Shown: positions 1 to 64,000 of the stretch, one piece after another
How positions within the stretch are numbered: the stretch's first letter is position 1
How the letters are laid out: the number at the start of each line of letters is the position of its first letter
Source: Candidatus Zambryskiibacteriota bacterium
Lineage (GTDB): Bacteria; Patescibacteriota; Minisyncoccia; Phycocordibacterales; Zambryskibacteraceae
Direction: 5' to 3'
Assembly: GCA_016177225.1 (NCBI GenBank)
Contig: JACOVQ010000004.1
Location: 3,328 to 67,327, forward strand
DNA length: 64,000 nt
The notes under the pieces: model-generated
What the model saw: only the letters and a program-made list of their open reading frames with translations
Databases searched by the model: none
What the model was told of the DNA's origin: nothing
Program-made: the position numbers and the translations under genes

Positions 1-1191
1 ATACCGCCAACCCATGCCGCTCTTGTAATGGCTTCCTCGATGTGTTTGCCAGTTACTTCTCATACCGAGCTCTTCTTTTCCCAGTACGCTCTAAAGAACA
101 TTATCGGAGTTACGGGTACGAAGGGAAAAAGTACAACAACATCCCTCATACACCGCATTCTTCAGACGGCTGGGCGAAACGCGCTATTAGCTGGAAATAT
201 TGGGCAACCACCTCCATTGGCAGGAAAGAAAACCAATGGTAAAGATGTCGTAGTTTTTGAACTCTCAAGTCATCAGCTCGCACCACTCAGGAGTAGCCCA
301 CACATTGCAGTTTTACTGAACCTGTATCCAGACCATCTAGACTACTACACAAGCATTGCTGAGTATGCGGCAGCAAAAGAAAACATTACCAAGTATCAAA
401 CTGCGGAAGATTTTCTGGTATACAACTGTGACGACAAAATTGCAGTTGAGATTGCAAATCGGTCCAGAGCGAAACTGATTCCGTTCAGTCGAACTCAGCA
501 CCTTACGGTGGGATGCTATTTATCAGGAGATCATTTTGTCTTCCGAGAGAAGGCTGACGATGTATCAATGGTGCTACCCGCAATGCACGGAAAACTGCTA
601 GGGCAATTCAACTTTTGTAATATCTTGGCAGCCGTCTCGGTCGCGGCTATCTGCGGTGCTACTTCAGAGCAGATTGTCACCGGAATAAACAATTTCGAAC
701 CGCTTTCTCACAGGATAGAACCGATCGGAACCTACGGAGGTGTGGAATTCTATGATGACTCGATTGCGACGATACCCGAGGCAACTATTGCCGCCTTGGA
801 TGCGCTCGGAAATCGCGTATCAACATTGATTGCTGGAGGTTTCGATCGGGGCAGTGGAATAAGTTTCGAGCTACTTGTGGCCTATTTGGAGCAAAGCTCC
901 GTAAGAACCCTCATTTTGTTCCCCGATACAGGTGTCAAGATATGGGAGCGCCTGGTTGCCAGAGCGCACTCGCCTTTGAAGATACAGGCATTCCATGTAG
1001 ATAATATGGAGACTGCCGTGAAATTGGCATATCAGCATACAGAAAGAGGTGAAATTTGCCTCTTATCACCAGCGTCAGCAAGCTTTGGCCTATTCAAAAA
1101 TTTCAAGGATAGAGGCCTTCAATTCAAGAACAATGTCGTCGATATTGGTCGATCCGTGGAAGAGTTCTCGGTAGAGATTCCCCATGGATAG
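1..1191 (+). CDS. murD: UDP-N-acetylmuramoylalanine--D-glutamate ligase MurD (5' end cut by window edge)
   Basis: Mur-ligase P-loop GVTGTKGKSTT; C-terminus SPASASFGLFKNFKDRG typical of MurD; reading frame open back to nt 1. Confidence 0.8.
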   Translation: MPPTHAALVMASSMCLPVTSHTELFFSQYALKNIIGVTGTKGKSTTTSLIHRILQTAGRNALLAGNIGQPPPLAGKKTNGKDVVVFELSSHQLAPLRSSPHIAVLLNLYPDHLDYYTSIAEYAAAKENITKYQTAEDFLVYNCDDKIAVEIANRSRAKLIPFSRTQHLTVGCYLSGDHFVFREKADDVSMVLPAMHGKLLGQFNFCNILAAVSVAAICGATSEQIVTGINNFEPLSHRIEPIGTYGGVEFYDDSIATIPEATIAALDALGNRVSTLIAGGFDRGSGISFELLVAYLEQSSVRTLILFPDTGVKIWERLVARAHSPLKIQAFHVDNMETAVKLAYQHTERGEICLLSPASASFGLFKNFKDRGLQFKNNVVDIGRSVEEFSVEIPHG

Positions 1192-1543
1192 GGAGTCTAT
1201 TTATGACTTGGATGTAATTATTGACAAATATCTTAGGGAGTTATTGGGCCACGATTCCGTTTGTGTTTTCAGAATACTTTGCGGGTCACTCGCCAATGAA
1301 CTATGTTCTATCGCTGACTTAGATGTTCGTATTCGAACGGTCGTTTCTCATCAAACAATATGTGTTTCCTGCGAGAATAACGCGGAAATCGCGACTATGC
1401 TTGACTTTCTCTACATTGCTCGATTCGAGCAACAAATCCGACGCACAGCATCCGAACATCTTCCGCAGAACTGGTTCTTTGGATATGACGAACCTGGATG
1501 TCTATTAATACAGCGTATCGAACCACGGTCGAGAAATCTGTGA
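1184..1543 (+). CDS. nucleotidyltransferase-fold protein (MNT/Pol-beta-like, GS..x9..DLD motif)
   Basis: Motif CGSLANELCSIADLDV resembles the GS-X-DxD core of minimal nucleotidyltransferases; AT-richer than the element that follows; overlaps murD stop. Confidence 0.35.
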   Translation: MDRESIYDLDVIIDKYLRELLGHDSVCVFRILCGSLANELCSIADLDVRIRTVVSHQTICVSCENNAEIATMLDFLYIARFEQQIRRTASEHLPQNWFFGYDEPGCLLIQRIEPRSRNL

Positions 1544-1951
1544 GAACTTGACAAAATATAAAAGTTGGTTGAGCGCTTCTGGTATTTGCAAAGGCAACCA
1601 GGTATTTGTCCTAACTTGCTGGTTTCTCTTTACGAACCTGCGCAGGTCCGCTCGCCATTGACAAAACTTCCAGCAGGGCAATCCGGCCGTATGGTCCTTG
1701 TGCGGATGAGAAATGACAACCAATTCAATCGATCGGTCTTGCGCAAGCCTCAGAACCGTCGGTAGTCCCTTCGCAAAGTCGGCCGCCTTCGGCCCCGCGT
1801 CGATGAGGATCGTGAATGGCTCGCCCTGCTGGGAAATCTGGACAACAGCGGCGTCACCTTGGCCGACATCTAAGAAGGTGACCTTCATTTCGGCTGTGGC
1901 GCTGACCGGTGCCACGAGCGCGATAATCATTAGAGGCAAGTGAAGGCGCAT
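1505..1951 (-). CDS. secreted MBL-fold metallo-hydrolase, probably C-terminally degenerate (start taken at internal Met after which a signal peptide follows)
   Basis: Signal peptide MRLHLPLMIIALVAPVSATA; FLDVGQGDA and HPHKDH (HxHxDH) motifs; C-terminal third lacks MBL features. Confidence 0.4.
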   Translation of the reverse strand: MRLHLPLMIIALVAPVSATAEMKVTFLDVGQGDAAVVQISQQGEPFTILIDAGPKAADFAKGLPTVLRLAQDRSIELVVISHPHKDHTAGLPCWKFCQWRADLRRFVKRNQQVRTNTWLPLQIPEALNQLLYFVKFSQISRPWFDTLY

Positions 1952-2190
1952 CGGCGATCTCTGGTGGCATGGTGCACCGACGCATATATGAAAAGCAAGC
2001 ATGACACATGCGAGTAACGTCGGGCGCGTGGACACAACGTTTGTCTTGGATGCAACAATCGATTCTAAAACATCTCCTATCAAATCTTGCGGTGACATAG
2101 TGGACTTAGTAGACGTTCCACAGATGGCTGCGTGCAATTTGGTTACGGATTCATTTGAGAATTAGCTGAGATGAGACCGCTTTGCTACTT

Positions 2191-3534
2191 CTAAACAATG
2201 TCCACTAAGTCCACTAAGTCACTTTCTCCTTCGGGTGCGGTTATGCGGTATCGCTCGAACAAAGCTTTGAGCCGAAGCTCCTCAGAGTGTGGGATGACGA
2301 AGAGCCCCTGAACACGGTGGGTTTTCAGTTTCAACTTTTTTCGCACAATCGCCCCGATCCATTTCTCCGTGATCCTGCGCTCATACTCATGCCCGAACTT
2401 TTCAGTGAACCGAGCCGTGATATCGCCGATGGCGAGCCGCGCTTGTGCATTCGCTGTCAGCAACTCCTGGATGACACCAAGCACCTGCGCCTCGATATCC
2501 GTTTCTCGGTCAGTAGCAATTTCCTTGGCATAAAGATTCGCCAAGTGACGAAGCGATGCCTTCGTGTCTTCATCTGCAATCATGCTCAAGAGCGGACTGA
2601 AGATTTGATTCAGCCGTGGTTCAACACCCCGATCAATCTGATTCCGAAGCTCACGTGGCTTATGCAGATTGCGAAATCTGAACATGAGGAGTTTGTTTCG
2701 TAGCACCAAAGCTTCCTCTTCATACACCGACGGCAGATTAATCGGAATATCCGATCGCAGTTTTCCGTTACCCGTATCTTCGGTAATAAAGCGGCTTTCT
2801 AGAGCACGATCTTGGAAAAATCCGCGAGTGGCAATAATTTTGGGGCCAAACACGCTGTAAGCAACGGGATTGAACTCCTTCGTGGTATGGGATTGCTCGC
2901 TGCGTAGCACCGGAAAGCCCCGCGAATTTCCGTTGTTGAGGATCTTGACCAGTTCGGCTTTCTCGTCGCTCATCCGGAAATCTCCCTCGTCTATAAGGAG
3001 CGTGCCGTGGAAGCTGTCCAGGATTCGGAATATCGGAGAAATACTTGACGCGCCACTGGCAAATATTGGCCGGAACATGATCGCCCCAGCGATTAACAGG
3101 AACCTTGTTTTACCACTGCCGAAGTCGCCACGAACACGTAAGTACGGCAGTTCATTGAATGCTTCATAGACCCAGGACAAGAGGATGTAATACACGGTGA
3201 TACTTTCGAACAGAGGACTGACATCGACATAGCGGTGAATAAAGGCGCGAATATCTTTAATGAGCCGTTCTTCCGATTCATACTCGACAGTCTCCGAAGG
3301 AAACAGGACGATTCGATTTCGGATCAGATTGTTGTTCGGTGAGTACGGCACAAGCGTCTGATACTTACTGACAGGGAACACCTGTTCATACCGAATGTTG
3401 CCGCCCGTGTATACAGCAAACAAGGTCTCCGCCGTTTCCGGTCGATAGACCATTTCCACGATCGTGCCGGTAACCGGTTCACCACCCACAAACGGTATCT
3501 TGCGCGGGCCTTCCTTCTTTTCAACTCCTTCCAT
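2191..3534 (-). CDS. P-loop NTPase, putative replication/primase-helicase-type protein of the element
   Basis: Walker A GDFGSGKT, Walker B LLIDEGD about 45 aa later; 447 aa; sits in the replication position of the island. Confidence 0.45.
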   Translation of the reverse strand: MEGVEKKEGPRKIPFVGGEPVTGTIVEMVYRPETAETLFAVYTGGNIRYEQVFPVSKYQTLVPYSPNNNLIRNRIVLFPSETVEYESEERLIKDIRAFIHRYVDVSPLFESITVYYILLSWVYEAFNELPYLRVRGDFGSGKTRFLLIAGAIMFRPIFASGASSISPIFRILDSFHGTLLIDEGDFRMSDEKAELVKILNNGNSRGFPVLRSEQSHTTKEFNPVAYSVFGPKIIATRGFFQDRALESRFITEDTGNGKLRSDIPINLPSVYEEEALVLRNKLLMFRFRNLHKPRELRNQIDRGVEPRLNQIFSPLLSMIADEDTKASLRHLANLYAKEIATDRETDIEAQVLGVIQELLTANAQARLAIGDITARFTEKFGHEYERRITEKWIGAIVRKKLKLKTHRVQGLFVIPHSEELRLKALFERYRITAPEGESDLVDLVDIV

Positions 3535-4276
3535 AAGATTGCATTAGGACGTCGATGGCTTTCTGTCTGAGAGTTTCAAGGGCAGAGATGTAGACACGGA
3601 CATTGATGAGCGGCTTACCCAGTAGAAGATATTCGTCATGCCAGTTTTGCCGATCCAGAGAATCAATGAAGGTGAAGACGACTTCGTGTCCATTCGCTTC
3701 AATCCCGACGATTGTTGCCCCGCGAGCGAACAGATAAGCGGCAAGGAAGAGGTCGCGAGTTTTCCAGTATCGGTCTCGATTAGTCATTGTGATAAAGCCA
3801 CGTAACGGCGAGCGACACCGCGTCAAACATTGGTACCCAGAGTGATCTTGCCGTTCCCAGGGACGCCTCGGTTTCGGCAAACAACTCTTCAACTCAGGGA
3901 ACCACCTGACCAAAGCATGCATGATCATCTCCTTGTTCACCCGCTCCAGCTTGCAGAGCGATCGGAAGCACTCCGAGATGTCCTCTCGGCTGAAGGCTGT
4001 AATTTCAATGGAGTGCTCAATGGATTCCTCGCGCACTGTACGGACGAATTGGCTCCGGAAAGCTTCGGGGATCCCGGCAGGTGGCGGAAGAACAACAATG
4101 CTCGGTTCATAGCGGCGCACAAGCGAGCGAAACAGAGGCGCTGTCACCTTGTCATTACGATCAGAAAGCGGAATCCTAGACAACTCCTTGGAGCCCCAAT
4201 CAACCAGACGATTTTCCTCGAAGACGGCGTAGCCGACATGACGATTCTCCGGCTGCATGGCAAGGATTGTTTTCAT
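3521..4276 (-). CDS. RNase-H-fold (RuvC/YqgF-like) protein with unknown C-terminal domain
   Basis: N-terminus KTILAMQPENRHVGYAVFEE resembles the resolvase start ILGLDxGxxxxGxAV; assignment tentative. Confidence 0.3.
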   Translation of the reverse strand: MKTILAMQPENRHVGYAVFEENRLVDWGSKELSRIPLSDRNDKVTAPLFRSLVRRYEPSIVVLPPPAGIPEAFRSQFVRTVREESIEHSIEITAFSREDISECFRSLCKLERVNKEMIMHALVRWFPELKSCLPKPRRPWERQDHSGYQCLTRCRSPLRGFITMTNRDRYWKTRDLFLAAYLFARGATIVGIEANGHEVVFTFIDSLDRQNWHDEYLLLGKPLINVRVYISALETLRQKAIDVLMQSYGRS

Positions 4277-4710
4277 ATGCCGTGAGCTTCATGCTCGGTT
4301 GATAACCGACGCAGAAGCGATTCGAGATTGGCTCTGATAATGTTTGCACGAATTCGCTTTCTTTCGGACACGCGCATCCGCTTCTCTGGCTCGATTACCA
4401 GTCTCCGAACGTTCGCTTCCGTGACAACTTCGACCTCCAGTGCCACATGCGGCCAGAGTTCCTCGAATGAACGATTAAATAGGAGCTGAAAGACTATGCA
4501 CTCACGGACTGTCGGCAGGGCGAGCCCGTTCTCCATGGCCGAAATCCGGGACATGGATCTGAGGCCGAGAATATCCGCCAAGTGACGCTGATCTAAACCG
4601 AGTCCCTTTCTAGATGTACGAAGATAATTTTTGAACGGATGTGCGGACATGGAGTACTTCCACGATATCGGCGCAGGAGTATGTCGAAGTAGAGGGGAAT
4701 ATTTCTGCAA
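4273..4710 (-). CDS. XRE-family HTH transcriptional regulator (repressor-like); true start may be the internal Met near 4650
   Basis: HTH segment LGLDQRHLADILGLRSMSRISAMENG; divergent to a second HTH gene. Confidence 0.55.
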   Translation of the reverse strand: MQKYSPLLRHTPAPISWKYSMSAHPFKNYLRTSRKGLGLDQRHLADILGLRSMSRISAMENGLALPTVRECIVFQLLFNRSFEELWPHVALEVEVVTEANVRRLVIEPEKRMRVSERKRIRANIIRANLESLLRRLSTEHEAHGI

Positions 4711-4719
4711 TACAGAAAT
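4701..4719. promoter_or_regulatory. perfect inverted repeat ATTTCTG-N5-CAGAAAT, candidate operator in the repressor/cro intergenic region
   Basis: Read directly; lies between the divergent HTH genes. Confidence 0.4.
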
Positions 4720-4740
4720 GTTGGATAGCCCCGAGGCGGG

Positions 4741-4768
4741 TTGACATTAGAGCGCATTTGATTAATAT
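4741..4768 (+). promoter_or_regulatory. sigma70-like promoter (TTGACA-16nt-TAATAT) reading toward the Cro-like gene
   Basis: -35 at 4741-4746, -10 at 4763-4768. Confidence 0.4.
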
Positions 4769-4879
4769 GACTCGGGCGAACGGCCCAATGGCCGGTTCGA
4801 TTAGTCAGTAAAACCGCTGGTTTTGAGCCGTTTACTGATGTATCTCTGCCAAGCGCGACACTTTTTAAGACTATAGGCA

Positions 4880-4897
4880 GTTGTCGCGCGCGACAAC
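4880..4897. promoter_or_regulatory. perfect 18-bp palindrome GTTGTCGCGCGCGACAAC just upstream of the Cro-like start
   Basis: Read directly. Confidence 0.4.
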
Positions 4898-4910
4898 CCA
4901 AGCTATCCCC

Positions 4911-5195
4911 ATGCCGTCCACACATTCCACAAAATCAGTCGAACCATTTGTTTTTGTTTCGAATCTCCTGCCACTCCTGCGGGAGAGGGGAAAGACGCAG
5001 AAGGATCTTGCGCTGAAAACCGGTCTGACAAAGGCGCGCATTAGTCGGCTCGCTAACCAACGAATTGTTCAAGCGATCGTTACGCGTACGGCAATCAAAA
5101 TTTGCGCTGCTCTTTCGGATTGGCCCCGGATAAATGACCAGAAGAGAGTGGGCGTGAGGCTTGACGCTCTGTTTCCAGCACATCCAGTGAACTAG
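4911..5195 (+). CDS. Cro/CI-type HTH DNA-binding protein
   Basis: HTH segment KTQKDLALKTGLTKARISRLANQ; ATG at 4911 preferred over the TTG-initiated ORF at 4881. Confidence 0.5.
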   Translation: MPSTHSTKSVEPFVFVSNLLPLLRERGKTQKDLALKTGLTKARISRLANQRIVQAIVTRTAIKICAALSDWPRINDQKRVGVRLDALFPAHPVN

Positions 5196-5283
5196 CTTCT
5201 GGCAACGCTACGAACTGCTGCTTCGCTGCCAGCGAAAATCTCCCCTCTATCCCTGTACTCGCAAGAGACGTAGCATCGCCGGC

Positions 5284-5508
5284 ATGAATGGCGACGATGA
5301 TCATTACGTGGAATTTCGAAAACTCTATCCGAACCTCACAGAGGAAGAAGCTATCGAGGCAGCAGACAACCTGGATGCTTACCTCGAAACCATCATCGCC
5401 ATATACGAGGATTTGCGCAACGATTCTGGGCGCTACCAACAGTTCCTGGCTTTGACCGATAGCATTTCCGGCGGCTATACTGATCCTGTTAATTCCTCGC
5501 CGACATAA
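5284..5508 (+). CDS. small acidic hypothetical protein (possible recombination directionality factor, by position only)
   Basis: 74-aa ORF immediately upstream of the recombinase. Confidence 0.25.
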   Translation: MNGDDDHYVEFRKLYPNLTEEEAIEAADNLDAYLETIIAIYEDLRNDSGRYQQFLALTDSISGGYTDPVNSSPT

Positions 5509-5525
5509 CTTCCAACTACATTTCG

Positions 5526-6965
5526 ATGAAACAATGCTTCGCATACATACGTGTGTCCACTGCTAAGCAAGGTGAAAAAGGCGTATCGCTCCAGGAGCAA
5601 CGTGATGCCATCAGCCACTTCGCGGATCGTAACGGTCTGAAAGTGATCGAGTGGTATGAAGAACGGGAGACCGCCGCTAAACGCGGCCGCCCGAAATTCA
5701 CCGAGATGCTGAAGCGCCTTAAGAAAGGGGACGCTAATGGGGTGGTCATCCACAAAATTGACCGCAGCGCGCGTAATCTCCGCGACTGGGCGGATCTTGG
5801 GGAAATGATCGACTCAGGCATCGATGTTTACTTCGCCAATGAAAGTCTAGACCTGCATTCACGTGGCGGTCGGCTATCGGCCGACATCCAGGCCGTCATC
5901 GCTGCTGATTACATTCGGAACTTAAAGGAGGAGGTTCGCAAAGGCTTTTACGGTCGAATCAAACAGGGTTTGTATCCGCTGCCGGCGCCCATTGGCTACC
6001 TCGATCGTGGAAAAGGGCAACCGAAAGTGCCAGATCCTACAAAAGCACCACTGATCCGGCAGACGTTTGAACTTTACTCGAGCCGCCGTTACAGTTTGGT
6101 CGAATTGGTTGATGCGGCATTTGCTCTCGGTTTGCGAAACAAGCACGGTCGCAAAATTACCCGCTCCGCATTGTCTGACATCCTCAACAATCCTTTCTAC
6201 ATTGGATTGATCAGACTTCGCCGCACTGGCGAAACTTTCACAGGTATTCATGAACCAATCGTAAAGCCGCGGCTTTTCAAGCGCGTCCAAGAGATTCTTC
6301 GAGGAAAGACTGTAGTCAAATTGACACGACCAGAGTTTCAGTTCCGGCGGCTGCTTAAATGCGGACACTGCAAATATTCGCTTGTCGGCGAACGGCACAA
6401 AGGGCATACCTACTATCGCTGCTACGTCAGTACTTGCCCTGGTAAATGTGTCCGCGAAGAAAAAGTTGTCGAAGCAATCGACCGTAGCTTTACCCCCCTT
6501 ACATTGGACGACGCCGAAAAGACGTACTGGCGCCAACGTCTGCAAGCCATGAGGCTGGATGCGACGAAACACGTGGTAGACCAACAACAATCGGTAAAGC
6601 TCAGTTTGGCCGCCATCTCTGATCGGTTAAACCGGCTCACAGATGCGTACCTTGATTCTGGCATCGATCGGTCTACCTTCGAGAGCCGGAAAGGAATCTT
6701 GCTTCTGGAAAAGAAGCAATTGGAAGAACGAGAGCACGAATTGCAAGGAAATGCCGAGCAGACCGTCGAAACCCTTACGAGAATCTTCGAACTGGCAAAT
6801 ACGGCTCAGTTGAGCTACCAACTGGCGAATCCCGTCAGAAAGCGTGAGTTGGTCGAGGAGATAACTTCGAACCGCTTTGTAACAGCAAAAAACGTTGTGG
6901 TTGAGCTACGAAATCCGTTCAACCTGATCGCAAATAGACACATCGAGCACTGTAGTGGACCCTAG
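5526..6965 (+). CDS. large serine recombinase (resolvase domain + recombinase domain + zinc ribbon)
   Basis: Catalytic YIRVSTAKQ; recombinase region; CxxC...CYVSTCPGKC zinc ribbon; coiled-coil C-terminus; stop codon overlaps the tRNA-Ala 3' end. Confidence 0.85.
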   Translation: MKQCFAYIRVSTAKQGEKGVSLQEQRDAISHFADRNGLKVIEWYEERETAAKRGRPKFTEMLKRLKKGDANGVVIHKIDRSARNLRDWADLGEMIDSGIDVYFANESLDLHSRGGRLSADIQAVIAADYIRNLKEEVRKGFYGRIKQGLYPLPAPIGYLDRGKGQPKVPDPTKAPLIRQTFELYSSRRYSLVELVDAAFALGLRNKHGRKITRSALSDILNNPFYIGLIRLRRTGETFTGIHEPIVKPRLFKRVQEILRGKTVVKLTRPEFQFRRLLKCGHCKYSLVGERHKGHTYYRCYVSTCPGKCVREEKVVEAIDRSFTPLTLDDAEKTYWRQRLQAMRLDATKHVVDQQQSVKLSLAAISDRLNRLTDAYLDSGIDRSTFESRKGILLLEKKQLEEREHELQGNAEQTVETLTRIFELANTAQLSYQLANPVRKRELVEEITSNRFVTAKNVVVELRNPFNLIANRHIEHCSGP

Positions 6966-7028
6966 CGGATTCGAACCGCTGACCTCCTCATTGCAAATGA
7001 GACGCTCTACCAACTAAGCTAAGGGCCC
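6956..7028 (-). tRNA. tRNA-Ala (anticodon TGC), canonical D and T loops, CCA not encoded
   Basis: Reverse complement GGGCCCTTAGCTTAGTTGGTAGAGCGTCTCATTTGCAATGAGGAGGTCAGCGGTTCGAATCCGCTAGGGTCCA; G3:U70 present. Confidence 0.8.
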
Positions 7029-7074
7029 GAGGGCTTGATTCTATCTAAAAAGTTAAGCAAAATAAAGCACTTAC

Positions 7075-7148
7075 GGGCTCATGGTATAGCAGTAACACGC
7101 GTCCATGGCATGGACGAGTCCGGGGTGCGACTCCCCGTGAGTCCACCA
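7075..7148 (+). tRNA. tRNA-Ala-like (anticodon GGC), atypical D loop (no GG) and T loop TGCGACT; CCA encoded
   Basis: GGGCTCA..CGTCC-ATGGCAT-GGACG..CGGGG-TGCGACT-CCCCG-TGAGTCC-A-CCA; G3:U70 present. Confidence 0.5.
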
Positions 7149-7157
7149 AATTTTTAC

Positions 7158-7230
7158 GGGCTGTTAGTTCAGTTAGTAGAACACTCGATTCGCATTCGAG
7201 AGGTCGTCGGTGCAATTCCGATACAGTCCA
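7158..7230 (+). tRNA. tRNA-Ala (anticodon CGC), D loop AGTTAGTA and T loop TGCAATT (non-canonical at positions 18/55)
   Basis: GGGCTGT TA GTTC AGTTAGTA GAAC A CTCGA TTCGCAT TCGAG AGGTC GTCGG TGCAATT CCGAT ACAGTCC A; G3:U70 present. Confidence 0.7.
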
Positions 7231-7231
7231 C

Positions 7232-7259
7232 TTGACTTTTTTAATAATGATATTATAAT
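7232..7259 (+). promoter_or_regulatory. sigma70-like promoter TTGACT-16nt-TATAAT upstream of the response-regulator gene
   Basis: Read directly; RBS GGAGGG 10 nt before the ATG at 7290. Confidence 0.45.
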
Positions 7260-7289
7260 AAAAACAGACTAAAGAATTTTGGAGGGTTT

Positions 7290-7643
7290 ATGAAAAGCAT
7301 TCTCGTAGTTGACGATGACGAGTCGGTAGCCTCTCTCATCGTTGATTTTATTCGAAGCAGAGGCGGTTATTTCCCAGTTTTAGCCAGAAGCGGAAAGGAG
7401 GCATGGGAGCTTATGAATGGCAAGATGCTTTTTGATATAGTCTTGTCAGATAAGGATATGCCAAATTGGGGCGGATTGGACCTACTCTGCAGAATACGGG
7501 CGGATAGGAGGTTTGATAGCGTTAGGTTTATTCTGATGAGCGGCAATCCTCCGGGTAATCTGGAGGAGTTGCAGAAACAATTTCATTTTCCTTTCCTCCA
7601 CAAGCCGTTTACGCCCCCGGAGCTTTTCGAAGCTCTGGGTTGA
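7290..7643 (+). CDS. stand-alone response-regulator receiver domain (CheY-like)
   Basis: VDDDESVASLI...DIVLSDKDMP...LMSG receiver-domain layout; 117 aa, no output domain. Confidence 0.75.
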   Translation: MKSILVVDDDESVASLIVDFIRSRGGYFPVLARSGKEAWELMNGKMLFDIVLSDKDMPNWGGLDLLCRIRADRRFDSVRFILMSGNPPGNLEELQKQFHFPFLHKPFTPPELFEALG

Positions 7644-7651
7644 TATAAAAT

Positions 7652-7687
7652 CCCCGCGCCAGCCTAGGCTGGCGCGGGGGTTTCTCT
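7652..7687 (+). terminator. rho-independent terminator (13-bp GC stem CCCCGCGCCAGCC/GGCTGGCGCGGGG followed by GTTTCTCT)
   Basis: Read directly. Confidence 0.7.
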
Positions 7688-7732
7688 ATGATATACTGGC
7701 AAAAGTGCGTTTAGCCGTTATATAATCAATTT

Positions 7733-7888
7733 ATGGACGAAAAAGTCATCGGATACTGCGTGAAGTGCAAAGAAAAAAGGGAAATGAAGGATGTGCAAAA
7801 GGTGGAAATCAAGCCTGGCCGTCCCGCTGCCAAAGGTACTTGCACCGTTTGCGGTACCGGCATGTACAAGATTCTACCTAAGCAGTAA
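7733..7888 (+). CDS. small zinc-ribbon protein (51 aa, two CxxC pairs), not in the ORF track
   Basis: MDEKVIGYCVKCKEKREMKDVQKVEIKPGRPAAKGTCTVCGTGMYKILPKQ; more plausible than the 64-aa antisense ORF 7726-7920. Confidence 0.4.
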   Translation: MDEKVIGYCVKCKEKREMKDVQKVEIKPGRPAAKGTCTVCGTGMYKILPKQ

Positions 7889-8794
7889 GTGAAGAAATTT
7901 TTTCTAATAGTTTTAACCATAGCGGGCTTTGCGGCCTGGAATTTTCGCCAGTTGCCTAAAGTGGCGGCTCCTTGCGCCCAACCGATTACTTATGCGATAG
8001 GATTTTTTGATAGAAAATTTGGAGTCTCTTATGAAAACTTTCTCAAAGCGTTGAACGAAGCTGAAGGTATTTGGGAACGACCAATCCATAAAGAACTTTT
8101 CAGCTACTCTCCGCAACAGCCAGACCTTGCAGTAAATCTCATATATGACTATCGCCAAGAGACGACAAACACTCTTTCAAATATTAGCGAGAAGGTGGAA
8201 GAGAACGAGGGTACTTACTACACGCTCTACGGCCAGTTTAAAAAATTGAAGGCAGAATATGACGCCGACGAAAAGATTTACAATAATATAGTCGCCGCCT
8301 TTAGTGCTAAAAACAGCGAGTACGACCAGATGGTCGCGCTCTGGAATGCCAGCTCAAGAACTTCCAAAAAACAATTTGAGGAATTGGAAACAAAAAAGGT
8401 CGAGCTTCAGAATGACTTGGAAAAGCTCAAAGCATTTGAAGCCCGACTGAACGAGAAGGGAAGAAGGGTGAATGTTTACGTCAATGAATTAAATCATCTT
8501 GCCAATATTCTCAATCTCGACGTGGAAAAGTTTAATACCATAGGCGCTACGCGTGGCGAGACATTTACCGGCGGCTCGTATGCCATCAATGGAGAAGAAA
8601 AAAGCATCGACATTTTCGAATTTAAAAATAAGGAGAAGCTCGTGAGAGTTTTAGCCCACGAGCTTGGCCATGCGTTAGGGTTAGAACACATGAATGACCC
8701 GCAAGCCATTATGTACAAACTCAATAAGAGCGATGCGGGAATGGCCGTCGCTTCCGATGTTACAGCTCTTAAAAAGCTTTGCGGGATGATATAA
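7889..8794 (+). CDS. membrane-anchored zinc metalloprotease (metzincin, HExxHxxGxxH + Met-turn)
   Basis: HELGHALGLEH...AIMY; N-terminal TM segment; GTG start. Confidence 0.7.
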   Translation: MKKFFLIVLTIAGFAAWNFRQLPKVAAPCAQPITYAIGFFDRKFGVSYENFLKALNEAEGIWERPIHKELFSYSPQQPDLAVNLIYDYRQETTNTLSNISEKVEENEGTYYTLYGQFKKLKAEYDADEKIYNNIVAAFSAKNSEYDQMVALWNASSRTSKKQFEELETKKVELQNDLEKLKAFEARLNEKGRRVNVYVNELNHLANILNLDVEKFNTIGATRGETFTGGSYAINGEEKSIDIFEFKNKEKLVRVLAHELGHALGLEHMNDPQAIMYKLNKSDAGMAVASDVTALKKLCGMI

Positions 8795-8801
8795 TCGCGC
8801 T

Positions 8802-9032
8802 ATGGGTATCAAAGATTTTTTCTTAAAACAGGTTTTAAAACATAAGATGAAAGATATGCCGGAAGCCGAGCGGGAGAAACTGCTCGCGCTTATGGAAGCG
8901 CATCCGGAATTCTTTAAAAAAATCAGCGAAGAAGTGAAAAAGAAAACCAAAGCCGGTATGAGTGAAATGGCCGCCACGATGGTCGTAATGCGCAGATATC
9001 AGGCAGAACTTCAAAAGTTAATGCAAAAATGA
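8802..9032 (+). CDS. small helical hypothetical protein
   Basis: ORF only. Confidence 0.3.
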   Translation: MGIKDFFLKQVLKHKMKDMPEAEREKLLALMEAHPEFFKKISEEVKKKTKAGMSEMAATMVVMRRYQAELQKLMQK

Positions 9033-9610
9033 AAAAAGCGAAGCGCATTTTCATACTCCTCGGGCATCCGGATAAAGATACTCTCAACGGTACTTTGGCG
9101 TGCGAGTATGAAAAGGGCGCACTTGATGCGGGGCATCAAGTGCGCAGAATGAGCCTAGGAGATATGAAATTCGACCCGATACTCCACTTGGGTTATAAGA
9201 TTGAACAGACTCTTGAACCGGACCTAGTCGCTTTCCAAGAAAATGTGCGTTGGTGCAATCATTTTGTCATTTTCTATCCGTCGTGGTGGTCCACTATGCC
9301 GGCGCTCTTAAAAGGCCTCATCGACCGCACTTGGCTTCCGGGATTTGCTTTCAAATTTACGCATGAATTCTGGTGGAAGAAACTTCTTAAAGGCCGAAGC
9401 GCTTCAGTGGTGGTTACTTCAGACACCATTCCATTTATCCAACGTTTAATCTTTGGTGATACGACCAATGAACTAAAAAAGGGTGTTTTGTGGTTTGCGG
9501 GCTTTTCTCCCATACGCGTTTACAAATTTGGATATATCAAACACACTGGCCTTTGGCGCCGCGAGCGCATTAAACGCAAGGTTTACAAGATGGGGTGTAA
9601 GGGTGTATAA
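9029..9610 (+). CDS. flavodoxin-like NAD(P)H dehydrogenase (quinone) family protein
   Basis: N-terminus RIFILLGHPDKDTLNGTLACEYEKGALDAGHQV matches the Flavodoxin_2/NAD(P)H oxidoreductase pattern. Confidence 0.65.
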   Translation: MKKAKRIFILLGHPDKDTLNGTLACEYEKGALDAGHQVRRMSLGDMKFDPILHLGYKIEQTLEPDLVAFQENVRWCNHFVIFYPSWWSTMPALLKGLIDRTWLPGFAFKFTHEFWWKKLLKGRSASVVVTSDTIPFIQRLIFGDTTNELKKGVLWFAGFSPIRVYKFGYIKHTGLWRRERIKRKVYKMGCKGV

Positions 9611-9757
9611 TAAAATCAGAATGTTCCAGGTTTTTCCAGCCGCTCCAACCCCCTTGGAGTAACTGGAGCAACGGCTTACCGATAACGTCCCTTAGTTCAT
9701 GATGCTGGGGACAAGACGTTGAATGCGCCAATTTCAGTTTTCAAGTTGGGAGAAAGT

Positions 9758-9964
9758 ATGATTCCATGTGGACAATGCTCTGTAAGTTTGGCGAGTGCTG
9801 AAAGGGATTTAGTTCAGTTTTCTGACGGTACTGTCGTTCACAAGGGTAACTGTGAACGCAGATATCAGAGAGCAAATCCAAAAACGAAAGTTTTGGCGGT
9901 TGTCCAAATGCAAAACGGGCAACCGGAAATTGTTCGGCAATTCGCCATTGGCGCGACAGGCTAG
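9758..9964 (+). CDS. small cysteine-containing hypothetical protein
   Basis: RBS GGGAGAAAG before the ATG; CGQC motif; lies in a GC-rich spacer. Confidence 0.25.
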   Translation: MIPCGQCSVSLASAERDLVQFSDGTVVHKGNCERRYQRANPKTKVLAVVQMQNGQPEIVRQFAIGATG

Positions 9965-10174
9965 TTTATCGTTTGTGTTCGGTCTAAACTGGGGGTTTAA
10001 CCAGTTTTTGCAGTTCAGACTGCACACAAGCGAGATTCGGCGGTAATGGGAACCCCTTTCAAAAGCCCCATTTCCCCGATAAGGGTCCGAAGGAAAAGGA
10101 GCGGATTTATTTCGCCTCCCCAACACATCCTCGGGCCCTTTCAATTTGTTATAATCGCAAATGTCTAAGTTGCC

Positions 10175-12862
10175 ATGAACAATAACTTTCATACACAATC
10201 ACTTCAAGATGTTTTTATCAAGCTTCAGACGAGCGAACGTGGTTTAACTGTCGAGGAAGCGAATCGCAGGCTCAAAGAATACGGTCCTAATAAGTTGCCG
10301 GAGGCTAAAGCCGACAGTCTCACGATTATCTTCCTGCGCCAATTCCAAAGCCCGCTTATTTACATTCTTCTAGCCGCCAGCGCGGCTGTTTTTGCTACGG
10401 GAGAGATTATTGACGGTTTGATTATCCTCGCCGTGCTTATCTTTAACGCGATTGTCGGAACCATACAGGAAGGAAGAGCACAGAATACTCTGCTTGCCCT
10501 CAAGCAGTTCGTGGAAACCAGCGCTACAGTGCTCCGCGATGGAAGGGAAATAATCATTTCGGACGCAGAAGTCATTCCCGGCGATATCGTTATTCTCCAA
10601 GAAGGCGAAAAAGTTCCGGCAGATGCGCGCGTTATCCTATCCCAAAATCTGAAAGTTGATGAGGCGGCGCTCACAGGCGAATCAGAACCGGTTCATAAGA
10701 TTGCTGACTCGCTTCATTCTGATGTGAGTATTCAGGATAGACGGAACATGATTTTCAAAGGCACGCATGCTGTCGCCGGAAATGGCAGAGCAGTTGTAAC
10801 GGGGACTGCTCTTGATACTCTGGTCGGCAAGATTGCCAAGGAAATCAGCACTATTGAATCGGAAATTCCTCTTAAAATCAACATCCGCTATCTCTCGCGC
10901 CTTATTATCGCGACAGTTGCCGTCATCAGTACATTCCTCTTCATTATCGGAGTGTCTTCCGGAAAAACCGTTGTAGAAATGTTTACCACGGTTGTGTCTC
11001 TTTCTGTCTCCATTATTCCCGAAGGCCTTCCGATCGTCATGACACTGGTGCTTGCCTCCGGCGTCTGGCGGATGTCGAAGCGCAAGGCTCTCGTAAAAAA
11101 ACTGCAAGCTGTCGAAGCCCTAGGCCAGGCAAGTATTATCGCCATTGATAAAACCGGCACCATTACCAAAAACGAAATGGTAATTCAAAAGGTGTATGTG
11201 GAAGAAAAGATGTTTGATGTCGGTGGCGTTGGGTATGAGCCAAAGGGCGACATCAGCTTTGACGGCCGCATTACGGACACCGCGAACCATCCCGAACTTT
11301 TGCTCGCCGGAAAGATCGGCGCTTTTTGCGCCAGTGCCCGAGTCATATACTCGGATGAAGATAAGCGCTTTCGGATTTCCGGAGACCCTACCGAAGCGGC
11401 GATGCTCGTGCTCTCGCAGAAACTTGGTTTTCATAAAGAAGACCTTGAGCGAGAATCTAGGGTTATTGGGGAGATTCCTTTTGATTATCGGCTCAAGTAC
11501 CACGCCGTGCTTCACAAAGTTGGTGGTAAGAATTTCCTGACCGTCGTCGGCGCGCCGGAAGTTATTTTAGAATTATCAGAAACAATATGGCTCTATGGGA
11601 AACAGAAAGAACTCACATCAGCAGGCCGGAAAAATCTTGAATCCATCTTTTACCAGATGTCGCAGGAAGGATTGCGCGTGATGGCCTTTGCTATTGATCC
11701 GGATGCCGGAAAAACGCTCAAGCCGGGGAAAATACGGACCCTTTCTTTCGTTGGATTTTACGGGATGAGAGACGCGACTAGGCCGGAAGTGGCATCTGCC
11801 ATACGAAAAACGGAGTTGGCCGGAATAAAAGTGGTTATGATTACCGGCGATCACAAGATAACCGCCCAGGCCATAGCAAAAGAAGTAGGCATCTGGCACG
11901 GGAATGACGAGGTGCTTACCGGATTGGAAGTTGACGCGATGTCCGCCGCGGAATTATCCCAAAGGCTCAAATTGGTTTCGGTATTTGCGCGGGTAACACC
12001 GGAGCATAAACTTCGAATTATTGAAGCGTATAAATCACGCGGAGAAGTTGTGGCCATGACTGGGGACGGCGTAAATGACGCACCGTCGCTTGTCGCCGCG
12101 GATCTCGGCGTTGCTATGGGGAAGATCGGCACTGAAGTCGCCAAGGAAGCCTCCGATATAGTGCTTCTTGACGATAATTTCGGAAGCATCGTGTCTGCTG
12201 TGGAAGAGGGGAGAGGAATCTACGAAACTATCAAAAAGGTTATCCTCTATCTTTTTTCTACAAGCATGGGCGAGGTGTTTACCATCACAGGGGCACTTTT
12301 TATTGGTATTCCTCTTCCGATTCTGCCCGCGCAGATTATCTGGCTTAATTTTGTAACCGACGGATTTTTGGATGTGGCGCTTGCCATGGAACCGAAGGAA
12401 AAAGGGCTTCTCTCCGGCAAATTCGAGCGGCCTAAAAAATATTTAATTGATAAACTGATGGCGTATCGTATGATTCTTATGGCTATTCCGATGGCTATTG
12501 GCGCCCTTTATCTGTTCACTCAATATCACGAGACCAATATCGCGAAAGCCTGGACTATGTCGCTTACTATACTCGCTGTCTTTCAATGGTTTAACGCCTG
12601 GAATTGTCGCTCGGAAGACAAATCAATATTCGAAATGAATCCTTTTTCTAATAAATTTCTCGTCGGGGCAACACTCTCTATTATCGGACTGCAACTTTTT
12701 GCCGTTTATAATCCGTTAATGCAAAAAATTCTCCGAACGGTACCGCTCGAAATTTCCGACTGGGTCGCGATTGTTCTAATCGCGACATCTATCGTAGTAG
12801 TCGAAGAGGCAAGAAAGTTTTTCTACCGCTGGCAACTTCGAGTAAGAACTAAATTAGCATGA
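10175..12862 (+). CDS. P-type cation-transporting ATPase (type IIA/IIIB-like, Ca2+/Mg2+)
   Basis: DKTGTITKNEM phosphorylation motif, TGDHKITA, GDGVNDAPSL; 895 aa; TGTTATAAT extended -10 upstream. Confidence 0.9.
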   Translation: MNNNFHTQSLQDVFIKLQTSERGLTVEEANRRLKEYGPNKLPEAKADSLTIIFLRQFQSPLIYILLAASAAVFATGEIIDGLIILAVLIFNAIVGTIQEGRAQNTLLALKQFVETSATVLRDGREIIISDAEVIPGDIVILQEGEKVPADARVILSQNLKVDEAALTGESEPVHKIADSLHSDVSIQDRRNMIFKGTHAVAGNGRAVVTGTALDTLVGKIAKEISTIESEIPLKINIRYLSRLIIATVAVISTFLFIIGVSSGKTVVEMFTTVVSLSVSIIPEGLPIVMTLVLASGVWRMSKRKALVKKLQAVEALGQASIIAIDKTGTITKNEMVIQKVYVEEKMFDVGGVGYEPKGDISFDGRITDTANHPELLLAGKIGAFCASARVIYSDEDKRFRISGDPTEAAMLVLSQKLGFHKEDLERESRVIGEIPFDYRLKYHAVLHKVGGKNFLTVVGAPEVILELSETIWLYGKQKELTSAGRKNLESIFYQMSQEGLRVMAFAIDPDAGKTLKPGKIRTLSFVGFYGMRDATRPEVASAIRKTELAGIKVVMITGDHKITAQAIAKEVGIWHGNDEVLTGLEVDAMSAAELSQRLKLVSVFARVTPEHKLRIIEAYKSRGEVVAMTGDGVNDAPSLVAADLGVAMGKIGTEVAKEASDIVLLDDNFGSIVSAVEEGRGIYETIKKVILYLFSTSMGEVFTITGALFIGIPLPILPAQIIWLNFVTDGFLDVALAMEPKEKGLLSGKFERPKKYLIDKLMAYRMILMAIPMAIGALYLFTQYHETNIAKAWTMSLTILAVFQWFNAWNCRSEDKSIFEMNPFSNKFLVGATLSIIGLQLFAVYNPLMQKILRTVPLEISDWVAIVLIATSIVVVEEARKFFYRWQLRVRTKLA

Positions 12863-13680
12863 GCGCCTTAAAGATAGGCATAGTGGGCCTGCCAAATGTA
12901 GGAAAGTCCACGCTCTTTAACGCGCTGACGAATAAAAGCGTGCCAGCGGAGAATTATCCTTTCTGCACTATTGACCCGTCTGTCGGCATTGTGCCTGTGC
13001 CTGACGAAAGGCTCGAGCGACTAAGTGACCTTAGTCGCTCGCAAAAAACTATTCCAGCGGTAGTTGAATTCGTCGATATCGCCGGGCTCGTCAAAGGAGC
13101 TTCGGAGGGGGAGGGGCTCGGCAATAAATTCCTCTCCCATATCCGCGAAGTGGATGCCATCATCGAAGTGGTCAGGATTTTTGAAGACCCGAATGTCATC
13201 CATGTGCATGAAAAAGTAGATCCGCTTTTTGATATTGAGATTATAAATCTCGAACTCGAGAAAGCGGGTATCAAGAAACCAACACTTTACGTACTCAATA
13301 TGTCAGAAGCGGCTCCCAAGGTCCGACCTTGGGAATTGGATTCTAAGGTCAGACCTTTGATTGAAGTTGACCCGGTCTTTGGCACGGGTTTGGACAAGTT
13401 GATTACAGAATCATATAAACTTCTGGATTTGATAACCTTCTTTACGACTGGAGAGAAGGAGAGCCGCGCTTGGACTACCAAACGCGGTTCCACCGCGCCG
13501 GAAGCGGGGAAGGCAATTCACTCTGATTTTCAAACCAAGTTTATCCGCGTTCAAGTAGTTTCTTATAGCGACTTAACTAATTCTGGCTCTATAGCTAAGG
13601 CTCGGGAGAAAGGCTGGTTAAGAACGGAGGGGAAGGAATATGTTGTCCAAGATGGCGATGTTGTTGAATTTTTGATATAA
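12859..13680 (+). CDS. ychF: ribosome-binding ATPase YchF (compact form lacking the helical insert)
   Basis: [19 protein letters not shown]-domain, C-terminal TGS ending DGDVVEF. Confidence 0.8.
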
Positions 13681-13950
13681 CCTTTTTGGAGGTGCACATG
13701 TGGTCGCAACAGATTGACTGGGCGTATTGGGTCAGATTTTCTCTGGTCTCCGTCTTTTTTATCGCCGCCGCCGCGGTATTTCATGTTTTGATTGTTCCAG
13801 CCATTGCGGAATTGTTTCGCACAAGCAAAACGAGAGGAAAAAGATGACCGCCAAAACGCGCGAGCCTAAAGCTCGCGCGAACCCTTTTATAGAGAAATAT
13901 TGGAATCTAAAACCCCATTTACCATATGCAGAAATTCTTGTACTATTTGG

Positions 13951-16140
13951 ATGATGAGCGCATACGACCCAAAAAAAATTGAGCCGAAGTGGCAGAAAGA
14001 GTGGGAGCAAGCCGGCCTCTACCACGCTGAAGATTCTTCTTCAAAACCCAAATACTACACTCTTATAGAATTTCCGTATCCATCCGGAGATGGTTTACAT
14101 GTTGGGCATCCGCGTCCTTATATCGGGTTAGACATTGTCTCAAGAAAAAGAAGAATGGAAGGATTCAATGTGCTTTACCCGATAGGATGGGATGCCTTCG
14201 GTTTGCCGACAGAAAATTACGCCCTTAAAACCGGTAAAGACCCGAGAATTGTCACAAAAGAGAATACCGACACTTTTCGCCGACAGATCCAGTCACTCGG
14301 AATTTCATTCGACTGGTCGCGAGAGATTAATACCACCGACCCAGAATATTATAAATGGACGCAATGGCTCTTTTTGAAATTTCTTGAGCGCGGCTTGGCA
14401 TACAAAGCCAAGATGCCGATTAACTGGTGTCCGAAAGATAAAATCGGCTTGGCTAACGAAGAAGTGGTAGATGGAAAATGTGAGCGTTGCGGTACTGAAG
14501 TGGAAAAAAGGGAAAGAAAACAGTGGATGCTTGCTATTACCAAATATGCAGATAGACTAGCTGACGATTTAGATACTGTTGATTATCCAGAACGTGTAAA
14601 AATCCAACAAAGAAATTGGATAGGTAGAAGCGAGGGAGCGCTGATTAAATTTGACGACATAGAAATTTTTACCACAAGACCTGATACGATTCGCGGAGCA
14701 ACCTTTATTGTGATGTCCGGAAAAGAAGATAAATTTACCGGCCGCTACGTTATCAATCCGGCGACGAGAGAAAAAATTCCGGTCTGGGAAGCCGAGTATG
14801 TCATGGCCGATTACGGTACCGGAGCCATTATGGGCGTGCCGGCTGACGACGAGCGCGACAGAATATTTGCCGAGAAACATCATCTGCCGATTGTTGAAAA
14901 TTACACAAAAGCCGAATTCGAAGATTATGGGAAAAAAGTCGCTAAATATAAACTGCGTGACTGGGTATTCTCTCGCCAACGATATTGGGGCGAACCCATA
15001 CCGGTTGTACATTGTGGCAAATGCGGCATTGTGCCCGTGCCGGAATCTGAACTGCCGGTAAAATTACCGGAGATTAAAAATTACCAGCCTACAGAAACAG
15101 GAGAATCACCTCTGGCAAACATTTCCGGATGGGTTAATACAATTTGTCCTAAGTGTGGCGGTAAGGCGAAGAGGGAAACCGATGTTATGCCTAACTGGGC
15201 GGGTTCTTCATGGTATTTTTATAGATATTGCGACCCTCATAATGATAAACAGTTTGCCTCGCTGGAAAAACTGAAATACTGGATGACGCCTGTCCGCCAG
15301 TCCGGGGGCGGGGTTGATTGGTATAACGGGGGGATGGAACATACCGTTCTTCATCTTCTATACTCGCGATTTTGGAATAAGTTTCTTTTTGACCTTGGTC
15401 TGGTGCCGACAAGCGAGCCGTACAAAAAACGTACTTCTCATGGCCTGATTCTTGCCGAAGGAGGAGAAAAGATGAGCAAGTCGAAAGGCAATGTCATCAA
15501 TCCGGATTCTATTGTGGAGCGTTTCGGCGCTGATACTTTGCGCGTGTATGAAATGTTTATGGGCCCGTTTGAACAAGCCATTGCTTGGAGCGAGAGCTCG
15601 CTAGTTGGACCAAGAAGGTTTTTGGAAAAAGTATGGAAACTTGCGGGAAAAGGTCAGACCTTAAATATTGATTCTCAAGGTCTGACCTTGATGCATCAGA
15701 CTATCAAAAAAGTTTCGGAAGATATAGAAGCAATGAGATTTAATACTGCGGTTTCAACTTTGATGATTTTTGTCAACGAGTTGGATAAACGAGAAGAAAT
15801 CTCACAAAAAGAATTTGAAATTTTACTGCTTTTACTTGCGCCATTCGCGCCGCATATTACCGAAGAACTTTGGTCAACACTCGGTGTTAGCCAAAATTCG
15901 ATTCATACGGAAAAATGGCCAAAGTATGACGAATCAAAATTGATTGCGGACGAAGTAACGATTGTGATTCAGGTCAATGGCAAAGTTCGAGGTAAATTTG
16001 TGGCGAGTGCAAATATCACTAAAGAGAAGATAATTAAGGCGGCACAGGAAGTTCCGGAAATCCAAAAATGGCTTGTGGACAAGAATATCAAAAAGTCGAT
16101 TTGTGTGCCTGGAAAGCTGGTTAATTTCGTGACATCTTGA
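13951..16140 (+). CDS. leuS: leucine--tRNA ligase (shortened CP1/editing region)
   Basis: HVGHPRPY HIGH motif, KMSKSKGN; start set at MMSAYDPKKIE rather than the upstream ORF start. Confidence 0.9.
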   Translation: MMSAYDPKKIEPKWQKEWEQAGLYHAEDSSSKPKYYTLIEFPYPSGDGLHVGHPRPYIGLDIVSRKRRMEGFNVLYPIGWDAFGLPTENYALKTGKDPRIVTKENTDTFRRQIQSLGISFDWSREINTTDPEYYKWTQWLFLKFLERGLAYKAKMPINWCPKDKIGLANEEVVDGKCERCGTEVEKRERKQWMLAITKYADRLADDLDTVDYPERVKIQQRNWIGRSEGALIKFDDIEIFTTRPDTIRGATFIVMSGKEDKFTGRYVINPATREKIPVWEAEYVMADYGTGAIMGVPADDERDRIFAEKHHLPIVENYTKAEFEDYGKKVAKYKLRDWVFSRQRYWGEPIPVVHCGKCGIVPVPESELPVKLPEIKNYQPTETGESPLANISGWVNTICPKCGGKAKRETDVMPNWAGSSWYFYRYCDPHNDKQFASLEKLKYWMTPVRQSGGGVDWYNGGMEHTVLHLLYSRFWNKFLFDLGLVPTSEPYKKRTSHGLILAEGGEKMSKSKGNVINPDSIVERFGADTLRVYEMFMGPFEQAIAWSESSLVGPRRFLEKVWKLAGKGQTLNIDSQGLTLMHQTIKKVSEDIEAMRFNTAVSTLMIFVNELDKREEISQKEFEILLLLLAPFAPHITEELWSTLGVSQNSIHTEKWPKYDESKLIADEVTIVIQVNGKVRGKFVASANITKEKIIKAAQEVPEIQKWLVDKNIKKSICVPGKLVNFVTS

Positions 16141-16146
16141 CACGAC

Positions 16147-17223
16147 TTGACACTACAGAGGTCAAGTGATAGAAATAGACATAACAATATGGAAAAGGTC
16201 AATTTAAGCTTCAAGCCCAAAGAGGTCACAAAGCGGCTTTTATCTATCCTGACAAAGCGCGCGCAAGACGTGCTGGTTAATCGCTATGGCCTTGGAGCCA
16301 AACCGGCCAAACTTACTTTGGATGCCATTGGCAAAAAATACTCCATCACTCGCGAGCGCGTGCGCCAAATTGAAAATCATTCTCTTATTTCCATTCGCAA
16401 ATCAAAAACCTACAAAGACAGTGAACCGGTTTTTGTTGAACTCAAGGAACTTTTACTTACTCTCGGCGGCCTGGTGTCGGAGAAAGATTTGCTCAATCAT
16501 TTCAGTAAGGACCAAAGCACTCAAAACCACTTTCATTTTCTCTTAGTTGTCGGCGAAGAATTTAAGAGGGAGAAAGAGGACGAGGAATTTAAGCATCGTT
16601 GGTATGTTGATTCACAACTTTCCGAAAGAATTAAGAATACTTTGCGCAAGCTCTACGCAAAACTCTCTGACGATGAATTGGTTTTCGAAGGCGACCTCAT
16701 CAGCTCTTTCTTGGAGGAAGTTAAAGATTTGAATGAAAAGTACAAAAATGAAGAAGTGGTAAAGCGCTGGCTCTCCGTTTCGCACAAAATCGGCAAAAAT
16801 CCGTTAGGCGAATGGGGACGCACCTCATCTTCCAACGTCAACGCCAAAGGCATGCGCGATTTCGCCTTCCTTGTCATCAGAAAGCACGGTTCGCCCATTC
16901 ACTTCAAAGAAGTAGCCAAAGCCATTACCCAGTATTTCAATAGAAAAGCTCACATAGCCACTACTCACAATGAATTGATTAAAGACCCGCGATTTGTCCA
17001 AGTTGGGCGCGGACTCTACGCTCTTCGCGAATGGGGGTATATGCCCGGCGTTGTTAAAGATGTTATTAAAAAGATTATCGAGAAGGACGGACCGCTTGTC
17101 AAAGAAAAAATCGTCGAGAAAGTGCTCAAAGAGCGCTATGTCAAAGAAAACACCATTCTTGTCAATCTTCAGAACCCGAAATATTTCAGACGAGGCAAAG
17201 ACGGCAAGTACTATAACTTATAA
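16147..17223 (+). CDS. DNA-binding protein with sigma70-region-4-like HTH and C-terminal HARE-HTH-like domain
   Basis: YSITRERVRQIENHSL (region 4.2-like); C-terminus SPIHFKEVAKAI...FVQVGRGLYALREWGY (HARE-HTH pattern); true start may be Met15 at 16189. Confidence 0.5.
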   Translation: MTLQRSSDRNRHNNMEKVNLSFKPKEVTKRLLSILTKRAQDVLVNRYGLGAKPAKLTLDAIGKKYSITRERVRQIENHSLISIRKSKTYKDSEPVFVELKELLLTLGGLVSEKDLLNHFSKDQSTQNHFHFLLVVGEEFKREKEDEEFKHRWYVDSQLSERIKNTLRKLYAKLSDDELVFEGDLISSFLEEVKDLNEKYKNEEVVKRWLSVSHKIGKNPLGEWGRTSSSNVNAKGMRDFAFLVIRKHGSPIHFKEVAKAITQYFNRKAHIATTHNELIKDPRFVQVGRGLYALREWGYMPGVVKDVIKKIIEKDGPLVKEKIVEKVLKERYVKENTILVNLQNPKYFRRGKDGKYYNL

Positions 17224-17243
17224 AATCAGTGTAGAATATAATT

Positions 17244-18479
17244 ATGTTTGGCATTGATTTTGCAGCTACGGCAAGATTTTTATTTCTTTCTGCGCCAGTT
17301 TGGCTCGTCGTAATGCTCGTGAGCCTTTATATGCATACTTGGTTTAACTACAAGCGCCGCCAGTTTATCAGAAAAAAGGGGGGCGTGCTTCTTGAAATCA
17401 AGTTGCCGAAAGATATTGAGAAAACTCCGGCCGCCATGGAGATGGTGCTTGAAGGCATGTGGGAAGATGTCCCCGGTTCATTAACGGACGTCTATATTGA
17501 TGGCGCTGTCAGGAATTGGTTTTCTCTGGAAATAGTTTCAATTGGCGGGCAAATAAAATTTTACATTTGGACCTGGCCAAAGTGGCGGCAGGTTGTTGAG
17601 ACTCGTATTTACTCCCAATACCCGGGTGTGGAAATTGTAGAAGCCAAGGATTACGCGCTTGACTTGATATTTGACCCTGCGAAAGTAAAAGTTAAGGGTA
17701 TTACGACTAGGCTCGTTAAAGAAGATGCTATCCCCATTAAGACTTATATAGATTTTGGGCTTGATAAAACCGATAAAGAACCAGAACAGATTATAGACCC
17801 GCTTACGCCAGTACTCGAATATCTTGGCGCGAGGAAGCCTGGAGAAGTAGCGGCAGTGCAAATTGTAATACAAGGCCACCGAGCACAAGGCTTCCAAGAC
17901 GCAATGCTTAATCCAAAAAAGCATTTCTCAAAAGAAGTCAAAGATGCTGTAAAGAAAATTGCGGAGAAAGAAGCTTACTTTGAGACAAAAGAAGGCATGC
18001 CCATATCAACTTTGAATTTAACTAAGACTCAAAATGAAGCTATCGCCTCTATCGAGCGCAACGCTTCCAAACACGCATATGACACCCAGCTTCGTCTGTT
18101 GTATTTCACTACTATTGAAGCGGATGATAAGAACTCCACCGCCGGCATGATTGGTAGCATGCGCCAATTCGGCTATGTCGGCTCAAGCACTATTTTAAAC
18201 GGTATTCGTCCAAATCAATTTATCCCCGGCATTAATTATAGTTGGGAAGACTTCTTGGATATTAGAAAAATGGAGAACCAGAGACGACACCTCGATGCGT
18301 TTAAGCGCCGCTCATTCTTCAATGTGCCATACAAGCATCTTATGGGAAAACCATATGTTTTGACGGTGGAGGAATTAGCCACGCTATTTCATTTTCCGGC
18401 CGGAGGAACGGCCACTACTCCTACGCTTGCCCGTATTCCTTCCAAGAAAGCCGAGGCTCCGGCCAATCTGCCTACATGA
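17244..18479 (+). CDS. hypothetical membrane protein
   Basis: N-terminal TM helices; no recognised motif. Confidence 0.45.
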   Translation: MFGIDFAATARFLFLSAPVWLVVMLVSLYMHTWFNYKRRQFIRKKGGVLLEIKLPKDIEKTPAAMEMVLEGMWEDVPGSLTDVYIDGAVRNWFSLEIVSIGGQIKFYIWTWPKWRQVVETRIYSQYPGVEIVEAKDYALDLIFDPAKVKVKGITTRLVKEDAIPIKTYIDFGLDKTDKEPEQIIDPLTPVLEYLGARKPGEVAAVQIVIQGHRAQGFQDAMLNPKKHFSKEVKDAVKKIAEKEAYFETKEGMPISTLNLTKTQNEAIASIERNASKHAYDTQLRLLYFTTIEADDKNSTAGMIGSMRQFGYVGSSTILNGIRPNQFIPGINYSWEDFLDIRKMENQRRHLDAFKRRSFFNVPYKHLMGKPYVLTVEELATLFHFPAGGTATTPTLARIPSKKAEAPANLPT

Positions 18480-19306
18480 AATATATTTGGCCGTGCGCGA
18501 CAATATTCTTCATGGTGTTTCTCTGGCGAATATCTCCGCCAGTTTCCTATCCTCAAGGCTCCATTATTACCGTTTCTCCCGGCAGTCTTTATGAAATAGG
18601 AGAGGAATTAAAATCTTTTGGCGCGATACGTTCGCCGTTTTGGTTTAGAATTGCCGCTATCATTGTCGGCGGTGAGCGCAATATGAAAGCGGGCCAATAT
18701 AAACTGACTCGTCCACAAAATGTCTTTGTCGTCGCTTGGCGCGTCGCTCGAGGAGAACGTGACATCGAGACTGCCAAGATTACCATTCCGGAAGGTTTTA
18801 CCGTTTCGGAAATATCCTCGCTTTTTGACGCGCGATTTCAGTTATTCGACCGCCAATATTTTTTGACCCATGCTTCTGAAGGATATCTCTTTCCAGACAC
18901 ATATTTTATTCCCGTGACCGCCACAGCTTCATCGACCATTAAGCTTTTTACCGATAATTTTGACAGAAAAACTCTTGGTCTCCCGGTAACCAAGGAAGTG
19001 ATTGTCATGGCTTCTCTTCTTGAGAGTGAAGCTAAGACCGAAGAAGAAAGGAAATTAGCGAGTGGCATTTTATGGAAGCGCCTGAAGCTCGGCATGCCTT
19101 TACAGGTCGATTCGGCGATGAATACTTACGAGTTTCAAGGCTTGCCGGAGGCGCCGATTAATAATCCGGGACTTGTTTCCATCAATGCCGCTCTTAATCC
19201 CAAATCTTCTCCCTATTTATATTTCTTGACAGATAAGGAAGGGAAAATGCATTATGCAAGGACATTTGATGAACATAAAACAAACATCGCGAAGTATCTG
19301 CGATAA
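18476..19306 (+). CDS. mltG: endolytic murein transglycosylase MltG (YceG-like)
   Basis: N-terminal TM anchor, GLPEAPINNPG motif. Confidence 0.75.
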   Translation: MKYIWPCATIFFMVFLWRISPPVSYPQGSIITVSPGSLYEIGEELKSFGAIRSPFWFRIAAIIVGGERNMKAGQYKLTRPQNVFVVAWRVARGERDIETAKITIPEGFTVSEISSLFDARFQLFDRQYFLTHASEGYLFPDTYFIPVTATASSTIKLFTDNFDRKTLGLPVTKEVIVMASLLESEAKTEEERKLASGILWKRLKLGMPLQVDSAMNTYEFQGLPEAPINNPGLVSINAALNPKSSPYLYFLTDKEGKMHYARTFDEHKTNIAKYLR

Positions 19307-20336
19307 GCGCGTTTTTATCGGCTTATCCGGCGGGGTGGATTCTGCTGTTTCAGCAGGACTGCTGAAACAGCAGGGATACGATGTCACCGGAGTATTTATC
19401 AAAGTATGGCAGCCTGATTTTCTGCCGTGCAGTTGGAGAGATGAAAGGCGCGATGCCATGAGGGTGGCTATTGCGCTTAATATCCCGTTTTTATTTTTTG
19501 ATTTTGAAAAAGAATATAAAAAGGGCGTAGTGGATAAAATGATTAGCGAATATAAAGCCGGCCGCACGCCGAATCCAGATGTGCTCTGCAACAGAGAAAT
19601 TAAATTTGGCGCCTTTTGGAAGAAAGCAAAAGCAATGGGAGCCGATTACATAGCCACCGGACACTACTGGAGCGGAGAAAAAAACCAGTCGTATTTTCTT
19701 TGGACTCTGACTCCGGAAGATTTGTCTCACACGCTTTTCCCGGTTGGTAATATGGAAAAATCTGAAGTAAGAAAGCTCGCCAAGAAATTTAACTTGCCGG
19801 TGTCGGAGAAAAAAGACAGCCAAGGTGTCTGCTTTATTGGTGAAGTAACTATGGAAGAATTTTTATCGCACTTCATTGAAACCAAACCCGGTAAAGTACT
19901 CGATATTTCCGGCAAAGTCATCGGCACTCATCAAGGAGCGGTGCTTTATACCATAGGCGAAAGGCATGGCTTTGATATAGAAAAGAAAAATCCGGAGGCC
20001 GGAGCCTATTACACCGTCTCAAAAAATTTAAAAGCAAACACCATTACCGTATCCAATAGCCTTCAAGAAATATCGACTCTTTCTCCGACCAAAGTTTCTC
20101 TCACAAAAGTGAACTGGATTACAGAACCTAAAATACCAGAAGTTTTGGCTCAGATTAGATATCGCGGCGAAAAGATTCCAGTCACTCTCGCTCTTACCAG
20201 CAAAAAATTAACGGCGGAATTTCCAAAACCAATCAGGGGATTGTCTCTAGGCCAATCAATCGTTTTCTATGTGGATCTTGAGAATAATTATTCTCAATGC
20301 CTCGGCGGCGCCGTGATGGATAAAGTTCTGGAGTAA
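19269..20336 (+). CDS. mnmA: tRNA-specific 2-thiouridylase MnmA
   Basis: FIGLSGGVDSAVSA PP-loop; start moved to Met6 to limit overlap with mltG. Confidence 0.85.
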   Translation: MNIKQTSRSICDKRVFIGLSGGVDSAVSAGLLKQQGYDVTGVFIKVWQPDFLPCSWRDERRDAMRVAIALNIPFLFFDFEKEYKKGVVDKMISEYKAGRTPNPDVLCNREIKFGAFWKKAKAMGADYIATGHYWSGEKNQSYFLWTLTPEDLSHTLFPVGNMEKSEVRKLAKKFNLPVSEKKDSQGVCFIGEVTMEEFLSHFIETKPGKVLDISGKVIGTHQGAVLYTIGERHGFDIEKKNPEAGAYYTVSKNLKANTITVSNSLQEISTLSPTKVSLTKVNWITEPKIPEVLAQIRYRGEKIPVTLALTSKKLTAEFPKPIRGLSLGQSIVFYVDLENNYSQCLGGAVMDKVLE

Positions 20337-20350
20337 TCCACAGTATCTAG

Positions 20351-20378
20351 TTGTAACTACTTTATACTACGTTATAAT
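20351..20378 (+). promoter_or_regulatory. sigma70-like promoter TTGTAA-16nt-TATAAT, -10 embedded in the first 35-bp palindrome
   Basis: Read directly. Confidence 0.4.
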
Positions 20379-20403
20379 AATGCGGTCGCACATAATTAAC
20401 GTA
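20369..20403. repeat. 35-bp imperfect palindrome ACGTTATAATAATGCGGTCGCACATAATTAACGTA (operator-like), copy 1
   Basis: 29/35 identical to copy 2; ends ACGTTA/TAACGT are reverse complements. Confidence 0.7.
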
Positions 20404-20972
20404 TGGGTAATTTAGAACAAAGCAGCAAGAAAAGAAGCAAAAGAAAACATCTCCAACAGATGATTTTAAAAACTATAGCTGCCGCCGGCGTATTGGGTGT
20501 TGGATTATTGGCACCTAATGTTATAGGAACAATGGCAAAGCTTGGAATAATACCTAAGTTTAGGCAGAAAGAATATGTGTCGTCATCAGCCAGTAAGATG
20601 GCTAAAAAGGGATTAATAAAATTCAACGGCAAGTTCTACGAACTGACTGCTTTAGGAAAAGAAAAAATGCGGAGATGGGAATTCGCCGATTTCCAATTGA
20701 GAAAACCAAAGAAATGGGATAAAAAGTGGCGAGTAATGATTTTCGATATTCCGGAGAAGAAGAGAGTGGTGAGAAACGACTTAACAACACTTTTTAAAAA
20801 AGCTGGTATCAGGCGTCTTCAAAATAGCGTGTGGATATATCCGTATGATTGTGAAGACATTATCGCATTACTTAAAACGGATTTTGGTATTGGCAAAGAC
20901 TTACTGTATTTAATTGTAGACGAACTGGAAAATGACAAATATTTGCGAGAAGAGTTTGATCTAATCCATTAA
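20403..20972 (+). CDS. PaaX-like transcriptional regulator (basic N-terminus, wHTH, C-terminal PaaX-C/Cas2-like fold region)
   Basis: WRVMIFDIPEKKRVVRNDLTTLFKKAGIRRLQNSVWIYP matches the PaaX C-terminal pattern W..W.v.FDIPE..R..R..L...L...G...LQNSVW. Confidence 0.5.
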   Translation: MGNLEQSSKKRSKRKHLQQMILKTIAAAGVLGVGLLAPNVIGTMAKLGIIPKFRQKEYVSSSASKMAKKGLIKFNGKFYELTALGKEKMRRWEFADFQLRKPKKWDKKWRVMIFDIPEKKRVVRNDLTTLFKKAGIRRLQNSVWIYPYDCEDIIALLKTDFGIGKDLLYLIVDELENDKYLREEFDLIH

Positions 20973-20989
20973 GACGAATTATTTTCAAT

Positions 20990-21024
20990 ACGTTAAAATA
21001 ACGCGGTCGCGTAAAAGTAACGTA
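20990..21024. repeat. 35-bp imperfect palindrome ACGTTAAAATAACGCGGTCGCGTAAAAGTAACGTA, copy 2, upstream of the ATP-cone nuclease gene
   Basis: See copy 1. Confidence 0.7.
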
Positions 21025-21070
21025 GGTGTAAAATTGTTGTTTGTGTTTATACTATTGATATACTTAAAGA

Positions 21071-21769
21071 ATGACAGTGTCGGAACAAATAGTGATCCTT
21101 AAGGCCAATGGCAAGCGGGAGAGCTTTGAGCCTGAAAAATTGCGAGCATCGCTCATGCATTCCGGAGCGACGGAAGAGGCCGCTACAAATGTGCTAACTC
21201 ATCTCTTGCCGGAGTTGCATGATGATATGACAACGGAGGAAATTTATAAGCACGCTTTCTCGACTTTACAGCGGATGTCCAAGCCGATTGCCAGGAGCTA
21301 TTCTCTCCGCCGAGCGGTAATGAGCTTGGGACCGTCGGGATTTCCTTTTGAAGATTTTGTTGCCGAGGTTTTGAGAGTACAGGGCTTCGAATGCGCCACG
21401 AGGCAGGTGGTTTTGGGCGGATGTGTGCCGCACGAAGTGGACGTGGTGGCTTATAACGAGAAAAAATTGATTATGGTGGAAGCGAAGTTCCACAACGAGC
21501 TTGGAACCAAATCGGATTTGAAGGTGGCGCTCTATGTCAAGGCAAGGTTTGACGACCTTAAGGAAAATGTTTTTGACTACGGAGGCAAAGCGAGAGCTAT
21601 CACCGATGCCTGGCTTATCACCAATACTAAATTTTCGAGTACCGCCATCCACTACGGCGTCTGCAAGAACCTTACAATGATAGGCTGGAATTATCCGGAG
21701 AGAGGCAACCTTCAAGATATGATTGAGAACAGTCCGGCATTATTGAAGAGAATTTATGGAGAAAGATGA
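21071..21769 (+). CDS. ATP-cone domain fused to a PD-(D/E)xK (Mrr-cat-like) nuclease domain
   Basis: N-terminus IVILKANGKRESFEPEKLRASL (ATP-cone); C-terminus HEVDVVAY...LIMVEAKF (D..(E)xK nuclease motif). Confidence 0.55.
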   Translation: MTVSEQIVILKANGKRESFEPEKLRASLMHSGATEEAATNVLTHLLPELHDDMTTEEIYKHAFSTLQRMSKPIARSYSLRRAVMSLGPSGFPFEDFVAEVLRVQGFECATRQVVLGGCVPHEVDVVAYNEKKLIMVEAKFHNELGTKSDLKVALYVKARFDDLKENVFDYGGKARAITDAWLITNTKFSSTAIHYGVCKNLTMIGWNYPERGNLQDMIENSPALLKRIYGER

Positions 21770-22337
21770 AGCTTTAAGACAGATTAAAAATGAGGTGGTC
21801 GCTCTCTCCGTCTCTCCGCTTTATGCCGAGCGGGTAAAACATAAATACTTCCCGGTAATAGGAGAGGGAAATCATAATGCCGAAGTTATGTTTATCGGCG
21901 AAGCGCCGGGCGAGAACGAAGCAAAGACCGGCAGGCCGTTTTGCGGGCGGGCGGGCAAGGTGCTCGACATGCTTTTAGAGTTTGTCGGTATTGCGCGCAA
22001 GGATGTCTATGTGACTAACATCGTCAAAGACCGCCCGCCCGCCAATCGCGACCCCAGCCCTGAAGAAATTGAAATTTACGCGCCGTTTCTTGACCGGCAG
22101 ATTGAGATTATTAAGCCCAAAGCGGTGGCTACGCTCGGGCGATTCTCCATGGTATACGTCATGAACCACTACGGTCTCGAGTGGGAAGTGGGACCAATAA
22201 GCGTTTTGCACGGACAAATCTTTCAAACTTCTAACTTCAAACTTATACCCTTGTACCATCCCGCCGCCGCCATTTACAACCAGCATCTCCTGGATACTCT
22301 GAAGGAGGATTTCAAAATATTAAAAACTCTGATTTAA
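21756..22337 (+). CDS. uracil-DNA glycosylase, family 4
   Basis: GEAPGENEAKTGRPFCGRAGKVL motif. Confidence 0.8.
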   Translation: MEKDEALRQIKNEVVALSVSPLYAERVKHKYFPVIGEGNHNAEVMFIGEAPGENEAKTGRPFCGRAGKVLDMLLEFVGIARKDVYVTNIVKDRPPANRDPSPEEIEIYAPFLDRQIEIIKPKAVATLGRFSMVYVMNHYGLEWEVGPISVLHGQIFQTSNFKLIPLYHPAAAIYNQHLLDTLKEDFKILKTLI

Positions 22338-22346
22338 TAGTAGCTC

Positions 22347-23489
22347 ATGAAGTCGGAAGAAATCAGAAGCAAATTCCTAGAGTTTTTCCAAAAGCGCGGG
22401 CATGTCATCGTTCCCTCATCTTCTGTCGTGCCTGATAAGAACGATTTATCCGTGCTGTTTACAACAGCTGGCATGCAGCAATTCAAGCCGTTTTACTTGA
22501 GAGAAAAATCGCCTTATGGCAGTAATGTGGCCTCATCCCAAAAGTGTGTGCGTACTTCCGATATCGAAGAAGTGGGGGATGAAAGACATCTGACATTTTT
22601 TGAAATGCTTGGAAACTTTTCTTTCGGCGGATACTGGAAAAAAGAAGCGATTTCCTACGCGCACGAATTTATAACAAAAGAGATGGGCCTATCAATAGAT
22701 TATGTCACTATTTTTGAAGGCGATAGCGAAGTTTTCGAAGATAAGGAATCTGTAAACATTTGGAAAGCGATTGACCCGAATTTAACGATAAAGAAATTTG
22801 GCCGTGAAGATAACTTCTGGGGTCCTACGGGCGAGTCCGGCCCATGCGGCCCAACAACGGAAATTTATGTCAACGGCATCGAAATCTGGAACATCGTGTT
22901 CAATGAATATTTTAAAAATGTCGAGGGAAAGTTTGAGAAGCTCAAACAGACAGGCATTGATACCGGCATGGGTCTGGAGCGCCTGACTATGGCGCTCCAG
23001 AAGAAAGAAACCGTTTTCGAAACCGATTTGTTCAAATCTACTATGCAAGTGGCCAATTCAAGCATTATTGCCGACCATATCCGTACCTCCGTGTTCATGA
23101 TTGCCGACGGCGTTTTGCCGTCCAACACCGACCGCGGCTATGTGTTGAGAAGGCTTTTGCGGCGCGCATATATACATGCGCGCAAACTTAAAATTGAAAC
23201 CGAAACCTTGAATGCTGTGATTGGAAAGGTAGTGGAACATCCAAGCTATAAGGGTCTCTATGCTTTCGCGGAAAATACGAAAGAAATAGTAATGAATGAA
23301 ATCGAGAAGTTTAAAAAAACGCTCGAGACCGGATTAAAACAAGTTAAAGCAGACCGAGACCCGTTTACTCTTTTTACGAGCTTTGGTTTGCCGCTTGAAA
23401 TTATTAAAGAAGTAGTGCCAAACGTCGATGAAGATAAGTTTAAGAAACAAATGGAAGAGCATAGAAAACTTTCCAGTAGTAGTTTATAA
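22347..23489 (+). CDS. alaS: alanine--tRNA ligase, N-terminal catalytic fragment only (380 aa)
   Basis: MKSEEIRSKFLEFFQKRGHVIVPSSSVVP...TTAGMQQFKP canonical AlaRS N-terminus; ORF ends before the editing and C-Ala domains. Confidence 0.8.
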   Translation: MKSEEIRSKFLEFFQKRGHVIVPSSSVVPDKNDLSVLFTTAGMQQFKPFYLREKSPYGSNVASSQKCVRTSDIEEVGDERHLTFFEMLGNFSFGGYWKKEAISYAHEFITKEMGLSIDYVTIFEGDSEVFEDKESVNIWKAIDPNLTIKKFGREDNFWGPTGESGPCGPTTEIYVNGIEIWNIVFNEYFKNVEGKFEKLKQTGIDTGMGLERLTMALQKKETVFETDLFKSTMQVANSSIIADHIRTSVFMIADGVLPSNTDRGYVLRRLLRRAYIHARKLKIETETLNAVIGKVVEHPSYKGLYAFAENTKEIVMNEIEKFKKTLETGLKQVKADRDPFTLFTSFGLPLEIIKEVVPNVDEDKFKKQMEEHRKLSSSSL

Positions 23490-23496
23490 TTCCTTT

Positions 23497-24732
23497 ATGC
23501 CGAAGCACATCGAAGACATAATCATTCCTCTAAAGAGAAAAACTATCAGAGACATTCCTATTCCCAGTAATCGTAAAAAATCTGAGCACTTTGCGACTGC
23601 TCCGTCTGAAGAAAGAAAGATAAAACATCACTCAAAAAAAAAGTTATGGGTTGCTTCTGGCGTCGTCTTATTACTGTTAATCTTTGGCGCATTAGCAGTA
23701 TTTGACGGGGCAACCCTCGCTTATGTGCCCAAATCCGCCAATCTCTCTTTCAAAGGCGATGTTTATACGGCAAGGCGCACGGGAGAAAATCTTTCATACA
23801 GCATAGTCAAACTTTCCAAAGATAAAGAGAAGAGCGTGCCTGCTTCCGGCACGGAAGAAGTAAAACGTAAAGCCTCCGGTACCATTGTGGTGTATAACTC
23901 CGCAAGCGCGCCGCAGAAATTGATAGAGAATACGCGCTTCCAAACGTCGGAAGGGAAGGTTTATCGCATCAAAGACGCGGTAATTGTTCCCGCCAACGGT
24001 TTCATGGAAGCGCTCGCGTATGCCGATGAGGCAGGAGATAGTTATAACGTCGGTTTGTCAGACTTTACTCTGCCCGGGCTTGCCGGCACTTCGAAATTTA
24101 AAGACGTTTACGGCCGTTCCAAGACGCCGATGGCCGGCGGGTTTATAGGCAAGGAAGCGGTAGTAAAGAATGAAGATAAAGCCAAAGCCACCTCAGAGCT
24201 TGAAGCGGCTCTTCGCGAGGAACTCCTGGCCGAAGCGAAAGCCCAAGTGCCTGATGGATTCAGTATGTTTCCGAATCTTGTTGCCGTAAACTTTGAGACC
24301 TTGCCGTCGACGGCTTTGTCTGGCGCCAATGCTGTCATTAAAGTTAAGGGCGATTTTGCCGGCATGATGTTTAAGAAAAGCGATTTATCAAATCAATTGG
24401 CTAACAGTAAGATAAAAATTGCCAGTGGAGAATTGGTGGATATAATGCCGCTTGAGTCTCTCGAAGTATCTTTTGCCGGTAATGCTCCAAAGGACCTTAT
24501 ATCAATGAATGAAATCAACCTTTCCGTGACTGGCGACACTACGGCCGTATGGCGCACCAATGAGACCGCTCTCAAAACAGACTTAGCCGGCCGCAGTAAG
24601 CGCGACATTCCGGCGATATTGAATAATTATCCCGCCGTTGTTTCGGCTACGGCCACCGTCAGACCGTTTTGGAAAAATAGTTTTCCTCTCAACTCCGCCA
24701 AAATTACGATAAAGAAAAATGCTCCAAAATAA
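23497..24732 (+). CDS. membrane-anchored hypothetical protein
   Basis: Single N-terminal TM; start set at Met24 after the alaS stop. Confidence 0.45.
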
Positions 24733-24940
24733 ATCGAGCGAATTAGAGAGAACCGGCATAGTAATAGAATCTTTGCCAAACATTATGTTTCGAGTTCGAT
24801 TAGACGAAGGAGGCGAAGAAATCCTATCATACTTATCCGGCAAGATGAGATTGCATCGAATAAGAGTTCTAGTAGGTGACAAAGTACTTTTAGAGCTTGA
24901 GCCGTACGGCGGCAAAGCGCGCATAACTAAGCGTCTATAG
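24719..24940 (+). CDS. infA: translation initiation factor IF-1
   Basis: [14 protein letters not shown]...GKMR..RIRVL.GDKV.LELEPY. Confidence 0.85.
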
Positions 24941-24977
24941 ACAGAAAAAGAGCTTCGGGTTACAATGCAGACTCTCA

Positions 24978-25094
24978 ATGAAAGTGAAGGCGTCGGTCAG
25001 GAAAATATGTGCAAAGTGCCAAATAGTCCGTAGAAAGGGCTATGTTTATGTCATTTGTAAAGCCAACCCGCGCCATAAGCAGAGACAAGGTTAA
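24978..25094 (+). CDS. rpmJ: 50S ribosomal protein L36 (not in the ORF track, 38 aa)
   Basis: [38 protein letters not shown]. Confidence 0.8.
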
Positions 25095-25472
25095 ATGAGA
25101 ATACTCGGAATTACCATCCCAGATGAAAAACGTCTTGAAATCGGCCTAACGGTTCTCTTCGGCGTCGGCCGTTCTCAGGCCGCCAGAATTATGAAAGAAG
25201 CAGGCGTTCCTATGGACAAAAAGTCCAAAGACGTAAGCGTCGAGGAAGAAAATAAGATTCGCGTCGAAATTGAAAAGATGACCCTCGAAGGAGACCTTAA
25301 GAGAGAAGTGGTCGGAAATATCAAAAGACTCAAAGATATTCAATCTTATAGAGGAATAAGACATTCAAGAAATCTTCCGGTAAGAGGTCAGCGTACCAAG
25401 ACTAACGCTCGCACTAAAAGAGGCGCCAGAAAGACCATGGGTACAGGACGCAAAGTAGCAGAGAAGAAGTAA
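25095..25472 (+). CDS. rpsM: 30S ribosomal protein S13
   Basis: MRILGITIP...GVGRSQA...IQSYRGIRH. Confidence 0.9.
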   Translation: MRILGITIPDEKRLEIGLTVLFGVGRSQAARIMKEAGVPMDKKSKDVSVEEENKIRVEIEKMTLEGDLKREVVGNIKRLKDIQSYRGIRHSRNLPVRGQRTKTNARTKRGARKTMGTGRKVAEKK

Positions 25473-25497
25473 TTCAATGAACTCACTATAAATAATT

Positions 25498-25935
25498 ATG
25501 GGTAAGAAAAAAATCGCCACAACTACAGAGGAAACTATTAAAGATACGGCTGATGCGTCGCCGGCTCCATCTAAATCCTCAAAGAGGCAAGTGGTGAGTG
25601 GCGCTCTGTACATTGAATCCACGTATAACAACACCAAACTCACTCTGACGGATAGTAAAAATAATGTTTTAGCTTGGTCGTCGAGCGGTGCTCTTGGATT
25701 CAAGGGCGCCAAGAAAGGCACTCCTTTTGCAGCCGCCAAAGTGGGCGAGACTCTCGCGGCCAAAGCTCAGACCTTGGGAGTAAAAGAAGTGAGAGTAGTA
25801 GTCAAAGGAGTCGGGTCCGGCAGAGACTCCGCTGTCAGAGGCTTTATCTCGAAGGGCATCAATTTAACTACTATCCAAGACAAGACCCCGGTACCGCATA
25901 ATGGGCCAAAACCGCCTAAACCCCGCAGAACTTAA
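25498..25935 (+). CDS. rpsK: 30S ribosomal protein S11
   Basis: Sequence pattern of S11 (LAWSSSGALGFKGAKKGTPFAA). Confidence 0.9.
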   Translation: MGKKKIATTTEETIKDTADASPAPSKSSKRQVVSGALYIESTYNNTKLTLTDSKNNVLAWSSSGALGFKGAKKGTPFAAAKVGETLAAKAQTLGVKEVRVVVKGVGSGRDSAVRGFISKGINLTTIQDKTPVPHNGPKPPKPRRT

Positions 25936-25962
25936 TTCGATGAAATTCGTAAAATTCGTATC

Positions 25963-26568
25963 ATGAGAATAGGACCAAAATACAAAATTGCGCGGCGTCT
26001 CGGAGCTCCGGTATTTGAAAAAACTCAAACTCCTAAATACGTTTTGTCGCTTGCTCGCAAGGAAAAATCCGGCACCGGCCGCAGTAAACCAAAGTCGGAA
26101 TTTGGGCGCGAATTGACCGAGAAGCAAAAAGCCAAATTCACCTACGGCTTAAATGAGAGACAATTCCGAGTCTATGTTGATAAAGCGGCGAGAACCAAAG
26201 ACCCGGTCCAGAAATTATTTGCCATTCTCGAAAGCCGTTTAGATAATATTCTTTTCCGCTCCGGTCTTGCTAAAACTCGCTCCGCCGCAAGGCAGATGGC
26301 AAGCCACGGACACATTCTCATCAATAATAAGCGAGTAACTATTCCTTCCATCATCTTGCGGGAGGGAAATGTGGTAAGTATTCGCGCCAGCTCTGCTTCA
26401 AGCAATCTCTTCAGCGAAGCTGAAGAAAGAATGAAAACGCTTGCCGCGCCAGCCTGGCTTAAAATCGAACCGAAAGAGAAGACAGTGGCTGTAACGGGCA
26501 TGCCAGTCTATAATAGCACTGAAAATCTATTTGATTTAGGCATAGTCATTGAATTCTACAATAGATAG
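25963..26568 (+). CDS. rpsD: 30S ribosomal protein S4
   Basis: MRIGPKYKIARRLG... Confidence 0.9.
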   Translation: MRIGPKYKIARRLGAPVFEKTQTPKYVLSLARKEKSGTGRSKPKSEFGRELTEKQKAKFTYGLNERQFRVYVDKAARTKDPVQKLFAILESRLDNILFRSGLAKTRSAARQMASHGHILINNKRVTIPSIILREGNVVSIRASSASSNLFSEAEERMKTLAAPAWLKIEPKEKTVAVTGMPVYNSTENLFDLGIVIEFYNR

Positions 26569-26608
26569 TGGTATAATTAATTGTCAATTTTTCAAAAAAA
26601 AATTTATT

Positions 26609-27580
26609 ATGGCTGATTACACGATACTTTTACCTTCCAAACCTCGGGTTATTTCAGAAGAGGGAGAGAGCGGAGTTTTTGAAATAGACGGGCTTTATCC
26701 GGGCTACGGACACACTTTAGGCAATAGCCTCAGGCGCATTATTTTGTCGTCTTTGCCCGGCGTGGCTATTACCTCGGTTAAAATTACCGGAGTCTCTCAT
26801 GAATTCTCTGTTATCGACGGAGTTAAGGAAGATGTGATTACCATTCTTCTTAATCTTAAGAAAATCAGAATGCGCATCACGGGCGATGAACCGCAGATCA
26901 TCTATCTAAAGGCGAAAGGCGAAAAGTTAGCCAAAGCTTCCGACCTTGAGGTTGGAGGCCAAGTTGAAGTTCTCACTCCGCATGCTCCCATTGCCACTCT
27001 TACTTCTAAAAGTGCCGTGCTTGAAATGGAAATCAAGGCCGAAAAGGGCCTTGGTTTTATGCCGAAGGAAATGATAGACAAATCTCGCGTGGATATCGGC
27101 ACCATTGCTCTTGACGGCATCTTTACCCCCATCCGCCGTGTTTCCTACGAAGTTGAGCACATGCGCGTCGGTGATAGAACCGACTTCAATAAATTAAGAA
27201 TTTTTATCGAGACAGACGGCACGATAGCGCCGTCTGTCGCTCTATCGAGCGCCATCGAGATTATGATAAATCAACTCAAAGCCATCGTTGGCTTCAAAGA
27301 GGAAGAACCTGTCGCTTCTAATTATGGTTCCGGCGAAGTGGTTTCTGGCGCAAGTTCTGTTTCCAAGCCTGATGTCGACCCGGAAGTATTGAAGACTCGC
27401 GTTGAGTCTCTTGACATCGGCGCTCGTACTCAGAATGCGCTTTCTGTTGCCAATATCCGCACCGTAGGAGGATTGGCTCGTAAGAAAGAAAAAGACCTTC
27501 TGGAAATTGAAGGATTGGGAATGAAAGGCATTCAGGAAATTAAAAAAGCTCTTGGAGAATTCGGTATAACACTTAAATGA
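26609..27580 (+). CDS. rpoA: DNA-directed RNA polymerase subunit alpha
   Basis: [20 protein letters not shown]; start at MADYT. Confidence 0.9.
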
Positions 27581-27933
27581 GAAAATTCGGAAGAGAGAAA
27601 AATCAGAGGAATGCCCTCATGAAATCTTTAGCGCACAATCTTGCGTTGAAGGGCAAGATTAAAACTACCGAGGCCAAGGCTAAAGAACTGCGTCCTTTTA
27701 TCGAAAAGCTTGTGACTTTGGGTAAGAAAGCAACTCCTGAAAACGCTGCCCCGCAGCGTTTGTCAGCCCGCCGTCTGCTCGAAGCTCGCGTAGGTAAAAT
27801 GGCCGCTAAAAAAATTGCGCTGGAATTGTCGAAAGACTATAAAGAAAGGACTGGAGGCTATACGAGAATCACTAAGCTTGTGCCGAGAAAGAGCGATGGC
27901 GCCAAAATGGCAGTTATCGAATTTGTAAAATAA
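27577..27933 (+). CDS. rplQ: 50S ribosomal protein L17
   Basis: Sequence pattern and position after rpoA. Confidence 0.9.
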
Positions 27934-28274
27934 TGAAATACACCATAGATGCCAAGAATAAAGTGCCTGGGAGGATAGCTACCGAAGTGGCCGTATTGCT
28001 TATGGGCAAGAATCGCACCGACTTTGCTCGCAATCGTATTCCGAAAGTTGAAGTGGAGGTATTGAACTCTGATTCAATGAAGCTCGATGCTAAAAAGCTT
28101 AAAGCTAAGAAGTATTACAGCCACTCCGGCTATCCGGGAAGCTTAAAAATTCGTTCACAAGAGCAAATTGTTCGGACTAAAGGAGCCGGAGAGGTATTGC
28201 GCCGTGCGGTTTACGGTATGTTGCCAAAGAATAAACTTCGTTCCCGTATGATGAAAAATTTGAAAATAAAATAA
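27933..28274 (+). CDS. rplM: 50S ribosomal protein L13
   Basis: Sequence pattern; precedes rpsI as usual. Confidence 0.85.
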   Translation: MKYTIDAKNKVPGRIATEVAVLLMGKNRTDFARNRIPKVEVEVLNSDSMKLDAKKLKAKKYYSHSGYPGSLKIRSQEQIVRTKGAGEVLRRAVYGMLPKNKLRSRMMKNLKIK

Positions 28275-28275
28275 A

Positions 28276-28674
28276 ATGGCTACTAAATCGGAAAAGTATA
28301 TAGAGACGGTGGGACGCAGGAAAACGAGCGTGGCCAGAGTGCGTTTGACTCCCGCTTCCAAAATTTCAATTTCCATAAACGATAAAGAGTTTGAAAAATA
28401 TTTTTCTACAGCCGCGCTCAAAAATACGGTAATGAGAGTTTTTGACGATGCGCCGGAGAAGTTTAAGGTGACGGCGAAGCTCAATGGAGGCGGCATATCT
28501 TCTCAAGCGGAGGCTTTGAGGCACGGCATAGCGAGAGCTATGACGAAGCACGCTCCAGACTTGCGCACCAAGCTCAAGGTTAAGGGTTTTCTCAAGCGCG
28601 ACCCTCGCGCCAAAGAACGCCGCAAGTTCGGTTTGAAAAAAGCTAGAAAGGCTCCGCAGTGGTCAAAGCGCTAG
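28276..28674 (+). CDS. rpsI: 30S ribosomal protein S9
   Basis: GRRKTSVARV...ends KR. Confidence 0.9.
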   Translation: MATKSEKYIETVGRRKTSVARVRLTPASKISISINDKEFEKYFSTAALKNTVMRVFDDAPEKFKVTAKLNGGGISSQAEALRHGIARAMTKHAPDLRTKLKVKGFLKRDPRAKERRKFGLKKARKAPQWSKR

Positions 28675-28699
28675 TCGTGTTATACTTATACATAATTAT

Positions 28700-29425
28700 A
28701 TGAATAAAGTTCTCATTACTGTTCTGGTTATTGCCGCTATTGGAGGAGGATACTTTGCTGTAACTAATGAGTTACCAAAAAATCAAGAACTTGTCACTTC
28801 TTTTTCAATTGAGCCGTCATACAAATTTGAAGGATGGACTATGTATAATCCTGGAGCTAAAGCTGTTTTAGTGGCTAAGAACATTAAATCAGCGGAGGTG
28901 CGATACTATCCTACTGGAACAGGCATTACAGAGAGCGTATCAGCTGGCAAAATGACTAAAGTTAAGGAATCTACTTACGATAATATATGGGAATTAAAAT
29001 TACCGATAACTATCCTTGCTACTAATTTGTGGGCAGAAATTGAGTATTTATCTGGCAATAAGACAAAAACTTCCGATCTTGGAAATGTTGGTTATGAGTA
29101 TAAACGAAATATCCAGTCAGGTAATGAACTCACGAAAGAAGTGGTTATGCAACTTTTAAAAGACAAATTATGGAATAGCGAGTGTAGTTCCGAGCGAGTA
29201 GTGGGGAAATACGCTTCATGTAAGATAGAGATAAATAAAGTAAGTAGTGATTGGATTGTTACTATAACTTATGACGGTCTATATGACGATTCTGTTAAAG
29301 CATCTAGATATAAAACAGCTATAACTTATCAAGATGGGCAATGGCTTGAAGGCAATGTTTCTAGGACACAGCAATGCTGGCCTGACCGCGGACATCAAGA
29401 TTTCTCTTCAGAATCTTGTATCTAA
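28700..29425 (+). CDS. hypothetical secreted/membrane-anchored protein
   Basis: N-terminal signal-anchor. Confidence 0.45.
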   Translation: MNKVLITVLVIAAIGGGYFAVTNELPKNQELVTSFSIEPSYKFEGWTMYNPGAKAVLVAKNIKSAEVRYYPTGTGITESVSAGKMTKVKESTYDNIWELKLPITILATNLWAEIEYLSGNKTKTSDLGNVGYEYKRNIQSGNELTKEVVMQLLKDKLWNSECSSERVVGKYASCKIEINKVSSDWIVTITYDGLYDDSVKASRYKTAITYQDGQWLEGNVSRTQQCWPDRGHQDFSSESCI

Positions 29426-29520
29426 TACATCTAAAATACGCTATAGCATAAGATAGATGTATTACATTATTATTCCACGACCGTGTAAAAATAATGTATG
29501 AGGATTTTATAAAGTAGAAA

Positions 29521-29547
29521 GCCCGAGTCGCTATACGCGACTCGGGC
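29521..29547 (-). terminator. GC-rich hairpin (GCCCGAGTCGC/GCGACTCGGGC), U-tract on the minus strand
   Basis: Read directly; lies downstream of the minus-strand sORF. Confidence 0.5.
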
Positions 29548-29563
29548 TGTAGTTGTTAGTTCT

Positions 29564-29701
29564 GTTACCACTTGGCGGTTGAACCGCCAATCTCTTTTTC
29601 GATACTTATTCCTTTACGCTTCATCACATAGCAGACGCCCTGAACAGCTAAGAACAGTATCAGGGGCGATGAAAACCCGAGAATGATCAGATATGGTCTC
29701 A
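29564..29701 (-). CDS. candidate 45-aa small membrane protein
   Basis: GGAGG RBS 4 nt before the ATG, hydrophobic core, followed by a terminator hairpin. Confidence 0.3.
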
Positions 29702-29766
29702 TGGAGCCTCCCTTTTACGATTATACCATTGATTTTAAGTAATTTCTAAGGTATCTTATCTTTTGC

Positions 29767-30273
29767 ATGAAAGACGACGAAAATGAAATAGTGCCGGAAG
29801 AACTAGACGACTCTGTAGTTGCAGAAGAGACACAAGCGCAGCAGATTAAGAAGCTCAAGGATAAGCTTGCGACAGCGGAGGTAAAGGCCAAGGAGTATCT
29901 AGACGGCTGGCAGAGGAGCCAGGCGGATTTTGTCAATCTGCGCAAACGCGATGAGGAGGCGAAGAAGGAGTTTATGAAGTTTGTCAGTTTGGAAGTAGTA
30001 AAAGATTTAATTCCGGTGCTCGATGCTTTGTCTATCGGCAACAATGAGCCGGTGTACAAATTGCTTATGCAGACGCTTGATAAACATGGTCTTACAGAAT
30101 CAAATCCGATAGGAGAAGAATTTAATCCTGAATTTCACGAAACAATCGGCGTTATCCATACAGATAAGCCGGATGAGGACCACAAGATTCTTGAAGTCGC
30201 GCAAAAAGGTTATATACTATCAGGGAAAATTATCAGACCCGCCAAAGTGCGGATAGGAGAATATAAGAATTAA
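29767..30273 (+). CDS. grpE: nucleotide exchange factor GrpE
   Basis: Sequence pattern; upstream of dnaK. Confidence 0.85.
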   Translation: MKDDENEIVPEELDDSVVAEETQAQQIKKLKDKLATAEVKAKEYLDGWQRSQADFVNLRKRDEEAKKEFMKFVSLEVVKDLIPVLDALSIGNNEPVYKLLMQTLDKHGLTESNPIGEEFNPEFHETIGVIHTDKPDEDHKILEVAQKGYILSGKIIRPAKVRIGEYKN

Positions 30274-30276
30274 ATT

Positions 30277-32148
30277 ATGGCAAAAATAATCGGCATTGAT
30301 TTGGGTACAACCTTTTCCGCCGTGGCGGTCATGGAAGCAGGTACGCCAAAAATTTTGGAAAACTCGGAGGGCGCACGTACCACGCCTTCCATTGTCGCGA
30401 CTTCCAAGACCAGTGAGCGTCTGATAGGGCTTTTGGCTAAGCGGCAAGCGGTAACCAATCCGAAGAACACAGTCTTTGGCATCAAGCGCTTCATCGGCCA
30501 CACTTTCTCCGACCCTGCGGTACAGAAGGATAAAGCCACCGTGCCTTATGAGATAAAAGTGGCGCAGAATGGCGGCGTATTGGTAAAGATGGGCGATAAA
30601 GACTATCGCCCGGAAGAAATCTCCGCCATGATTTTAGGAAAGTTAAAGAGTGACGCAGAAGCAAGGCTGGGCGAAAAGGTAACAGAGGCAATTATTACCG
30701 TACCCGCTTATTTCAATGACTCGCAAAGACAGGCGACCAAAGATGCCGGAGCCATCGCCGGGTTGGATGTCAAAAGAATTATCAACGAGCCGACTGCCGC
30801 CGCGCTCGCCTATGGTTTAAATAAAAAAAAGAATGAGAAGATTGCGGTGTTCGATTTCGGCGGCGGCACTTTTGATATCTCCATTCTTGAAGTAGGGGAT
30901 GATGTGGTGGAAGTAAAGTCTACAGACGGCGACTCGCATCTCGGAGGCAAAGACATCGACCAGAAAGTGCTCAATTGGATTGCGGAAGAATACAAAAAAG
31001 AATCCGGCATCGACGTACGTTCAGATGCTTTAGCTCTCCAGCGCTTAGACGAAGCCGCCGAAAAGGCCAAAATTGAGCTCTCGACTGCCACGGAAACTGA
31101 AATCAACGTTCCATTCATTACCTCGGATGCTTCAGGTCCAAGGCACTTATTGCTCAAAATTTCCCGCGCGAAACTCGAAGAACTTGCCAGAGAGTTTGTC
31201 GACCGCGCCATGACTATCACGAAGCGCGCTATGGAAGCCTCTCCGTTTAAGATAGGAGATATAAATGAAGTGCTTCTTGTCGGTGGACAAACCCGCATGC
31301 CGGCTATTGCAGAAGGAGTTAAAAAATTCTTTAACAAAGAGCCAAACAAATCCATTAACCCCGATGAAGTAGTCGCTCTCGGCGCCGCTATCCAAGGAGG
31401 CATTCTGGCAGGAGATGTCAAAGATGTTTTGCTCTTAGACGTTATCCCACTTTCTCTAGGTATTGAGACTATGGGCGGAGTAGCGACAAAACTGATTGAG
31501 AAAAACACCACTATTCCTACCGCCAAGTCGCAAATTTTTTCTACGGCGGCGGATAATCAAACATCCGTTGAGATTCACATAGTGCAGGGAGAGCGCGCTA
31601 TGGCGTCAGATAACAAATCGCTTGGAAAATTTATTCTTGACGGCATTCCTCCAGCGTCGCGCGGGATGCCGCAAATTGAAGTAACTTTTGATGTTGATGC
31701 CAATGGAATCTTAAATGTAAAAGCCAAAGATAAAGCAACTAGCAAGGAACAGTCGATAAGGATTGAAGCAAGCTCTGGACTATCGAAACAAGATATCGAG
31801 AAAATGCAAAAAGATGCCGAAGCAAATGCCGCTGAAGACCAGAAGAAAAAAGATTTGGTAGATGCCAAAAATTTGGCGGAGCAGATGATTTATACAGCCG
31901 AGAAATCTCTCAAGGATGCGCCAAATGTTCCGGAAGATATTAAAACCGGAGTGAATGCAAAAATTGACGCGCTCAAAAAGGAAAAAGATTCTGGAAATCT
32001 TGAATCAATTAAATCAGCAACCGAAGCGCTCTCGACGGAGATGCAGAAGATAGGGGAGTATATGAACAGACAACAGACAACCAACGACCAACAACAGAAG
32101 CCGCCGGAAGGCGAGAATCCCGACATCAAAGATGCGGAAACTAAATGA
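30277..32148 (+). CDS. dnaK: chaperone DnaK (Hsp70)
   Basis: [22 protein letters not shown]. Confidence 0.95.
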
Positions 32149-33008
32149 AGGACTATTACAAGATTTTAGGAGTCAAACGCGATGCGAGCGAAGAGGAAAT
32201 TAAAAAGGCCTTTAGAAAATTAGCTCATGCTCACCACCCGGACAAAGCGAGTGGTGATGAAGCTAAATTTAAAGAAGCGAGCGAAGCGTACTCCGTACTT
32301 TCTGATAAAGAAAAACGCAGGCAGTACGATACTGGACAAGCGAGCGGAGGTTTCGGATTCAAGGGTTCCGGACCAGACCCCGTCTGGTCCAGTGGCTTTG
32401 ACTTCTCCAACTTTGGATTTGGCGGAGCAGGTTTTGATACGGGAGACTTGGGTGATATTCTCTCAAGCATTTTCGGCGGCAGGCGAGTGCGTAGAGGGCG
32501 CGATATTGCCGTCGATATCGAACTCTCTTTCCAAGAATCGATTTTCGGCACTCAACGTAAAGTTGTCATAAACTCTAAATTAGTAAAGCAAAAAGAAGTT
32601 TCTATTTCCGTACCGCCGGGAATTGATGAAGGCCAGATGATACGGCTCTCCGGCATGGGCGAGACGCTTGAAGGGGGAGTACCGGGAGATCTTTACGTAA
32701 AAGTGCATGTCAGGAAGCATCCGTACTTCCGCAAAGAGGGTTACAACTTAGTGATGGATTCGGAAGTCAAGCTCACAGAAGCGCTTTTAGGCGCAGAGAA
32801 AGAGATTCACACTCTCGATGGCGAAATTACTCTCAAGATTCCTAGTGGCATTAAACACGGCACAATTTTAAGAGTGAAAGGCAAAGGCGTGCCTTTGGGC
32901 GGAAACAAAAGGGGAGATATTTATATACGTATTTCCGTCAATATTCCCGAAAAACTTTCCAAAGAGGCTAGGAAACTTATTGAGGAATTGAAGAAAGAGG
33001 GGTTGTAG
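32145..33008 (+). CDS. dnaJ: J-domain co-chaperone, DnaJ/CbpA type without zinc-finger repeats
   Basis: DYYKILGV...HPD J-domain; G/F region; no CxxCxGxG. Confidence 0.7.
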
Positions 33009-33014
33009 AAAAAT

Positions 33015-33043
33015 GAGGGCGTTGCGCTCCGCGCAACGCCCTC
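33015..33043. terminator. 13-bp GC-rich hairpin after dnaJ (T-tract only on the opposite strand)
   Basis: GAGGGCGTTGCGC tcc GCGCAACGCCCTC. Confidence 0.45.
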
Positions 33044-33291
33044 TGGTAGGAACTCTCATCCCACCAAACAATCTTGAGGCCTTTGAAACAGCTCTCGTGC
33101 ATTTCCATACCTCGGACGAGGATATGCACGTCGCCTTGGACCAACTCTCCTTCGATGGTGTGTGCGGGAACAAATTCTTTGAGACACTTGCTACAGACCA
33201 TACAGCCTCCTTTGTCTATTTTAATCTTACTCTTTATTTTTAGTCTATGTGTACAGTTATCCACCTATGGTAATATTTAAAATTCTGAGTC

Positions 33292-35040
33292 ATGGAAAAT
33301 ATCCCGAGCACTCCGTTTAAATTTATCTGGTTTGCCATTAAGCCGTACAAGAGGTGGTTTTTCTTAGCACTTTTTCTAGTTCTCTTATCTGATATTTTCG
33401 GTGGCTTACAGTCCTATACTCTTAAAAGACTGATTGACGCTGCTAATTCTTCCTCAAGCTCTGTTTTTATGTGGGTTCTTATGTATCCGATTTTAATTTT
33501 GCTTTCTGTCGGGGCTGTAAGAGCTACTGGATTTATTCAAAATTTTCTTACAATTAAGTCTCGGCTAAGGGCTGCTAAATCTCTATTTGAATATCTGTCG
33601 CTTCATAGCCTTTCTTTTTTCAACGACAGATTTTCCGGTGCGTTAAGTGAAAAAGTAAGCATCGTATCATCAAATATCTCCAGATTGATAAATAACTCGT
33701 TATGGAATTTCTTCGGCTTTATTGCCTCGATTGCTGTAACAACGGCTATTATGTATTCGGCAAATAAGCAAGTTGCGTACACTTTCATCTTAGGCATAGC
33801 CGTATTAACCCCATTCAACTTATGGATAACACGCCGACAAGTTTCTCTAGCAGACAGAGCTGTAGAATTAGCTGCCAAGTTGCGCGGGCAGGTTATTGAT
33901 ACAGTTACTAATATATCCGCAGTACAGCAATATGCTAGAAGATTCTTTGAAATCGATCGATTGGATAAGGCTATGGATGAATGGAGATTTGCTGTCGTAA
34001 AGAGTAATAATTTTCGAGAATGGATTCTTGTTATTAATAACGCTATTGTCAGTGTGTTTATCGGAAGCATTATGCTTTGGGCTTTCTCTTTGTGGTCTAA
34101 AGAGGTTATAACAATCGGTTCGCTGGTAATGATTATATCTTTGGCACACAGCTTCATGCGTGAACTGTCTCATATAGGCCAGCGTATCAATGAACTGATG
34201 GAATTTTATGGAGAAATGCAGAATGGTTTAAAAGAGATAGTTCAGCCGCACAGTATCGTTGATAAGTCTGGTGCAAGAAGATTAAAAGTTACGGAAGGCA
34301 CGGTTAAGTTTGAGACCATATCTTTCGCTTATGGAGAGAATCAAAGCAAGATATTTGCAAACTTAACTTTCGAAATTAAGGGTGGAGAAAAGATTGGTAT
34401 CGTTGGAGCAAGCGGGGCGGGAAAGACAACTCTTATGAAATTGCTCCTGCGCCAGCACGATATTTTGGGAGGAATTATTTCTGTTGATGGGCAAGATGTC
34501 CGAGACATAACTCAGGAGAGTTTGCGAGAGAATATTTCTATAGTGCCCCAAGAACCAATGCTTTTCCATCGTACAATCCGCGAAAATATTTTATACGGCA
34601 AGTTAGATGGCACAGAAGAAGAAATGATAGAAGTGGCCAAGAAAGCTCAGGCTCACGATTTTATTGAATTACTGCCAAATAAATATGATTCATTGGTAGG
34701 GGAGCGAGGAGTGAAGCTCTCTGTCGGCCAGCGCCAGCGCATCGCCATTGCTAGAGCATTTCTCAAAAATGCGCCGATTCTTATACTTGATGAAGCGACA
34801 AGTGCTCTGGATAGCGAAAGTGAGGTGGCGGTGCAGAAAGCGCTCCATGCGCTTATGGAAGGCAAGACTGTTTTTGCCATAGCGCACCGCCTCTCAACTT
34901 TGCGCGACATGGACAGAATTCTAGTATTCAAGGATGGTCAAATTGTAGAAGACGGGACTCACCGCACGCTTCTAAAAAATAAGAATGGCGTCTACGCTTC
35001 ATTTTGGTCCCACCAAGCAGGTGGGTTTATCCAGGCTTAA
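33292..35040 (+). CDS. ABC exporter, fused permease/ATP-binding protein (MsbA-like)
   Basis: 6-TM N-terminus; Walker A GASGAGKTT, LSVGQRQRIAIARA, ILILDEATSALD. Confidence 0.85.
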   Translation: MENIPSTPFKFIWFAIKPYKRWFFLALFLVLLSDIFGGLQSYTLKRLIDAANSSSSSVFMWVLMYPILILLSVGAVRATGFIQNFLTIKSRLRAAKSLFEYLSLHSLSFFNDRFSGALSEKVSIVSSNISRLINNSLWNFFGFIASIAVTTAIMYSANKQVAYTFILGIAVLTPFNLWITRRQVSLADRAVELAAKLRGQVIDTVTNISAVQQYARRFFEIDRLDKAMDEWRFAVVKSNNFREWILVINNAIVSVFIGSIMLWAFSLWSKEVITIGSLVMIISLAHSFMRELSHIGQRINELMEFYGEMQNGLKEIVQPHSIVDKSGARRLKVTEGTVKFETISFAYGENQSKIFANLTFEIKGGEKIGIVGASGAGKTTLMKLLLRQHDILGGIISVDGQDVRDITQESLRENISIVPQEPMLFHRTIRENILYGKLDGTEEEMIEVAKKAQAHDFIELLPNKYDSLVGERGVKLSVGQRQRIAIARAFLKNAPILILDEATSALDSESEVAVQKALHALMEGKTVFAIAHRLSTLRDMDRILVFKDGQIVEDGTHRTLLKNKNGVYASFWSHQAGGFIQA

Positions 35041-35072
35041 TTAAAAGGGAAATTAAGGTTATAATTGACTCT

Positions 35073-36023
35073 ATGGGTAAAAACATACTACTCTCCGGCG
35101 TCAAGCCGACTGGTCGGCCCCATATTGGCAATTTTTTCGGCGCCATGAAGCAGTTTGTGGAGCTTCAGAACGAATACGAAGCCCATATCTTCATCGCTGA
35201 CCTGCACGCTCTGACAACGATTCAGAACAGGAAAGAACTCGAAGAAAACACGCTTGGTGTGCTCTTGGACTACTTGGCCATAGGTCTGGACCCCGAGAAG
35301 ACTGTGATTTATAAACAATCCGATGTGCCGGAAGTCGCCGAACTTGCCTGGATTTTCAATTGTCTCACTACCATGCCGTACCTCTCTCGTGCTCATGCAT
35401 ACAAAGATGCCGAGGCCAAGAATAAAGAAGTGAATGTCGGACTTTTTGGTTACCCGCTCCTGATGGCGGCTGACATCCTTTTGCCGGGAGCCGATGTGGT
35501 GCCTGTCGGGCAGGACCAGAAACAACATGTGGAAATTGCCCGAGACACTGCCGAGAAATTTAATCGTATCTTCGGCGACACTTTCAAATTGCCGGAGCCG
35601 TTGATTCTTGAAAATGCCGCCGTGGTGCCGGGTACGGATGGTCAAAAGATGTCCAAGAGCTATGGCAATACCATCGGACTCTTTGCCTCTGACGGAGAAA
35701 TAGAAAAAGCGGTGATGAGCATTGTCACTGATTCCGATTCAGAGATTCCGCAAAATGTGTACGCGATACATTCTCTATTGCGAGATAAAACGGAGTTGAA
35801 CGCTCTCTATGCTGAGAATAAAGGGCAATATAAGAAATTAAAAGAACTCCTGGTCGAAGATTTGAAGAATTTCGTCAGACCAATGCGAGAGAAACGCCAA
35901 GCTTTTAAAAAAGATATACCTATGGTGATGGAAGTATTGAAACTTGGTGGCAAAACGGCTCGTGCCCATACTGAAGAAAAGATGGAAGAAGTGCGAGCGA
36001 AAGTGGGACTTTCGCCCTACTAG
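35073..36023 (+). CDS. trpS: tryptophan--tRNA ligase
   Basis: SGVKPTGRPHIGNF HIGH-type motif, KMSKSYGN; start at MGKNILL. Confidence 0.85.
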   Translation: MGKNILLSGVKPTGRPHIGNFFGAMKQFVELQNEYEAHIFIADLHALTTIQNRKELEENTLGVLLDYLAIGLDPEKTVIYKQSDVPEVAELAWIFNCLTTMPYLSRAHAYKDAEAKNKEVNVGLFGYPLLMAADILLPGADVVPVGQDQKQHVEIARDTAEKFNRIFGDTFKLPEPLILENAAVVPGTDGQKMSKSYGNTIGLFASDGEIEKAVMSIVTDSDSEIPQNVYAIHSLLRDKTELNALYAENKGQYKKLKELLVEDLKNFVRPMREKRQAFKKDIPMVMEVLKLGGKTARAHTEEKMEEVRAKVGLSPY

Positions 36024-36068
36024 TTTATAAGTTATGAAGTTTGTAAGTTTGTAAGTTTTTAAGTTATG
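36023..36068. repeat. left inverted repeat built of tandem AAGTTNNN octamers (flanks NUDIX/4HB cassette)
   Basis: Reverse-complementary to 36857-36887. Confidence 0.55.
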
Positions 36069-36491
36069 GCTGAACAAATAAAAGAAACAAAAAGCGCTGG
36101 AGGTGTAGTGGTCAACAGTGAAGGAAAGGTACTCGTAGTAAATCAAAAAGGTGATTCCTGGTCGCTTCCAAAAGGACATATTGATATGAGAGAAGATGCG
36201 ATTACGGCTGCAAAGAGGGAAGTTTATGAAGAATCAGGTATTTCTGATTTAAAATTAATAAAAGAACTTGGCAGTTACCAAAGATACAGAATTGGAAAGG
36301 GTGGTGTTGGCGATGATAAAACAGAGGTCAAGATAATAATAATGTTTCTTTTTACAACATTAGAAAACGCCATCCATCCTATTGATCCAGAAAACCCAGA
36401 AGCCAAATGGGTTCCAAGAGAGAAGGTAGCAGCACTCCTGACTCATCCAAAAGATAAAGAATTCTTTCTTAGTATTGTAAGTGAAATTTAA
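36066..36491 (+). CDS. NUDIX hydrolase
   Basis: GHIDMREDAITAAKREVYEESGI Nudix box. Confidence 0.75.
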   Translation: MAEQIKETKSAGGVVVNSEGKVLVVNQKGDSWSLPKGHIDMREDAITAAKREVYEESGISDLKLIKELGSYQRYRIGKGGVGDDKTEVKIIIMFLFTTLENAIHPIDPENPEAKWVPREKVAALLTHPKDKEFFLSIVSEI

Positions 36492-36874
36492 TGGCTACCG
36501 GATTAGAAAATTTGAAAATATACCAGATGGCCAAAAAACTGGAACTTGAGGTTTTTAAACTACTGAAAAGTTTTCCAAAGGAAGAATGTTTTAGAAGTGT
36601 CGATCAATTGAGCCACTCTTCTTCATCAGTTACCAATAATATTGCCGAAGCTTACAATAAAAAGTCCATTAAAGATAAAACTAGGATACTGAACGATATT
36701 GTAAAGGGAGAAGCTAATGAGACGCGATCCAATCTAGAAGTATGCATAGAAAAGGGATTTCATAGTGAAAAATCATTGATAAATGGGTATACTGAACTCC
36801 TGATGGCTTTAAGTGGATATATTCGTTTTCTTCGCAATTCAGAAACTCAGACTTCTAAACTTACAAACTTATGA
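36491..36874 (+). CDS. four-helix-bundle protein (family frequently encoded in 23S rRNA intervening sequences)
   Basis: LKIYQMAKKLELEVFKLLKSFPKEE...NNIAEAYN pattern. Confidence 0.65.
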   Translation: MATGLENLKIYQMAKKLELEVFKLLKSFPKEECFRSVDQLSHSSSSVTNNIAEAYNKKSIKDKTRILNDIVKGEANETRSNLEVCIEKGFHSEKSLINGYTELLMALSGYIRFLRNSETQTSKLTNL

Positions 36875-36887
36875 ACTTACAAACTAA
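36857..36887. repeat. right inverted repeat AAACTTACAAACTTATGAACTTACAAACTAA
   Basis: Reverse complement matches the left repeat. Confidence 0.55.
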
Positions 36888-38130
36888 TTTACTACAGGGA
36901 TTCGTACATGCGCTAAGAATACAATCCAAGATAATTTTTATTGTAGTTAGAAATTTGAAAGGATTAACACAGGTTGTAGTTATGGCGGACAATCCAGAAT
37001 TTGAAACGGCTAAAAATTTGTCTTTAGAATCGGTAATTAGAGTGACTGGAAAGATGAAAGAGGCGTCACAGGCGCCGGGTGGACGAGAAATACACCCGGA
37101 CAAAATCGAAGTATTGTCAAAAGCTAATCCAGAACTTCCGATACCAGTGGTTGTTAAAGGTTCTGATGAAGAAACGGAAGCTCCTATGCGCTTCGACTAC
37201 CGCTGGCTCGATTTGCGCAAACCCGAGAAAGTCAAGATTTTCCAAATCTGGACAGAGTTTGAAAAAGGCTGGAGAAAGTATTGGGATGAGAACAACTTTA
37301 TCCAGCTTTATCCGCCTGCATTAATGTCTACATCTTCAGAGAGCGGAGCGGAAGTTTTTGAAGTCAACTACTTTGATCGCAAGGCATACTTGGCCCAATC
37401 ACCCCAGTTCTACAAACAAATGGCCATGGCCGCCGGTTTCGAAAAAGTTTTCATGATGTCTCCAGTGTTTCGCGCGGAGGAGTCCTTTACCACGAGGCAT
37501 ATGACGGAGTTTACCGGTTGGGACTTTGAAATTTCTTATATCAAAGACCATCACGATATCATGGATGCCGAAGAGGGGATGATTATTGCCGGATTTAAAC
37601 AGCTTCTTGAGAAATTTCCCGAGCTAAACATCACTATCCCCACACAACCTTTCCCAAGGATAAGCATGGTTGAGGCAAAGAAGATACTTCGAACACTCGG
37701 TGTTGCATCTCCAGAAGAACACGACCTTTCTCCCGAAGAAGAACGGGCCATTTCGGAGTATGTGTTAAAAGAACATAAACATGAGTTTATATTTATCACT
37801 GAGTATCATAAATCCAAGAGTGCTTTTTATCATATGTCATTAGCAAATGACCCTGAGCGTAGTCGAAGGGCAGACTTGCTTTATCGTGGTATAGAAGTGA
37901 CCACTCTGGCACAACGGGAACATCGTCCAGAAATATTGGAGAAGCAGGCGATAGAGAAAAATATGAATTTGAAATCACTCAAAGATTATCTAAACTTCTT
38001 CCGCTGGGGTTGTCCGCCGCATGGCGGCGCCGGCATCGGCCCAGGCCGTTTTATCATGAAAATTCTCGACCTTCCCAACGTCCGCGAAGTCACCTTCTTA
38101 CCGCGCGACGTCAAGCGCTTGAATCCGTAA
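36871..38130 (+). CDS. aspS: class IIb aminoacyl-tRNA ligase, archaeal-type aspartate--tRNA ligase (AsnRS not excluded)
   Basis: OB-fold N-terminus, QSPQFYKQ, FRAE...RHMTEFT, GCPPHGGAGIG. Confidence 0.75.
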   Translation: MNLQTNLLQGFVHALRIQSKIIFIVVRNLKGLTQVVVMADNPEFETAKNLSLESVIRVTGKMKEASQAPGGREIHPDKIEVLSKANPELPIPVVVKGSDEETEAPMRFDYRWLDLRKPEKVKIFQIWTEFEKGWRKYWDENNFIQLYPPALMSTSSESGAEVFEVNYFDRKAYLAQSPQFYKQMAMAAGFEKVFMMSPVFRAEESFTTRHMTEFTGWDFEISYIKDHHDIMDAEEGMIIAGFKQLLEKFPELNITIPTQPFPRISMVEAKKILRTLGVASPEEHDLSPEEERAISEYVLKEHKHEFIFITEYHKSKSAFYHMSLANDPERSRRADLLYRGIEVTTLAQREHRPEILEKQAIEKNMNLKSLKDYLNFFRWGCPPHGGAGIGPGRFIMKILDLPNVREVTFLPRDVKRLNP

Positions 38131-38144
38131 GGTATAATTGATTT

Positions 38145-38879
38145 GTGGAATTTGAAGTTAAAACATCTCGTTTCGAAGGTCCATTAGAGCTTCTCTTGGA
38201 GCTCGTCACGTCTAGAAAGCTTTTCGTCAATGATGTCTCACTCTCGGAAGTGGCGGATGATTTCATTCATTATCTCGAAACTCATGAAGAGTTTCCGTTG
38301 AACGAGTCGGCGGAGTTTATTGTTATTGCGTCAACTCTGATGTTCATCAAATCACGCTCGTTATTACCTTCGCTTAAGTTAACTGAGGAAGAAGAACAGA
38401 GCATCCATGAACTTGAAGACCGCTTAGCGCTCTATGCGCAAACCAAGAAGCTCGCGGCCGAACTCTCAAAGATTTTCGGCAAACGAGTAATATTTGAAAA
38501 ATTACCACCCAAGTTGCCATTGATAGTCTTTTCTCCCGATTCTAAAACTAATACGAATAATCTCTTAGCGGCGCTCGAAGCGCTTCTGGAATCTCTGCCG
38601 AAGGAAATTGCTTTGCCGAAAGTAACGGTAAAGAAAGTAATCAGTCTGGAGGAGATGATAGAGAAACTCGCGACGAGGATATCACAGGCTTCGAAATTAA
38701 GCTTCAAAGATTTCCACGGGGTAAAAGGGAAACTTACACACGAGAAGAAAGTCTCTATAATCATTGGCTTTCTCGCTATGCTTGAGCTTGTGAAGCGCGG
38801 CGCGATCCGTGTCAGCCAGGAAATTCAGGGAGAAATTGAGATAGAAAGTGAGAATGTGGGAGTTCCAATGTATAATTAG
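38145..38879 (+). CDS. scpA: segregation and condensation protein A
   Basis: FEGPLELLLELV. Confidence 0.8.
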   Translation: MEFEVKTSRFEGPLELLLELVTSRKLFVNDVSLSEVADDFIHYLETHEEFPLNESAEFIVIASTLMFIKSRSLLPSLKLTEEEEQSIHELEDRLALYAQTKKLAAELSKIFGKRVIFEKLPPKLPLIVFSPDSKTNTNNLLAALEALLESLPKEIALPKVTVKKVISLEEMIEKLATRISQASKLSFKDFHGVKGKLTHEKKVSIIIGFLAMLELVKRGAIRVSQEIQGEIEIESENVGVPMYN

Positions 38880-38882
38880 TTT

Positions 38883-39431
38883 ATGGATATCAGCGCGAAG
38901 ATTGAATCAATACTATTTTTAAAAAACGAACCGGTGACGTTTTCAGAATTTTCAAAATTACTGAAAGTTCCGAAAGAAAGTGTCCAAATTACAATAGACA
39001 AATTACAAAAAGAATACGAGAACAGAGGAATTGTTTTGGTAACGAGCGACGAAGAAGTGTCTTTCGGCACGCATCCGGAAGCAAGCGAATTGATTGAGAA
39101 GATTCAGAAGGAAGAATTTTCGAGAGAACTGGGTCGCGTCGGACTCGAAACTCTGGCCATAGTGCTTTACCGGGGACCGGTAACGAGACGGGAAATAGAT
39201 TATATACGCGGGGTTAATTCAGGCTTTACTCTGCGCACGCTTCTGGTGCGCGGCTTAGTGGAACGTAGAGAAGGAGAGGGGAGAAGTTATATTTATAAGC
39301 CGACCATAAAATTGCTACAATATTTGGGTGTGACAAAAAAGGAAGATTTGCCGGAATTCGAAACCGCATTCAATAAAATTGAAAAGTTCGAATCTGCGAA
39401 TAATCCGAATGCTACGAATGACAACGAATAA
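38883..39431 (+). CDS. scpB: segregation and condensation protein B
   Basis: IESILF...wHTH repeats; follows scpA. Confidence 0.8.
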   Translation: MDISAKIESILFLKNEPVTFSEFSKLLKVPKESVQITIDKLQKEYENRGIVLVTSDEEVSFGTHPEASELIEKIQKEEFSRELGRVGLETLAIVLYRGPVTRREIDYIRGVNSGFTLRTLLVRGLVERREGEGRSYIYKPTIKLLQYLGVTKKEDLPEFETAFNKIEKFESANNPNATNDNE

Positions 39432-40345
39432 TGGATAATCAGATATCTCTAGCGCACGAATACGAATTAAAGCCGTTAATTTATCTTATCGGTATGGTTC
39501 TCTTAGTAATTCTCGTAGCGCTTATTTTATCAACCAAAGATACTAGAAGAGACCACTCTGTTCCGACAAAAACAGCCTCACATCCTTTTCCCGTTTTAAG
39601 CCTCGAAGCCAAAGCGGTTTATGTCTACGATATTAGAGCCGGCAAAGTATTGTTTGCCCGGAATGAAGACAAACGTCTGCCTCTGGCGTCTCTTACTAAA
39701 ATCATGTCGGCTGTCGTGGCCGAAGAATCTCTTCCAGAAAGTTTGGCAGTGAAAGTGGATGCTGAAGCCCTTAGAGAAGACGGGGACAGCGAACTTTTGC
39801 GCGATGAAAGATGGAATTTCAAAAATCTTCTGAATTTTTCTCTGGTCACTTCCTCCAATGATGGCATAAAAGCGGTAGCGCTTGCTTTTGGGGCGGCGAG
39901 CGACTTTGTGAGTGCGATGAATGAGAAGGCAAGCAAACTTGGACTTAAAAATACTTATTTCTGGAATGAGACGGGACTTGACGAATCGGATGTAAAAGGC
40001 GGTGCATATGGAAGCGCTCGCGATTTTACTCGTCTTATGTCCTATGCATGGGAAAGTTATCCGGAAATATTTTCGGGGACGCGAGAACAAGTAGCCACAT
40101 TTACATCTTTGGATAATAAAATCCATACCGCCAAAAATACCAACGATATAGTGGGGGATATTCCCGGTCTTCTGGCATCAAAAACAGGTTACACTTCCAC
40201 TGCCGGCGGCAACTTATCCATCATCTTCGACCCTGAACTTGGCTATCCAATCGCCATTACCGTCTTGGGTTCCTCGGAAGAAGGCCGCTTCAGAGATATG
40301 GAAAAATTAGTTTCCGCGTCGATTCAGTATTTAAGCGGGAAATAG
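39431..40345 (+). CDS. serine-type D-Ala-D-Ala carboxypeptidase (PBP5/6-like)
   Basis: SLTK (SxxK), SSND (SxN), KTG motifs; N-terminal TM. Confidence 0.75.
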   Translation: MDNQISLAHEYELKPLIYLIGMVLLVILVALILSTKDTRRDHSVPTKTASHPFPVLSLEAKAVYVYDIRAGKVLFARNEDKRLPLASLTKIMSAVVAEESLPESLAVKVDAEALREDGDSELLRDERWNFKNLLNFSLVTSSNDGIKAVALAFGAASDFVSAMNEKASKLGLKNTYFWNETGLDESDVKGGAYGSARDFTRLMSYAWESYPEIFSGTREQVATFTSLDNKIHTAKNTNDIVGDIPGLLASKTGYTSTAGGNLSIIFDPELGYPIAITVLGSSEEGRFRDMEKLVSASIQYLSGK

Positions 40346-40362
40346 GCTATAATCAGCCTAAT

Positions 40363-42198
40363 ATGTGTGGAATTACGGGTATTTTAGGAGCGTGGAACAA
40401 CGAGGTCATCAAGAAGATGACTGGGGCTATCGCGCACCGTGGGCCGGATGACGAGGGCTTCTATACAGATGAGAATATTTCGCTGGGGATGAGGCGGCTT
40501 TCCATCATCGACCTTGCGGGAGGGCGTCAGCCGATAAGTTCTACCGACGGGCGATATTTAATTTTCTACAACGGAGAAGTCTATAACTACAAAGAAATAA
40601 AAAAGGATTTAAGCGATTATCAATTTAAAACCGATAGTGATACGGAAGTAGTTTTGGCTGGATTTATAAAGTGGGGACCGGAAGTTTTGAAAAGACTTCG
40701 CGGCATGTTTGCGTTTGCCATTTACGATAAAGAGAAGAAAGAGATACTCCTCGCGCGAGATTTCTTTGGTATTAAACCGCTCTATTACTTTTGCCCCACT
40801 TCGCATGAAGCTTCGCAGAGCCGAAGAGTATTGGCGTACTCTTCGGAAATAAAAAGCTTTCTTGAAATTCCAGGTTTCCAGCCGGAAGTAAATGACACTG
40901 CGGTATTTAATTACCTTTCATACCAGTATAATCCGCTTGAAGAAACATTTTTCAAAAATGTTTATAAACTTCCGCCGGCGCATTACATGAAAGTGAATAC
41001 AGAAACTGGGGAAGCGGAGATCAAAAGATATTGGCAGTTTGCATTTAGCCAAAACGATTCTTTAGATGAATCAGAAACTCGGGAGAAAATTCTGGAAACA
41101 ATGAAGAATTCCGTAGCTCATCACATGATTGCCGATGTGCCGGTCGGTGCGTTTCTCTCGGGTGGAATTGATTCGAGTATTATTGCGACACTCATGCAAC
41201 GTATTAGAGGCGATAAGAAAATAAAAACTTTTACTGTGGGATTTCAATCTCTAAGCGAGACATGCGAAGCTCGCGAGACTGCCGAGCCGCTTGGTACGGA
41301 ACACAGAGAAATTTTCATCGGTCCGGAAGAATATTTCAAGATGTTGCCTGAAGCCGTTTGGCATTTTGATGAGCCGGTAGCCGACCCCTCTGCTATCGGC
41401 TTATATTTCTTGGCGCGCGAGGCGAGAAAACACGTCAAAGTGGTGCTCTCTGGCGAAGGCGCCGACGAACTCTTCGGCGGATATAATATTTATCTTGAAC
41501 CTTTCGCTCGACGCTGGATATCCTGGATTCCCAAGTTTATTTTGAAATTTCTTTCTAAACTCCCTCTGCGAGGCAGTAATTTCGCCAAGCGCGCCTTGTT
41601 TAAACTCGAAGAACGTTACATAGGCAATGCCTCTGTATTTAATTCAGAAGAAGTCAAAAAGTTATGGAAAACAGGCGTGTCAACCTGCCAGGTTGACACG
41701 GGGGGGCTATACGAGAAAGTCAAAAATTTGAGCGATTCGACCAAGATGCAATATATCGACATTAACACCTGGCTAGTGGGGGATATTTTGGCCAAAGCGG
41801 ACAAGATGACTATGGCGCATTCGCTAGAACTAAGAGTGCCATTCCTCGATAGAGAGGTGGCGAAACTCACATCAAAATTGCCGGATAGATTTAAGTGGAG
41901 GAGTGGCAAAACTAAATACCTTTTACGAGAAGCGTTTAAAAAGATTCTGCCGGAATCCACGCGCAAGCGCAAAAAGCTTGGTTTCCCAACGCCGGTGCGA
42001 AACTGGTTTACCAAAGAGAGAACGGATTTGTACCAAACGATTCTTGAGAACCCCTATATTAAGAGCCATATGGATACGGGCTTTATTCGAAAGCTTATAG
42101 AAGACCACACGTCAAATGGTATTGATAACTCCAGGAAGATTTACCTCTTATTAATGCTTGCCCTCTGGTACAATACCTTTATCCATGGACGTACTTAA
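40363..42198 (+). CDS. asnB: asparagine synthetase (glutamine-hydrolysing)
   Basis: MCGITG Ntn start, SGGIDSS PP-loop. Confidence 0.85.
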   Translation: MCGITGILGAWNNEVIKKMTGAIAHRGPDDEGFYTDENISLGMRRLSIIDLAGGRQPISSTDGRYLIFYNGEVYNYKEIKKDLSDYQFKTDSDTEVVLAGFIKWGPEVLKRLRGMFAFAIYDKEKKEILLARDFFGIKPLYYFCPTSHEASQSRRVLAYSSEIKSFLEIPGFQPEVNDTAVFNYLSYQYNPLEETFFKNVYKLPPAHYMKVNTETGEAEIKRYWQFAFSQNDSLDESETREKILETMKNSVAHHMIADVPVGAFLSGGIDSSIIATLMQRIRGDKKIKTFTVGFQSLSETCEARETAEPLGTEHREIFIGPEEYFKMLPEAVWHFDEPVADPSAIGLYFLAREARKHVKVVLSGEGADELFGGYNIYLEPFARRWISWIPKFILKFLSKLPLRGSNFAKRALFKLEERYIGNASVFNSEEVKKLWKTGVSTCQVDTGGLYEKVKNLSDSTKMQYIDINTWLVGDILAKADKMTMAHSLELRVPFLDREVAKLTSKLPDRFKWRSGKTKYLLREAFKKILPESTRKRKKLGFPTPVRNWFTKERTDLYQTILENPYIKSHMDTGFIRKLIEDHTSNGIDNSRKIYLLLMLALWYNTFIHGRT

Positions 42199-43237
42199 AA
42201 TAATTTTACCGACCGTTTTAACTTTCTTTATCGGCATTGGTATTACGCCGTTTTTTACCCGCTACTTTTATAAATACAAAATGTGGAAAAAGTTTTCCAG
42301 GACGGAGGCCAATACTTCAAACACTTTTAACACTATTCATAACACAACCGCCGAGATGAGTACGCCTCGCATCGGCGGCGTGATTATCTGGATATCGGTG
42401 CTGTTCGCCATCTCGGTTATTTATCTTTTGTCAGTATTTTTTCCGACCAATCTTACGGAGAAGCTCAACTTCTTCTCGCGCTCGCAAACGCTCGTGCCTC
42501 TGGGAGCCTTTTTCCTCGCGGCTCTGGTGGGTCTGGTAGAAGACCTTTCTCACATCTCCGGCCGCGGCGTTATCGCAAGCGACTCTCTGGTTTACCGAAA
42601 AATTAAAATTGTTCTAATATTCCTTATTGCTCTGGTCATCAGTTTCTGGTTTTATTTCAAAATCGATTTCAGCTCTGTCCACATTCCGTTTGCCGGCAGT
42701 TTGGAACTCGGCATCATTTTCATACCGTTCTTTATCATGGTCATGCTTGCCACTTTCTCAACTTCGGTCATTGATGGCCTTGACGGGTTGGCCGGGGGAG
42801 TGATGGCCACTATCTTTGCCGCCTTCTCGCTTATTGCTTACATGAATAGCCAAACCGATATCTCCGCTCTCTCTGGCGCCATTGCCGGAGGCATTCTTGC
42901 ATTCTTGTGGTTTAATGTCCCGCCGGCACGCTTCTATATGGGCGAAACGGGCATGCTTGCGCTGACGGTAACGCTTTCTGTTATCGCATTTCTTACCGAC
43001 GCGGTTTTGCTCTTGCCGATTATCGCCTTGCCGCTCGTTTTAACTACCGCCTCTGTCATTATCCAGATTGTCTCTTACAAATTCTTCAACAAACGGCGTA
43101 TCTTTAAAGTAGCGCCATTGCATCACCACTTCCAAGCCATCGGCTGGCCGCGCGAGAAGGTGGTCATGCGCTATTGGATAATTTCCGTTATCTCGGCCAT
43201 TACGGGAATTATTTTGTATCTAGCAAGTTTTAAATGA
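42185..43237 (+). CDS. mraY: phospho-N-acetylmuramoyl-pentapeptide transferase (GT4 MraY/WecA family)
   Basis: STPRIGGV, VIDGLDGLAGG motifs; polytopic. Confidence 0.7.
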   Translation: MDVLKIILPTVLTFFIGIGITPFFTRYFYKYKMWKKFSRTEANTSNTFNTIHNTTAEMSTPRIGGVIIWISVLFAISVIYLLSVFFPTNLTEKLNFFSRSQTLVPLGAFFLAALVGLVEDLSHISGRGVIASDSLVYRKIKIVLIFLIALVISFWFYFKIDFSSVHIPFAGSLELGIIFIPFFIMVMLATFSTSVIDGLDGLAGGVMATIFAAFSLIAYMNSQTDISALSGAIAGGILAFLWFNVPPARFYMGETGMLALTVTLSVIAFLTDAVLLLPIIALPLVLTTASVIIQIVSYKFFNKRRIFKVAPLHHHFQAIGWPREKVVMRYWIISVISAITGIILYLASFK

Positions 43238-44265
43238 CGGCAAAGCTCGTTAAATTTAAAGATTGGTACGAAGAAAACGAAAAGAAAATCTCATTCGTCT
43301 CGCTTGCAGGCGGCTTTATCCTCGACCTTCTTACGGCGCGCATCGACTCTTTTCTCGATAATTTGTGGCTCGCTCTCAATATTTTTTCTGTGGCCATATG
43401 CATCATCGTCCTCAACCGCAAAGAGAATTTCTTTCTCTTTAACCTCATGCAGTTTAATTTCGGCGCCATTTTGGGCACTTCATTCGTCTTCTACTTCAGG
43501 TCGGCGGCGCTTTCGGCCAGTTGGCCGTTTCTTCTTATCCTGCTTTCAGCCTTATTTGCCAACGAGTTTTTCAAAAAGCACTATGAACAGCTTGTTTTCC
43601 GGGTCTCATTTCTTTATCTCTCGCTCTTTATATACTTCTCATATCTTGTGCCGGTGTTGGTTCATCGCATTGGTTCAGTCGTCTTTCTTGCAAGCGGGGC
43701 TTTAAGCCTTATTGTATTATGGGGTTTTGTAAAAGTTCTGAAAGAATTTTCTAGACAAACATTCTTTGCTGTCTCAAGTCTCTTTATTGTTATCAACCTT
43801 CTGTATTTTTTAAACGTCATTCCGCCTATTCCTCTCGTTCTTAAAGACGCCGGCATTTACTACTCCGTGGACCGCACCGCTTCCGGCGGTTACGCCGTAA
43901 CGGCAGAGAAAAAAAGTTGGCTCGATTTATTTGGAATCAATCAGAAAATTTATTGGTCTGAGGGTAAGACTTTGTACGCATATAGCGCCGTCTTTTCTCC
44001 CGCGGACCTTAATACCGACATTGTCCATGAATGGCAGTATAAAGACGAAAATACCGGTAAATGGATTGCTGGTAGCCGTATACCGCTTAAGCTCTTCGGC
44101 GGCAGGCAAGAAGGCTTCCGCACTTACTCGGTTAAGTCCGCTCTTGCGCCAGGCCGCTGGCGCGTCAACGTCACAACATCTCGCGGCGCCGTTTTGGGCC
44201 GAATTAGTTTTCTTGTCATAGAATCGCCTGATATTTTTAACAGGGAAGTAAAAGTGTTAAAATAA
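43234..44265 (+). CDS. polytopic membrane protein with C-terminal soluble beta-rich domain
   Basis: Multiple TM helices. Confidence 0.45.
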   Translation: MTAKLVKFKDWYEENEKKISFVSLAGGFILDLLTARIDSFLDNLWLALNIFSVAICIIVLNRKENFFLFNLMQFNFGAILGTSFVFYFRSAALSASWPFLLILLSALFANEFFKKHYEQLVFRVSFLYLSLFIYFSYLVPVLVHRIGSVVFLASGALSLIVLWGFVKVLKEFSRQTFFAVSSLFIVINLLYFLNVIPPIPLVLKDAGIYYSVDRTASGGYAVTAEKKSWLDLFGINQKIYWSEGKTLYAYSAVFSPADLNTDIVHEWQYKDENTGKWIAGSRIPLKLFGGRQEGFRTYSVKSALAPGRWRVNVTTSRGAVLGRISFLVIESPDIFNREVKVLK

Positions 44266-44270
44266 TAAAA

Positions 44271-44705
44271 ATGAAATTTCTGTTTCTCTTATTGTTTTTC
44301 ATTCTCACTTTTTTTCCTAGCGCTTTGGCCGCTGAGACGAAGGATAACGTATTGGAAGCCATGTGCAAGCAAGTGCTTTCTGGCGACTTAGACTTATCTC
44401 CAAAAGTATTGTTGGAAAAGGCGAAAGAAAAAGCGGTTGCGCTGCCCGGCGAGATGCTAGCCGCTGCAACTAAAAAGTTGAGCGAGGTTCCCGAAGTACT
44501 GGCCGAAAAAATCGAATCTTTGAAAAAGCCCGTTCCGTCCGCAAATTCTCTATTATTAAAATCTCTTTCGCCCGAAACTAATAACAGCGCTCTCATGGCC
44601 TCCGTCTTAAATTCCGGCATAGACCTCGCCAGTATCCTGGTCAGGTATTGGCAGTGGACCTCCGCCGGCATAGTGTTGCTATATCTCTTACTCAAATTTT
44701 ACTGA
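44271..44705 (+). CDS. secreted hypothetical protein with C-terminal TM
   Basis: Signal peptide ...PSALAAE. Confidence 0.4.
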   Translation: MKFLFLLLFFILTFFPSALAAETKDNVLEAMCKQVLSGDLDLSPKVLLEKAKEKAVALPGEMLAAATKKLSEVPEVLAEKIESLKKPVPSANSLLLKSLSPETNNSALMASVLNSGIDLASILVRYWQWTSAGIVLLYLLLKFY

Positions 44706-44720
44706 TATAATCCACTCACT

Positions 44721-45812
44721 ATGGCAACCCGGGCGAGAGTTGATAAGACTTTTTTATCCATTACCGTACTTTTGGCCGGTGCGGGATTTCTCATTTTCTC
44801 CTCCGCCTCGCTCGCCCTCCTGGCTAAAGAGAGCTCTAATTACTCCAGTATTGCTTTCTCCCAAACGGTGTTGGGCTTGCTTGCCGGGTCCGTCGCTTTA
44901 GTTATCGCATCAAGACTCGATTATAAAATTTGGAAAAAATTTGCTTTTTATCTTCTGCTTTTTGCCATAATTTTAAATATTGCCGTGCTTATACCCGGTG
45001 TCGGCTTCGCACACGCCGGGGCGCGAAGATGGCTTGAAGTTGGCGGTTTTTCTTTCCAGCCGTCCGAAGTGCTTAAACTCGGATTCATCATTTATTTTGC
45101 GGCCTGGTGCTCGGCAGTCAAAGATAAAATCAAAACTTTCTCTTGGGGCCTTATGCCATTTATTATCATGCTCAGTATTGCGGGAGTATTGCTTTTAAAA
45201 CAGCCAGACTACGACACGCTCCTTGTACTTGCAGTCACTGGCATCGCCATGTTCGTAGCCGCCGGAGCAAGATGGAAAGACATTTTACTTTTGGCTATTG
45301 TTGGAACCATTGCCATATCGTTTAAAATTTATGCCACTCCGTACGCTATGCAAAGAATCAAAACCTTTTTTCACCCTATGGAGAATACTTTGGGGGCGGG
45401 GTGGCAAAGTCAGCAATCTCTTATCGCTGTCGGTTCTGGAGGATTATTTGGCAGGGGATTTGGACAAAGTGTGCAGAAATTTACTTATCTTCCGGAGCCG
45501 GTGGGTGATTCAGTCTTTGCGGTAGCGGCGGAAGAGCTCGGCTTTATCGGCGCGGTAATTCTTGTCGGACTCTTCGTGCTCTTTGCCACGCGAGGACTCA
45601 AGATTGCTTCGGGAGCCGCAAATCCATTTGCTAGACTGGTTGTTGTCGGAATTGTTATAATGATTATATCCCAGGCATTCGTCAATATCGGCGCCATGCT
45701 TGGAGTGGTTCCACTTTCAGGCATTACCTTGCCATTCGTATCGCAAGGAGGTACATCTTTATTTTTTACTCTGCTTGAAGCCGGTATCGTCCTTTCGATC
45801 TCTCGATTTTAA
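44721..45812 (+). CDS. ftsW: SEDS-family peptidoglycan glycosyltransferase FtsW/RodA
   Basis: Polytopic; PEPVGDSVFAVAAEELGFIG motif. Confidence 0.85.
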   Translation: MATRARVDKTFLSITVLLAGAGFLIFSSASLALLAKESSNYSSIAFSQTVLGLLAGSVALVIASRLDYKIWKKFAFYLLLFAIILNIAVLIPGVGFAHAGARRWLEVGGFSFQPSEVLKLGFIIYFAAWCSAVKDKIKTFSWGLMPFIIMLSIAGVLLLKQPDYDTLLVLAVTGIAMFVAAGARWKDILLLAIVGTIAISFKIYATPYAMQRIKTFFHPMENTLGAGWQSQQSLIAVGSGGLFGRGFGQSVQKFTYLPEPVGDSVFAVAAEELGFIGAVILVGLFVLFATRGLKIASGAANPFARLVVVGIVIMIISQAFVNIGAMLGVVPLSGITLPFVSQGGTSLFFTLLEAGIVLSISRF

Positions 45813-45813
45813 T

Positions 45814-46959
45814 ATGAGAATTTTATTTACCGGCGGCGGCACAGGCGGGCACTTCTACCCGATTATTTCCATTGCCGAAGAGCTCAGCGCTTTAGCCAAA
45901 GAGAAAAAACTTTTAGAGCTTGAGCTCTTCTTCATGTCGCCAACTCCGTACGATGCCGGAGTGCTTTACGAGCACGGCATTATTTATAAGAAAAATTCTG
46001 CCGGTAAAATTCGCCGCGCTCCGGGGATTTTGAGCTTGTTTGAAAACTTTATCGATATTTTCAAAACGGGGTGGGGGATTCTTTCTTCCATTAGGCAGGT
46101 TTATGCGATTTATCCCGACGTTATCTTTGGCAAGGGCGGCTACACGAGCTTCCCGGCGCTTCTGGCGGGAAAGCTTTTGCGCATACCGGTCGTTATTCAC
46201 GAATCAGATACGGTGCCGGGGCGAGTGAACTTGTGGGCGGCAAAATTTGCATCTAAAATCGCCGTTTCGTACCGCGAGGCGGCAAAATACTTTCCCCCAA
46301 ATAAAGTAGCTTATACCGGCAATCCGGTGCGCAGAGATATTGCCACTCCTAAGACTGAAGGAGCGCGAGAATTTCTAAAAATCGAGGAAGGAGTGCCGGT
46401 AATATTAATTCTCGGCGGTTCGCAAGGAGCGAGAAAAATTAATGACACCGTGCTTGAAGAGCTCGATAAGCTGGTGGAAAAATACGTCATTATTCACCAA
46501 GTGGGAAAGAATAATTTTGAAGAGGTAAAAGCCACGAGTGAAGCGGTGTTATTTAACTCCTCGCACAAAGACAGATATAAACCGTTTGATTATCTTAATA
46601 ATTTGGCAATTAGGATGGCCGCGGGCGTGGCTAGCGTGGTTGTATCCCGCGCCGGCTCGACCATATTTGAAATCGCGAGCTGGGCAGTGCCATCCATCAT
46701 TATTCCCATCAACGAGCGCGTTAGTCGCGACCAGCGCTCCAACGCCTTCGCTTACGCTCGAGCCGGCGCCTGCTCCGTTATCGAAGAAGATAATTTGACT
46801 CCCGCCATACTCGCTTCAGAAATTGAGCGGCTGGTGACAAACGAAGATTTGCGCAAGAAGATGGGGGAGGCGGCCAAAACATTTTTTAAACCGGACGCGG
46901 CACGCTTGGTGGCGGAAGAAATTCTTAAGATTGCCCTCGCACATGAAATTGAGAAGTAG
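45814..46959 (+). CDS. murG: undecaprenyldiphospho-muramoylpentapeptide beta-N-acetylglucosaminyltransferase MurG
   Basis: MRILFTGGGTGGHFYP; start at ATG 45814 immediately after the ftsW stop. Confidence 0.85.
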   Translation: MRILFTGGGTGGHFYPIISIAEELSALAKEKKLLELELFFMSPTPYDAGVLYEHGIIYKKNSAGKIRRAPGILSLFENFIDIFKTGWGILSSIRQVYAIYPDVIFGKGGYTSFPALLAGKLLRIPVVIHESDTVPGRVNLWAAKFASKIAVSYREAAKYFPPNKVAYTGNPVRRDIATPKTEGAREFLKIEEGVPVILILGGSQGARKINDTVLEELDKLVEKYVIIHQVGKNNFEEVKATSEAVLFNSSHKDRYKPFDYLNNLAIRMAAGVASVVVSRAGSTIFEIASWAVPSIIIPINERVSRDQRSNAFAYARAGACSVIEEDNLTPAILASEIERLVTNEDLRKKMGEAAKTFFKPDAARLVAEEILKIALAHEIEK

Positions 46960-46975
46960 ATAAATCCTCTCCCAA

Positions 46976-46997
46976 CCTCTCCTTTATCAAGGAGAGG
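46976..46997. repeat. hairpin CCTCTCC-TTTATCAA-GGAGAGG upstream of the DUF559 gene
   Basis: Read directly. Confidence 0.6.
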
Positions 46998-47003
46998 GGC
47001 AAT

Positions 47004-47369
47004 ATGTTGAAATACAACTTTATTCCTTACAATAAAAATCTGGTTTCTAGAGCTAGAGAATTGAGAAATAACCAGACTAAAGCTGAAAAGATTTTTTGGA
47101 CTGATATTCTAAAAAGTAAAGAATTTAAAAACTTAATTTTTCTTAGGCAGAAGCCGATTGGAAATTTTATTATGGATTTCTATTGCGCAAAATTACTTCT
47201 AGACATAGAGATAGACGGCGACGTTCATGATACAGGCAGAGACAAAGAAAGAGATTATATTTTAAAAGAAAAGTTTGGTATTACAGCGGTTCGGTATAAG
47301 AATGATGATGTCGTAAATGACTCCGAAAGTATAAAGGAAGATTTATTCAAAAGAATTTTTCTCCCTTGA
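47004..47369 (+). CDS. DUF559 (Vsr-like endonuclease-fold) protein
   Basis: FIMDFYCAKLLLDIEIDGDVH pattern of DUF559. Confidence 0.65.
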   Translation: MLKYNFIPYNKNLVSRARELRNNQTKAEKIFWTDILKSKEFKNLIFLRQKPIGNFIMDFYCAKLLLDIEIDGDVHDTGRDKERDYILKEKFGITAVRYKNDDVVNDSESIKEDLFKRIFLP

Positions 47370-47379
47370 TAAAGGGAGG
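47360..47379. repeat. hairpin CTCCCTT-GATA-AAGGGAG, inverted copy of the upstream hairpin, overlaps the DUF559 stop
   Basis: Read directly. Confidence 0.6.
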
Positions 47380-47429
47380 GCAGGGAGGGATTAGAATGGG
47401 TTACGGAGGAATCATGCTAGAATTGGTTT

Positions 47430-48587
47430 ATGAAAGTAATAACCAGAATTCCGCCTTCCCCTACTGGTAATCTCCATATCGGTACCGCTCGCACCGCGCT
47501 TTTTAATTATCTTTTTGCTAAAAAGAATGGAGGTAAGATTATCTTGCGCAGTGAAGATACCGATAGGGAAAGGTCGAAAAAAGAATTCGAAGAAAATATA
47601 ATAGAAAGCCTAAATTGGCTTGGAATTGGCTACGACGAATTTCAGAGACAATCTGAAAGAGGGGAGATTTATAAAAAATATATCGAGAAGTTATTAAAAG
47701 ACGGTTCTGTCTACGAAGCTGAAGAAGGTGTAATCAGATTCAAGAATCCCAACACAAGAATAAAATTCACGGATGTGGTTCGAGGCGATATAGAATTTGA
47801 TACAAGCGACCTGGAAAATTTCGTCATTGCCAAAAATGTTAGTGAACCGCTTTATCACTTGGCTGTAGTGGTAGACGACCATGAATCAGGCATTACGCAC
47901 ATAATTAGAGGAGAGGACCATATTTCCAATACACCGAGACAAATTTTGATACAAGAAGCTATAGGTGCCACACGTCCTATCTACGCGCATGCGCCTCTGA
48001 TTCTTGCTCCCGACCGCTCCAAACTTTCTAAAAGACACGGGGCGACAGCAGTTATTGATTATCAGGCTAAAGGCTATCTGCCCGAAGCCATGATAAATTA
48101 TCTAGCTCTCCTCGGCTGGAATCCCGGAACAGACCAGGAAATATTTACGATGGAAGAACTGATTAAACAATTTGATTTGAATAAAATTCAAAAGGGCGGG
48201 GCAATATTTGATGAAAAAAAATTGGCATGGGTAAATAAAGAGCACATCAAGCGCTTATCGCCTGAAGTGCAGAAAGGAATGCAGATTAAAACCCTGAAAG
48301 AAGAACATTATATAAAAAATCGCCCGGATTTAGATGTGGAAAAGATGAGTTGGAAAAATTTTTCCAAAGAAGATACAAAGAAGTGTCTCGAAGAAGTCAA
48401 TAAATTAATACCTGATACGGATGCTATAATGAAATACGCCGAAAGGGTAGGGAAAGGTAATGTCTTGTGGCCTCTGCGCTACGCTCTATCCGGCGAAGAG
48501 AAGTCTCCCGACCCGTTTACGCTCATAGCGGTGCTCGGAAAAGATGAATCAATTTCTCGCGTCAAAAAAGCCATCGAAATTCTCTGA
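47430..48587 (+). CDS. gltX: glutamate--tRNA ligase (short form)
   Basis: RIPPSPTGNLHIG, KLSKR motifs. Confidence 0.85.
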   Translation: MKVITRIPPSPTGNLHIGTARTALFNYLFAKKNGGKIILRSEDTDRERSKKEFEENIIESLNWLGIGYDEFQRQSERGEIYKKYIEKLLKDGSVYEAEEGVIRFKNPNTRIKFTDVVRGDIEFDTSDLENFVIAKNVSEPLYHLAVVVDDHESGITHIIRGEDHISNTPRQILIQEAIGATRPIYAHAPLILAPDRSKLSKRHGATAVIDYQAKGYLPEAMINYLALLGWNPGTDQEIFTMEELIKQFDLNKIQKGGAIFDEKKLAWVNKEHIKRLSPEVQKGMQIKTLKEEHYIKNRPDLDVEKMSWKNFSKEDTKKCLEEVNKLIPDTDAIMKYAERVGKGNVLWPLRYALSGEEKSPDPFTLIAVLGKDESISRVKKAIEIL

Positions 48588-48589
48588 AC

Positions 48590-48802
48590 TTGCATGTTTA
48601 CCGTCTCTTTACTATTATTTATTATATGCAAACAAACAGGGGATTTATCGGCAAAATAATCCTGATTATTATCGGTCTTGCGCTTCTGAAATATTTTTTC
48701 GACTGGTCGATATTTGACGCTATAGATTCTCCGCGTGGCCAGGCCGCTATCTCTTACATCAAAGATATTATTACCTATATTTGGAATGAAATTATTCATT
48801 AG
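48590..48802 (+). CDS. small hydrophobic hypothetical protein
   Basis: ORF only. Confidence 0.25.
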   Translation: MHVYRLFTIIYYMQTNRGFIGKIILIIIGLALLKYFFDWSIFDAIDSPRGQAAISYIKDIITYIWNEIIH

Positions 48803-49698
48803 GCCTCTTAAAATCATACTGTTCTTCTTATTGTCTCCGCTATATGTGCCGATGTATCTATTGATGAACTTTACTTTCAAATGGTGGACCGATCTTTTGA
48901 AGTAATAGATATGTCACAAAAGATATATTGTGGGACACGAATCTAAGTTCTTTCCCCCTACTCCCTACACTTTGCTTTGATTCATAACCTCGACAGTGAG
49001 TCCAAAAGTTTTATATACTTGTGTTAGCGTGAGAGTTGTGACCTCACGCTGTTGTATTTAGCCATGGGAGCGGGTGAAAGCCCCGCACTAAATGTTCGAC
49101 ACATTGAATCTCATCATCATTTTGTTGATTGTGAAGCAATTGACGAAATAGATGACCTAAGACTGGCAAAGATGTCAGTCTTTTGTATTAGACCCACCAT
49201 TGAAGTTATGAATCGGCAATTTATATAATTTTAAACGCCGATGTTTATGAAAATCTCCCCTGCTCTGTCCCTAATTTGCTTAAAATTTAGACCGAGAGTA
49301 AACTAGAAACTAGCCACGAAGTTCATTGAATCCTGGCACAGACAGCCTGAAGATTATCTAGATAACGTTCTAGAGTCCCGCTACCCTTTAACGAGGGATA
49401 ACTTGGAGACTTATTCGCTAGATAATCGCGTAAGGTGAACCAATTTGTAGCTTTATGCTACTAACCCGCCGTAAGTCGGAAACAATAACTTCGTTTCTTG
49501 TTCAGTCTGTGTCAGAATTCAGTGAATTTTTTATTTGAGACAGAACAAGAGAGATTTTCATCTCTTACAACCTCGATGGTGGAGCTAAGTACAGTGTAAG
49601 TAACTGTTTATAACTACGTTTGACTAAATTACATATATGGATATCATATATGCATATGGGCTTCGGCCTCGCCCCGTAAGGGGAGAATAACAAGGAAA

Positions 49699-50118
49699 TT
49701 AGGCACTTTTGAAGATATATTCAGCAGTGGCTTTTTTCATTGCTTCAAATACTTTCTCATCCATCATCCCAATTTTGTTCACTAGTCTTTTGGAACTATA
49801 TGCGCGTACCTGTATAAGTACTGCCATAGCTGATTCTCCGTCAATCTCCCCTACTCCAAAATAGAAATTCAGAGATTTAATTTTTGTAGTTAGGGGTATG
49901 CCAGTGAACAGATTTTTTCCGTGCTTTCTAATAATAACAACTGGCCTAACAAATTCCGTATCTTTTCCATCTTGTTCATATCCAATATTACATCCAACTT
50001 TGCAAAACCATATTTCTCTTTCGTAATAATACGGAATTAGGTCATCATTTTTACTATCAATAGATTTCTTTTCCAAATGCCAACTATCGAAGTCCTTGAT
50101 GTATTTTCCTTCGGCCAT
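49699..50118 (-). CDS. MazF/PemK-like toxin-fold protein, solitary
   Basis: EIWFCKVGCNIGYEQDGKDTEFVRPVVII...IPLTTKIK pattern of PemK/MazF mRNA interferases; no adjacent antitoxin ORF. Confidence 0.5.
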   Translation of the reverse strand: MAEGKYIKDFDSWHLEKKSIDSKNDDLIPYYYEREIWFCKVGCNIGYEQDGKDTEFVRPVVIIRKHGKNLFTGIPLTTKIKSLNFYFGVGEIDGESAMAVLIQVRAYSSKRLVNKIGMMDEKVFEAMKKATAEYIFKSA

Positions 50119-50251
50119 ATTACTTCAATAATACAGGAAAACAATTAGACCCACTATCGAAACTGTAAGAGTTTTTATGTAAGAGAATTTAAGCACAAGA
50201 ATATAATTTGACTTGACAGGGTAAAACCTGACTTGTGGGACACTGTACAGA

Positions 50252-50281
50252 TAACAAAAACCGCCCTACTCTATCGGGCGG
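50252..50281 (-). terminator. rho-independent terminator (CCGCCC/GGGCGG stem, U-tract on the minus strand) after the transglycosylase gene
   Basis: Read directly. Confidence 0.5.
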
Positions 50282-50292
50282 CTTCTGTTTAT

Positions 50293-50745
50293 TTATCTCT
50301 TGGCGATTTCAGACATTTGTCCGGAATTGGCTAACTTGGCCCAGCAAGCGGAAGACGACTTCCACGGCTTGGCGCCAAATTTCTCATAAAGATATCGAGC
50401 GAAAGCCACGTTGTCATCAATATTGCTTAGGTCAAAACCCATTTTCCGAGCTTTTTCCTGGTGATATAAGATGTTAATCTGCATCACCCCTCTGTCGTAA
50501 GTGTTCTTCTCGCCGCGGAGCACCTCGCCTCTTGAGTTGAAGTGCCTGTTGTGAGATTCGCAACTGCCGATTTTCGCTAAGAGCGGAATATCGGCAAAGT
50601 AGTCGTTAAGAAACTTCTCGACATTATCCGGGTCGGTAATCGGCTGATAGTCTTCTGACTTAACTTCTTTCGGAATGGCAATATTGGGTATAATAAGCGA
50701 TGGAATCGCAGGTAATACCGCGGCCGCTCCGGAGGAGAAGCTCAT
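50293..50745 (-). CDS. lytic transglycosylase (SLT-domain-like) protein, membrane-anchored
   Basis: CESHNRHF...GVMQIN motif. Confidence 0.5.
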   Translation of the reverse strand: MSFSSGAAAVLPAIPSLIIPNIAIPKEVKSEDYQPITDPDNVEKFLNDYFADIPLLAKIGSCESHNRHFNSRGEVLRGEKNTYDRGVMQINILYHQEKARKMGFDLSNIDDNVAFARYLYEKFGAKPWKSSSACWAKLANSGQMSEIAKR

Positions 50746-50936
50746 GAGAAGGCTAAGGGTCGTAAGCTGTAAAATAACGATAGGTTAAACTTCTAATCGA
50801 GAGATGCCGTGTCTGTATTCTCACTCTCAAGTAAAAAGCCAGCTAACCGCTGACTTGCCTACATACTATCATACTCTGGATTTGATGTCAAGCACTTTAT
50901 GTGGTTAAATATGTGAAACTTGGCTTTGTTGAGCCA

Positions 50937-51305
50937 TTATTTACAATTAGAAGCCAATGTATACCCAGCCGCTTCTGCGGCGTTAGCGGAGCTAAAAGTG
51001 ACCTTATTTTTCTCGCTAATCTGTTTTGCTCCAGGGCAATTGGGATAATGGTATTTACTCCCATTTTTTGAACCAACCACAGCACCCTGAGCGGAATTTT
51101 CAATTTTCAATGAATTTTCAATGCTCAATAAAGGGTCATATTCTATTCGGATGGGTTCCCTCTTCCCCACCACACTCAATCTGCCAATGCCAAAAGAAAG
51201 TAGAGCGACAAGAATTATTACAATAGCTAAAAATAATTTCCTAAGCCACGAGAACCTCTCAATGTTCCCGCTATTGTCAAAAGATACTTCTTCTGTTAAA
51301 CTCAT
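50937..51305 (-). CDS. membrane-anchored protein with C-terminal cysteine/histidine motif ([10 protein letters not shown]...GYTLASNC)
   Basis: TM helix plus conserved-looking metal-binding pattern. Confidence 0.4.
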
Positions 51306-51316
51306 TCAGCTTAATT

Positions 51317-51595
51317 ATGGCACATAAGAAATCAGCTGGTAAGACCAAAAACGGCCGCGATTCCAATCCAAAATATCTGGGAATCAAGGTCACTCCGGGA
51401 GCCTTCGCCAAAGTGGGCTCTGTCCTCGTGCGCCAACGAGGCACCAGTGTCCTCCCGGGACAAAACGTCTCCATGGGCCGTGACCACACTCTTTTTGCGG
51501 TCAAAAACGGTAAAGTCTCTCTTATCTACAAACGCAAGACTCATTTCGATAACAAGGTTATTCAGAAGAAAGTGGTAAATGTTTTGCCTGCTTAA
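51317..51595 (+). CDS. rpmA: 50S ribosomal protein L27
   Basis: [16 protein letters not shown]. Confidence 0.9.
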
Positions 51596-51839
51596 ATTTC
51601 TCTAGTTCTAAGTGCTTCTCTTGCCTCTTGGTTTCTTTTTCTTTTAGTCTTTCCTCTTCAGCAATCCTTTTTGCGTCACTCCGCTCTTTAAGCTGTTTAG
51701 CTTTGGCTACTCCCGCCTTGTCTGCCACGAGCGCGAAATTTTTTGGCAGTAAAAAATTGGCGGCGTATCCGTCGGAAACGTTTTTCTCCTCATATATCTT
51801 CCCCACCCCTTTGACATCTTTGAGTAAAATTATCCGCAT
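51558..51839 (-). CDS. rplI: 50S ribosomal protein L9, N-terminal domain only
   Basis: [14 protein letters not shown]...[10 protein letters not shown]. Confidence 0.65.
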
Positions 51840-51840
51840 A

Positions 51841-53061
51841 TTATTTATTCAGAATCTCGATGGCCTTATCGAGCTGGGGGTCGCGGCTGGCTTGGCGGTC
51901 TTCCTGAGTCATTTTGACCTTGTATTGCGGTTCGATGCCGTGGTCTGAAATGGAGACTCCGTTAGGCGTAAGCCAGCGAGCCACCGTAATTTTGATGGAA
52001 GTGCTTGCAGTGACATCCACTAATTCTTGCACCGAACCTTTGCCGAAAGTCTTGTCACCCACCAATATCGCCTTTCCTTGCTCCGCGAGAGCTCCGGCCA
52101 AAATTTCTGACGCTGAAGCCGAACCGGAGTCGACAAGAATCACAAATTTTAAATTATCGTTAAAAATGTCATAGCCTTTGCTTCGATAAACTTTCTGTTC
52201 TTTATTGGGGCCGAAATCTTCCTTTACCACCACTTTGCTCGAAGGCAGAAACCACGAAGCCATGTCGATGGCGGCTTCAAGATAGCCGCCCGGGTTGCCG
52301 CGAAGGTCAAGTATCAGTTTATCGGCTCTGGAAGTAATAAATTCGCGCAAAGCGCCGCGGAAGAGGTTGGGAGATTGCGCCGAGAAACTATAAAGTTCAA
52401 TGTCGAAAATTCCGCCGGGCAAGGTCTTTGTGCTGATAGTCGGGATGTTGATGACATCTCTCGTAACCGCCACTTCAAAAGGTTCCTTTACTCCGGTCCT
52501 GAATACGGTTAAATGAACTTTTGTGCCTTTCGGTCCGCGAATCAGTCCCACAGCGTCTTCAGTGGAAAGGTTTGATGTCGGACGGTTCTCCACCTTAAGA
52601 ATTTTGTCTCCCGGCAAAAGTCCGGCGCGCGCCGCGGGAGAATTTTTCAGCGGGGCAATGACGGTAATAGCACCCTCTTGCGCGATGATTTCCATCCCCA
52701 CTCCTTCAAAGTTGCCGCGGATATCGGATTCGAAAAGCTGAGACTGTACCGGCGGGAAAAATACGGTGTACGGGTCGCCCAAGGAACTGGCAAGACCCCC
52801 GATTGCTCCCCAAACCTTGTCCTGGTCGGTTACAAGCTTTGCTGTAGTGCTGGCTGGCACATACTTTTCTGCTATTAGATTCCAGGCTTTCCAGAATGGG
52901 GCAAAATCGATATTGCTCGGCTCCCCTTCTCTTATGTTGGTAACGCTGATGACTGCAGTGGAAACTTTGTTTTCCCCCGATTTAAATCCGATAGTGTAAA
53001 AGATGGCGGCTATGAGAGCCGCGGAAACCAATAGAGATGAATATTTCTTCAGAAATTCCAT
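51841..53061 (-). CDS. ctpA: S41 carboxyl-terminal processing protease
   Basis: PDZ plus S41 region (ILDLRGNPGGYLEAA); start taken at MEFLKKYSSLL. Confidence 0.85.
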   Translation of the reverse strand: MEFLKKYSSLLVSAALIAAIFYTIGFKSGENKVSTAVISVTNIREGEPSNIDFAPFWKAWNLIAEKYVPASTTAKLVTDQDKVWGAIGGLASSLGDPYTVFFPPVQSQLFESDIRGNFEGVGMEIIAQEGAITVIAPLKNSPAARAGLLPGDKILKVENRPTSNLSTEDAVGLIRGPKGTKVHLTVFRTGVKEPFEVAVTRDVINIPTISTKTLPGGIFDIELYSFSAQSPNLFRGALREFITSRADKLILDLRGNPGGYLEAAIDMASWFLPSSKVVVKEDFGPNKEQKVYRSKGYDIFNDNLKFVILVDSGSASASEILAGALAEQGKAILVGDKTFGKGSVQELVDVTASTSIKITVARWLTPNGVSISDHGIEPQYKVKMTQEDRQASRDPQLDKAIEILNK

Positions 53062-53089
53062 TTCAAGAATTGTATCATATAATAGACCA

Positions 53090-54265
53090 GTGACATTAAA
53101 ACTATACAATACTCTCTCCGGCCAGCTTGAGGAATTTAAGCCGATTTCTCCGAGCGAGGTAAGGCTCTTTGTTTGCGGACCGACCGTCTACGACCTCGAC
53201 CATTTGGGGCACGCCAAGACCTACACTCAATTTGATTTAATCGCAAGAACGCTCCGATATCTGGGATATAATGTCCGTTATATTCAAAATATTACAGATA
53301 TCGATGACAAAATCATCGTTCGGGCTAGGGAGAAAAACGTCGAACCATCGATACTTGCTCGCGAATACGAAAAGTACCATGTCGAAGATATGGAGAAACT
53401 CGGCAATACTAGTGTCGACAAATATGCTCGAGCTACTGATTACATCTCCCAAATTATAAGTCAAGTGGAAAGGCTTGTGGCCAAGGATATGGCTTACAAA
53501 ATTTCCGACGGATATTATTTTGATGTTTCTAAGTTTTCTGATTACGGCAAATTATCCGGACGCAACAGTCTGAAGCCCGGCGATGCGATTTCAAGAATCG
53601 ATGAGAATCCGGAGAAAAGGAATCCCAGAGACTTCTGCCTCTGGAAATTTAAAAAAGAAAATGAGCCGTCCTGGCCATCTAGTCTTGGCGAAGGCCGCCC
53701 GGGCTGGCATATAGAAGATACGGCGATTACCGAAGCGGAGTTCGGTCCGCAATATGATATGCATGGCGGAGCGATGGATTTAATATTTCCCCATCATGAA
53801 GCCGAGATTGCTCAAATGGAATCTATTTCAGGACGTAAGCCATTCGTCAAATACTGGCTTCATGCCGGCTTTCTCAATATCCAGTCGGAGAAAATGTCTA
53901 AGAGTCTCGGGAATTTCTTAACCATTAGACAGGTCTTGGAGCAGATTGTTTCTCCTATTTCTATCAGATATCTCTTCCTTTTGTCGCATTATCGAACACC
54001 GGCTAACTTCAGCTTCGAAGCTTTGGAGGCGGCGGAGAATGCTTTAGGGAAATTGAGTAAAGCCGTGTCAACCTGGCAGGTTGACACGGCTGGTATCGTA
54101 GATAAAGCTTATAAAGCCAAGTTTGTAGAAAAGCTCGAAAATGATTTTAACATTCCTCAAGCATTGGCGTTAGTATGGACATTGCTCAAAGATAAAGAAG
54201 TAACGCCGGAGAATAAAAAAACCACCATTCTCGACTTTGATAAAGTTCTGGGCCTCGGGTTGTAA
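53090..54265 (+). CDS. cysS: cysteine--tRNA ligase
   Basis: CGPTVYDLDHLGHA, KMSKSLGN; GTG start at 53090 proposed so as not to overlap the divergent ctpA start. Confidence 0.8.
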   Translation: MTLKLYNTLSGQLEEFKPISPSEVRLFVCGPTVYDLDHLGHAKTYTQFDLIARTLRYLGYNVRYIQNITDIDDKIIVRAREKNVEPSILAREYEKYHVEDMEKLGNTSVDKYARATDYISQIISQVERLVAKDMAYKISDGYYFDVSKFSDYGKLSGRNSLKPGDAISRIDENPEKRNPRDFCLWKFKKENEPSWPSSLGEGRPGWHIEDTAITEAEFGPQYDMHGGAMDLIFPHHEAEIAQMESISGRKPFVKYWLHAGFLNIQSEKMSKSLGNFLTIRQVLEQIVSPISIRYLFLLSHYRTPANFSFEALEAAENALGKLSKAVSTWQVDTAGIVDKAYKAKFVEKLENDFNIPQALALVWTLLKDKEVTPENKKTTILDFDKVLGLGL

Positions 54266-54340
54266 TCCCCAACTTAGACACTGTTTTTTACCTAATGGAA
54301 GATTGGCATCAAATATAGAGACTGATAACATTTAAGGGTA

Positions 54341-55759
54341 ATGAAAATTCTAACTCTTGATGAGAAAACCGGCCTAAGAATACCGCCTCACAGTCTTGAG
54401 GCGGAAGCGGCTCTCTTGGGTTCGCTCATGCTCCGGCCCGACGTTATCTATGAGGTCATGGATATCGTTTCTCCCACTTCGTTTTATTTCGAAAAACACA
54501 AAATCATTTTCGAAACGGTACTTGAGCTTTTTGGCAAGCATGTTCCGATTGATATTCTTTCTCTCTCAACAAGATTAAAAGAAAAAGATTTGCTCGAGCG
54601 CGTCGGCGGTATCACTTTCCTTACGGAACTATCTTCAGCCGTGCCGTCTTCGGCCAATGCCAAGCACTACGCCGAGATTGTGATGAAGAAGCATATGATG
54701 CGTCAGCTTATCGAAGCAAGCGAATATTTATCTCATCTTGGATTTAATGAAGCGGCGGATTTGGAGGAAGTACTTGACGAGGCGGAGAAGAAAATTTTTG
54801 ATATTACCGAGCACTTTGCCGGCTCAGCGCGTTTTCAAGACCTGACTCCCCTACTCCGCGACGCTTACGAGCGTTTTGAGAAATTATCGAGTGCCGAACA
54901 CGAGTTGCGCGGCGTGCCGACCGGTTACAAATCTCTAGACGACATTTTGGGCGGCTTCCAAAACTCAGACCTCATTATTATTGCCGCCCGGCCTTCCATC
55001 GGTAAAACGGCTTTGGCGCTGGACATTGCCCGCCGCACGGCCAGCACTCACGAAACGCCGGTCGGCATCTTTTCCCTTGAAATGAGCGCCGACCAGCTGG
55101 TGGACCGCATTGTGGCCGCCCACTCGCGCACAGATTCATCGATTATCAGGAAAGGCGTGCGTACGCAGAAAGGCAGTTGGCGCGAAGATATTTTCAAAAA
55201 TATCCGCGATGCTTTAGACGAGCTCTCCCGCACTCCAATTTATATAGATGACCAGCCGGGTAACACCATTATGAAAATGCGCTCTGCCGCCAGGAAGTTG
55301 AAAATCGAGAAGGGTCTTAAACTCTTAGTTGTCGATTATCTTCAACTCATGGCTCCGGCTAATGCACGCGCCAATGACTCCATGGTCCAGCAAGTGACGG
55401 AAATCTCTCGCGGCCTCAAGCATTTGGCTCGAGAATTGAATATCCCGGTCATCGCGCTTTCCCAACTGTCGCGTGATATTGAAAAGCGCGGCGGCAAACC
55501 TAAGCTCTCCGACCTGCGCGACTCCGGTTCCATCGAGCAAGATGCGGACCTCGTGATGTTTATCCATCAGAGCGAAGACGATGTCCGCGACGAGAGTGGC
55601 AAGGTCAAAGAAGTCCAGAGAAAGGAACTCATTATTGCCAAGCACCGAAACGGCCCTCTCGGCGTGGCTACCCTCGACTACCACACTCGCTTCAATACCT
55701 TTGTCGAAATTGATTACTCAAACTACGGCAAAGCGGAGGAACAGTTTGAAAGTTTATAA
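54341..55759 (+). CDS. dnaB: replicative DNA helicase DnaB
   Basis: Walker A ARPSIGKT, RecA-like C-terminal domain. Confidence 0.9.
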   Translation: MKILTLDEKTGLRIPPHSLEAEAALLGSLMLRPDVIYEVMDIVSPTSFYFEKHKIIFETVLELFGKHVPIDILSLSTRLKEKDLLERVGGITFLTELSSAVPSSANAKHYAEIVMKKHMMRQLIEASEYLSHLGFNEAADLEEVLDEAEKKIFDITEHFAGSARFQDLTPLLRDAYERFEKLSSAEHELRGVPTGYKSLDDILGGFQNSDLIIIAARPSIGKTALALDIARRTASTHETPVGIFSLEMSADQLVDRIVAAHSRTDSSIIRKGVRTQKGSWREDIFKNIRDALDELSRTPIYIDDQPGNTIMKMRSAARKLKIEKGLKLLVVDYLQLMAPANARANDSMVQQVTEISRGLKHLARELNIPVIALSQLSRDIEKRGGKPKLSDLRDSGSIEQDADLVMFIHQSEDDVRDESGKVKEVQRKELIIAKHRNGPLGVATLDYHTRFNTFVEIDYSNYGKAEEQFESL

Positions 55760-55762
55760 CGG

Positions 55763-56362
55763 ATGAATTCAATAGACAAACTGGCGGAGCTTTTTGGGAA
55801 ATTTCCCGGCATTGGGCCGAGACAGGCCAGGCGTTTTGTTTATTTTCTTTTATCACGAAGCGGTAATTATACGAGTGAATTAATTGGCGCCATTCAAAAC
55901 ATTAAAAAAGAGATTGTACAATGCAGTGAATGCATGCGCTTCTATGCCAAGAATGGCCATGCGGGAAAAATTTGTAATATTTGTTTAGATGACACGCGAG
56001 ACAATTCGATGCTGATGATTGTGCCACGCGATATAGATATGGAAGCGGTGGAGAAGAGCGGAAGCTATCGTGGGTATTATTTTGTGTTGGGCGGAGTGGT
56101 GCCGATTTTAGAAAAAGAACCGGAGAAGAGGATTAGAATCACGAATCTCGAAGCACGAATCAAGAAAGACAAACATATCAAAGAAGTAATTCTGGCCATG
56201 AATGCCAATATCGAAGGTGAGAATACGACAGAGTATTTGAAAGATAAACTTAAAAACTTTAAACTTCAAACTTCTGTCCTGGGCCGTGGTCTCTCCACCG
56301 GCGCCGAACTCGAATACGCCGACCCGGAAACTCTGAAGAATGCTTTTCAAAATAGACACTAG
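55763..56362 (+). CDS. recR: recombination protein RecR
   Basis: HhH, C4 zinc finger CSEC...CNIC, Toprim. Confidence 0.9.
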   Translation: MNSIDKLAELFGKFPGIGPRQARRFVYFLLSRSGNYTSELIGAIQNIKKEIVQCSECMRFYAKNGHAGKICNICLDDTRDNSMLMIVPRDIDMEAVEKSGSYRGYYFVLGGVVPILEKEPEKRIRITNLEARIKKDKHIKEVILAMNANIEGENTTEYLKDKLKNFKLQTSVLGRGLSTGAELEYADPETLKNAFQNRH

Positions 56363-56394
56363 TGTGTTATTGTTTGTCTAGGAAAGGAGCTCTT

Positions 56395-56613
56395 ATGGGG
56401 ATTTCTTTGCAACAGTTGCGACGAATCAGGCGAAATTGGCACAGAGACGAGGAATTAAGAAAAGAACGAGAACGGAAAGAAAAAGAAGAGGCAGTCGAGA
56501 GACAACACCAAAATTTTCTGAATGCAAGGATGGCGGCTGGTTTTACTGCGTTGCAGGCAGAAAATTTATGGAAATGCATCGTTATGCCATGGGTAGAGCT
56601 TGGTCGCAGATAA
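56395..56613 (+). CDS. small charged hypothetical protein
   Basis: AGGAGC RBS; ORF only. Confidence 0.3.
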   Translation: MGISLQQLRRIRRNWHRDEELRKERERKEKEEAVERQHQNFLNARMAAGFTALQAENLWKCIVMPWVELGRR

Positions 56614-56715
56614 TGGTAAAGGCGCTGCGACACGAATGTGTCGCAGCGCCAAAACTTTACTTTTTAATAAAAAGAAATAAGATTGAATTTGGAAAGTGCG
56701 GAAAGGAAGGTACTG

Positions 56716-56958
56716 ATGAGTGATTCTAATTTACTGAATTTGTCGGAGGAGGAACGTCGTAAGTTCTACGAAGACAATGTTAGAAAAAGAGCGCAACAGG
56801 CAAAGGATAAAGAGGAAGCGGAACAGAACGCTCTACGAGCTAATTATATCGCTCAAGTAAGGACGGCGATAAAATCAGACCGACTAGCGGAGTTCTTGTG
56901 GGAAATGGAACAGCGACTGACCCGGTCTTCCGGAGAACCGCAGATAAAAAGTGAATGA
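56716..56958 (+). CDS. small charged hypothetical protein
   Basis: AGGAAGG RBS 6 nt before the ATG. Confidence 0.35.
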   Translation: MSDSNLLNLSEEERRKFYEDNVRKRAQQAKDKEEAEQNALRANYIAQVRTAIKSDRLAEFLWEMEQRLTRSSGEPQIKSE

Positions 56959-56963
56959 TAAAA

Positions 56964-57000
56964 GGCGCCGCGACATAGTCGCGGCGCTGAATCTTTTCTC
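56964..57000 (+). terminator. rho-independent terminator (GCGCCGCGAC/GTCGCGGCGC followed by T-rich tail)
   Basis: Read directly. Confidence 0.6.
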
Positions 57001-57030
57001 TACAATATACTGATATACTATAGACAAAAT

Positions 57031-57072
57031 AAATACATAATAAGAATGCTATAGCATTCTTATTATGTATTT
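57031..57072. repeat. perfect 42-nt palindrome AAATACATAATAAGAATGCTA|TAGCATTCTTATTATGTATTT between convergent genes
   Basis: Read directly. Confidence 0.8.
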
Positions 57073-57088
57073 GGAAGTCTACTAACTT

Positions 57089-57433
57089 CTATTTAATACT
57101 ATCTACTATAATCTCGAAGTATGGTTGTCTATGACCGTATTTTTTGAAGTAACGGGACTTCTGTTTGTATTTGATAACGTCGACAGTCTTGTATCGCCCA
57201 ATTTTATTTAAAGTCGCTTCCACTTCCCCACCGCTGATAAAAGGATTACCTAAATTTACATCATTTGCGCCATCATCGGTCATCAAAACCTGGTCAAAAG
57301 TAACCTTATCGCCCTCCTTAAATTCTCCTATGATTTTCTCGATTTTGACCTTATCTCCTGCCTTTACCCTATATTGCTTGCCTCCAGTGGTAAAGACAGC
57401 GTATAGGTCATTTTTAGCTCTTTTAGTGACCAT
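57089..57433 (-). CDS. rplU: 50S ribosomal protein L21
   Basis: YAVFTTGGKQYRV. Confidence 0.85.
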   Translation of the reverse strand: MVTKRAKNDLYAVFTTGGKQYRVKAGDKVKIEKIIGEFKEGDKVTFDQVLMTDDGANDVNLGNPFISGGEVEATLNKIGRYKTVDVIKYKQKSRYFKKYGHRQPYFEIIVDSIK

Positions 57434-57440
57434 AAGAACA

Positions 57441-58412
57441 CTATTCTACCGAAGGTTTGTCCAAAGTCAATGCTTCAATGTCTAGGCTTTTCCCGGTGAT
57501 TTTGAGGATATCTTTATCGATTTTCTTAAACTCTTTGCCGGCGGCATTGTACTGGTTTATGGTCGTGCCCAAGGCGTTCCCAAGCTTGCCGTAGTAATCT
57601 TCGTACGCCAAAAGATGCTTTTGAAGCCCACCGACATTTTTGATAATTTCTTTGACCGACTCCTCGATTTGCATCCCCTTCAACCCTTCGAGCACGGTTT
57701 GAAGGTAAGCAAAGAGAGACGTCGGAGAGATAGCGATGACTTTGTATTTGGCCGCTGCTCGCCGGATAAGATTTTCTTCGCTGGCGCCTACCGTGCCGGC
57801 CACTAAGTCGTAATAAATCGCTTCGTGCGGGATAAACATGAAAGCGAAATCCATAGTCTTGTCTTGCGGGCGGATGTATTTGGAAGTTTCTACAATTCTA
57901 TTTTTTAAATCATTTTCAAAAACTTTCTCTAATCTCTGCTTTTCAATCGGGTCGCTCTCTTCGGCGAGGCGGTTATAGTTTTCAAGAGAAAATTTGGAGT
58001 CGATAGGCACAATCCTGTCTTTGATAAAAATGACGGCATCAACGATGCTCCCGTCCGGAAAGGGATACTGCATTTGGTAGCTTCCCGGCGGCAAAACATT
58101 TTTTAATAAAGTCTCGAGATAATACTCGCCGAGCACACCGCGCTGTTTTGGATTCTTCAAAATATCCTGAAGCGACTGGAGCTGATTAGTGAATCCAACC
58201 ATCTGCTTTCCCGTCTCATCAACCCTCGTCACTCCTTTAATGATTTCTCTGATATTTTCATTAATGCTCTTGTCCAATTCTTTCATCTGGCCTTGGAGGA
58301 GCAACAGTCCCTCGCTTTTAGCATCGCTCTTCTCTTCCGGTTTTAATCGCGAATAGAGAAAAAATAGAACAGCTAAATTTACTACGACTAATAGGATGAG
58401 AACGGCAGTCAT
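57441..58412 (-). CDS. rmuC: DNA recombination protein RmuC
   Basis: TM plus coiled-coil N-terminus; RmuC C-terminal region. Confidence 0.8.
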   Translation of the reverse strand: MTAVLILLVVVNLAVLFFLYSRLKPEEKSDAKSEGLLLLQGQMKELDKSINENIREIIKGVTRVDETGKQMVGFTNQLQSLQDILKNPKQRGVLGEYYLETLLKNVLPPGSYQMQYPFPDGSIVDAVIFIKDRIVPIDSKFSLENYNRLAEESDPIEKQRLEKVFENDLKNRIVETSKYIRPQDKTMDFAFMFIPHEAIYYDLVAGTVGASEENLIRRAAAKYKVIAISPTSLFAYLQTVLEGLKGMQIEESVKEIIKNVGGLQKHLLAYEDYYGKLGNALGTTINQYNAAGKEFKKIDKDILKITGKSLDIEALTLDKPSVE

Positions 58413-58430
58413 GATAGGATTATAACATGT

Positions 58431-58552
58431 TCCTGTTAGAAGCCGCGGTCACGGTTTCAAACTGATGTCAAGTATTTATATGAAAATTATTAGAAAATTT
58501 ATCACTAACATTTTAGGTACGGCTCGCTGACCGCGACCTGCTTCTAACAGGA
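58431..58552. promoter_or_regulatory. interrupted 21-bp inverted repeat (TCCTGTTAGAAGCCGCGGTCA ... TGACCGCG-acct-GCTTCTAACAGGA) bracketing the rmuC/yqeY divergent intergenic region
   Basis: Read directly; right arm overlaps the yqeY start codon. Confidence 0.6.
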
Positions 58553-59043
58553 TGTCATTACAACAAACTATTAAAAGCCAAATGGTTGAAGCGATGAAGG
58601 CCAAAGATGCCGTACGGCTCTCGGTAATTCGCGGACTTCTAGCTGCTTTCACAAACGAGTTAATTGCGCGTGGGAAGAAGTCTGATGAACCCGCCCGCCA
58701 CGGCTTCGCCGCAGGCGAGTCGGGCGGGGAACTTTCTGACGAAGAAGTTTTGTCAGTTATTTCCCATGCAGTTAAGCAGAGGAAAGATTCTATCGAACAA
58801 TTTGAAAAAGGCTACCGGGCCGATTTGGCCGAAGCGGAGAAAGCGGAACTTAAAATCCTTGAGACTTATATGCCGGCGCAAATGTCTCGTGAAGAAATTT
58901 TTGAATATGTGAAAAACAGACAAGCTGAATTAAATATAACGGCAAATAAGAAAAACCAATTCATAGGCATGGTTATGAAAGATTTGAAGGGCAAAGCGGA
59001 TGGAACTCTTGTCAAAGAAGCCATTGACCAGATTTTTGGCTAG
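58552..59043 (+). CDS. GatB/YqeY-domain protein
   Basis: Sequence pattern. Confidence 0.75.
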   Translation: MSLQQTIKSQMVEAMKAKDAVRLSVIRGLLAAFTNELIARGKKSDEPARHGFAAGESGGELSDEEVLSVISHAVKQRKDSIEQFEKGYRADLAEAEKAELKILETYMPAQMSREEIFEYVKNRQAELNITANKKNQFIGMVMKDLKGKADGTLVKEAIDQIFG

Positions 59044-59296
59044 TGGGGATGAATCCCTCTTTTTTCAAAATTCTAACTTTGGCCATATCTCCATCCCAAT
59101 ATCCGCCAATTTTGCCATCAGAGCGAATCACTCTATGGCAAGGCACTTTTGGACTCGTATTTTTATTTAAAATATTGCCGACCGCTCTATACGATTTCGG
59201 CTTCCCTATTTTTATTGCCACCTCTTTGTATGTCAAAACTTCTCCCTTCGGAATTTTCTTTACTATCGCATAAACTTGTTCTTGGAAAGTTAACAT
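59012..59296 (-). CDS. ogt: methylated-DNA--protein-cysteine methyltransferase, catalytic domain only
   Basis: PCHRVIRSDGKIGGY active-site motif. Confidence 0.7.
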   Translation of the reverse strand: MLTFQEQVYAIVKKIPKGEVLTYKEVAIKIGKPKSYRAVGNILNKNTSPKVPCHRVIRSDGKIGGYWDGDMAKVRILKKEGFIPTSQKSGQWLL

Positions 59297-59419
59297 ATTT
59301 TAATTGTATGCTTCGCATTCACATTTTGTATGGTCACAGATATTTCTCTGTTGAGAAATTCCGTGACCCCGCCTCAGCGCCGTCGCGCTTGCGACTCACA
59401 AAAATGTCCCACATTTTTG

Positions 59420-59491
59420 TGACCTCACGGGGAATCGGACCCCGGTTCCAGCCTTGAGAAGGCTGTGTCCTAGCCGCTAGACGATGAGGCC
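59420..59491 (-). tRNA. tRNA-Glu (anticodon CTC), T loop TCCGATT (C at position 55), CCA not encoded
   Basis: Reverse complement GGCCTCATCGTCTAGCGGCTAGGACACAGCCTTCTCAAGGCTGGAACCGGGGTCCGATTCCCCGTGAGGTCA. Confidence 0.6.
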
Positions 59492-59534
59492 TCAAAAGCA
59501 AAGAATATATGAAAACTTACGCTGAATCAAGATT

Positions 59535-61280
59535 TCAGCGTGGCGCTGCTGGAGCGGACTCTCTGTCGGGAGCGATGTTGTAATAGTTAATTATAAATTT
59601 GGTGAGATTGATGAAACTGTCGGTCAAAGTTTCTGAAGCAAACTGCACGCCTTTGGGATAGTAAGTATATAAAAATACTAGATAGCGTGGTTCATATGCC
59701 GGGAAATAGCCAAAGAATGAGTGCAGGAAGCGGTCGTCGTAGTACCCGGCCACATCAGAGCGCGCGATTTGAGCTGTGCCGGTTTTAGCCGCGACGCTAT
59801 AATGCTCGAGCCGCACTTGCCCGTTACGAAGCGAGCGGTCTACCACCTCCGTAAGCATCCGAGAAATTTCTGTCGAGGCTTCAGGACTAATTACTCGCTC
59901 CCGCTCCTCTGCCGAAGGATAAGAAATATTTTTTGTCGGGCCCAATTTATACTTTATCGCTTTTACCAAGTGTGGCGTGACAAGTATGCCACCGTTTGCC
60001 AAAGCGGAGAGAGCGCGAACGGTGGCTATCGGCGTAAGCGCGATGCCTTGGCCGAAAGAAGCTTGGGCCGCTTCGAGTTCCCTACCCGTTTTAAGATTTG
60101 ATACAAGCGATTTGCCTTCGTTTGGCAAGTCAATGCCCGTGAGATTTTCAAATCCAAACTTAAGAAGGCGTTCGTTAAAGTTTTTAGCGCCCATCTTTTG
60201 CGTGATAAAGGTGGCGCCGGTATTGAGCGATTTATTTAAAACGGTCTGCATGGAGACGTTTGAACCATGCGATTTGCCATCGTAGTTGCAGAAAGTCTTG
60301 GCGTTTAAAGTCATACAGCCGGGGTCATTGTATGTGGTTTTAGCGGTAATGGCGCCGGAGTCGAGTCCGACCGCAAATGACAACGCCTTAATAATCGAAC
60401 CCATCTCATAGCGGTCCTCTATTAGAGGATCGCTAAAAATCTTTGAATCCTTCTCATTTTGCGGAAAGTTTGGGTCAAAAGCCGGCGTGAGAGCCATGGC
60501 GGCGATTTCTCCGCTCATGGGGTCGATAATGATGCCGCCGGTAAATTCGGAAGAATATTTGTTAGTCACTTTTACAAGCTCGCTTTCCAAAAATGCTTGA
60601 ACCGAAGGTTCCATAGTGGTAACAATGTCTCCCTCAAGGCTCTTATCAGATTTCACGGCTCGACTAAGGTTGGCGAAGATTTCGGCAAAAAAGTTTACGA
60701 AAGCTTCATCGCTCTCTCGCACCAATGTTTGTTCATAAAATCTTTCAAGGCCGTATCTTCCGGCAAGATTATCTCCTTGGTAACCAATTAAGCCGATAGC
60801 ATGAGCGGCCATGTTCTCTCCCGGGTAGAATCGCCACCTGTCCCGTTCAACGGAAATGCCCGGAATTTTTAACAACCTGATTGTCTCGGCAATTTCCAAG
60901 CTGAGGCGCTTGGCAAGTTCGCGGTAGGCGCTATCGGTGTCCGCTTTAGTTAAAAAATCTTCTTTATCTATGGGCGCGATGGCATTAATCTTCTCAAACA
61001 CGCTTTCCAAATTTTTCTCTTGCTTTAAAAGGCGCGGATTTATATATAAAGTAAACCCGGAACCGATACTGGCGGCCGGCACGAGAGAACCCTCTTTAGC
61101 GGTGAAAAAAATTGAGCCTCGGTCAAAATAATGAGTGCTTGCGATGTATTGGCCTTCCGCTTTGGCGCTAAGGCGGTCTCCCATAAAAATCTGAATCCAG
61201 TAAAGTCTTATGACCAAGATGCCGGCCGCGACAAAGACGATAAGCGTCAAAAGACGCAATCTATTCCCAAAATGGCGCAT
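59535..61280 (-). CDS. ftsI: peptidoglycan D,D-transpeptidase (PBP2/FtsI class B)
   Basis: N-terminal TM, SIIK (SxxK), SHGS, KTG motifs. Confidence 0.85.
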   Translation of the reverse strand: MRHFGNRLRLLTLIVFVAAGILVIRLYWIQIFMGDRLSAKAEGQYIASTHYFDRGSIFFTAKEGSLVPAASIGSGFTLYINPRLLKQEKNLESVFEKINAIAPIDKEDFLTKADTDSAYRELAKRLSLEIAETIRLLKIPGISVERDRWRFYPGENMAAHAIGLIGYQGDNLAGRYGLERFYEQTLVRESDEAFVNFFAEIFANLSRAVKSDKSLEGDIVTTMEPSVQAFLESELVKVTNKYSSEFTGGIIIDPMSGEIAAMALTPAFDPNFPQNEKDSKIFSDPLIEDRYEMGSIIKALSFAVGLDSGAITAKTTYNDPGCMTLNAKTFCNYDGKSHGSNVSMQTVLNKSLNTGATFITQKMGAKNFNERLLKFGFENLTGIDLPNEGKSLVSNLKTGRELEAAQASFGQGIALTPIATVRALSALANGGILVTPHLVKAIKYKLGPTKNISYPSAEERERVISPEASTEISRMLTEVVDRSLRNGQVRLEHYSVAAKTGTAQIARSDVAGYYDDRFLHSFFGYFPAYEPRYLVFLYTYYPKGVQFASETLTDSFINLTKFIINYYNIAPDRESAPAAPR

Positions 61281-61285
61281 AATTT

Positions 61286-61666
61286 TTACCTGCTGACAGT
61301 ATTAAGTGACAAAGAAGGAGCTTTGTTTCTTGTGACGAAAAGCGGAGATTTTTCTTCTTTAAATCCTTCTGCATAAGCAGTATCGATAGTAACATTGTTG
61401 CGCAGAGTTATATAGCTAAATTCGAGCGAATCAAGGCTGGTGGAAATGACAGCCGTCTGTCTCTCCATGTTTTGGCGCAAGGCGATGTGTCTTGCGGTGG
61501 CGTTGATGGCATACATATATACTCCAAGCGAAGCTAAGACAACGGTCATGAGAACCCAAAAGATGCGGGCTCGATAATCGTATGAAATAACCATTGCCCT
61601 TCCCTGTCCGAAAGGGAGAACTAGCTGGTCTTTACTTATATTCATTCGTCTTCTCATGTTTTTCAA
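61286..61666 (-). CDS. ftsL: FtsL-like small bitopic division protein
   Basis: Position between rsmH and ftsI; single TM. Confidence 0.5.
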   Translation of the reverse strand: MKNMRRRMNISKDQLVLPFGQGRAMVISYDYRARIFWVLMTVVLASLGVYMYAINATARHIALRQNMERQTAVISTSLDSLEFSYITLRNNVTIDTAYAEGFKEEKSPLFVTRNKAPSLSLNTVSR

Positions 61667-62498
61667 TAATTCTTAACTTCGCGCTTCTCGAACGCGGATT
61701 TTCCTTTACTTCTTCGTCGCTCGGCGTGATGGGTTTTTTGGTAATGAGTTTCGCCAGACCTGCCCTTGCTTTATCTCTGAAAAAGTTTTTGACAATTCTG
61801 TCTTCAAGCGAATGGAAGGAAATGACTGCAAACCGGCCGGATGGATTAAGGATTTCGAAACCTTTTTGCAAACCTTCCTCCAGCGCGTCGAGTTCCGAGT
61901 TGACGGCGATGCGGAACGCTTGGAAAGTTTTAGTGGCGGGATGAATTCTGTCGCGAAAGTGTCGAGGTTTAGCGGCAAGTACGGCATCTACAAGTTCTGA
62001 AGTAGTTTCGAATGGCTTGATTTTTCTTCGCTCCGCAATTTCTCGGGCAATTTTCTTTGAGAACCTCTCTTCTCCGAAGCCGCGCAGGATGAGTTCAATG
62101 GCAGACTCATCCCAGGAGTTTAAAATGTCTGCGGCAGTCGGACCCTTTCGAGAAAGTCTCATGTCGAGAGCCTCATCTCTTTGGAAAGAGAGTCCTTCCA
62201 CTCCCCCTTCAATCTGAATGCTTGAGAATCCGAGGTCAAGCAGTATTGCATCTGGTCTAATATCTCCGAGAAGCGTGTCTAAATCTCTGAAGTTACCTGT
62301 AATGTCTGCGCCTGTTTCCGGGTCCTGATCAATAGTGATAATTTTGATTTTTCCATTTTGCCTTTTGATTTCACTACTATGTCCGCCCCCTCCGTAAGTA
62401 GCATCAATAAAAATCTTTCCGTTCCCTAAATTCAATGCCTCTATGCTCTCGTGTAAAAGAACAGACCTATGTCTAGCGGGCATGATGTTATCACGCAT
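61632..62498 (-). CDS. rsmH: 16S rRNA (cytosine1402-N4)-methyltransferase RsmH
   Basis: IFIDATYGGGGHS; start set at MRDNIMPARH overlapping the mraZ stop (ATGCGTGA). Confidence 0.85.
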   Translation of the reverse strand: MRDNIMPARHRSVLLHESIEALNLGNGKIFIDATYGGGGHSSEIKRQNGKIKIITIDQDPETGADITGNFRDLDTLLGDIRPDAILLDLGFSSIQIEGGVEGLSFQRDEALDMRLSRKGPTAADILNSWDESAIELILRGFGEERFSKKIAREIAERRKIKPFETTSELVDAVLAAKPRHFRDRIHPATKTFQAFRIAVNSELDALEEGLQKGFEILNPSGRFAVISFHSLEDRIVKNFFRDKARAGLAKLITKKPITPSDEEVKENPRSRSAKLRIIEKHEKTNEYK

Positions 62499-62886
62499 AT
62501 TCACTCTCAAGCTTCTTTCTATAGACTGCCCAGCGCGAAGCGCTCCATATCTCAACTCTGTCGTGAACACCGGTAATAATGATGGTGTTCTTAAGGTCTG
62601 CAAATTCTCGTAAGAATTCCGGGATGAGAATTCTGCCTATAGAATCAATCTCGATTTCAGCCGCCCCAGAGAAAGTGAATCGCGCGAAGCGTGGATCAGT
62701 TTCGACGTGACCTAGTTTTCCAATCTCCTCGGAGATTTGAAGCCAGGTCCGGTGGGGATAGAGAAAAAGGCAATGATCTTTGCCTCGAGTAACAACAATT
62801 TTCCTGCCGAGAGCTTTTCGGAATCGCGCAGGCAAAGAGAAACGATTTTTCTCGTCAACCGTATGTGTGTACTCGCCAATAAACAT
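62491..62886 (-). CDS. mraZ: transcriptional regulator MraZ
   Basis: MFIGEYTHTVDEKNRFSLP two-repeat pattern. Confidence 0.85.
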   Translation of the reverse strand: MFIGEYTHTVDEKNRFSLPARFRKALGRKIVVTRGKDHCLFLYPHRTWLQISEEIGKLGHVETDPRFARFTFSGAAEIEIDSIGRILIPEFLREFADLKNTIIITGVHDRVEIWSASRWAVYRKKLESEYA

Positions 62887-62998
62887 TGTTTTTTCATATT
62901 ACCACTTATTTCCACCAGTTCCTATCTTATCCCACCGTCCACCACAATACTAGACGAGTTATCCACAGGTCCTTTTGTACCATTTATCTTTTGATATA

Positions 62999-64000
62999 TT
63001 AAATATCCAACACTGCCTTCTTGGCGTTGGACTGGATAAAAGATTTGCGGGAAGGAACATCGGAGCCCATGAGGATGTCGAAGATGCGGTCGGCTTCGCG
63101 CGCGTCGTCGATAGTCACTTGTTTTAAAATTCGCACGGCCGGATTCATGGTCGTCTCCCAGAGTTCTTCGGCATTCATCTCTCCCAAACCTTTATATCGC
63201 TGGATGTCCGTGCCTTCTCCAGCGTATTTATCTCTTTCAGCATCGGAATATGCGTACACGACATCTTTTTTACCCCCGCCCGCAACGCTCTCGCTTGCGA
63301 GGCGGGCGGGCTTTTTAATTTTATAAAGCGGAGGCTGGGCGATGTAAACATAACCAGCGTCAATGAGCGGGCGAAAAAATCTGTAAAGCAAAGTTAAAAG
63401 CAGAGTACGGATATGAGCGCCGTCCACATCGGCGTCGGTGGCAATGATGATTTTATGATAGCGGAGTTTCGTGATATCAAAAGTATCCCCTATAGCTGTG
63501 CCCAGAGCGACTACCAAATTCTTAATCTGTTCTGATGCAAGCATGCGGTCAAGGCGGGCACGCTCTATGTTTAAAATTTTTCCTCGCAAAGGCAAAATCG
63601 CCTGAATGCGCCTATCTCGGCCCATTTTAGCCGTACCGCCCGCTGAGTCTCCCTCCACGATAAATAATTCTGATTCCTCGGCCGACTTCGACTGGCAATC
63701 GGCAAGTTTTCCCGGCAAGGTCATGCCTTCAAGCGCGCCTTTACGAAGGACGGAATCCTTGGCAGCCTTAGCCGCCTTGCGAGCCTTCAGGGCGAGCACC
63801 ACTTTCTGGATGATGGCTCTGGCGTCGTCCGGATTTTCTTCCAAGAAATTCGAGAAAGCATCGCCGAAGACGCTCGTGACCATGGTTTGTGCTTCTACGC
63901 TTCCGAGTTTTCCTTTCGTCTGGCCTTCAAATTGGATTTCCTGCAATTTGATGGAAATGACGGCGGTTAAGCCTTCCAATACATCGTCTCCGGTAAAATT
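62999..64000 (-). CDS. gyrB: DNA gyrase subunit B, C-terminal part (gene continues beyond the window end)
   Basis: Toprim plus GyrB C-terminal region, ends ...AVLDI. Confidence 0.8.

Follow-up and report, generated by a model that had tools for sequence, protein, structure and literature searches.

PaaX of E. coli (PDB 8A39) is a repressor of the paa catabolon that responds to phenylacetyl-CoA and binds palindromic operators. NrdR is a transcriptional repressor of ribonucleotide reductase genes that carries an ATP-cone. ATP-cone domains sense ATP and dATP, and PD-(D/E)xK nucleases are frequently found as defence effectors. AF1548 was predicted in 2007 to be restriction-endonuclease-like, with D38, E51 and K53 as its predicted catalytic residues (PMC1821046). 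Relatives of these proteins are encoded side by side in a 64-kb stretch of DNA from a Candidatus Zambryskiibacteriota bacterium, which is referred to here as the window. The original prediction, made from this stretch alone, described a module in which a PaaX-like regulator bracketed by two palindromes controls an ATP-cone nuclease, and stated that no characterised system with such an architecture is known. The latter statement agrees with the literature, in which we found no description of the architecture of either the PaaX-like cassette or the ATP-cone nuclease. The module itself is a different matter, as the PaaX-like gene and the ATP-cone nuclease gene are adjacent by accident. We consider it probable that the locus is composed of two independent units lying side by side, namely a palindrome-bounded autorepressor cassette and a vertically inherited housekeeping ATP-cone nuclease.

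The genes of the locus all lie on the plus strand. The gene mnmA, encoding a tRNA 2-thiouridylase (19254..20336; Pfam tRNA_Me_trans, E 2e-65), is followed by the upstream palindrome U (TACGTTATAATAATGCGGTCGCACATAATTAACGTA, 20368..20403, assigned to neither strand), a symmetric unit whose last base is the A of the ATG of the 189-aa PaaX-like open reading frame (ORF; 20403..20972; PF20803, E 6e-18). The downstream palindrome D (TACGTTAAAATAACGCGGTCGCGTAAAAGTAACGTA, 20989..21024, likewise of neither strand) starts 16 nt past the PaaX-like stop codon. U, the PaaX-like gene and D together make up a cassette of 657 bp (20368-21024). A predicted extended -10, TGATATACT, read from the sequence on the plus strand at 21056..21064, precedes the 232-aa ATP-cone::PD-(D/E)xK fusion ORF (21071..21769). 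The 3' end of this ORF is overlapped by 14 nt, as had been predicted, by the ORF of a family-4 uracil-DNA glycosylase (UDG4; 21756..22337), which scores 182.3 bits with TIGR00758 against a cut-off of 125.3. The catalytic part of alaS comes next (22347..23489; Pfam tRNA-synt_2c, E 6e-103). An Rfam scan of the window returned tRNAs and nothing else.

The PaaX-like protein has a basic N-terminal tail, a putative winged helix-turn-helix (wHTH) and a Cas2-like PaaX_M domain. PaaX_M (PF20803) covers residues 103-172, with an E-value of 6.4e-18 and 65 bits against a cut-off of 24, whereas PaaX_C gave no Pfam match in the 189-aa protein, where just about 17 residues lie C-terminal of PaaX_M. The original prediction was right to call the protein PaaX-like, but the PaaX_C that it implied is absent, and the motif W..WRVMIFDIPE...LQNSVWIYP, which it had taken as PaaX-C-type, belongs to the Cas2-like PaaX_M. 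Profile matches to the wHTH are weak (HTH_45, E 0.05; WH_III-A, E 0.003). The AlphaFold models of both the fusion and the PaaX-like protein are of low confidence (pLDDT 60 and 56) because the alignments are shallow; that of the PaaX-like protein has three consecutive helices and then a beta hairpin, and its fold matches, with weak E-values, are PaaX and Rv0674 (PDB 3KFW) over 172-176 columns, and also Cas2. A search of the PaaX-like sequence against the PDB returned noise only. Its homologues, of which more than 1,300 were retrieved, are about 188 aa long and have a conserved N-terminus.

The PaaX-like protein resembles PaaX and Rv0674, the top structural matches of its weak model, in having a candidate winged helix at the N-terminus, ahead of the Cas2-like middle domain PF20803. 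It differs from PaaX in its length (189 against about 310 aa), in the missing PaaX_C, in retaining the Cas2-type Asp of the FDIP motif, and in its sole evident targets, which are two private 36-bp sites around its own gene; paa catabolic genes are absent from every sampled context of a PaaX-like gene, and the PaaX equivalog TIGR02277 gives 31.7 bits, below its cut-off of 264.55. The resemblance to Cas2 and VapD lies in a beta1-alpha1-beta2 motif that includes the conserved Asp, and Cas2 structures are among the best fold matches; PADLOC gave a Cas2 match with E 3e-5. Unlike Cas2, however, the protein carries a putative fused wHTH, and it scores 22 bits with the cas2 model TIGR01573, under the cut-off of 24.5 and over residues 110-144 only. 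There is no cas1 and no CRISPR array, merely two repeats that flank the PaaX-like gene, and the neighbours are housekeeping genes. Like many CRISPR repeats, these two are 36 nt long and partly palindromic.

The two 35-mers on which the original prediction was built (20369-20403 and 20990-21024) are present in the sequence and are 29/35 identical to each other; they are unique within the 64-kb window and had 0 matches in 100 shuffles. Their ends are inverted, but the true symmetric unit is 36 nt long, spanning TACGTTA-N22-TAACGTA and taking in the T that precedes each 35-mer. Symmetry is confined to the outermost 7-8 nt and the innermost 4-6 nt, the intervening AT-rich stretches being asymmetric, and the similarity between U and D, at 78% identity, continues over about 50 nt. 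Taken by itself, the 8-mer core GCGGTCGC has 2 matches against 1.6 expected, which is not significant. Comparable pairs accompany about 85 of 96 PaaX-like homologues, in which a 36-mer that is symmetric at 11-18 of its 18 positions abuts the ATG and a second one lies 3-68 nt past the stop codon. The background of symmetry is 4.6 +/- 1.9 of 18 positions, and 12 positions are reached by just 0.1% of random 36-mers. Each bracketed PaaX-like gene has exactly two palindromes. In related cassettes, conservation begins abruptly at the palindrome edge and nothing is conserved further upstream. NrdR boxes were considered as the identity of the palindromes and rejected, as the 36-mers are unlike the NrdR box, which is 16 bp long, and accompany the PaaX-like gene, not the ATP-cone gene.

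The palindromes also change together with the protein. In all lineages the core of D is the same as the core of U in its own cassette, the core type follows the clade of the PaaX-like protein, and the outer arms are conserved in sequence, beyond mere pairing. Arms and core co-vary symmetrically, with 348 double-change cells where shuffles give 152 +/- 13.5 (0/500 reached the observed value), figures that are inflated because the 36-mers were chosen beforehand for symmetry and are related by descent. When the palindrome register is shifted, pairing falls to 27-43%.

The -10 of the PaaX-like gene, TATAAT, lies inside U at 20373-20378, and across cassettes this hexamer occupies palindrome positions 6-11 in 40/63 U copies versus 4/62 D copies. 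The promoter TTGTAA-16-TATAAT named in the original prediction is present in the window, but its TTGTAA is not kept, and no conserved -35 was found 5' of related cassettes. In essentially all homologues U includes the -10 and runs up to the ATG, which makes it probable that the PaaX-like gene is autoregulated, another element of the original prediction. Judged from sequence, the cassette is most likely an autorepressor with private operators. The PaaX-like protein would bind its own 36-bp symmetric site as a dimer, with dimerisation via the Cas2-like domain and DNA reading via the wHTH. Binding at U would then switch off transcription of the protein's own gene, since the -10, the start codon and probably also the transcription start lie in U. 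D is most likely a second operator, which may strengthen repression through looping or insulate the cassette from its neighbours.

Compensatory changes that preserve the self-complementarity of arms and core would also fit palindromes that work as nucleic-acid hairpins (a terminator, an RNA-processing or stabilising stem, or a cruciform) instead of double-stranded operators. Some copies are perfect 18-bp palindromes, such as the downstream copy of locus L102, a solo palindrome at window position 57034 folds at -19.1 kcal/mol (z -7.7), and the D copy would be transcribed within the 3' UTR. We regard this reading as improbable, however. The U copy contains the -10, and because the transcript probably starts inside it, a U hairpin would not form in RNA. 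In the window, the two palindromes of the cassette fold only into weak hairpins (-7.7 and -10.6 kcal/mol, z about -2); these have large internal loops and lack a T-run. A strand-specific excess of G.T over A.C mismatches was looked for in the D copies and none was seen, and the retention of sequence in the outer arms and the dependence of core type on protein clade likewise speak for sites that are read by a protein as double-stranded DNA.

Whether an autorepressor of this kind also governs the nuclease, as originally proposed, can be judged from 80 orthologous loci of related genomes, to which the window is additional. The conserved block in these genomes is mnmA-fusion-(variable slot)-UDG4-alaS; mnmA adjoins the fusion gene in most loci and UDG4 lies downstream of it in nearly all. 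A PaaX-like gene stands between mnmA and the fusion gene in 7/80 loci and in the window. All of these belong to a single clade, inside which the presence of the gene is patchy on the host-gene tree. In the 73 cassette-free loci, the fusion gene begins 0-90 nt past mnmA without any palindrome, and TGnTATAAT, GATATACT or GAGATAAT, a putative promoter, lies directly 5' of its ATG; where the cassette is absent, the equivalent of the extended -10 is found at the mnmA stop codon. In the window, D lies 46 nt 5' of the fusion ATG, and 31 nt separate its end from the fusion gene's own extended -10 (34-80 nt in sister loci); D is therefore outside the fusion core promoter. The PaaX-like cassette and the fusion gene are thus independent of each other.

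Conversely, PaaX-like cassettes occur in at least eight recurrent unrelated contexts, next to rpmB, peptidase M50, Lactamase_B and many other genes, and the downstream neighbour is often convergent. It is important to note that the palindrome pair goes with the PaaX-like gene in all such contexts. A PaaX-like protein dedicated to repressing the ATP-cone nuclease, in a two-gene module or, with UDG, a three-gene module that might serve in defence, would be in keeping with the D palindrome that separates the regulator from the fusion gene in the window and 7 related loci, and with the common core of the two palindromes, both of which one protein could bind. Yet we give it little probability, as most orthologous loci keep the fusion gene and its promoter without regulator or palindromes, the palindrome-gene-palindrome unit is found beside unrelated genes, D stands at a variable distance outside the fusion core promoter, and there is no defence-system match. 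As a general module this model is largely refuted. The regulator-gated nuclease module does not exist as proposed, and recognising this avoids a false lead; a local effect of D on the fusion gene of the window may nevertheless occur.

The distribution of the cassettes has further features. One contig carries two PaaX-like paralogues at a distance of 9 kb, and cassettes are found to either side of rpmB. The cassette of the mnmA/fusion site sits at the mnmA 3' end, where it inserted, and in loci L001, L021 and L016 it is followed by relics of that end. Locus L014 has a cassette of a different type at this site, and L032 retains a solo palindrome there, apparently the scar of a deletion. Palindromes that lack a gene, solo or twin, also occur elsewhere in the genome; the window genes that flank them have no counterparts in the fetched loci.

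These features raise the question of mobility. Insertion sequences, and RAYT genes with their REP palindromes, resemble the cassette in having one small gene between mutually inverted ends (here TAC...GTA, with sharp boundaries), a promoter in the left end, and solo palindromes elsewhere in the genome. The 657-bp cassette could accordingly be a present or former autonomous mobile element, with the palindromes as recombination ends and the wHTH/Cas2-like protein as nuclease or recombinase. Its boundaries fall exactly at the palindromes, its size is IS200-like, its ORF begins at the final base of the promoter-bearing left end, and it is found in many contexts with several copies per genome. The different cassette type in L014, the placement of cassettes to either side of rpmB, the gene-free palindromes, the duplicated target segment seen as mnmA relics and the invariance of the Cas2 beta1 Asp (FDIP) throughout the PaaX-like family point in the same direction. 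Against this, nucleotide identity between cassettes of different contexts never exceeds 76%, so there has been no recent transposition, and every context is home to a protein clade that has long been resident there. The cassette differs from insertion sequences and RAYT genes in lacking a DDE, HUH, serine or tyrosine catalytic domain (no transposase or recombinase domain of Pfam or NCBIfam matched the PaaX-like protein), near-identical copies, an evident short target-site duplication and widely dispersed palindromes. In addition, empty sites hold no palindrome, and no relatives of the PaaX-like protein were found on viral contigs. On balance we consider such an element unlikely, as we do the specific form in which the cassette is an unrecognised minimal selfish or mobile element of CPR bacteria whose protein recognises, and perhaps cuts, its own 36-bp terminal palindromes. 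As with many insertion sequences, binding at the left end would autoregulate expression in this case too, since the promoter lies within that end and the encoded protein is DNA-binding.

If the mobile-element reading were true, the cassette, as a possible relic of an unrecognised element, would provide a free-living Cas2 relative with CRISPR-repeat-like sites, which bears on the origin of the association between Cas2 and repeats. In the preferred autorepressor reading, the cassettes are an old family of paralogues in Paceibacteria (Patescibacteria), each with its own palindrome variant and sometimes several in a genome, and the cassette of the window would have entered the mnmA 3' end in one sub-clade and then been lost repeatedly. 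The wHTH/Cas2-like cassettes form a large patescibacterial family in which each protein evolves together with its private pair of 36-bp palindromes, and their paralogues offer a clean natural setting in which to follow the divergence of DNA-recognition specificity.

The second unit is the fusion gene. Its 232-aa product was predicted to join an ATP-cone to an Mrr-cat-like nuclease, and both halves score above their cut-offs: the ATP-cone at about residues 8-81 (PF03477, E 9e-7, 29.8 bits against a threshold of 25.8) and the AF1548-like PD-(D/E)xK nuclease at about residues 90-221 (Mrr_cat PF04471, 22.4 bits against 21). The fold expected for the ATP-cone was recovered as well. The ATP-cone part (pLDDT 79-90), the sole usable portion of the AlphaFold models, matches the ATP-cones of NrdR and ribonucleotide reductases (RNR) with probability 1.00, and the protein matches AF1548 (PDB 1Y88) at E 3e-21, or at E 3e-51 with the family profile. 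The nuclease half is akin to AF1548, Mrr_cat and YraN-type PD-(D/E)xK proteins. The product in the window is a short variant that misses most of the C-terminal subdomain of the common 278-aa form; in that form, nuclease and C-terminal subdomain align over the whole length of AF1548 (E 3e-51). Residues K11, G14 and K23 of the ATP-cone and E94, D124, E137 and K139 of the nuclease are invariant in 34 members with 34-51% identity, which bears out the predicted conservation of the catalytic D/E/K residues, and D124, E137 and K139 correspond to the predicted catalytic residues of AF1548 (PMC1821046). AF1548 itself is an orphan structure and differs in lacking an ATP-cone.

The obvious analogy for the fusion is NrdR, which likewise joins an ATP-cone to a DNA-interacting module, engages DNA in a nucleotide-dependent manner and provides the nearest structural matches of the ATP-cone. 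The fusion differs in having no zinc ribbon, in its partner domain, which is a nuclease whose catalytic triad is intact, and in the position of the ATP-cone, which is N-terminal here and C-terminal in NrdR; the NrdR model TIGR00244 scores 13.2 bits against a cut-off of 124.65, and the ATP-cone alone aligns. The fusion protein is most likely an active PD-(D/E)xK nuclease, and by analogy with NrdR and ribonucleotide reductases its activity or oligomeric state would probably be set by ATP/dATP at the ATP-cone.

The fusion family is large, old and uncharacterised. Its close homologues number more than 4,700, with identities of 75-85%, and at E<=1e-30 it comprises 369 clusters (50% identity), almost all full-length. 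Across 80 species the gene is near-universal, single-copy and syntenic amid translation and repair genes, as would suit a vertically inherited housekeeping gene driven by its own predicted promoter; its synteny in Paceibacteria may be plain inherited gene order. In this setting, an anti-phage effector set off by a collapse of the dNTP pool, the infection-sensing role that had been suggested, is very improbable, even though ATP/dATP sensing by ATP-cones, the frequency of PD-(D/E)xK nucleases in defence and the conserved catalytic residues would all be compatible with it. Such an effector would hardly be a single-copy syntenic gene in so many species, and its homologues, numbering thousands at this identity, are unlike fast-evolving defence genes. 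PADLOC gave no significant defence match (E>0.01 noise for the fusion protein and Cas2-domain matches only for the PaaX-like protein), no PHROG nuclease matched the fusion protein, and no defence island was found among the sampled distant contexts. A survey of neighbourhoods, proposed along with the original prediction, upheld the UDG neighbour but not the PaaX-like gene or the defence islands.

The synteny with UDG4 and the repair-gene neighbours speak for the alternative that the original prediction had offered, a repair nuclease coupled to UDG. The fusion protein is probably a nucleotide-sensing repair nuclease and, rather than in defence, it probably acts alongside glycosylases in DNA repair or in DNA processing linked to the dNTP pool. 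It is among the most conserved uncharacterised proteins of Paceibacteria and is encoded near genes of base-excision repair and dNMP metabolism. If ATP/dATP does tune a repair nuclease, ATP-cone allostery extends beyond ribonucleotide reductase and NrdR, and the orphan structure 1Y88 gains a function. Among the neighbours of the family are a Tag glycosylase with uvrB and an endonuclease IV-type AP_endonuc_2 gene, and a repair neighbour is absent in 3/6 informative distant contexts. The slot before UDG4 may hold a Cas4-like nuclease, a YfbR-like HD hydrolase (dNMPase), a PolB-type exonuclease or MGMT, and its most frequent occupant is MgtC, which is not a repair protein.

The cassette in the window comprises a 189-aa PaaX-like gene flanked by two palindromes (20368-21024), and it is followed by a 232-aa fusion of an ATP-cone to an AF1548-like PD-(D/E)xK nuclease (21071-21769) and by a family-4 uracil-DNA glycosylase, UDG4 (21756-22337). 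The original prediction, which joined these genes into one module, was correct in its sequence observations as far as positions, identity, open reading frames and domains were checked. The two 35-mers (20369-20403 and 20990-21024) are 29/35 identical and have no further copy in the window, and 100 shuffles of the sequence produced no match. The repeat around them reaches about 50 nt at 78% identity, and the true symmetric unit is 36 nt, TACGTTA-N22-TAACGTA, the upstream copy ending with the first base of the start codon (20403). The gene layout, including the 14-nt overlap of fusion and UDG4 genes, is as described. In profile searches, the 232-aa protein matched the ATP-cone (29.8 bits; cut-off 25.8) and Mrr_cat (22.4 bits; cut-off 21), and the glycosylase matched family 4 (182 bits; cut-off 125). 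The PaaX-like protein matched PaaX_M, the Cas2-like middle domain of PaaX (E 6e-18); the motif that had been assigned to PaaX_C belongs to PaaX_M, and no PaaX_C was found by these searches.

Window genes were mapped onto 80 loci from different species, each encoding a fusion orthologue. The order YceG-like gene, mnmA, fusion, variable slot, UDG4, alaS and a gene for a 434-aa protein is kept across loci, and the position between mnmA and the fusion gene is taken by the PaaX-like gene in just seven of the 80, with exactly two flanking palindromes in every case. In cassette-free loci, the fusion gene starts 0-90 nt past mnmA and is preceded by a TGnTATAAT/GATATACT/GAGATAAT element overlapping the mnmA stop; a search of the cassette-free loci among the 80 returned no palindrome. 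The window retains the equivalent element, TGATATACT (21056-21064), 31 nt 3' of the second palindrome. In a tree of mnmA, fusion and UDG4, all cassette-bearing loci fall in one clade and each has a cassette-free sister, that of the window being the empty locus L020. Given the rarity of the regulator at this position and the promoter-like element that the fusion gene has elsewhere, there is no support for reading these genes as a single module. The junction between mnmA and the fusion gene is a hotspot for insertions in general, holding purD in one locus (L002) and assorted hypothetical genes in others. Further evidence for this is a gene of about 156-200 aa without assigned function (motif …RYTRVLV.GLSDR…), which occupies the spacer beside the cassette in L004 and without a cassette in L025.

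The PaaX-like protein (about 188 aa) has more than 1,300 homologues, with at least two in some MAGs. From context look-ups and a metagenome scan, 96 PaaX-like genes were assembled; they occur in at least eight unrelated contexts that recur, the downstream neighbour is often convergent, and two paralogues (L107 and L132) share a contig at a distance of 9 kb. In about 85 of the 96, a 36-mer with 11-18 of 18 symmetric positions abuts the ATG (background, 4.6 +/- 1.9 positions) and a second one lies 3-68 nt past the stop. Of 63 unique upstream copies, 40 have TATAAT, always at positions 6-11, versus 4 of 62 downstream copies. No -35 or other element is conserved across cassettes to the left of the upstream palindrome, and thus the TTGTAA of the window is incidental and the palindrome edge is the cassette boundary.

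Arms (TACGTTA/TAACGTA, TACATCTATA/TATAGATGTA, TACGATA/TATCGTA) and cores (GCTATAGC, CCTATAGG, GCGGTCGC, CACTGTGGTG, CACGATCGTG) differ among cassettes, yet remain symmetric and match between both copies of one cassette, and core type tracks protein clade. Among 125 unique 36-mers, double-change cells numbered 348 versus 152 +/- 13.5 after shuffling (0 of 500 shuffles as high). Pairing drops to 27-43% in shifted registers, and the symmetry is confined to positions 1-8/29-36 as one module and 13-18/19-24 as the other. All these figures are inflated by the pre-selection of 36-mers for symmetry and by the relatedness of the sequences. Mismatches in downstream copies showed no preference for G.T over A.C (14 versus 10 in the outer arms, 14 versus 11 in the inner core), and the window copies fold weakly as RNA (-7.7 and -10.6 kcal/mol). 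Covariation, core-clade tracking, the lack of G.T preference and the weak folds together favour, at the sequence level, a double-stranded operator bound by a dimer rather than a hairpin. The upstream site spans the -10, the start codon and the probable point of transcription initiation, a classic autorepression layout that supports the predicted autoregulation of the PaaX-like gene; the downstream site might act in looping or insulation.

It is possible that the cassette was formerly mobile, as it has sharp ends and numerous contexts, a D-type cassette occupies the mnmA|fusion junction (the A site) in L014, cassettes lie on both sides of rpmB, the cassette in L001, L021 and L016 is followed by duplicated remnants of the mnmA 3' end, a solo palindrome sits at the junction in L032, and the window itself holds palindromes without a gene. 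However, the closest cassettes of different contexts share just 76% DNA identity, each context has a separate protein clade, profile searches found no recombinase domain in the PaaX-like protein, and a viral copy of its gene was not found. We read the cassette as an old paralogous family in which gain is rare and loss is frequent.

The gene-less palindromes of the window are of two kinds. Two cassette-type 36-mers, TACATCTAAAATACGCTATAGCATAAGATAGATGTA (29426-29461) and TACATTATTATTCCACGACCGTGTAAAAATAATGTA (29463-29498), adjoin each other with a 1-nt gap and no intervening gene; a 241-aa ORF has its stop codon immediately before the pair, an ATG and just four codons come after the second palindrome, and arms and cores resemble the upstream and downstream copies of another paralogue type (L119/L128). 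The pair may be an emptied cassette. A solo perfect palindrome, TACATAATAAGAATGCTATAGCATTCTTATTATGTA (57034-57069; 18/18), lies between the terminator past a 91-aa ORF and the rplU 3' end, forms an RNA hairpin of -19.1 kcal/mol (z -7.7) and belongs with the F-type cassette palindromes, with no PaaX-like gene near. The L032 palindrome (3807-3842 of that locus) is an A-type copy whose TATAAT is intact; it occupies the spacer between mnmA and the fusion gene in a genome without a PaaX-like gene, and is probably a deletion scar.

The PaaX-like protein gave a model of low quality (pLDDT 56), in which helices and a beta wing are followed by beta-alpha-beta-beta-alpha-beta. Its top fold matches, all with weak E-values, are Rv0674, E. 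coli PaaX and then many Cas2 proteins, and the Cas2-type FDIP Asp is invariant.

The 232-aa window protein is identical to an NCBI MAG protein from Candidatus Zambryskibacteria (Patescibacteria/CPR), the group to which the window belongs. More than 4,700 close relatives share 75-85% identity with it, and 1,002 representatives of 50%-identity clusters score E<=1e-3 (369 score E<=1e-30), nearly all of those listed being full-length at about 280 aa. Across 34 members with 34-51% identity, K11, G14, K23, E94, D124, E137 and K139 do not vary. PDB 1Y88 (AF1548) is matched by the nuclease half at E 3e-21 and, over the whole length of 1Y88, by the family profile at E 3e-51; AF1548 itself is restriction-endonuclease-like by prediction only, with catalytic D38/E51/K53 (PMC1821046). 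The ATP-cone, a confident region of the model, matches those of NrdR and ribonucleotide reductase. The window protein is a natural short variant (232 versus about 278 aa in most relatives) in which 33 internal residues (LHPITCL...IK.N) and the end of the C-terminal, AF1548-like subdomain are missing. Short forms also occur in several lineages (P0003, P0010, P0022, L031, L036 and L040).

UDG4 lies downstream of the fusion gene in nearly all Paceibacteria loci, which supports the suggestion of a repair nuclease near a glycosylase. The slot between them holds MgtC (22 loci), a YfbR-like HD 5'-deoxynucleotidase (17), a Cas4-like PD-(D/E)xK nuclease (13), a PolB-type 3'-5' exonuclease (3) or an MGMT DNA-binding domain (1), and is empty in about 20; it resembles a small islet for repair and nucleotide metabolism that is kept across Paceibacteria. 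The window has no gene in this slot, and its fusion and UDG4 genes overlap. Of the distant family members (36-38% identity), one is found 21 nt past a Tag glycosylase gene with uvrB near, another directly behind an AP_endonuc_2 gene, and three have no repair neighbour. The alternative of a defence effector found no backing, as there was no significant PADLOC match and no defence island around the sampled distant members. We infer that the fusion protein is a housekeeping nuclease, probably nucleotide-sensing, tied to base-excision repair or dNTP-pool-related DNA processing. Literature searches found no paper on the PaaX-like cassette or the ATP-cone/nuclease architecture; they are uncharacterised variants of a wHTH autorepressor and of an ATP-cone-controlled DNA-acting protein, respectively.

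In family-4 UDGs, a [4Fe-4S] cluster is normally ligated by four cysteines. The window enzyme (21756-22337) has a single cysteine, C63, and may be a cluster-free variant. The adjacent alaS ORF (22347-23489) encodes only 380 aa, the catalytic domain, and its 3' end is overlapped by the conserved 434-aa ORF of no assigned function (23428-24732); AlaRS of the related locus L085 has 531 aa with a tRNA_SAD domain, and the window AlaRS may be shortened.

Follow-up and report, generated by a model that had tools for sequence, protein, structure and literature searches.

The window, by which we mean the whole 64-kb stretch of DNA that was analysed, carries an alaS gene whose product is 380 aa long, in a neighbourhood that includes infA, rpsM, rpsK, rpsD, rpoA, rplQ, rplM, rpsI, grpE, and dnaK. 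The gene starts 9 nt past the stop codon of a uracil-DNA glycosylase (UDG) gene, and the gene downstream of it begins eight nt after its own stop. This neighbourhood, together with the other compact synthetases of the window, fits the small genome of a member of the Patescibacteria/CPR. The features concerned are the following:

6955..7028, minus strand: tRNA-Ala(UGC), presumed substrate, with G3:U70, A73, and a canonical elbow (ARAGORN and Rfam)
7075..7148, plus strand: tRNA-Ala(GGC), presumed substrate, with G3:U70, A73, an encoded CCA, T-loop TGCGACT (G55), and a D-loop without GG (ARAGORN and Rfam)
7158..7231, plus strand: tRNA-Ala(CGC), presumed substrate, with G3:U70, A73, T-loop TGCAATT (G55), and D-loop AGTTAGTA (A18) (ARAGORN and Rfam)
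21756..22337, plus strand: UDG gene, the synteny anchor (PF03167, E=1.4e-32)
22347..23489 including the stop, plus strand: alaS, 380-aa mini-AlaRS with catalytic and tRNA-recognition domains only (ORF from ATG to TAA, PF01411)
22347..23030, plus strand: class II catalytic (aminoacylation) core, about aa 1-228, its boundary approximate and taken from the secondary structure of the model
22551-22553, plus strand: R69, aligning with E. coli R69
22959-22961, plus strand: D205, aligning with E. coli D235
23031..23486, plus strand: helical tRNA-recognition domain (about aa 229-380), complete, with the last helix included (aligned up to residue 434 of 441 in E. coli)
23124-23126, plus strand: N260, counterpart of E. 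coli N303
23376-23378, plus strand: T344, at the position of E. coli D400
23497..24732, plus strand: 411-aa membrane-anchored protein with an N-terminal transmembrane segment, not part of AlaRS

That the ORF has the N-terminus and aminoacylation core of an alanyl-tRNA synthetase (AlaRS), as an earlier note on this DNA had held, is borne out by profile matches to PF01411 (tRNA-synt_2c; E=5.7e-103, profile positions 1-428 of 552) and to TIGR00344 (alaS; positions 1-426 of 847), the latter with a score of 361 bits that lies under the equivalog cut-off of 457, as is expected of a truncated protein. The same note had taken the remainder of the domain for tRNA recognition to be missing, and here it was mistaken: in phmmer alignments the protein extends over positions 4-434 of the E. 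coli AlaRS catalytic fragment (441 residues) and over positions 5-423 of the Aquifex fragment. Its small size comes from internal deletions, among them the loss of four residues in the motif-2 loop and of about 14 residues after GPCGP, and not from a cut in the recognition domain. AlphaFold2, run with 41 short forms of the enzyme, gave a confident model (pLDDT 86.8, pTM 0.84), which has as its top Foldseek matches the AlaRS catalytic fragments 9jc7, 3hxu, 1riq, and human 5knn, with query-normalised TM-scores (TMq) of 0.81-0.86 and superpositions that span the whole length of the model; in the structural alignment, human cytoplasmic AlaRS fragments are 32-35% identical to the protein. Among the alanine-pocket and motif residues, W158, N182, and G207 align with W170, N212, and G237 of E. 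coli. With motifs 1-3 intact and a catalytic domain and a tRNA-recognition domain as its only domains, the protein has the architecture of a mini-AlaRS.

The absence of an editing domain and of C-Ala, which the earlier note had pointed out, is confirmed, and it is unusual: Pfam and TIGR00344 profile searches found neither an editing domain (HxxxH, CxxxH; PF07973) nor a DHHA1-like C-Ala in the ORF, and none of seven Parcubacteria editing domains, taken from long relatives, had a tblastn match anywhere in the 64-kb window (best E=0.3). The next gene is likewise, as had been proposed, an unrelated membrane protein, so that the rest of AlaRS does not lie adjacent: the 411-aa product has no significant Pfam match (GlxA only, below threshold, E=0.0067), and its comparison with the editing-domain profile gave an hhalign probability of 0.25%.

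The short form is shared by about 50 orthologues at 56-80% identity. Short proteins, with 373-432 aa and PF01411 only, make up 49 of the top 120 database homologues, and one of the 49 (P0007) is called with a 489-aa N-terminal extension. About 40 short forms share a C-terminal alignment column that reads '...AGEQKFKK' followed by the stop, and this common end corresponds to residue 418 of the long relative P0034, directly before its '...GGLAGH...YHTTTHLLH' editing core, into which longer relatives run on past the linker as '..KFKGGLAGH..YHTxTHLLH'. The AlaRS of the window stops six residues short of the common end, and the basic tail is therefore dispensable. R69, W158, N182, D205, and G207 are invariant in all 48 aligned short forms and in 68 long forms, G264-Y265 is invariant in the 48 short forms, N260 is kept in 47 of them, and the threonine at the E. 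coli D400 site is found in all 48 and also in most long-form relatives. A search for residues that change along with the loss of editing, such as would tighten the alanine pocket, found no column that tells the short and the long forms apart at a level of at least 80%, and the weaker differences between the two sit in the last helices, outside the active site. Taken across the alignment, this pattern suggests that purifying selection maintains the short form across a large clade of Zambryskibacteria-like Parcubacteria.

The relatives of the gene also point to its origin. Homologues at a greater distance (55-65% identity) are 511-580 aa long and combine PF01411 with PF07973, again without C-Ala. 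The nearest long form (P0034, 567 aa) is 65% identical and stands in the same gene order as in the window, as do the short forms P0030, P0054, and P0067. The order ATP-cone, UDG, alaS, membrane protein of about 435 aa, infA, rpsM, rpsK, rpsD, and rpoA is common to the window, to three loci with short forms (L004, L092, and L091), and to a locus (L006) whose alaS is a long form of 567 aa with tRNA_SAD; UDG is the preceding neighbour of alaS both in L006, with its long form, and in L004, with its short form, and a counterpart of the gene for the 411-aa protein adjoins both short and long alaS on the 3' side in relatives. By phylogeny and by synteny, the gene is thus orthologous to the small-AlaRS of Parcubacteria. 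Because the short gene is the positional orthologue, in identical synteny, of a small-AlaRS of about 540 aa, the editing core was evidently removed in place. Neighbour joining placed the short forms in one large group beside the long forms, with two short sequences nested among the long, and a search of 1.84 billion cluster representatives added further forms of 400-450 aa at 41-54% identity with the same linker end, among them a 434-aa protein (P0265) that is 50% identical, belongs to a more distant lineage, and shows the same synteny on a 69-kb contig. The mini form is thus widespread, and it may have arisen more than once, with the neighbour-joining tree too crude to count events.

On these grounds we consider it probable that the ORF is the working AlaRS of its organism, an enzyme naturally minimised from a CPR small-AlaRS by loss of the editing domain in place. 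The ancestor would have consisted of catalytic domain, recognition domain, and an editing core of about 150 aa, already without beta-barrel and C-Ala, and a deletion or a stop at the linker between recognition and editing domains, at the same chromosomal locus, would have left the mini-AlaRS. In such an enzyme the class II core would make alanyl-adenylate, while the helical recognition domain would read the G3:U70 pair in tRNA-Ala's acceptor stem. The enzyme is probably monomeric, since C-Ala is the module for dimerisation and elbow binding, and Ser-tRNA-Ala and Gly-tRNA-Ala would not be proofread by it in cis. Points that speak against our reading are the threonine at the D400 site, which the long-form relatives and Tupanvirus have likewise, the TIGR00344 score below its cut-off, the other names that NCBI pipelines give to these proteins, and the 64-kb extent of the sequence covered, outside which a second alaS or an AlaX may lie.

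Known AlaRS systems offer several points of comparison. The E. coli 441N/461N and Aquifex aeolicus N453 fragments have the same domain content and fold (TMq 0.83-0.85), but they are engineered, whereas the protein described here is natural, is about 60 residues shorter, and lacks an equivalent of D400. These laboratory fragments activate alanine, and E. coli 461N reportedly charges G3:U70 helices. The natural counterpart is the mini-AlaRS of Tupanvirus (TuAlaRS), which has been called unique as the only natural synthetase with an aminoacylation domain alone, and which, like Aquifex N453, charges G3:U70 substrates (Antika et al. 2023, PMC10036535). By analogy with 441N/461N, N453, and TuAlaRS, we infer that the mini-AlaRS of the window would charge tRNA-Ala via acceptor-stem contacts only. 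TuAlaRS has the same catalytic and tRNA-recognition domains without editing domain or C-Ala, cognate tRNA-Ala genes with G3:U70, and a Thr in place of the Asp that reads this pair. TuAlaRS, with Thr at the conserved Asp site, still requires G3:U70, and the Tupanvirus and C. elegans mitochondrial enzymes read the pair without residues of the N303/D400 type (PMC10036535). The two mini-enzymes differ in that TuAlaRS is viral, has 461 aa, derives from the eukaryotic AlaRS of its amoebal host, and acts beside the full AlaRS of that host, whereas the window enzyme is bacterial, has 380 aa, derives from CPR small-AlaRS, and keeps the N303-equivalent Asn that TuAlaRS has lost; its gene occupies the alaS locus in the chromosome of a cellular organism and is apparently the only AlaRS there, with an activity that is predicted from sequence. 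Since its nearest relatives are bacterial small-AlaRS enzymes of Parcubacteria at the same locus, its origin is independent of that of TuAlaRS. No description of a cellular (bacterial or CPR) mini-AlaRS was found in the searchable literature.

Within the CPR, the closest comparison is with the three-domain small-AlaRS without C-Ala that has been described for CPR, DPANN, and Asgard (bioRxiv 10.1101/2023.05.29.542759). It shares with the window protein the lineage, the locus, 55-65% identity over the common part, a compact catalytic core with a shortened motif-2 loop, and the lack of both beta-barrel and C-Ala; it differs in having the editing core of about 150 aa (HxxxH/CxxxH, PF07973), before which, at the preceding linker, the window protein ends. 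The earlier note had offered a split gene of the Nanoarchaeum type as an explanation, and in the form described this does not apply. In Nanoarchaeum equitans the break in AlaRS falls within the tRNA-recognition domain, and the alpha subunit is specific for G3:U70 only together with the beta subunit (PMC10036535). The resemblance is confined to an AlaRS function that does not reside in one canonical full-length gene: the window enzyme is cut at the linker after a complete and intact recognition domain, and neither a second half nor a beta-like gene was found in the window or at six orthologous loci. Finally, reduced-genome organisms offer a parallel for degraded or lost synthetase proofreading, editing-deficient aminoacyl-tRNA synthetases being said to occur in Mycoplasma and in further organisms restricted to a host. 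The enzymes affected there are LeuRS, ThrRS, and PheRS, mostly by point degradation, whereas here the whole editing domain of AlaRS has been excised. A genome-wide loss of proofreading is unsupported in the window, whose compact LeuRS retains its editing motifs TTRPDT and GTGAIM..D.

The tRNA-Ala genes that the earlier note had singled out, 15 kb upstream, are real, and so is the odd elbow in two of the three, with G55 in place of the near-universal U55 and A-G in place of G-G in the D-loop; what finds no support is the conclusion that alanine decoding has been remodelled. All three genes have G3:U70 and A73, and alanine identity is therefore canonical, which fits an enzyme that reads the acceptor stem only. 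The D-arm and T-loop of the CGC type recur in 16 tRNA-Ala(CGC) genes from metagenomes, and in a metagenome scan for the A18 D-loop the TGC T-loop was present in 45 of 53 such tRNAs, as against 2 of 81 other tRNAs from the same loci, so that the A18/G55 elbow is a real covarying variant. The tRNAs with the A18 D-loop are mostly tRNA-Ile(GAU) and tRNA-Ala(CGC), with tRNA-Lys and others as well, and the tRNA-Glu(CUC) of the window has C55 and no U55; the oddity thus extends beyond alanine. A link between the odd elbow and the absence of the elbow-binding C-Ala is conceivable.

If the short protein charges tRNA-Ala as outlined, the question of proofreading follows. AlaRS editing is explained by an active site that cannot exclude serine and glycine, and the finding that no active-site change accompanies the loss of editing suggests either that the cell tolerates mischarging, as some other bacteria with reduced genomes do, or that mischarged tRNA is dealt with elsewhere. 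The latter alternative keeps the charging module as we describe it and adds proofreading in trans, by an AlaX-like protein encoded elsewhere, or in part by DTD for Gly-tRNA-Ala, such that the enzyme would be functionally split at the domain boundary. AlaX proteins occur in all domains of life, and we know of few departures from the almost universal retention of AlaRS editing, both of which lend this alternative some weight, as does the existence, in another low-GC lineage, of a genuine free-standing editing protein of the Parcubacteria type (L009, P0230). This protein has 183 aa and follows an unrelated ORF, and its sequence runs from the last helix of the recognition domain through the editing core; its lineage has 30% GC, is unrelated to the window, and has relatives with mostly fused genes, and it shows that fission at the recognition/editing boundary can occur, nothing more. 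Nothing relevant on AlaX in Parcubacteria was found in the searchable literature.

Against proofreading in trans stands what was found in the genomes themselves. Searches of the ORFs in the 64-kb window found no editing domain, AlaX, or DTD, and the 5-10 kb around each of six short-form orthologues contain no editing domain or second AlaRS half. When GTDB species, each represented by a single genome, were scanned with an alignment of the editing domain and two narrow peptide patterns that would miss a divergent AlaX, 323 editing-domain relatives came up, and among the best 80 of the 323 loci the domain was fused to a catalytic domain or cut by a contig end and was in no case demonstrably free-standing, which, given such narrow patterns and the cap at 80 loci, is weak negative evidence; two MAGs titled Zambryskibacteria among these 80 have the long form. 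Other apparently free-standing matches dissolved on inspection: two tRNA_SAD proteins (P0141 and P0151, on contigs of 717 kb and 222 kb) are pieces of an alaS broken by frameshifts in long-read assembly, in which ribosomal and rpoA genes are fragmented too, and most other stand-alone editing matches of 170-300 aa have an internal start or no Met and are contig-end fragments. Weighing both sides, we regard proofreading in trans as possible, if rather doubtful. That the whole Zambryskibacteria-like clade, and probably other independently truncated CPR lineages, have an AlaRS without proofreading in cis or in trans is a proposal that we put forward tentatively, as one that could well be true but falls short of an even chance.

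It could also be asked whether the short protein is a paralogue that serves a different purpose, such as non-translational amino-acid activation, while the real alaS lies elsewhere in the genome. The NCBI name 'alanine--tRNA ligase-related protein' on some copies would agree with this, but the gene occupies the same locus, amid translation genes, as the only visible alaS of sister lineages, it groups with these sister alaS genes at 55-65% identity, and it keeps a tRNA-recognition domain and the N303 equivalent, for which an enzyme that does not act on tRNA would have no need. Genomes of this CPR group are, moreover, very small. We therefore hold a paralogue of this kind to be quite improbable. 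NCBI labels on the short-form proteins vary, 'AlaRS-related', 'hypothetical', and 'GlyRS alpha' being in use side by side.

The least credible alternative, for which we see almost no room, is that a longer alaS has decayed to a pseudogene or has been made to look short by a frameshift or assembly error: although the protein is shorter than any textbook AlaRS and frameshifted assemblies yield similar-looking fragments, the same 380-aa product occurs in three independent Logan assemblies and in an NCBI Candidatus Zambryskibacteria MAG (the exact protein being MBI1974334.1, there mis-named 'glycine--tRNA ligase subunit alpha'), about 50 orthologues have the same boundary with their catalytic residues invariant, and no AlaRS-like or editing-like sequence lies downstream in any frame. 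Both the pseudogene and the sequencing error near the stop that the earlier note had considered are thereby set aside; readthrough of the TAA would reach the next stop about 25 codons on, through a stretch without AlaRS-like sequence and ahead of an unrelated downstream protein.

We return, then, to the reading of a naturally minimised, working AlaRS. To our knowledge, AlaRS is usually cited as the sole synthetase whose four-domain plan, and the editing domain in particular, is kept throughout cellular life, and the mini-AlaRS layout was known before only from one giant virus. Were proofreading indeed lacking both in cis and in trans, universal AlaRS editing would have its first known exception among cellular organisms, and the enzyme would be a natural 'acceptor-stem-only' synthetase. 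The finding also accounts for the repeated misannotation of short alaS genes as GlyRS alpha, 'AlaRS-related', or hypothetical, and at 380 aa the protein may be the smallest natural AlaRS scaffold for engineering. Sister genomes that differ only in the editing domain lend themselves to comparison, which would reveal what compensates for its loss. A conserved bacterial clade that uses a mini-AlaRS at its chromosomal alaS locus would show that the minimal module of the 'operational RNA code' suffices for a living cell, and that AlaRS editing is dispensable or can be moved to another protein.

The mini-AlaRS, the 380-aa alaS product that has just a catalytic domain and one for tRNA recognition, is poorly served by existing annotation, with the public record for its gene (window 22347-23489; MBI1974334.1) carrying the label 'glycine--tRNA ligase subunit alpha' and its orthologues entered either as 'hypothetical protein' or under the name 'alanine--tRNA ligase-related protein'. 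Such misnaming of truncated AlaRS genes is a systematic annotation problem, which arises because of the truncation itself. The databases are, in addition, polluted by protein fragments from a single assembly, ENA ERZ1286166, whose two long contigs (L007, 717 kb; L008, 222 kb) carry many housekeeping genes in pieces, including rpoA, rplQ, rpsD, PCMT, and alaS, a pattern typical of uncorrected long-read frameshifts.

An AlaRS-type editing-domain protein, P0230, is genuinely free-standing in the unrelated 30%-GC lineage represented by L009, where an unrelated ORF precedes it:
L009 806-1357: P0230, 183 aa
The N-terminus of P0230 overlaps the last helix that is also kept by the mini-AlaRS forms, which suggests an origin by gene fission with a duplicated junction.

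Immediately after alaS lies a gene for a membrane protein:
Window 23497-24732 (+): membrane protein, 411 aa, with an N-terminal transmembrane segment
Counterparts, which together with the window's copy span 411-557 aa and have no Pfam family, occupy the equivalent position in the short-form alaS loci L004, L091, and L092, in the long-form locus L006, and in L149; this protein is conserved in the interval between alaS and infA/rpsM across Parcubacteria with either form of alaS.

Several other synthetases encoded in the window are likewise compact:
Window 13900-16140 (+): LeuRS, only 746 aa
Window 35004-36023: Trp/Tyr-type synthetase, 339 aa
Window 36871-38130: Asp/Asn-type synthetase, 419 aa
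Window 47430-48587: GluRS, 385 aa, its catalytic-domain match split into two stretches
The CP1 editing domain of the LeuRS is shortened, yet the TTRPDT and GTGAIM..D motifs are kept. The orthologue in the relative GCA_964342515.1 (L004 229-2997) reaches 922 aa and has a NUDIX domain inserted after CP1.

The first of the three tRNA-Ala genes lies beside a possible mobile element:
Window 5526-6965: large serine recombinase (Resolvase, Recombinase, and Zn ribbon)
Window 6955-7028: tRNA-Ala(UGC), its 3' end overlapped or abutted by the end of the recombinase gene
Window 7075-7148: tRNA-Ala(GGC), with G55 and A18
Window 7158-7231: tRNA-Ala(CGC), with G55 and A18
The recombinase gene is preceded by HTH and DUF5659 genes, and this stretch (window about 1500-6965), with a G+C content of 0.50-0.52 against about 0.44, is possibly an element integrated at the tRNA-Ala(UGC) gene.

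The elbow of tRNAs usually carries G18 and a near-universal U55. Among metagenome loci L093-L148, a TGC T-loop accompanies the A18 D-loop AGTTAGTA in 45 of 53 tRNAs, mainly tRNA-Ile(GAU) and tRNA-Ala(CGC), and occurs in just 2 of the 81 remaining tRNAs of those loci. Besides two of the tRNA-Ala genes, one further window tRNA departs from U55:
Window 59419-59491 (-): tRNA-Glu(CUC), T-loop TCCGATT (C55), D-loop GG normal
With its C55 added to the G55 of tRNA-Ala(GGC) and tRNA-Ala(CGC), U55 is absent from three of the four window tRNAs, these three all being 'minor' isoacceptors. A18:G55 is a covarying elbow pair, and one that would preclude pseudouridine-55.
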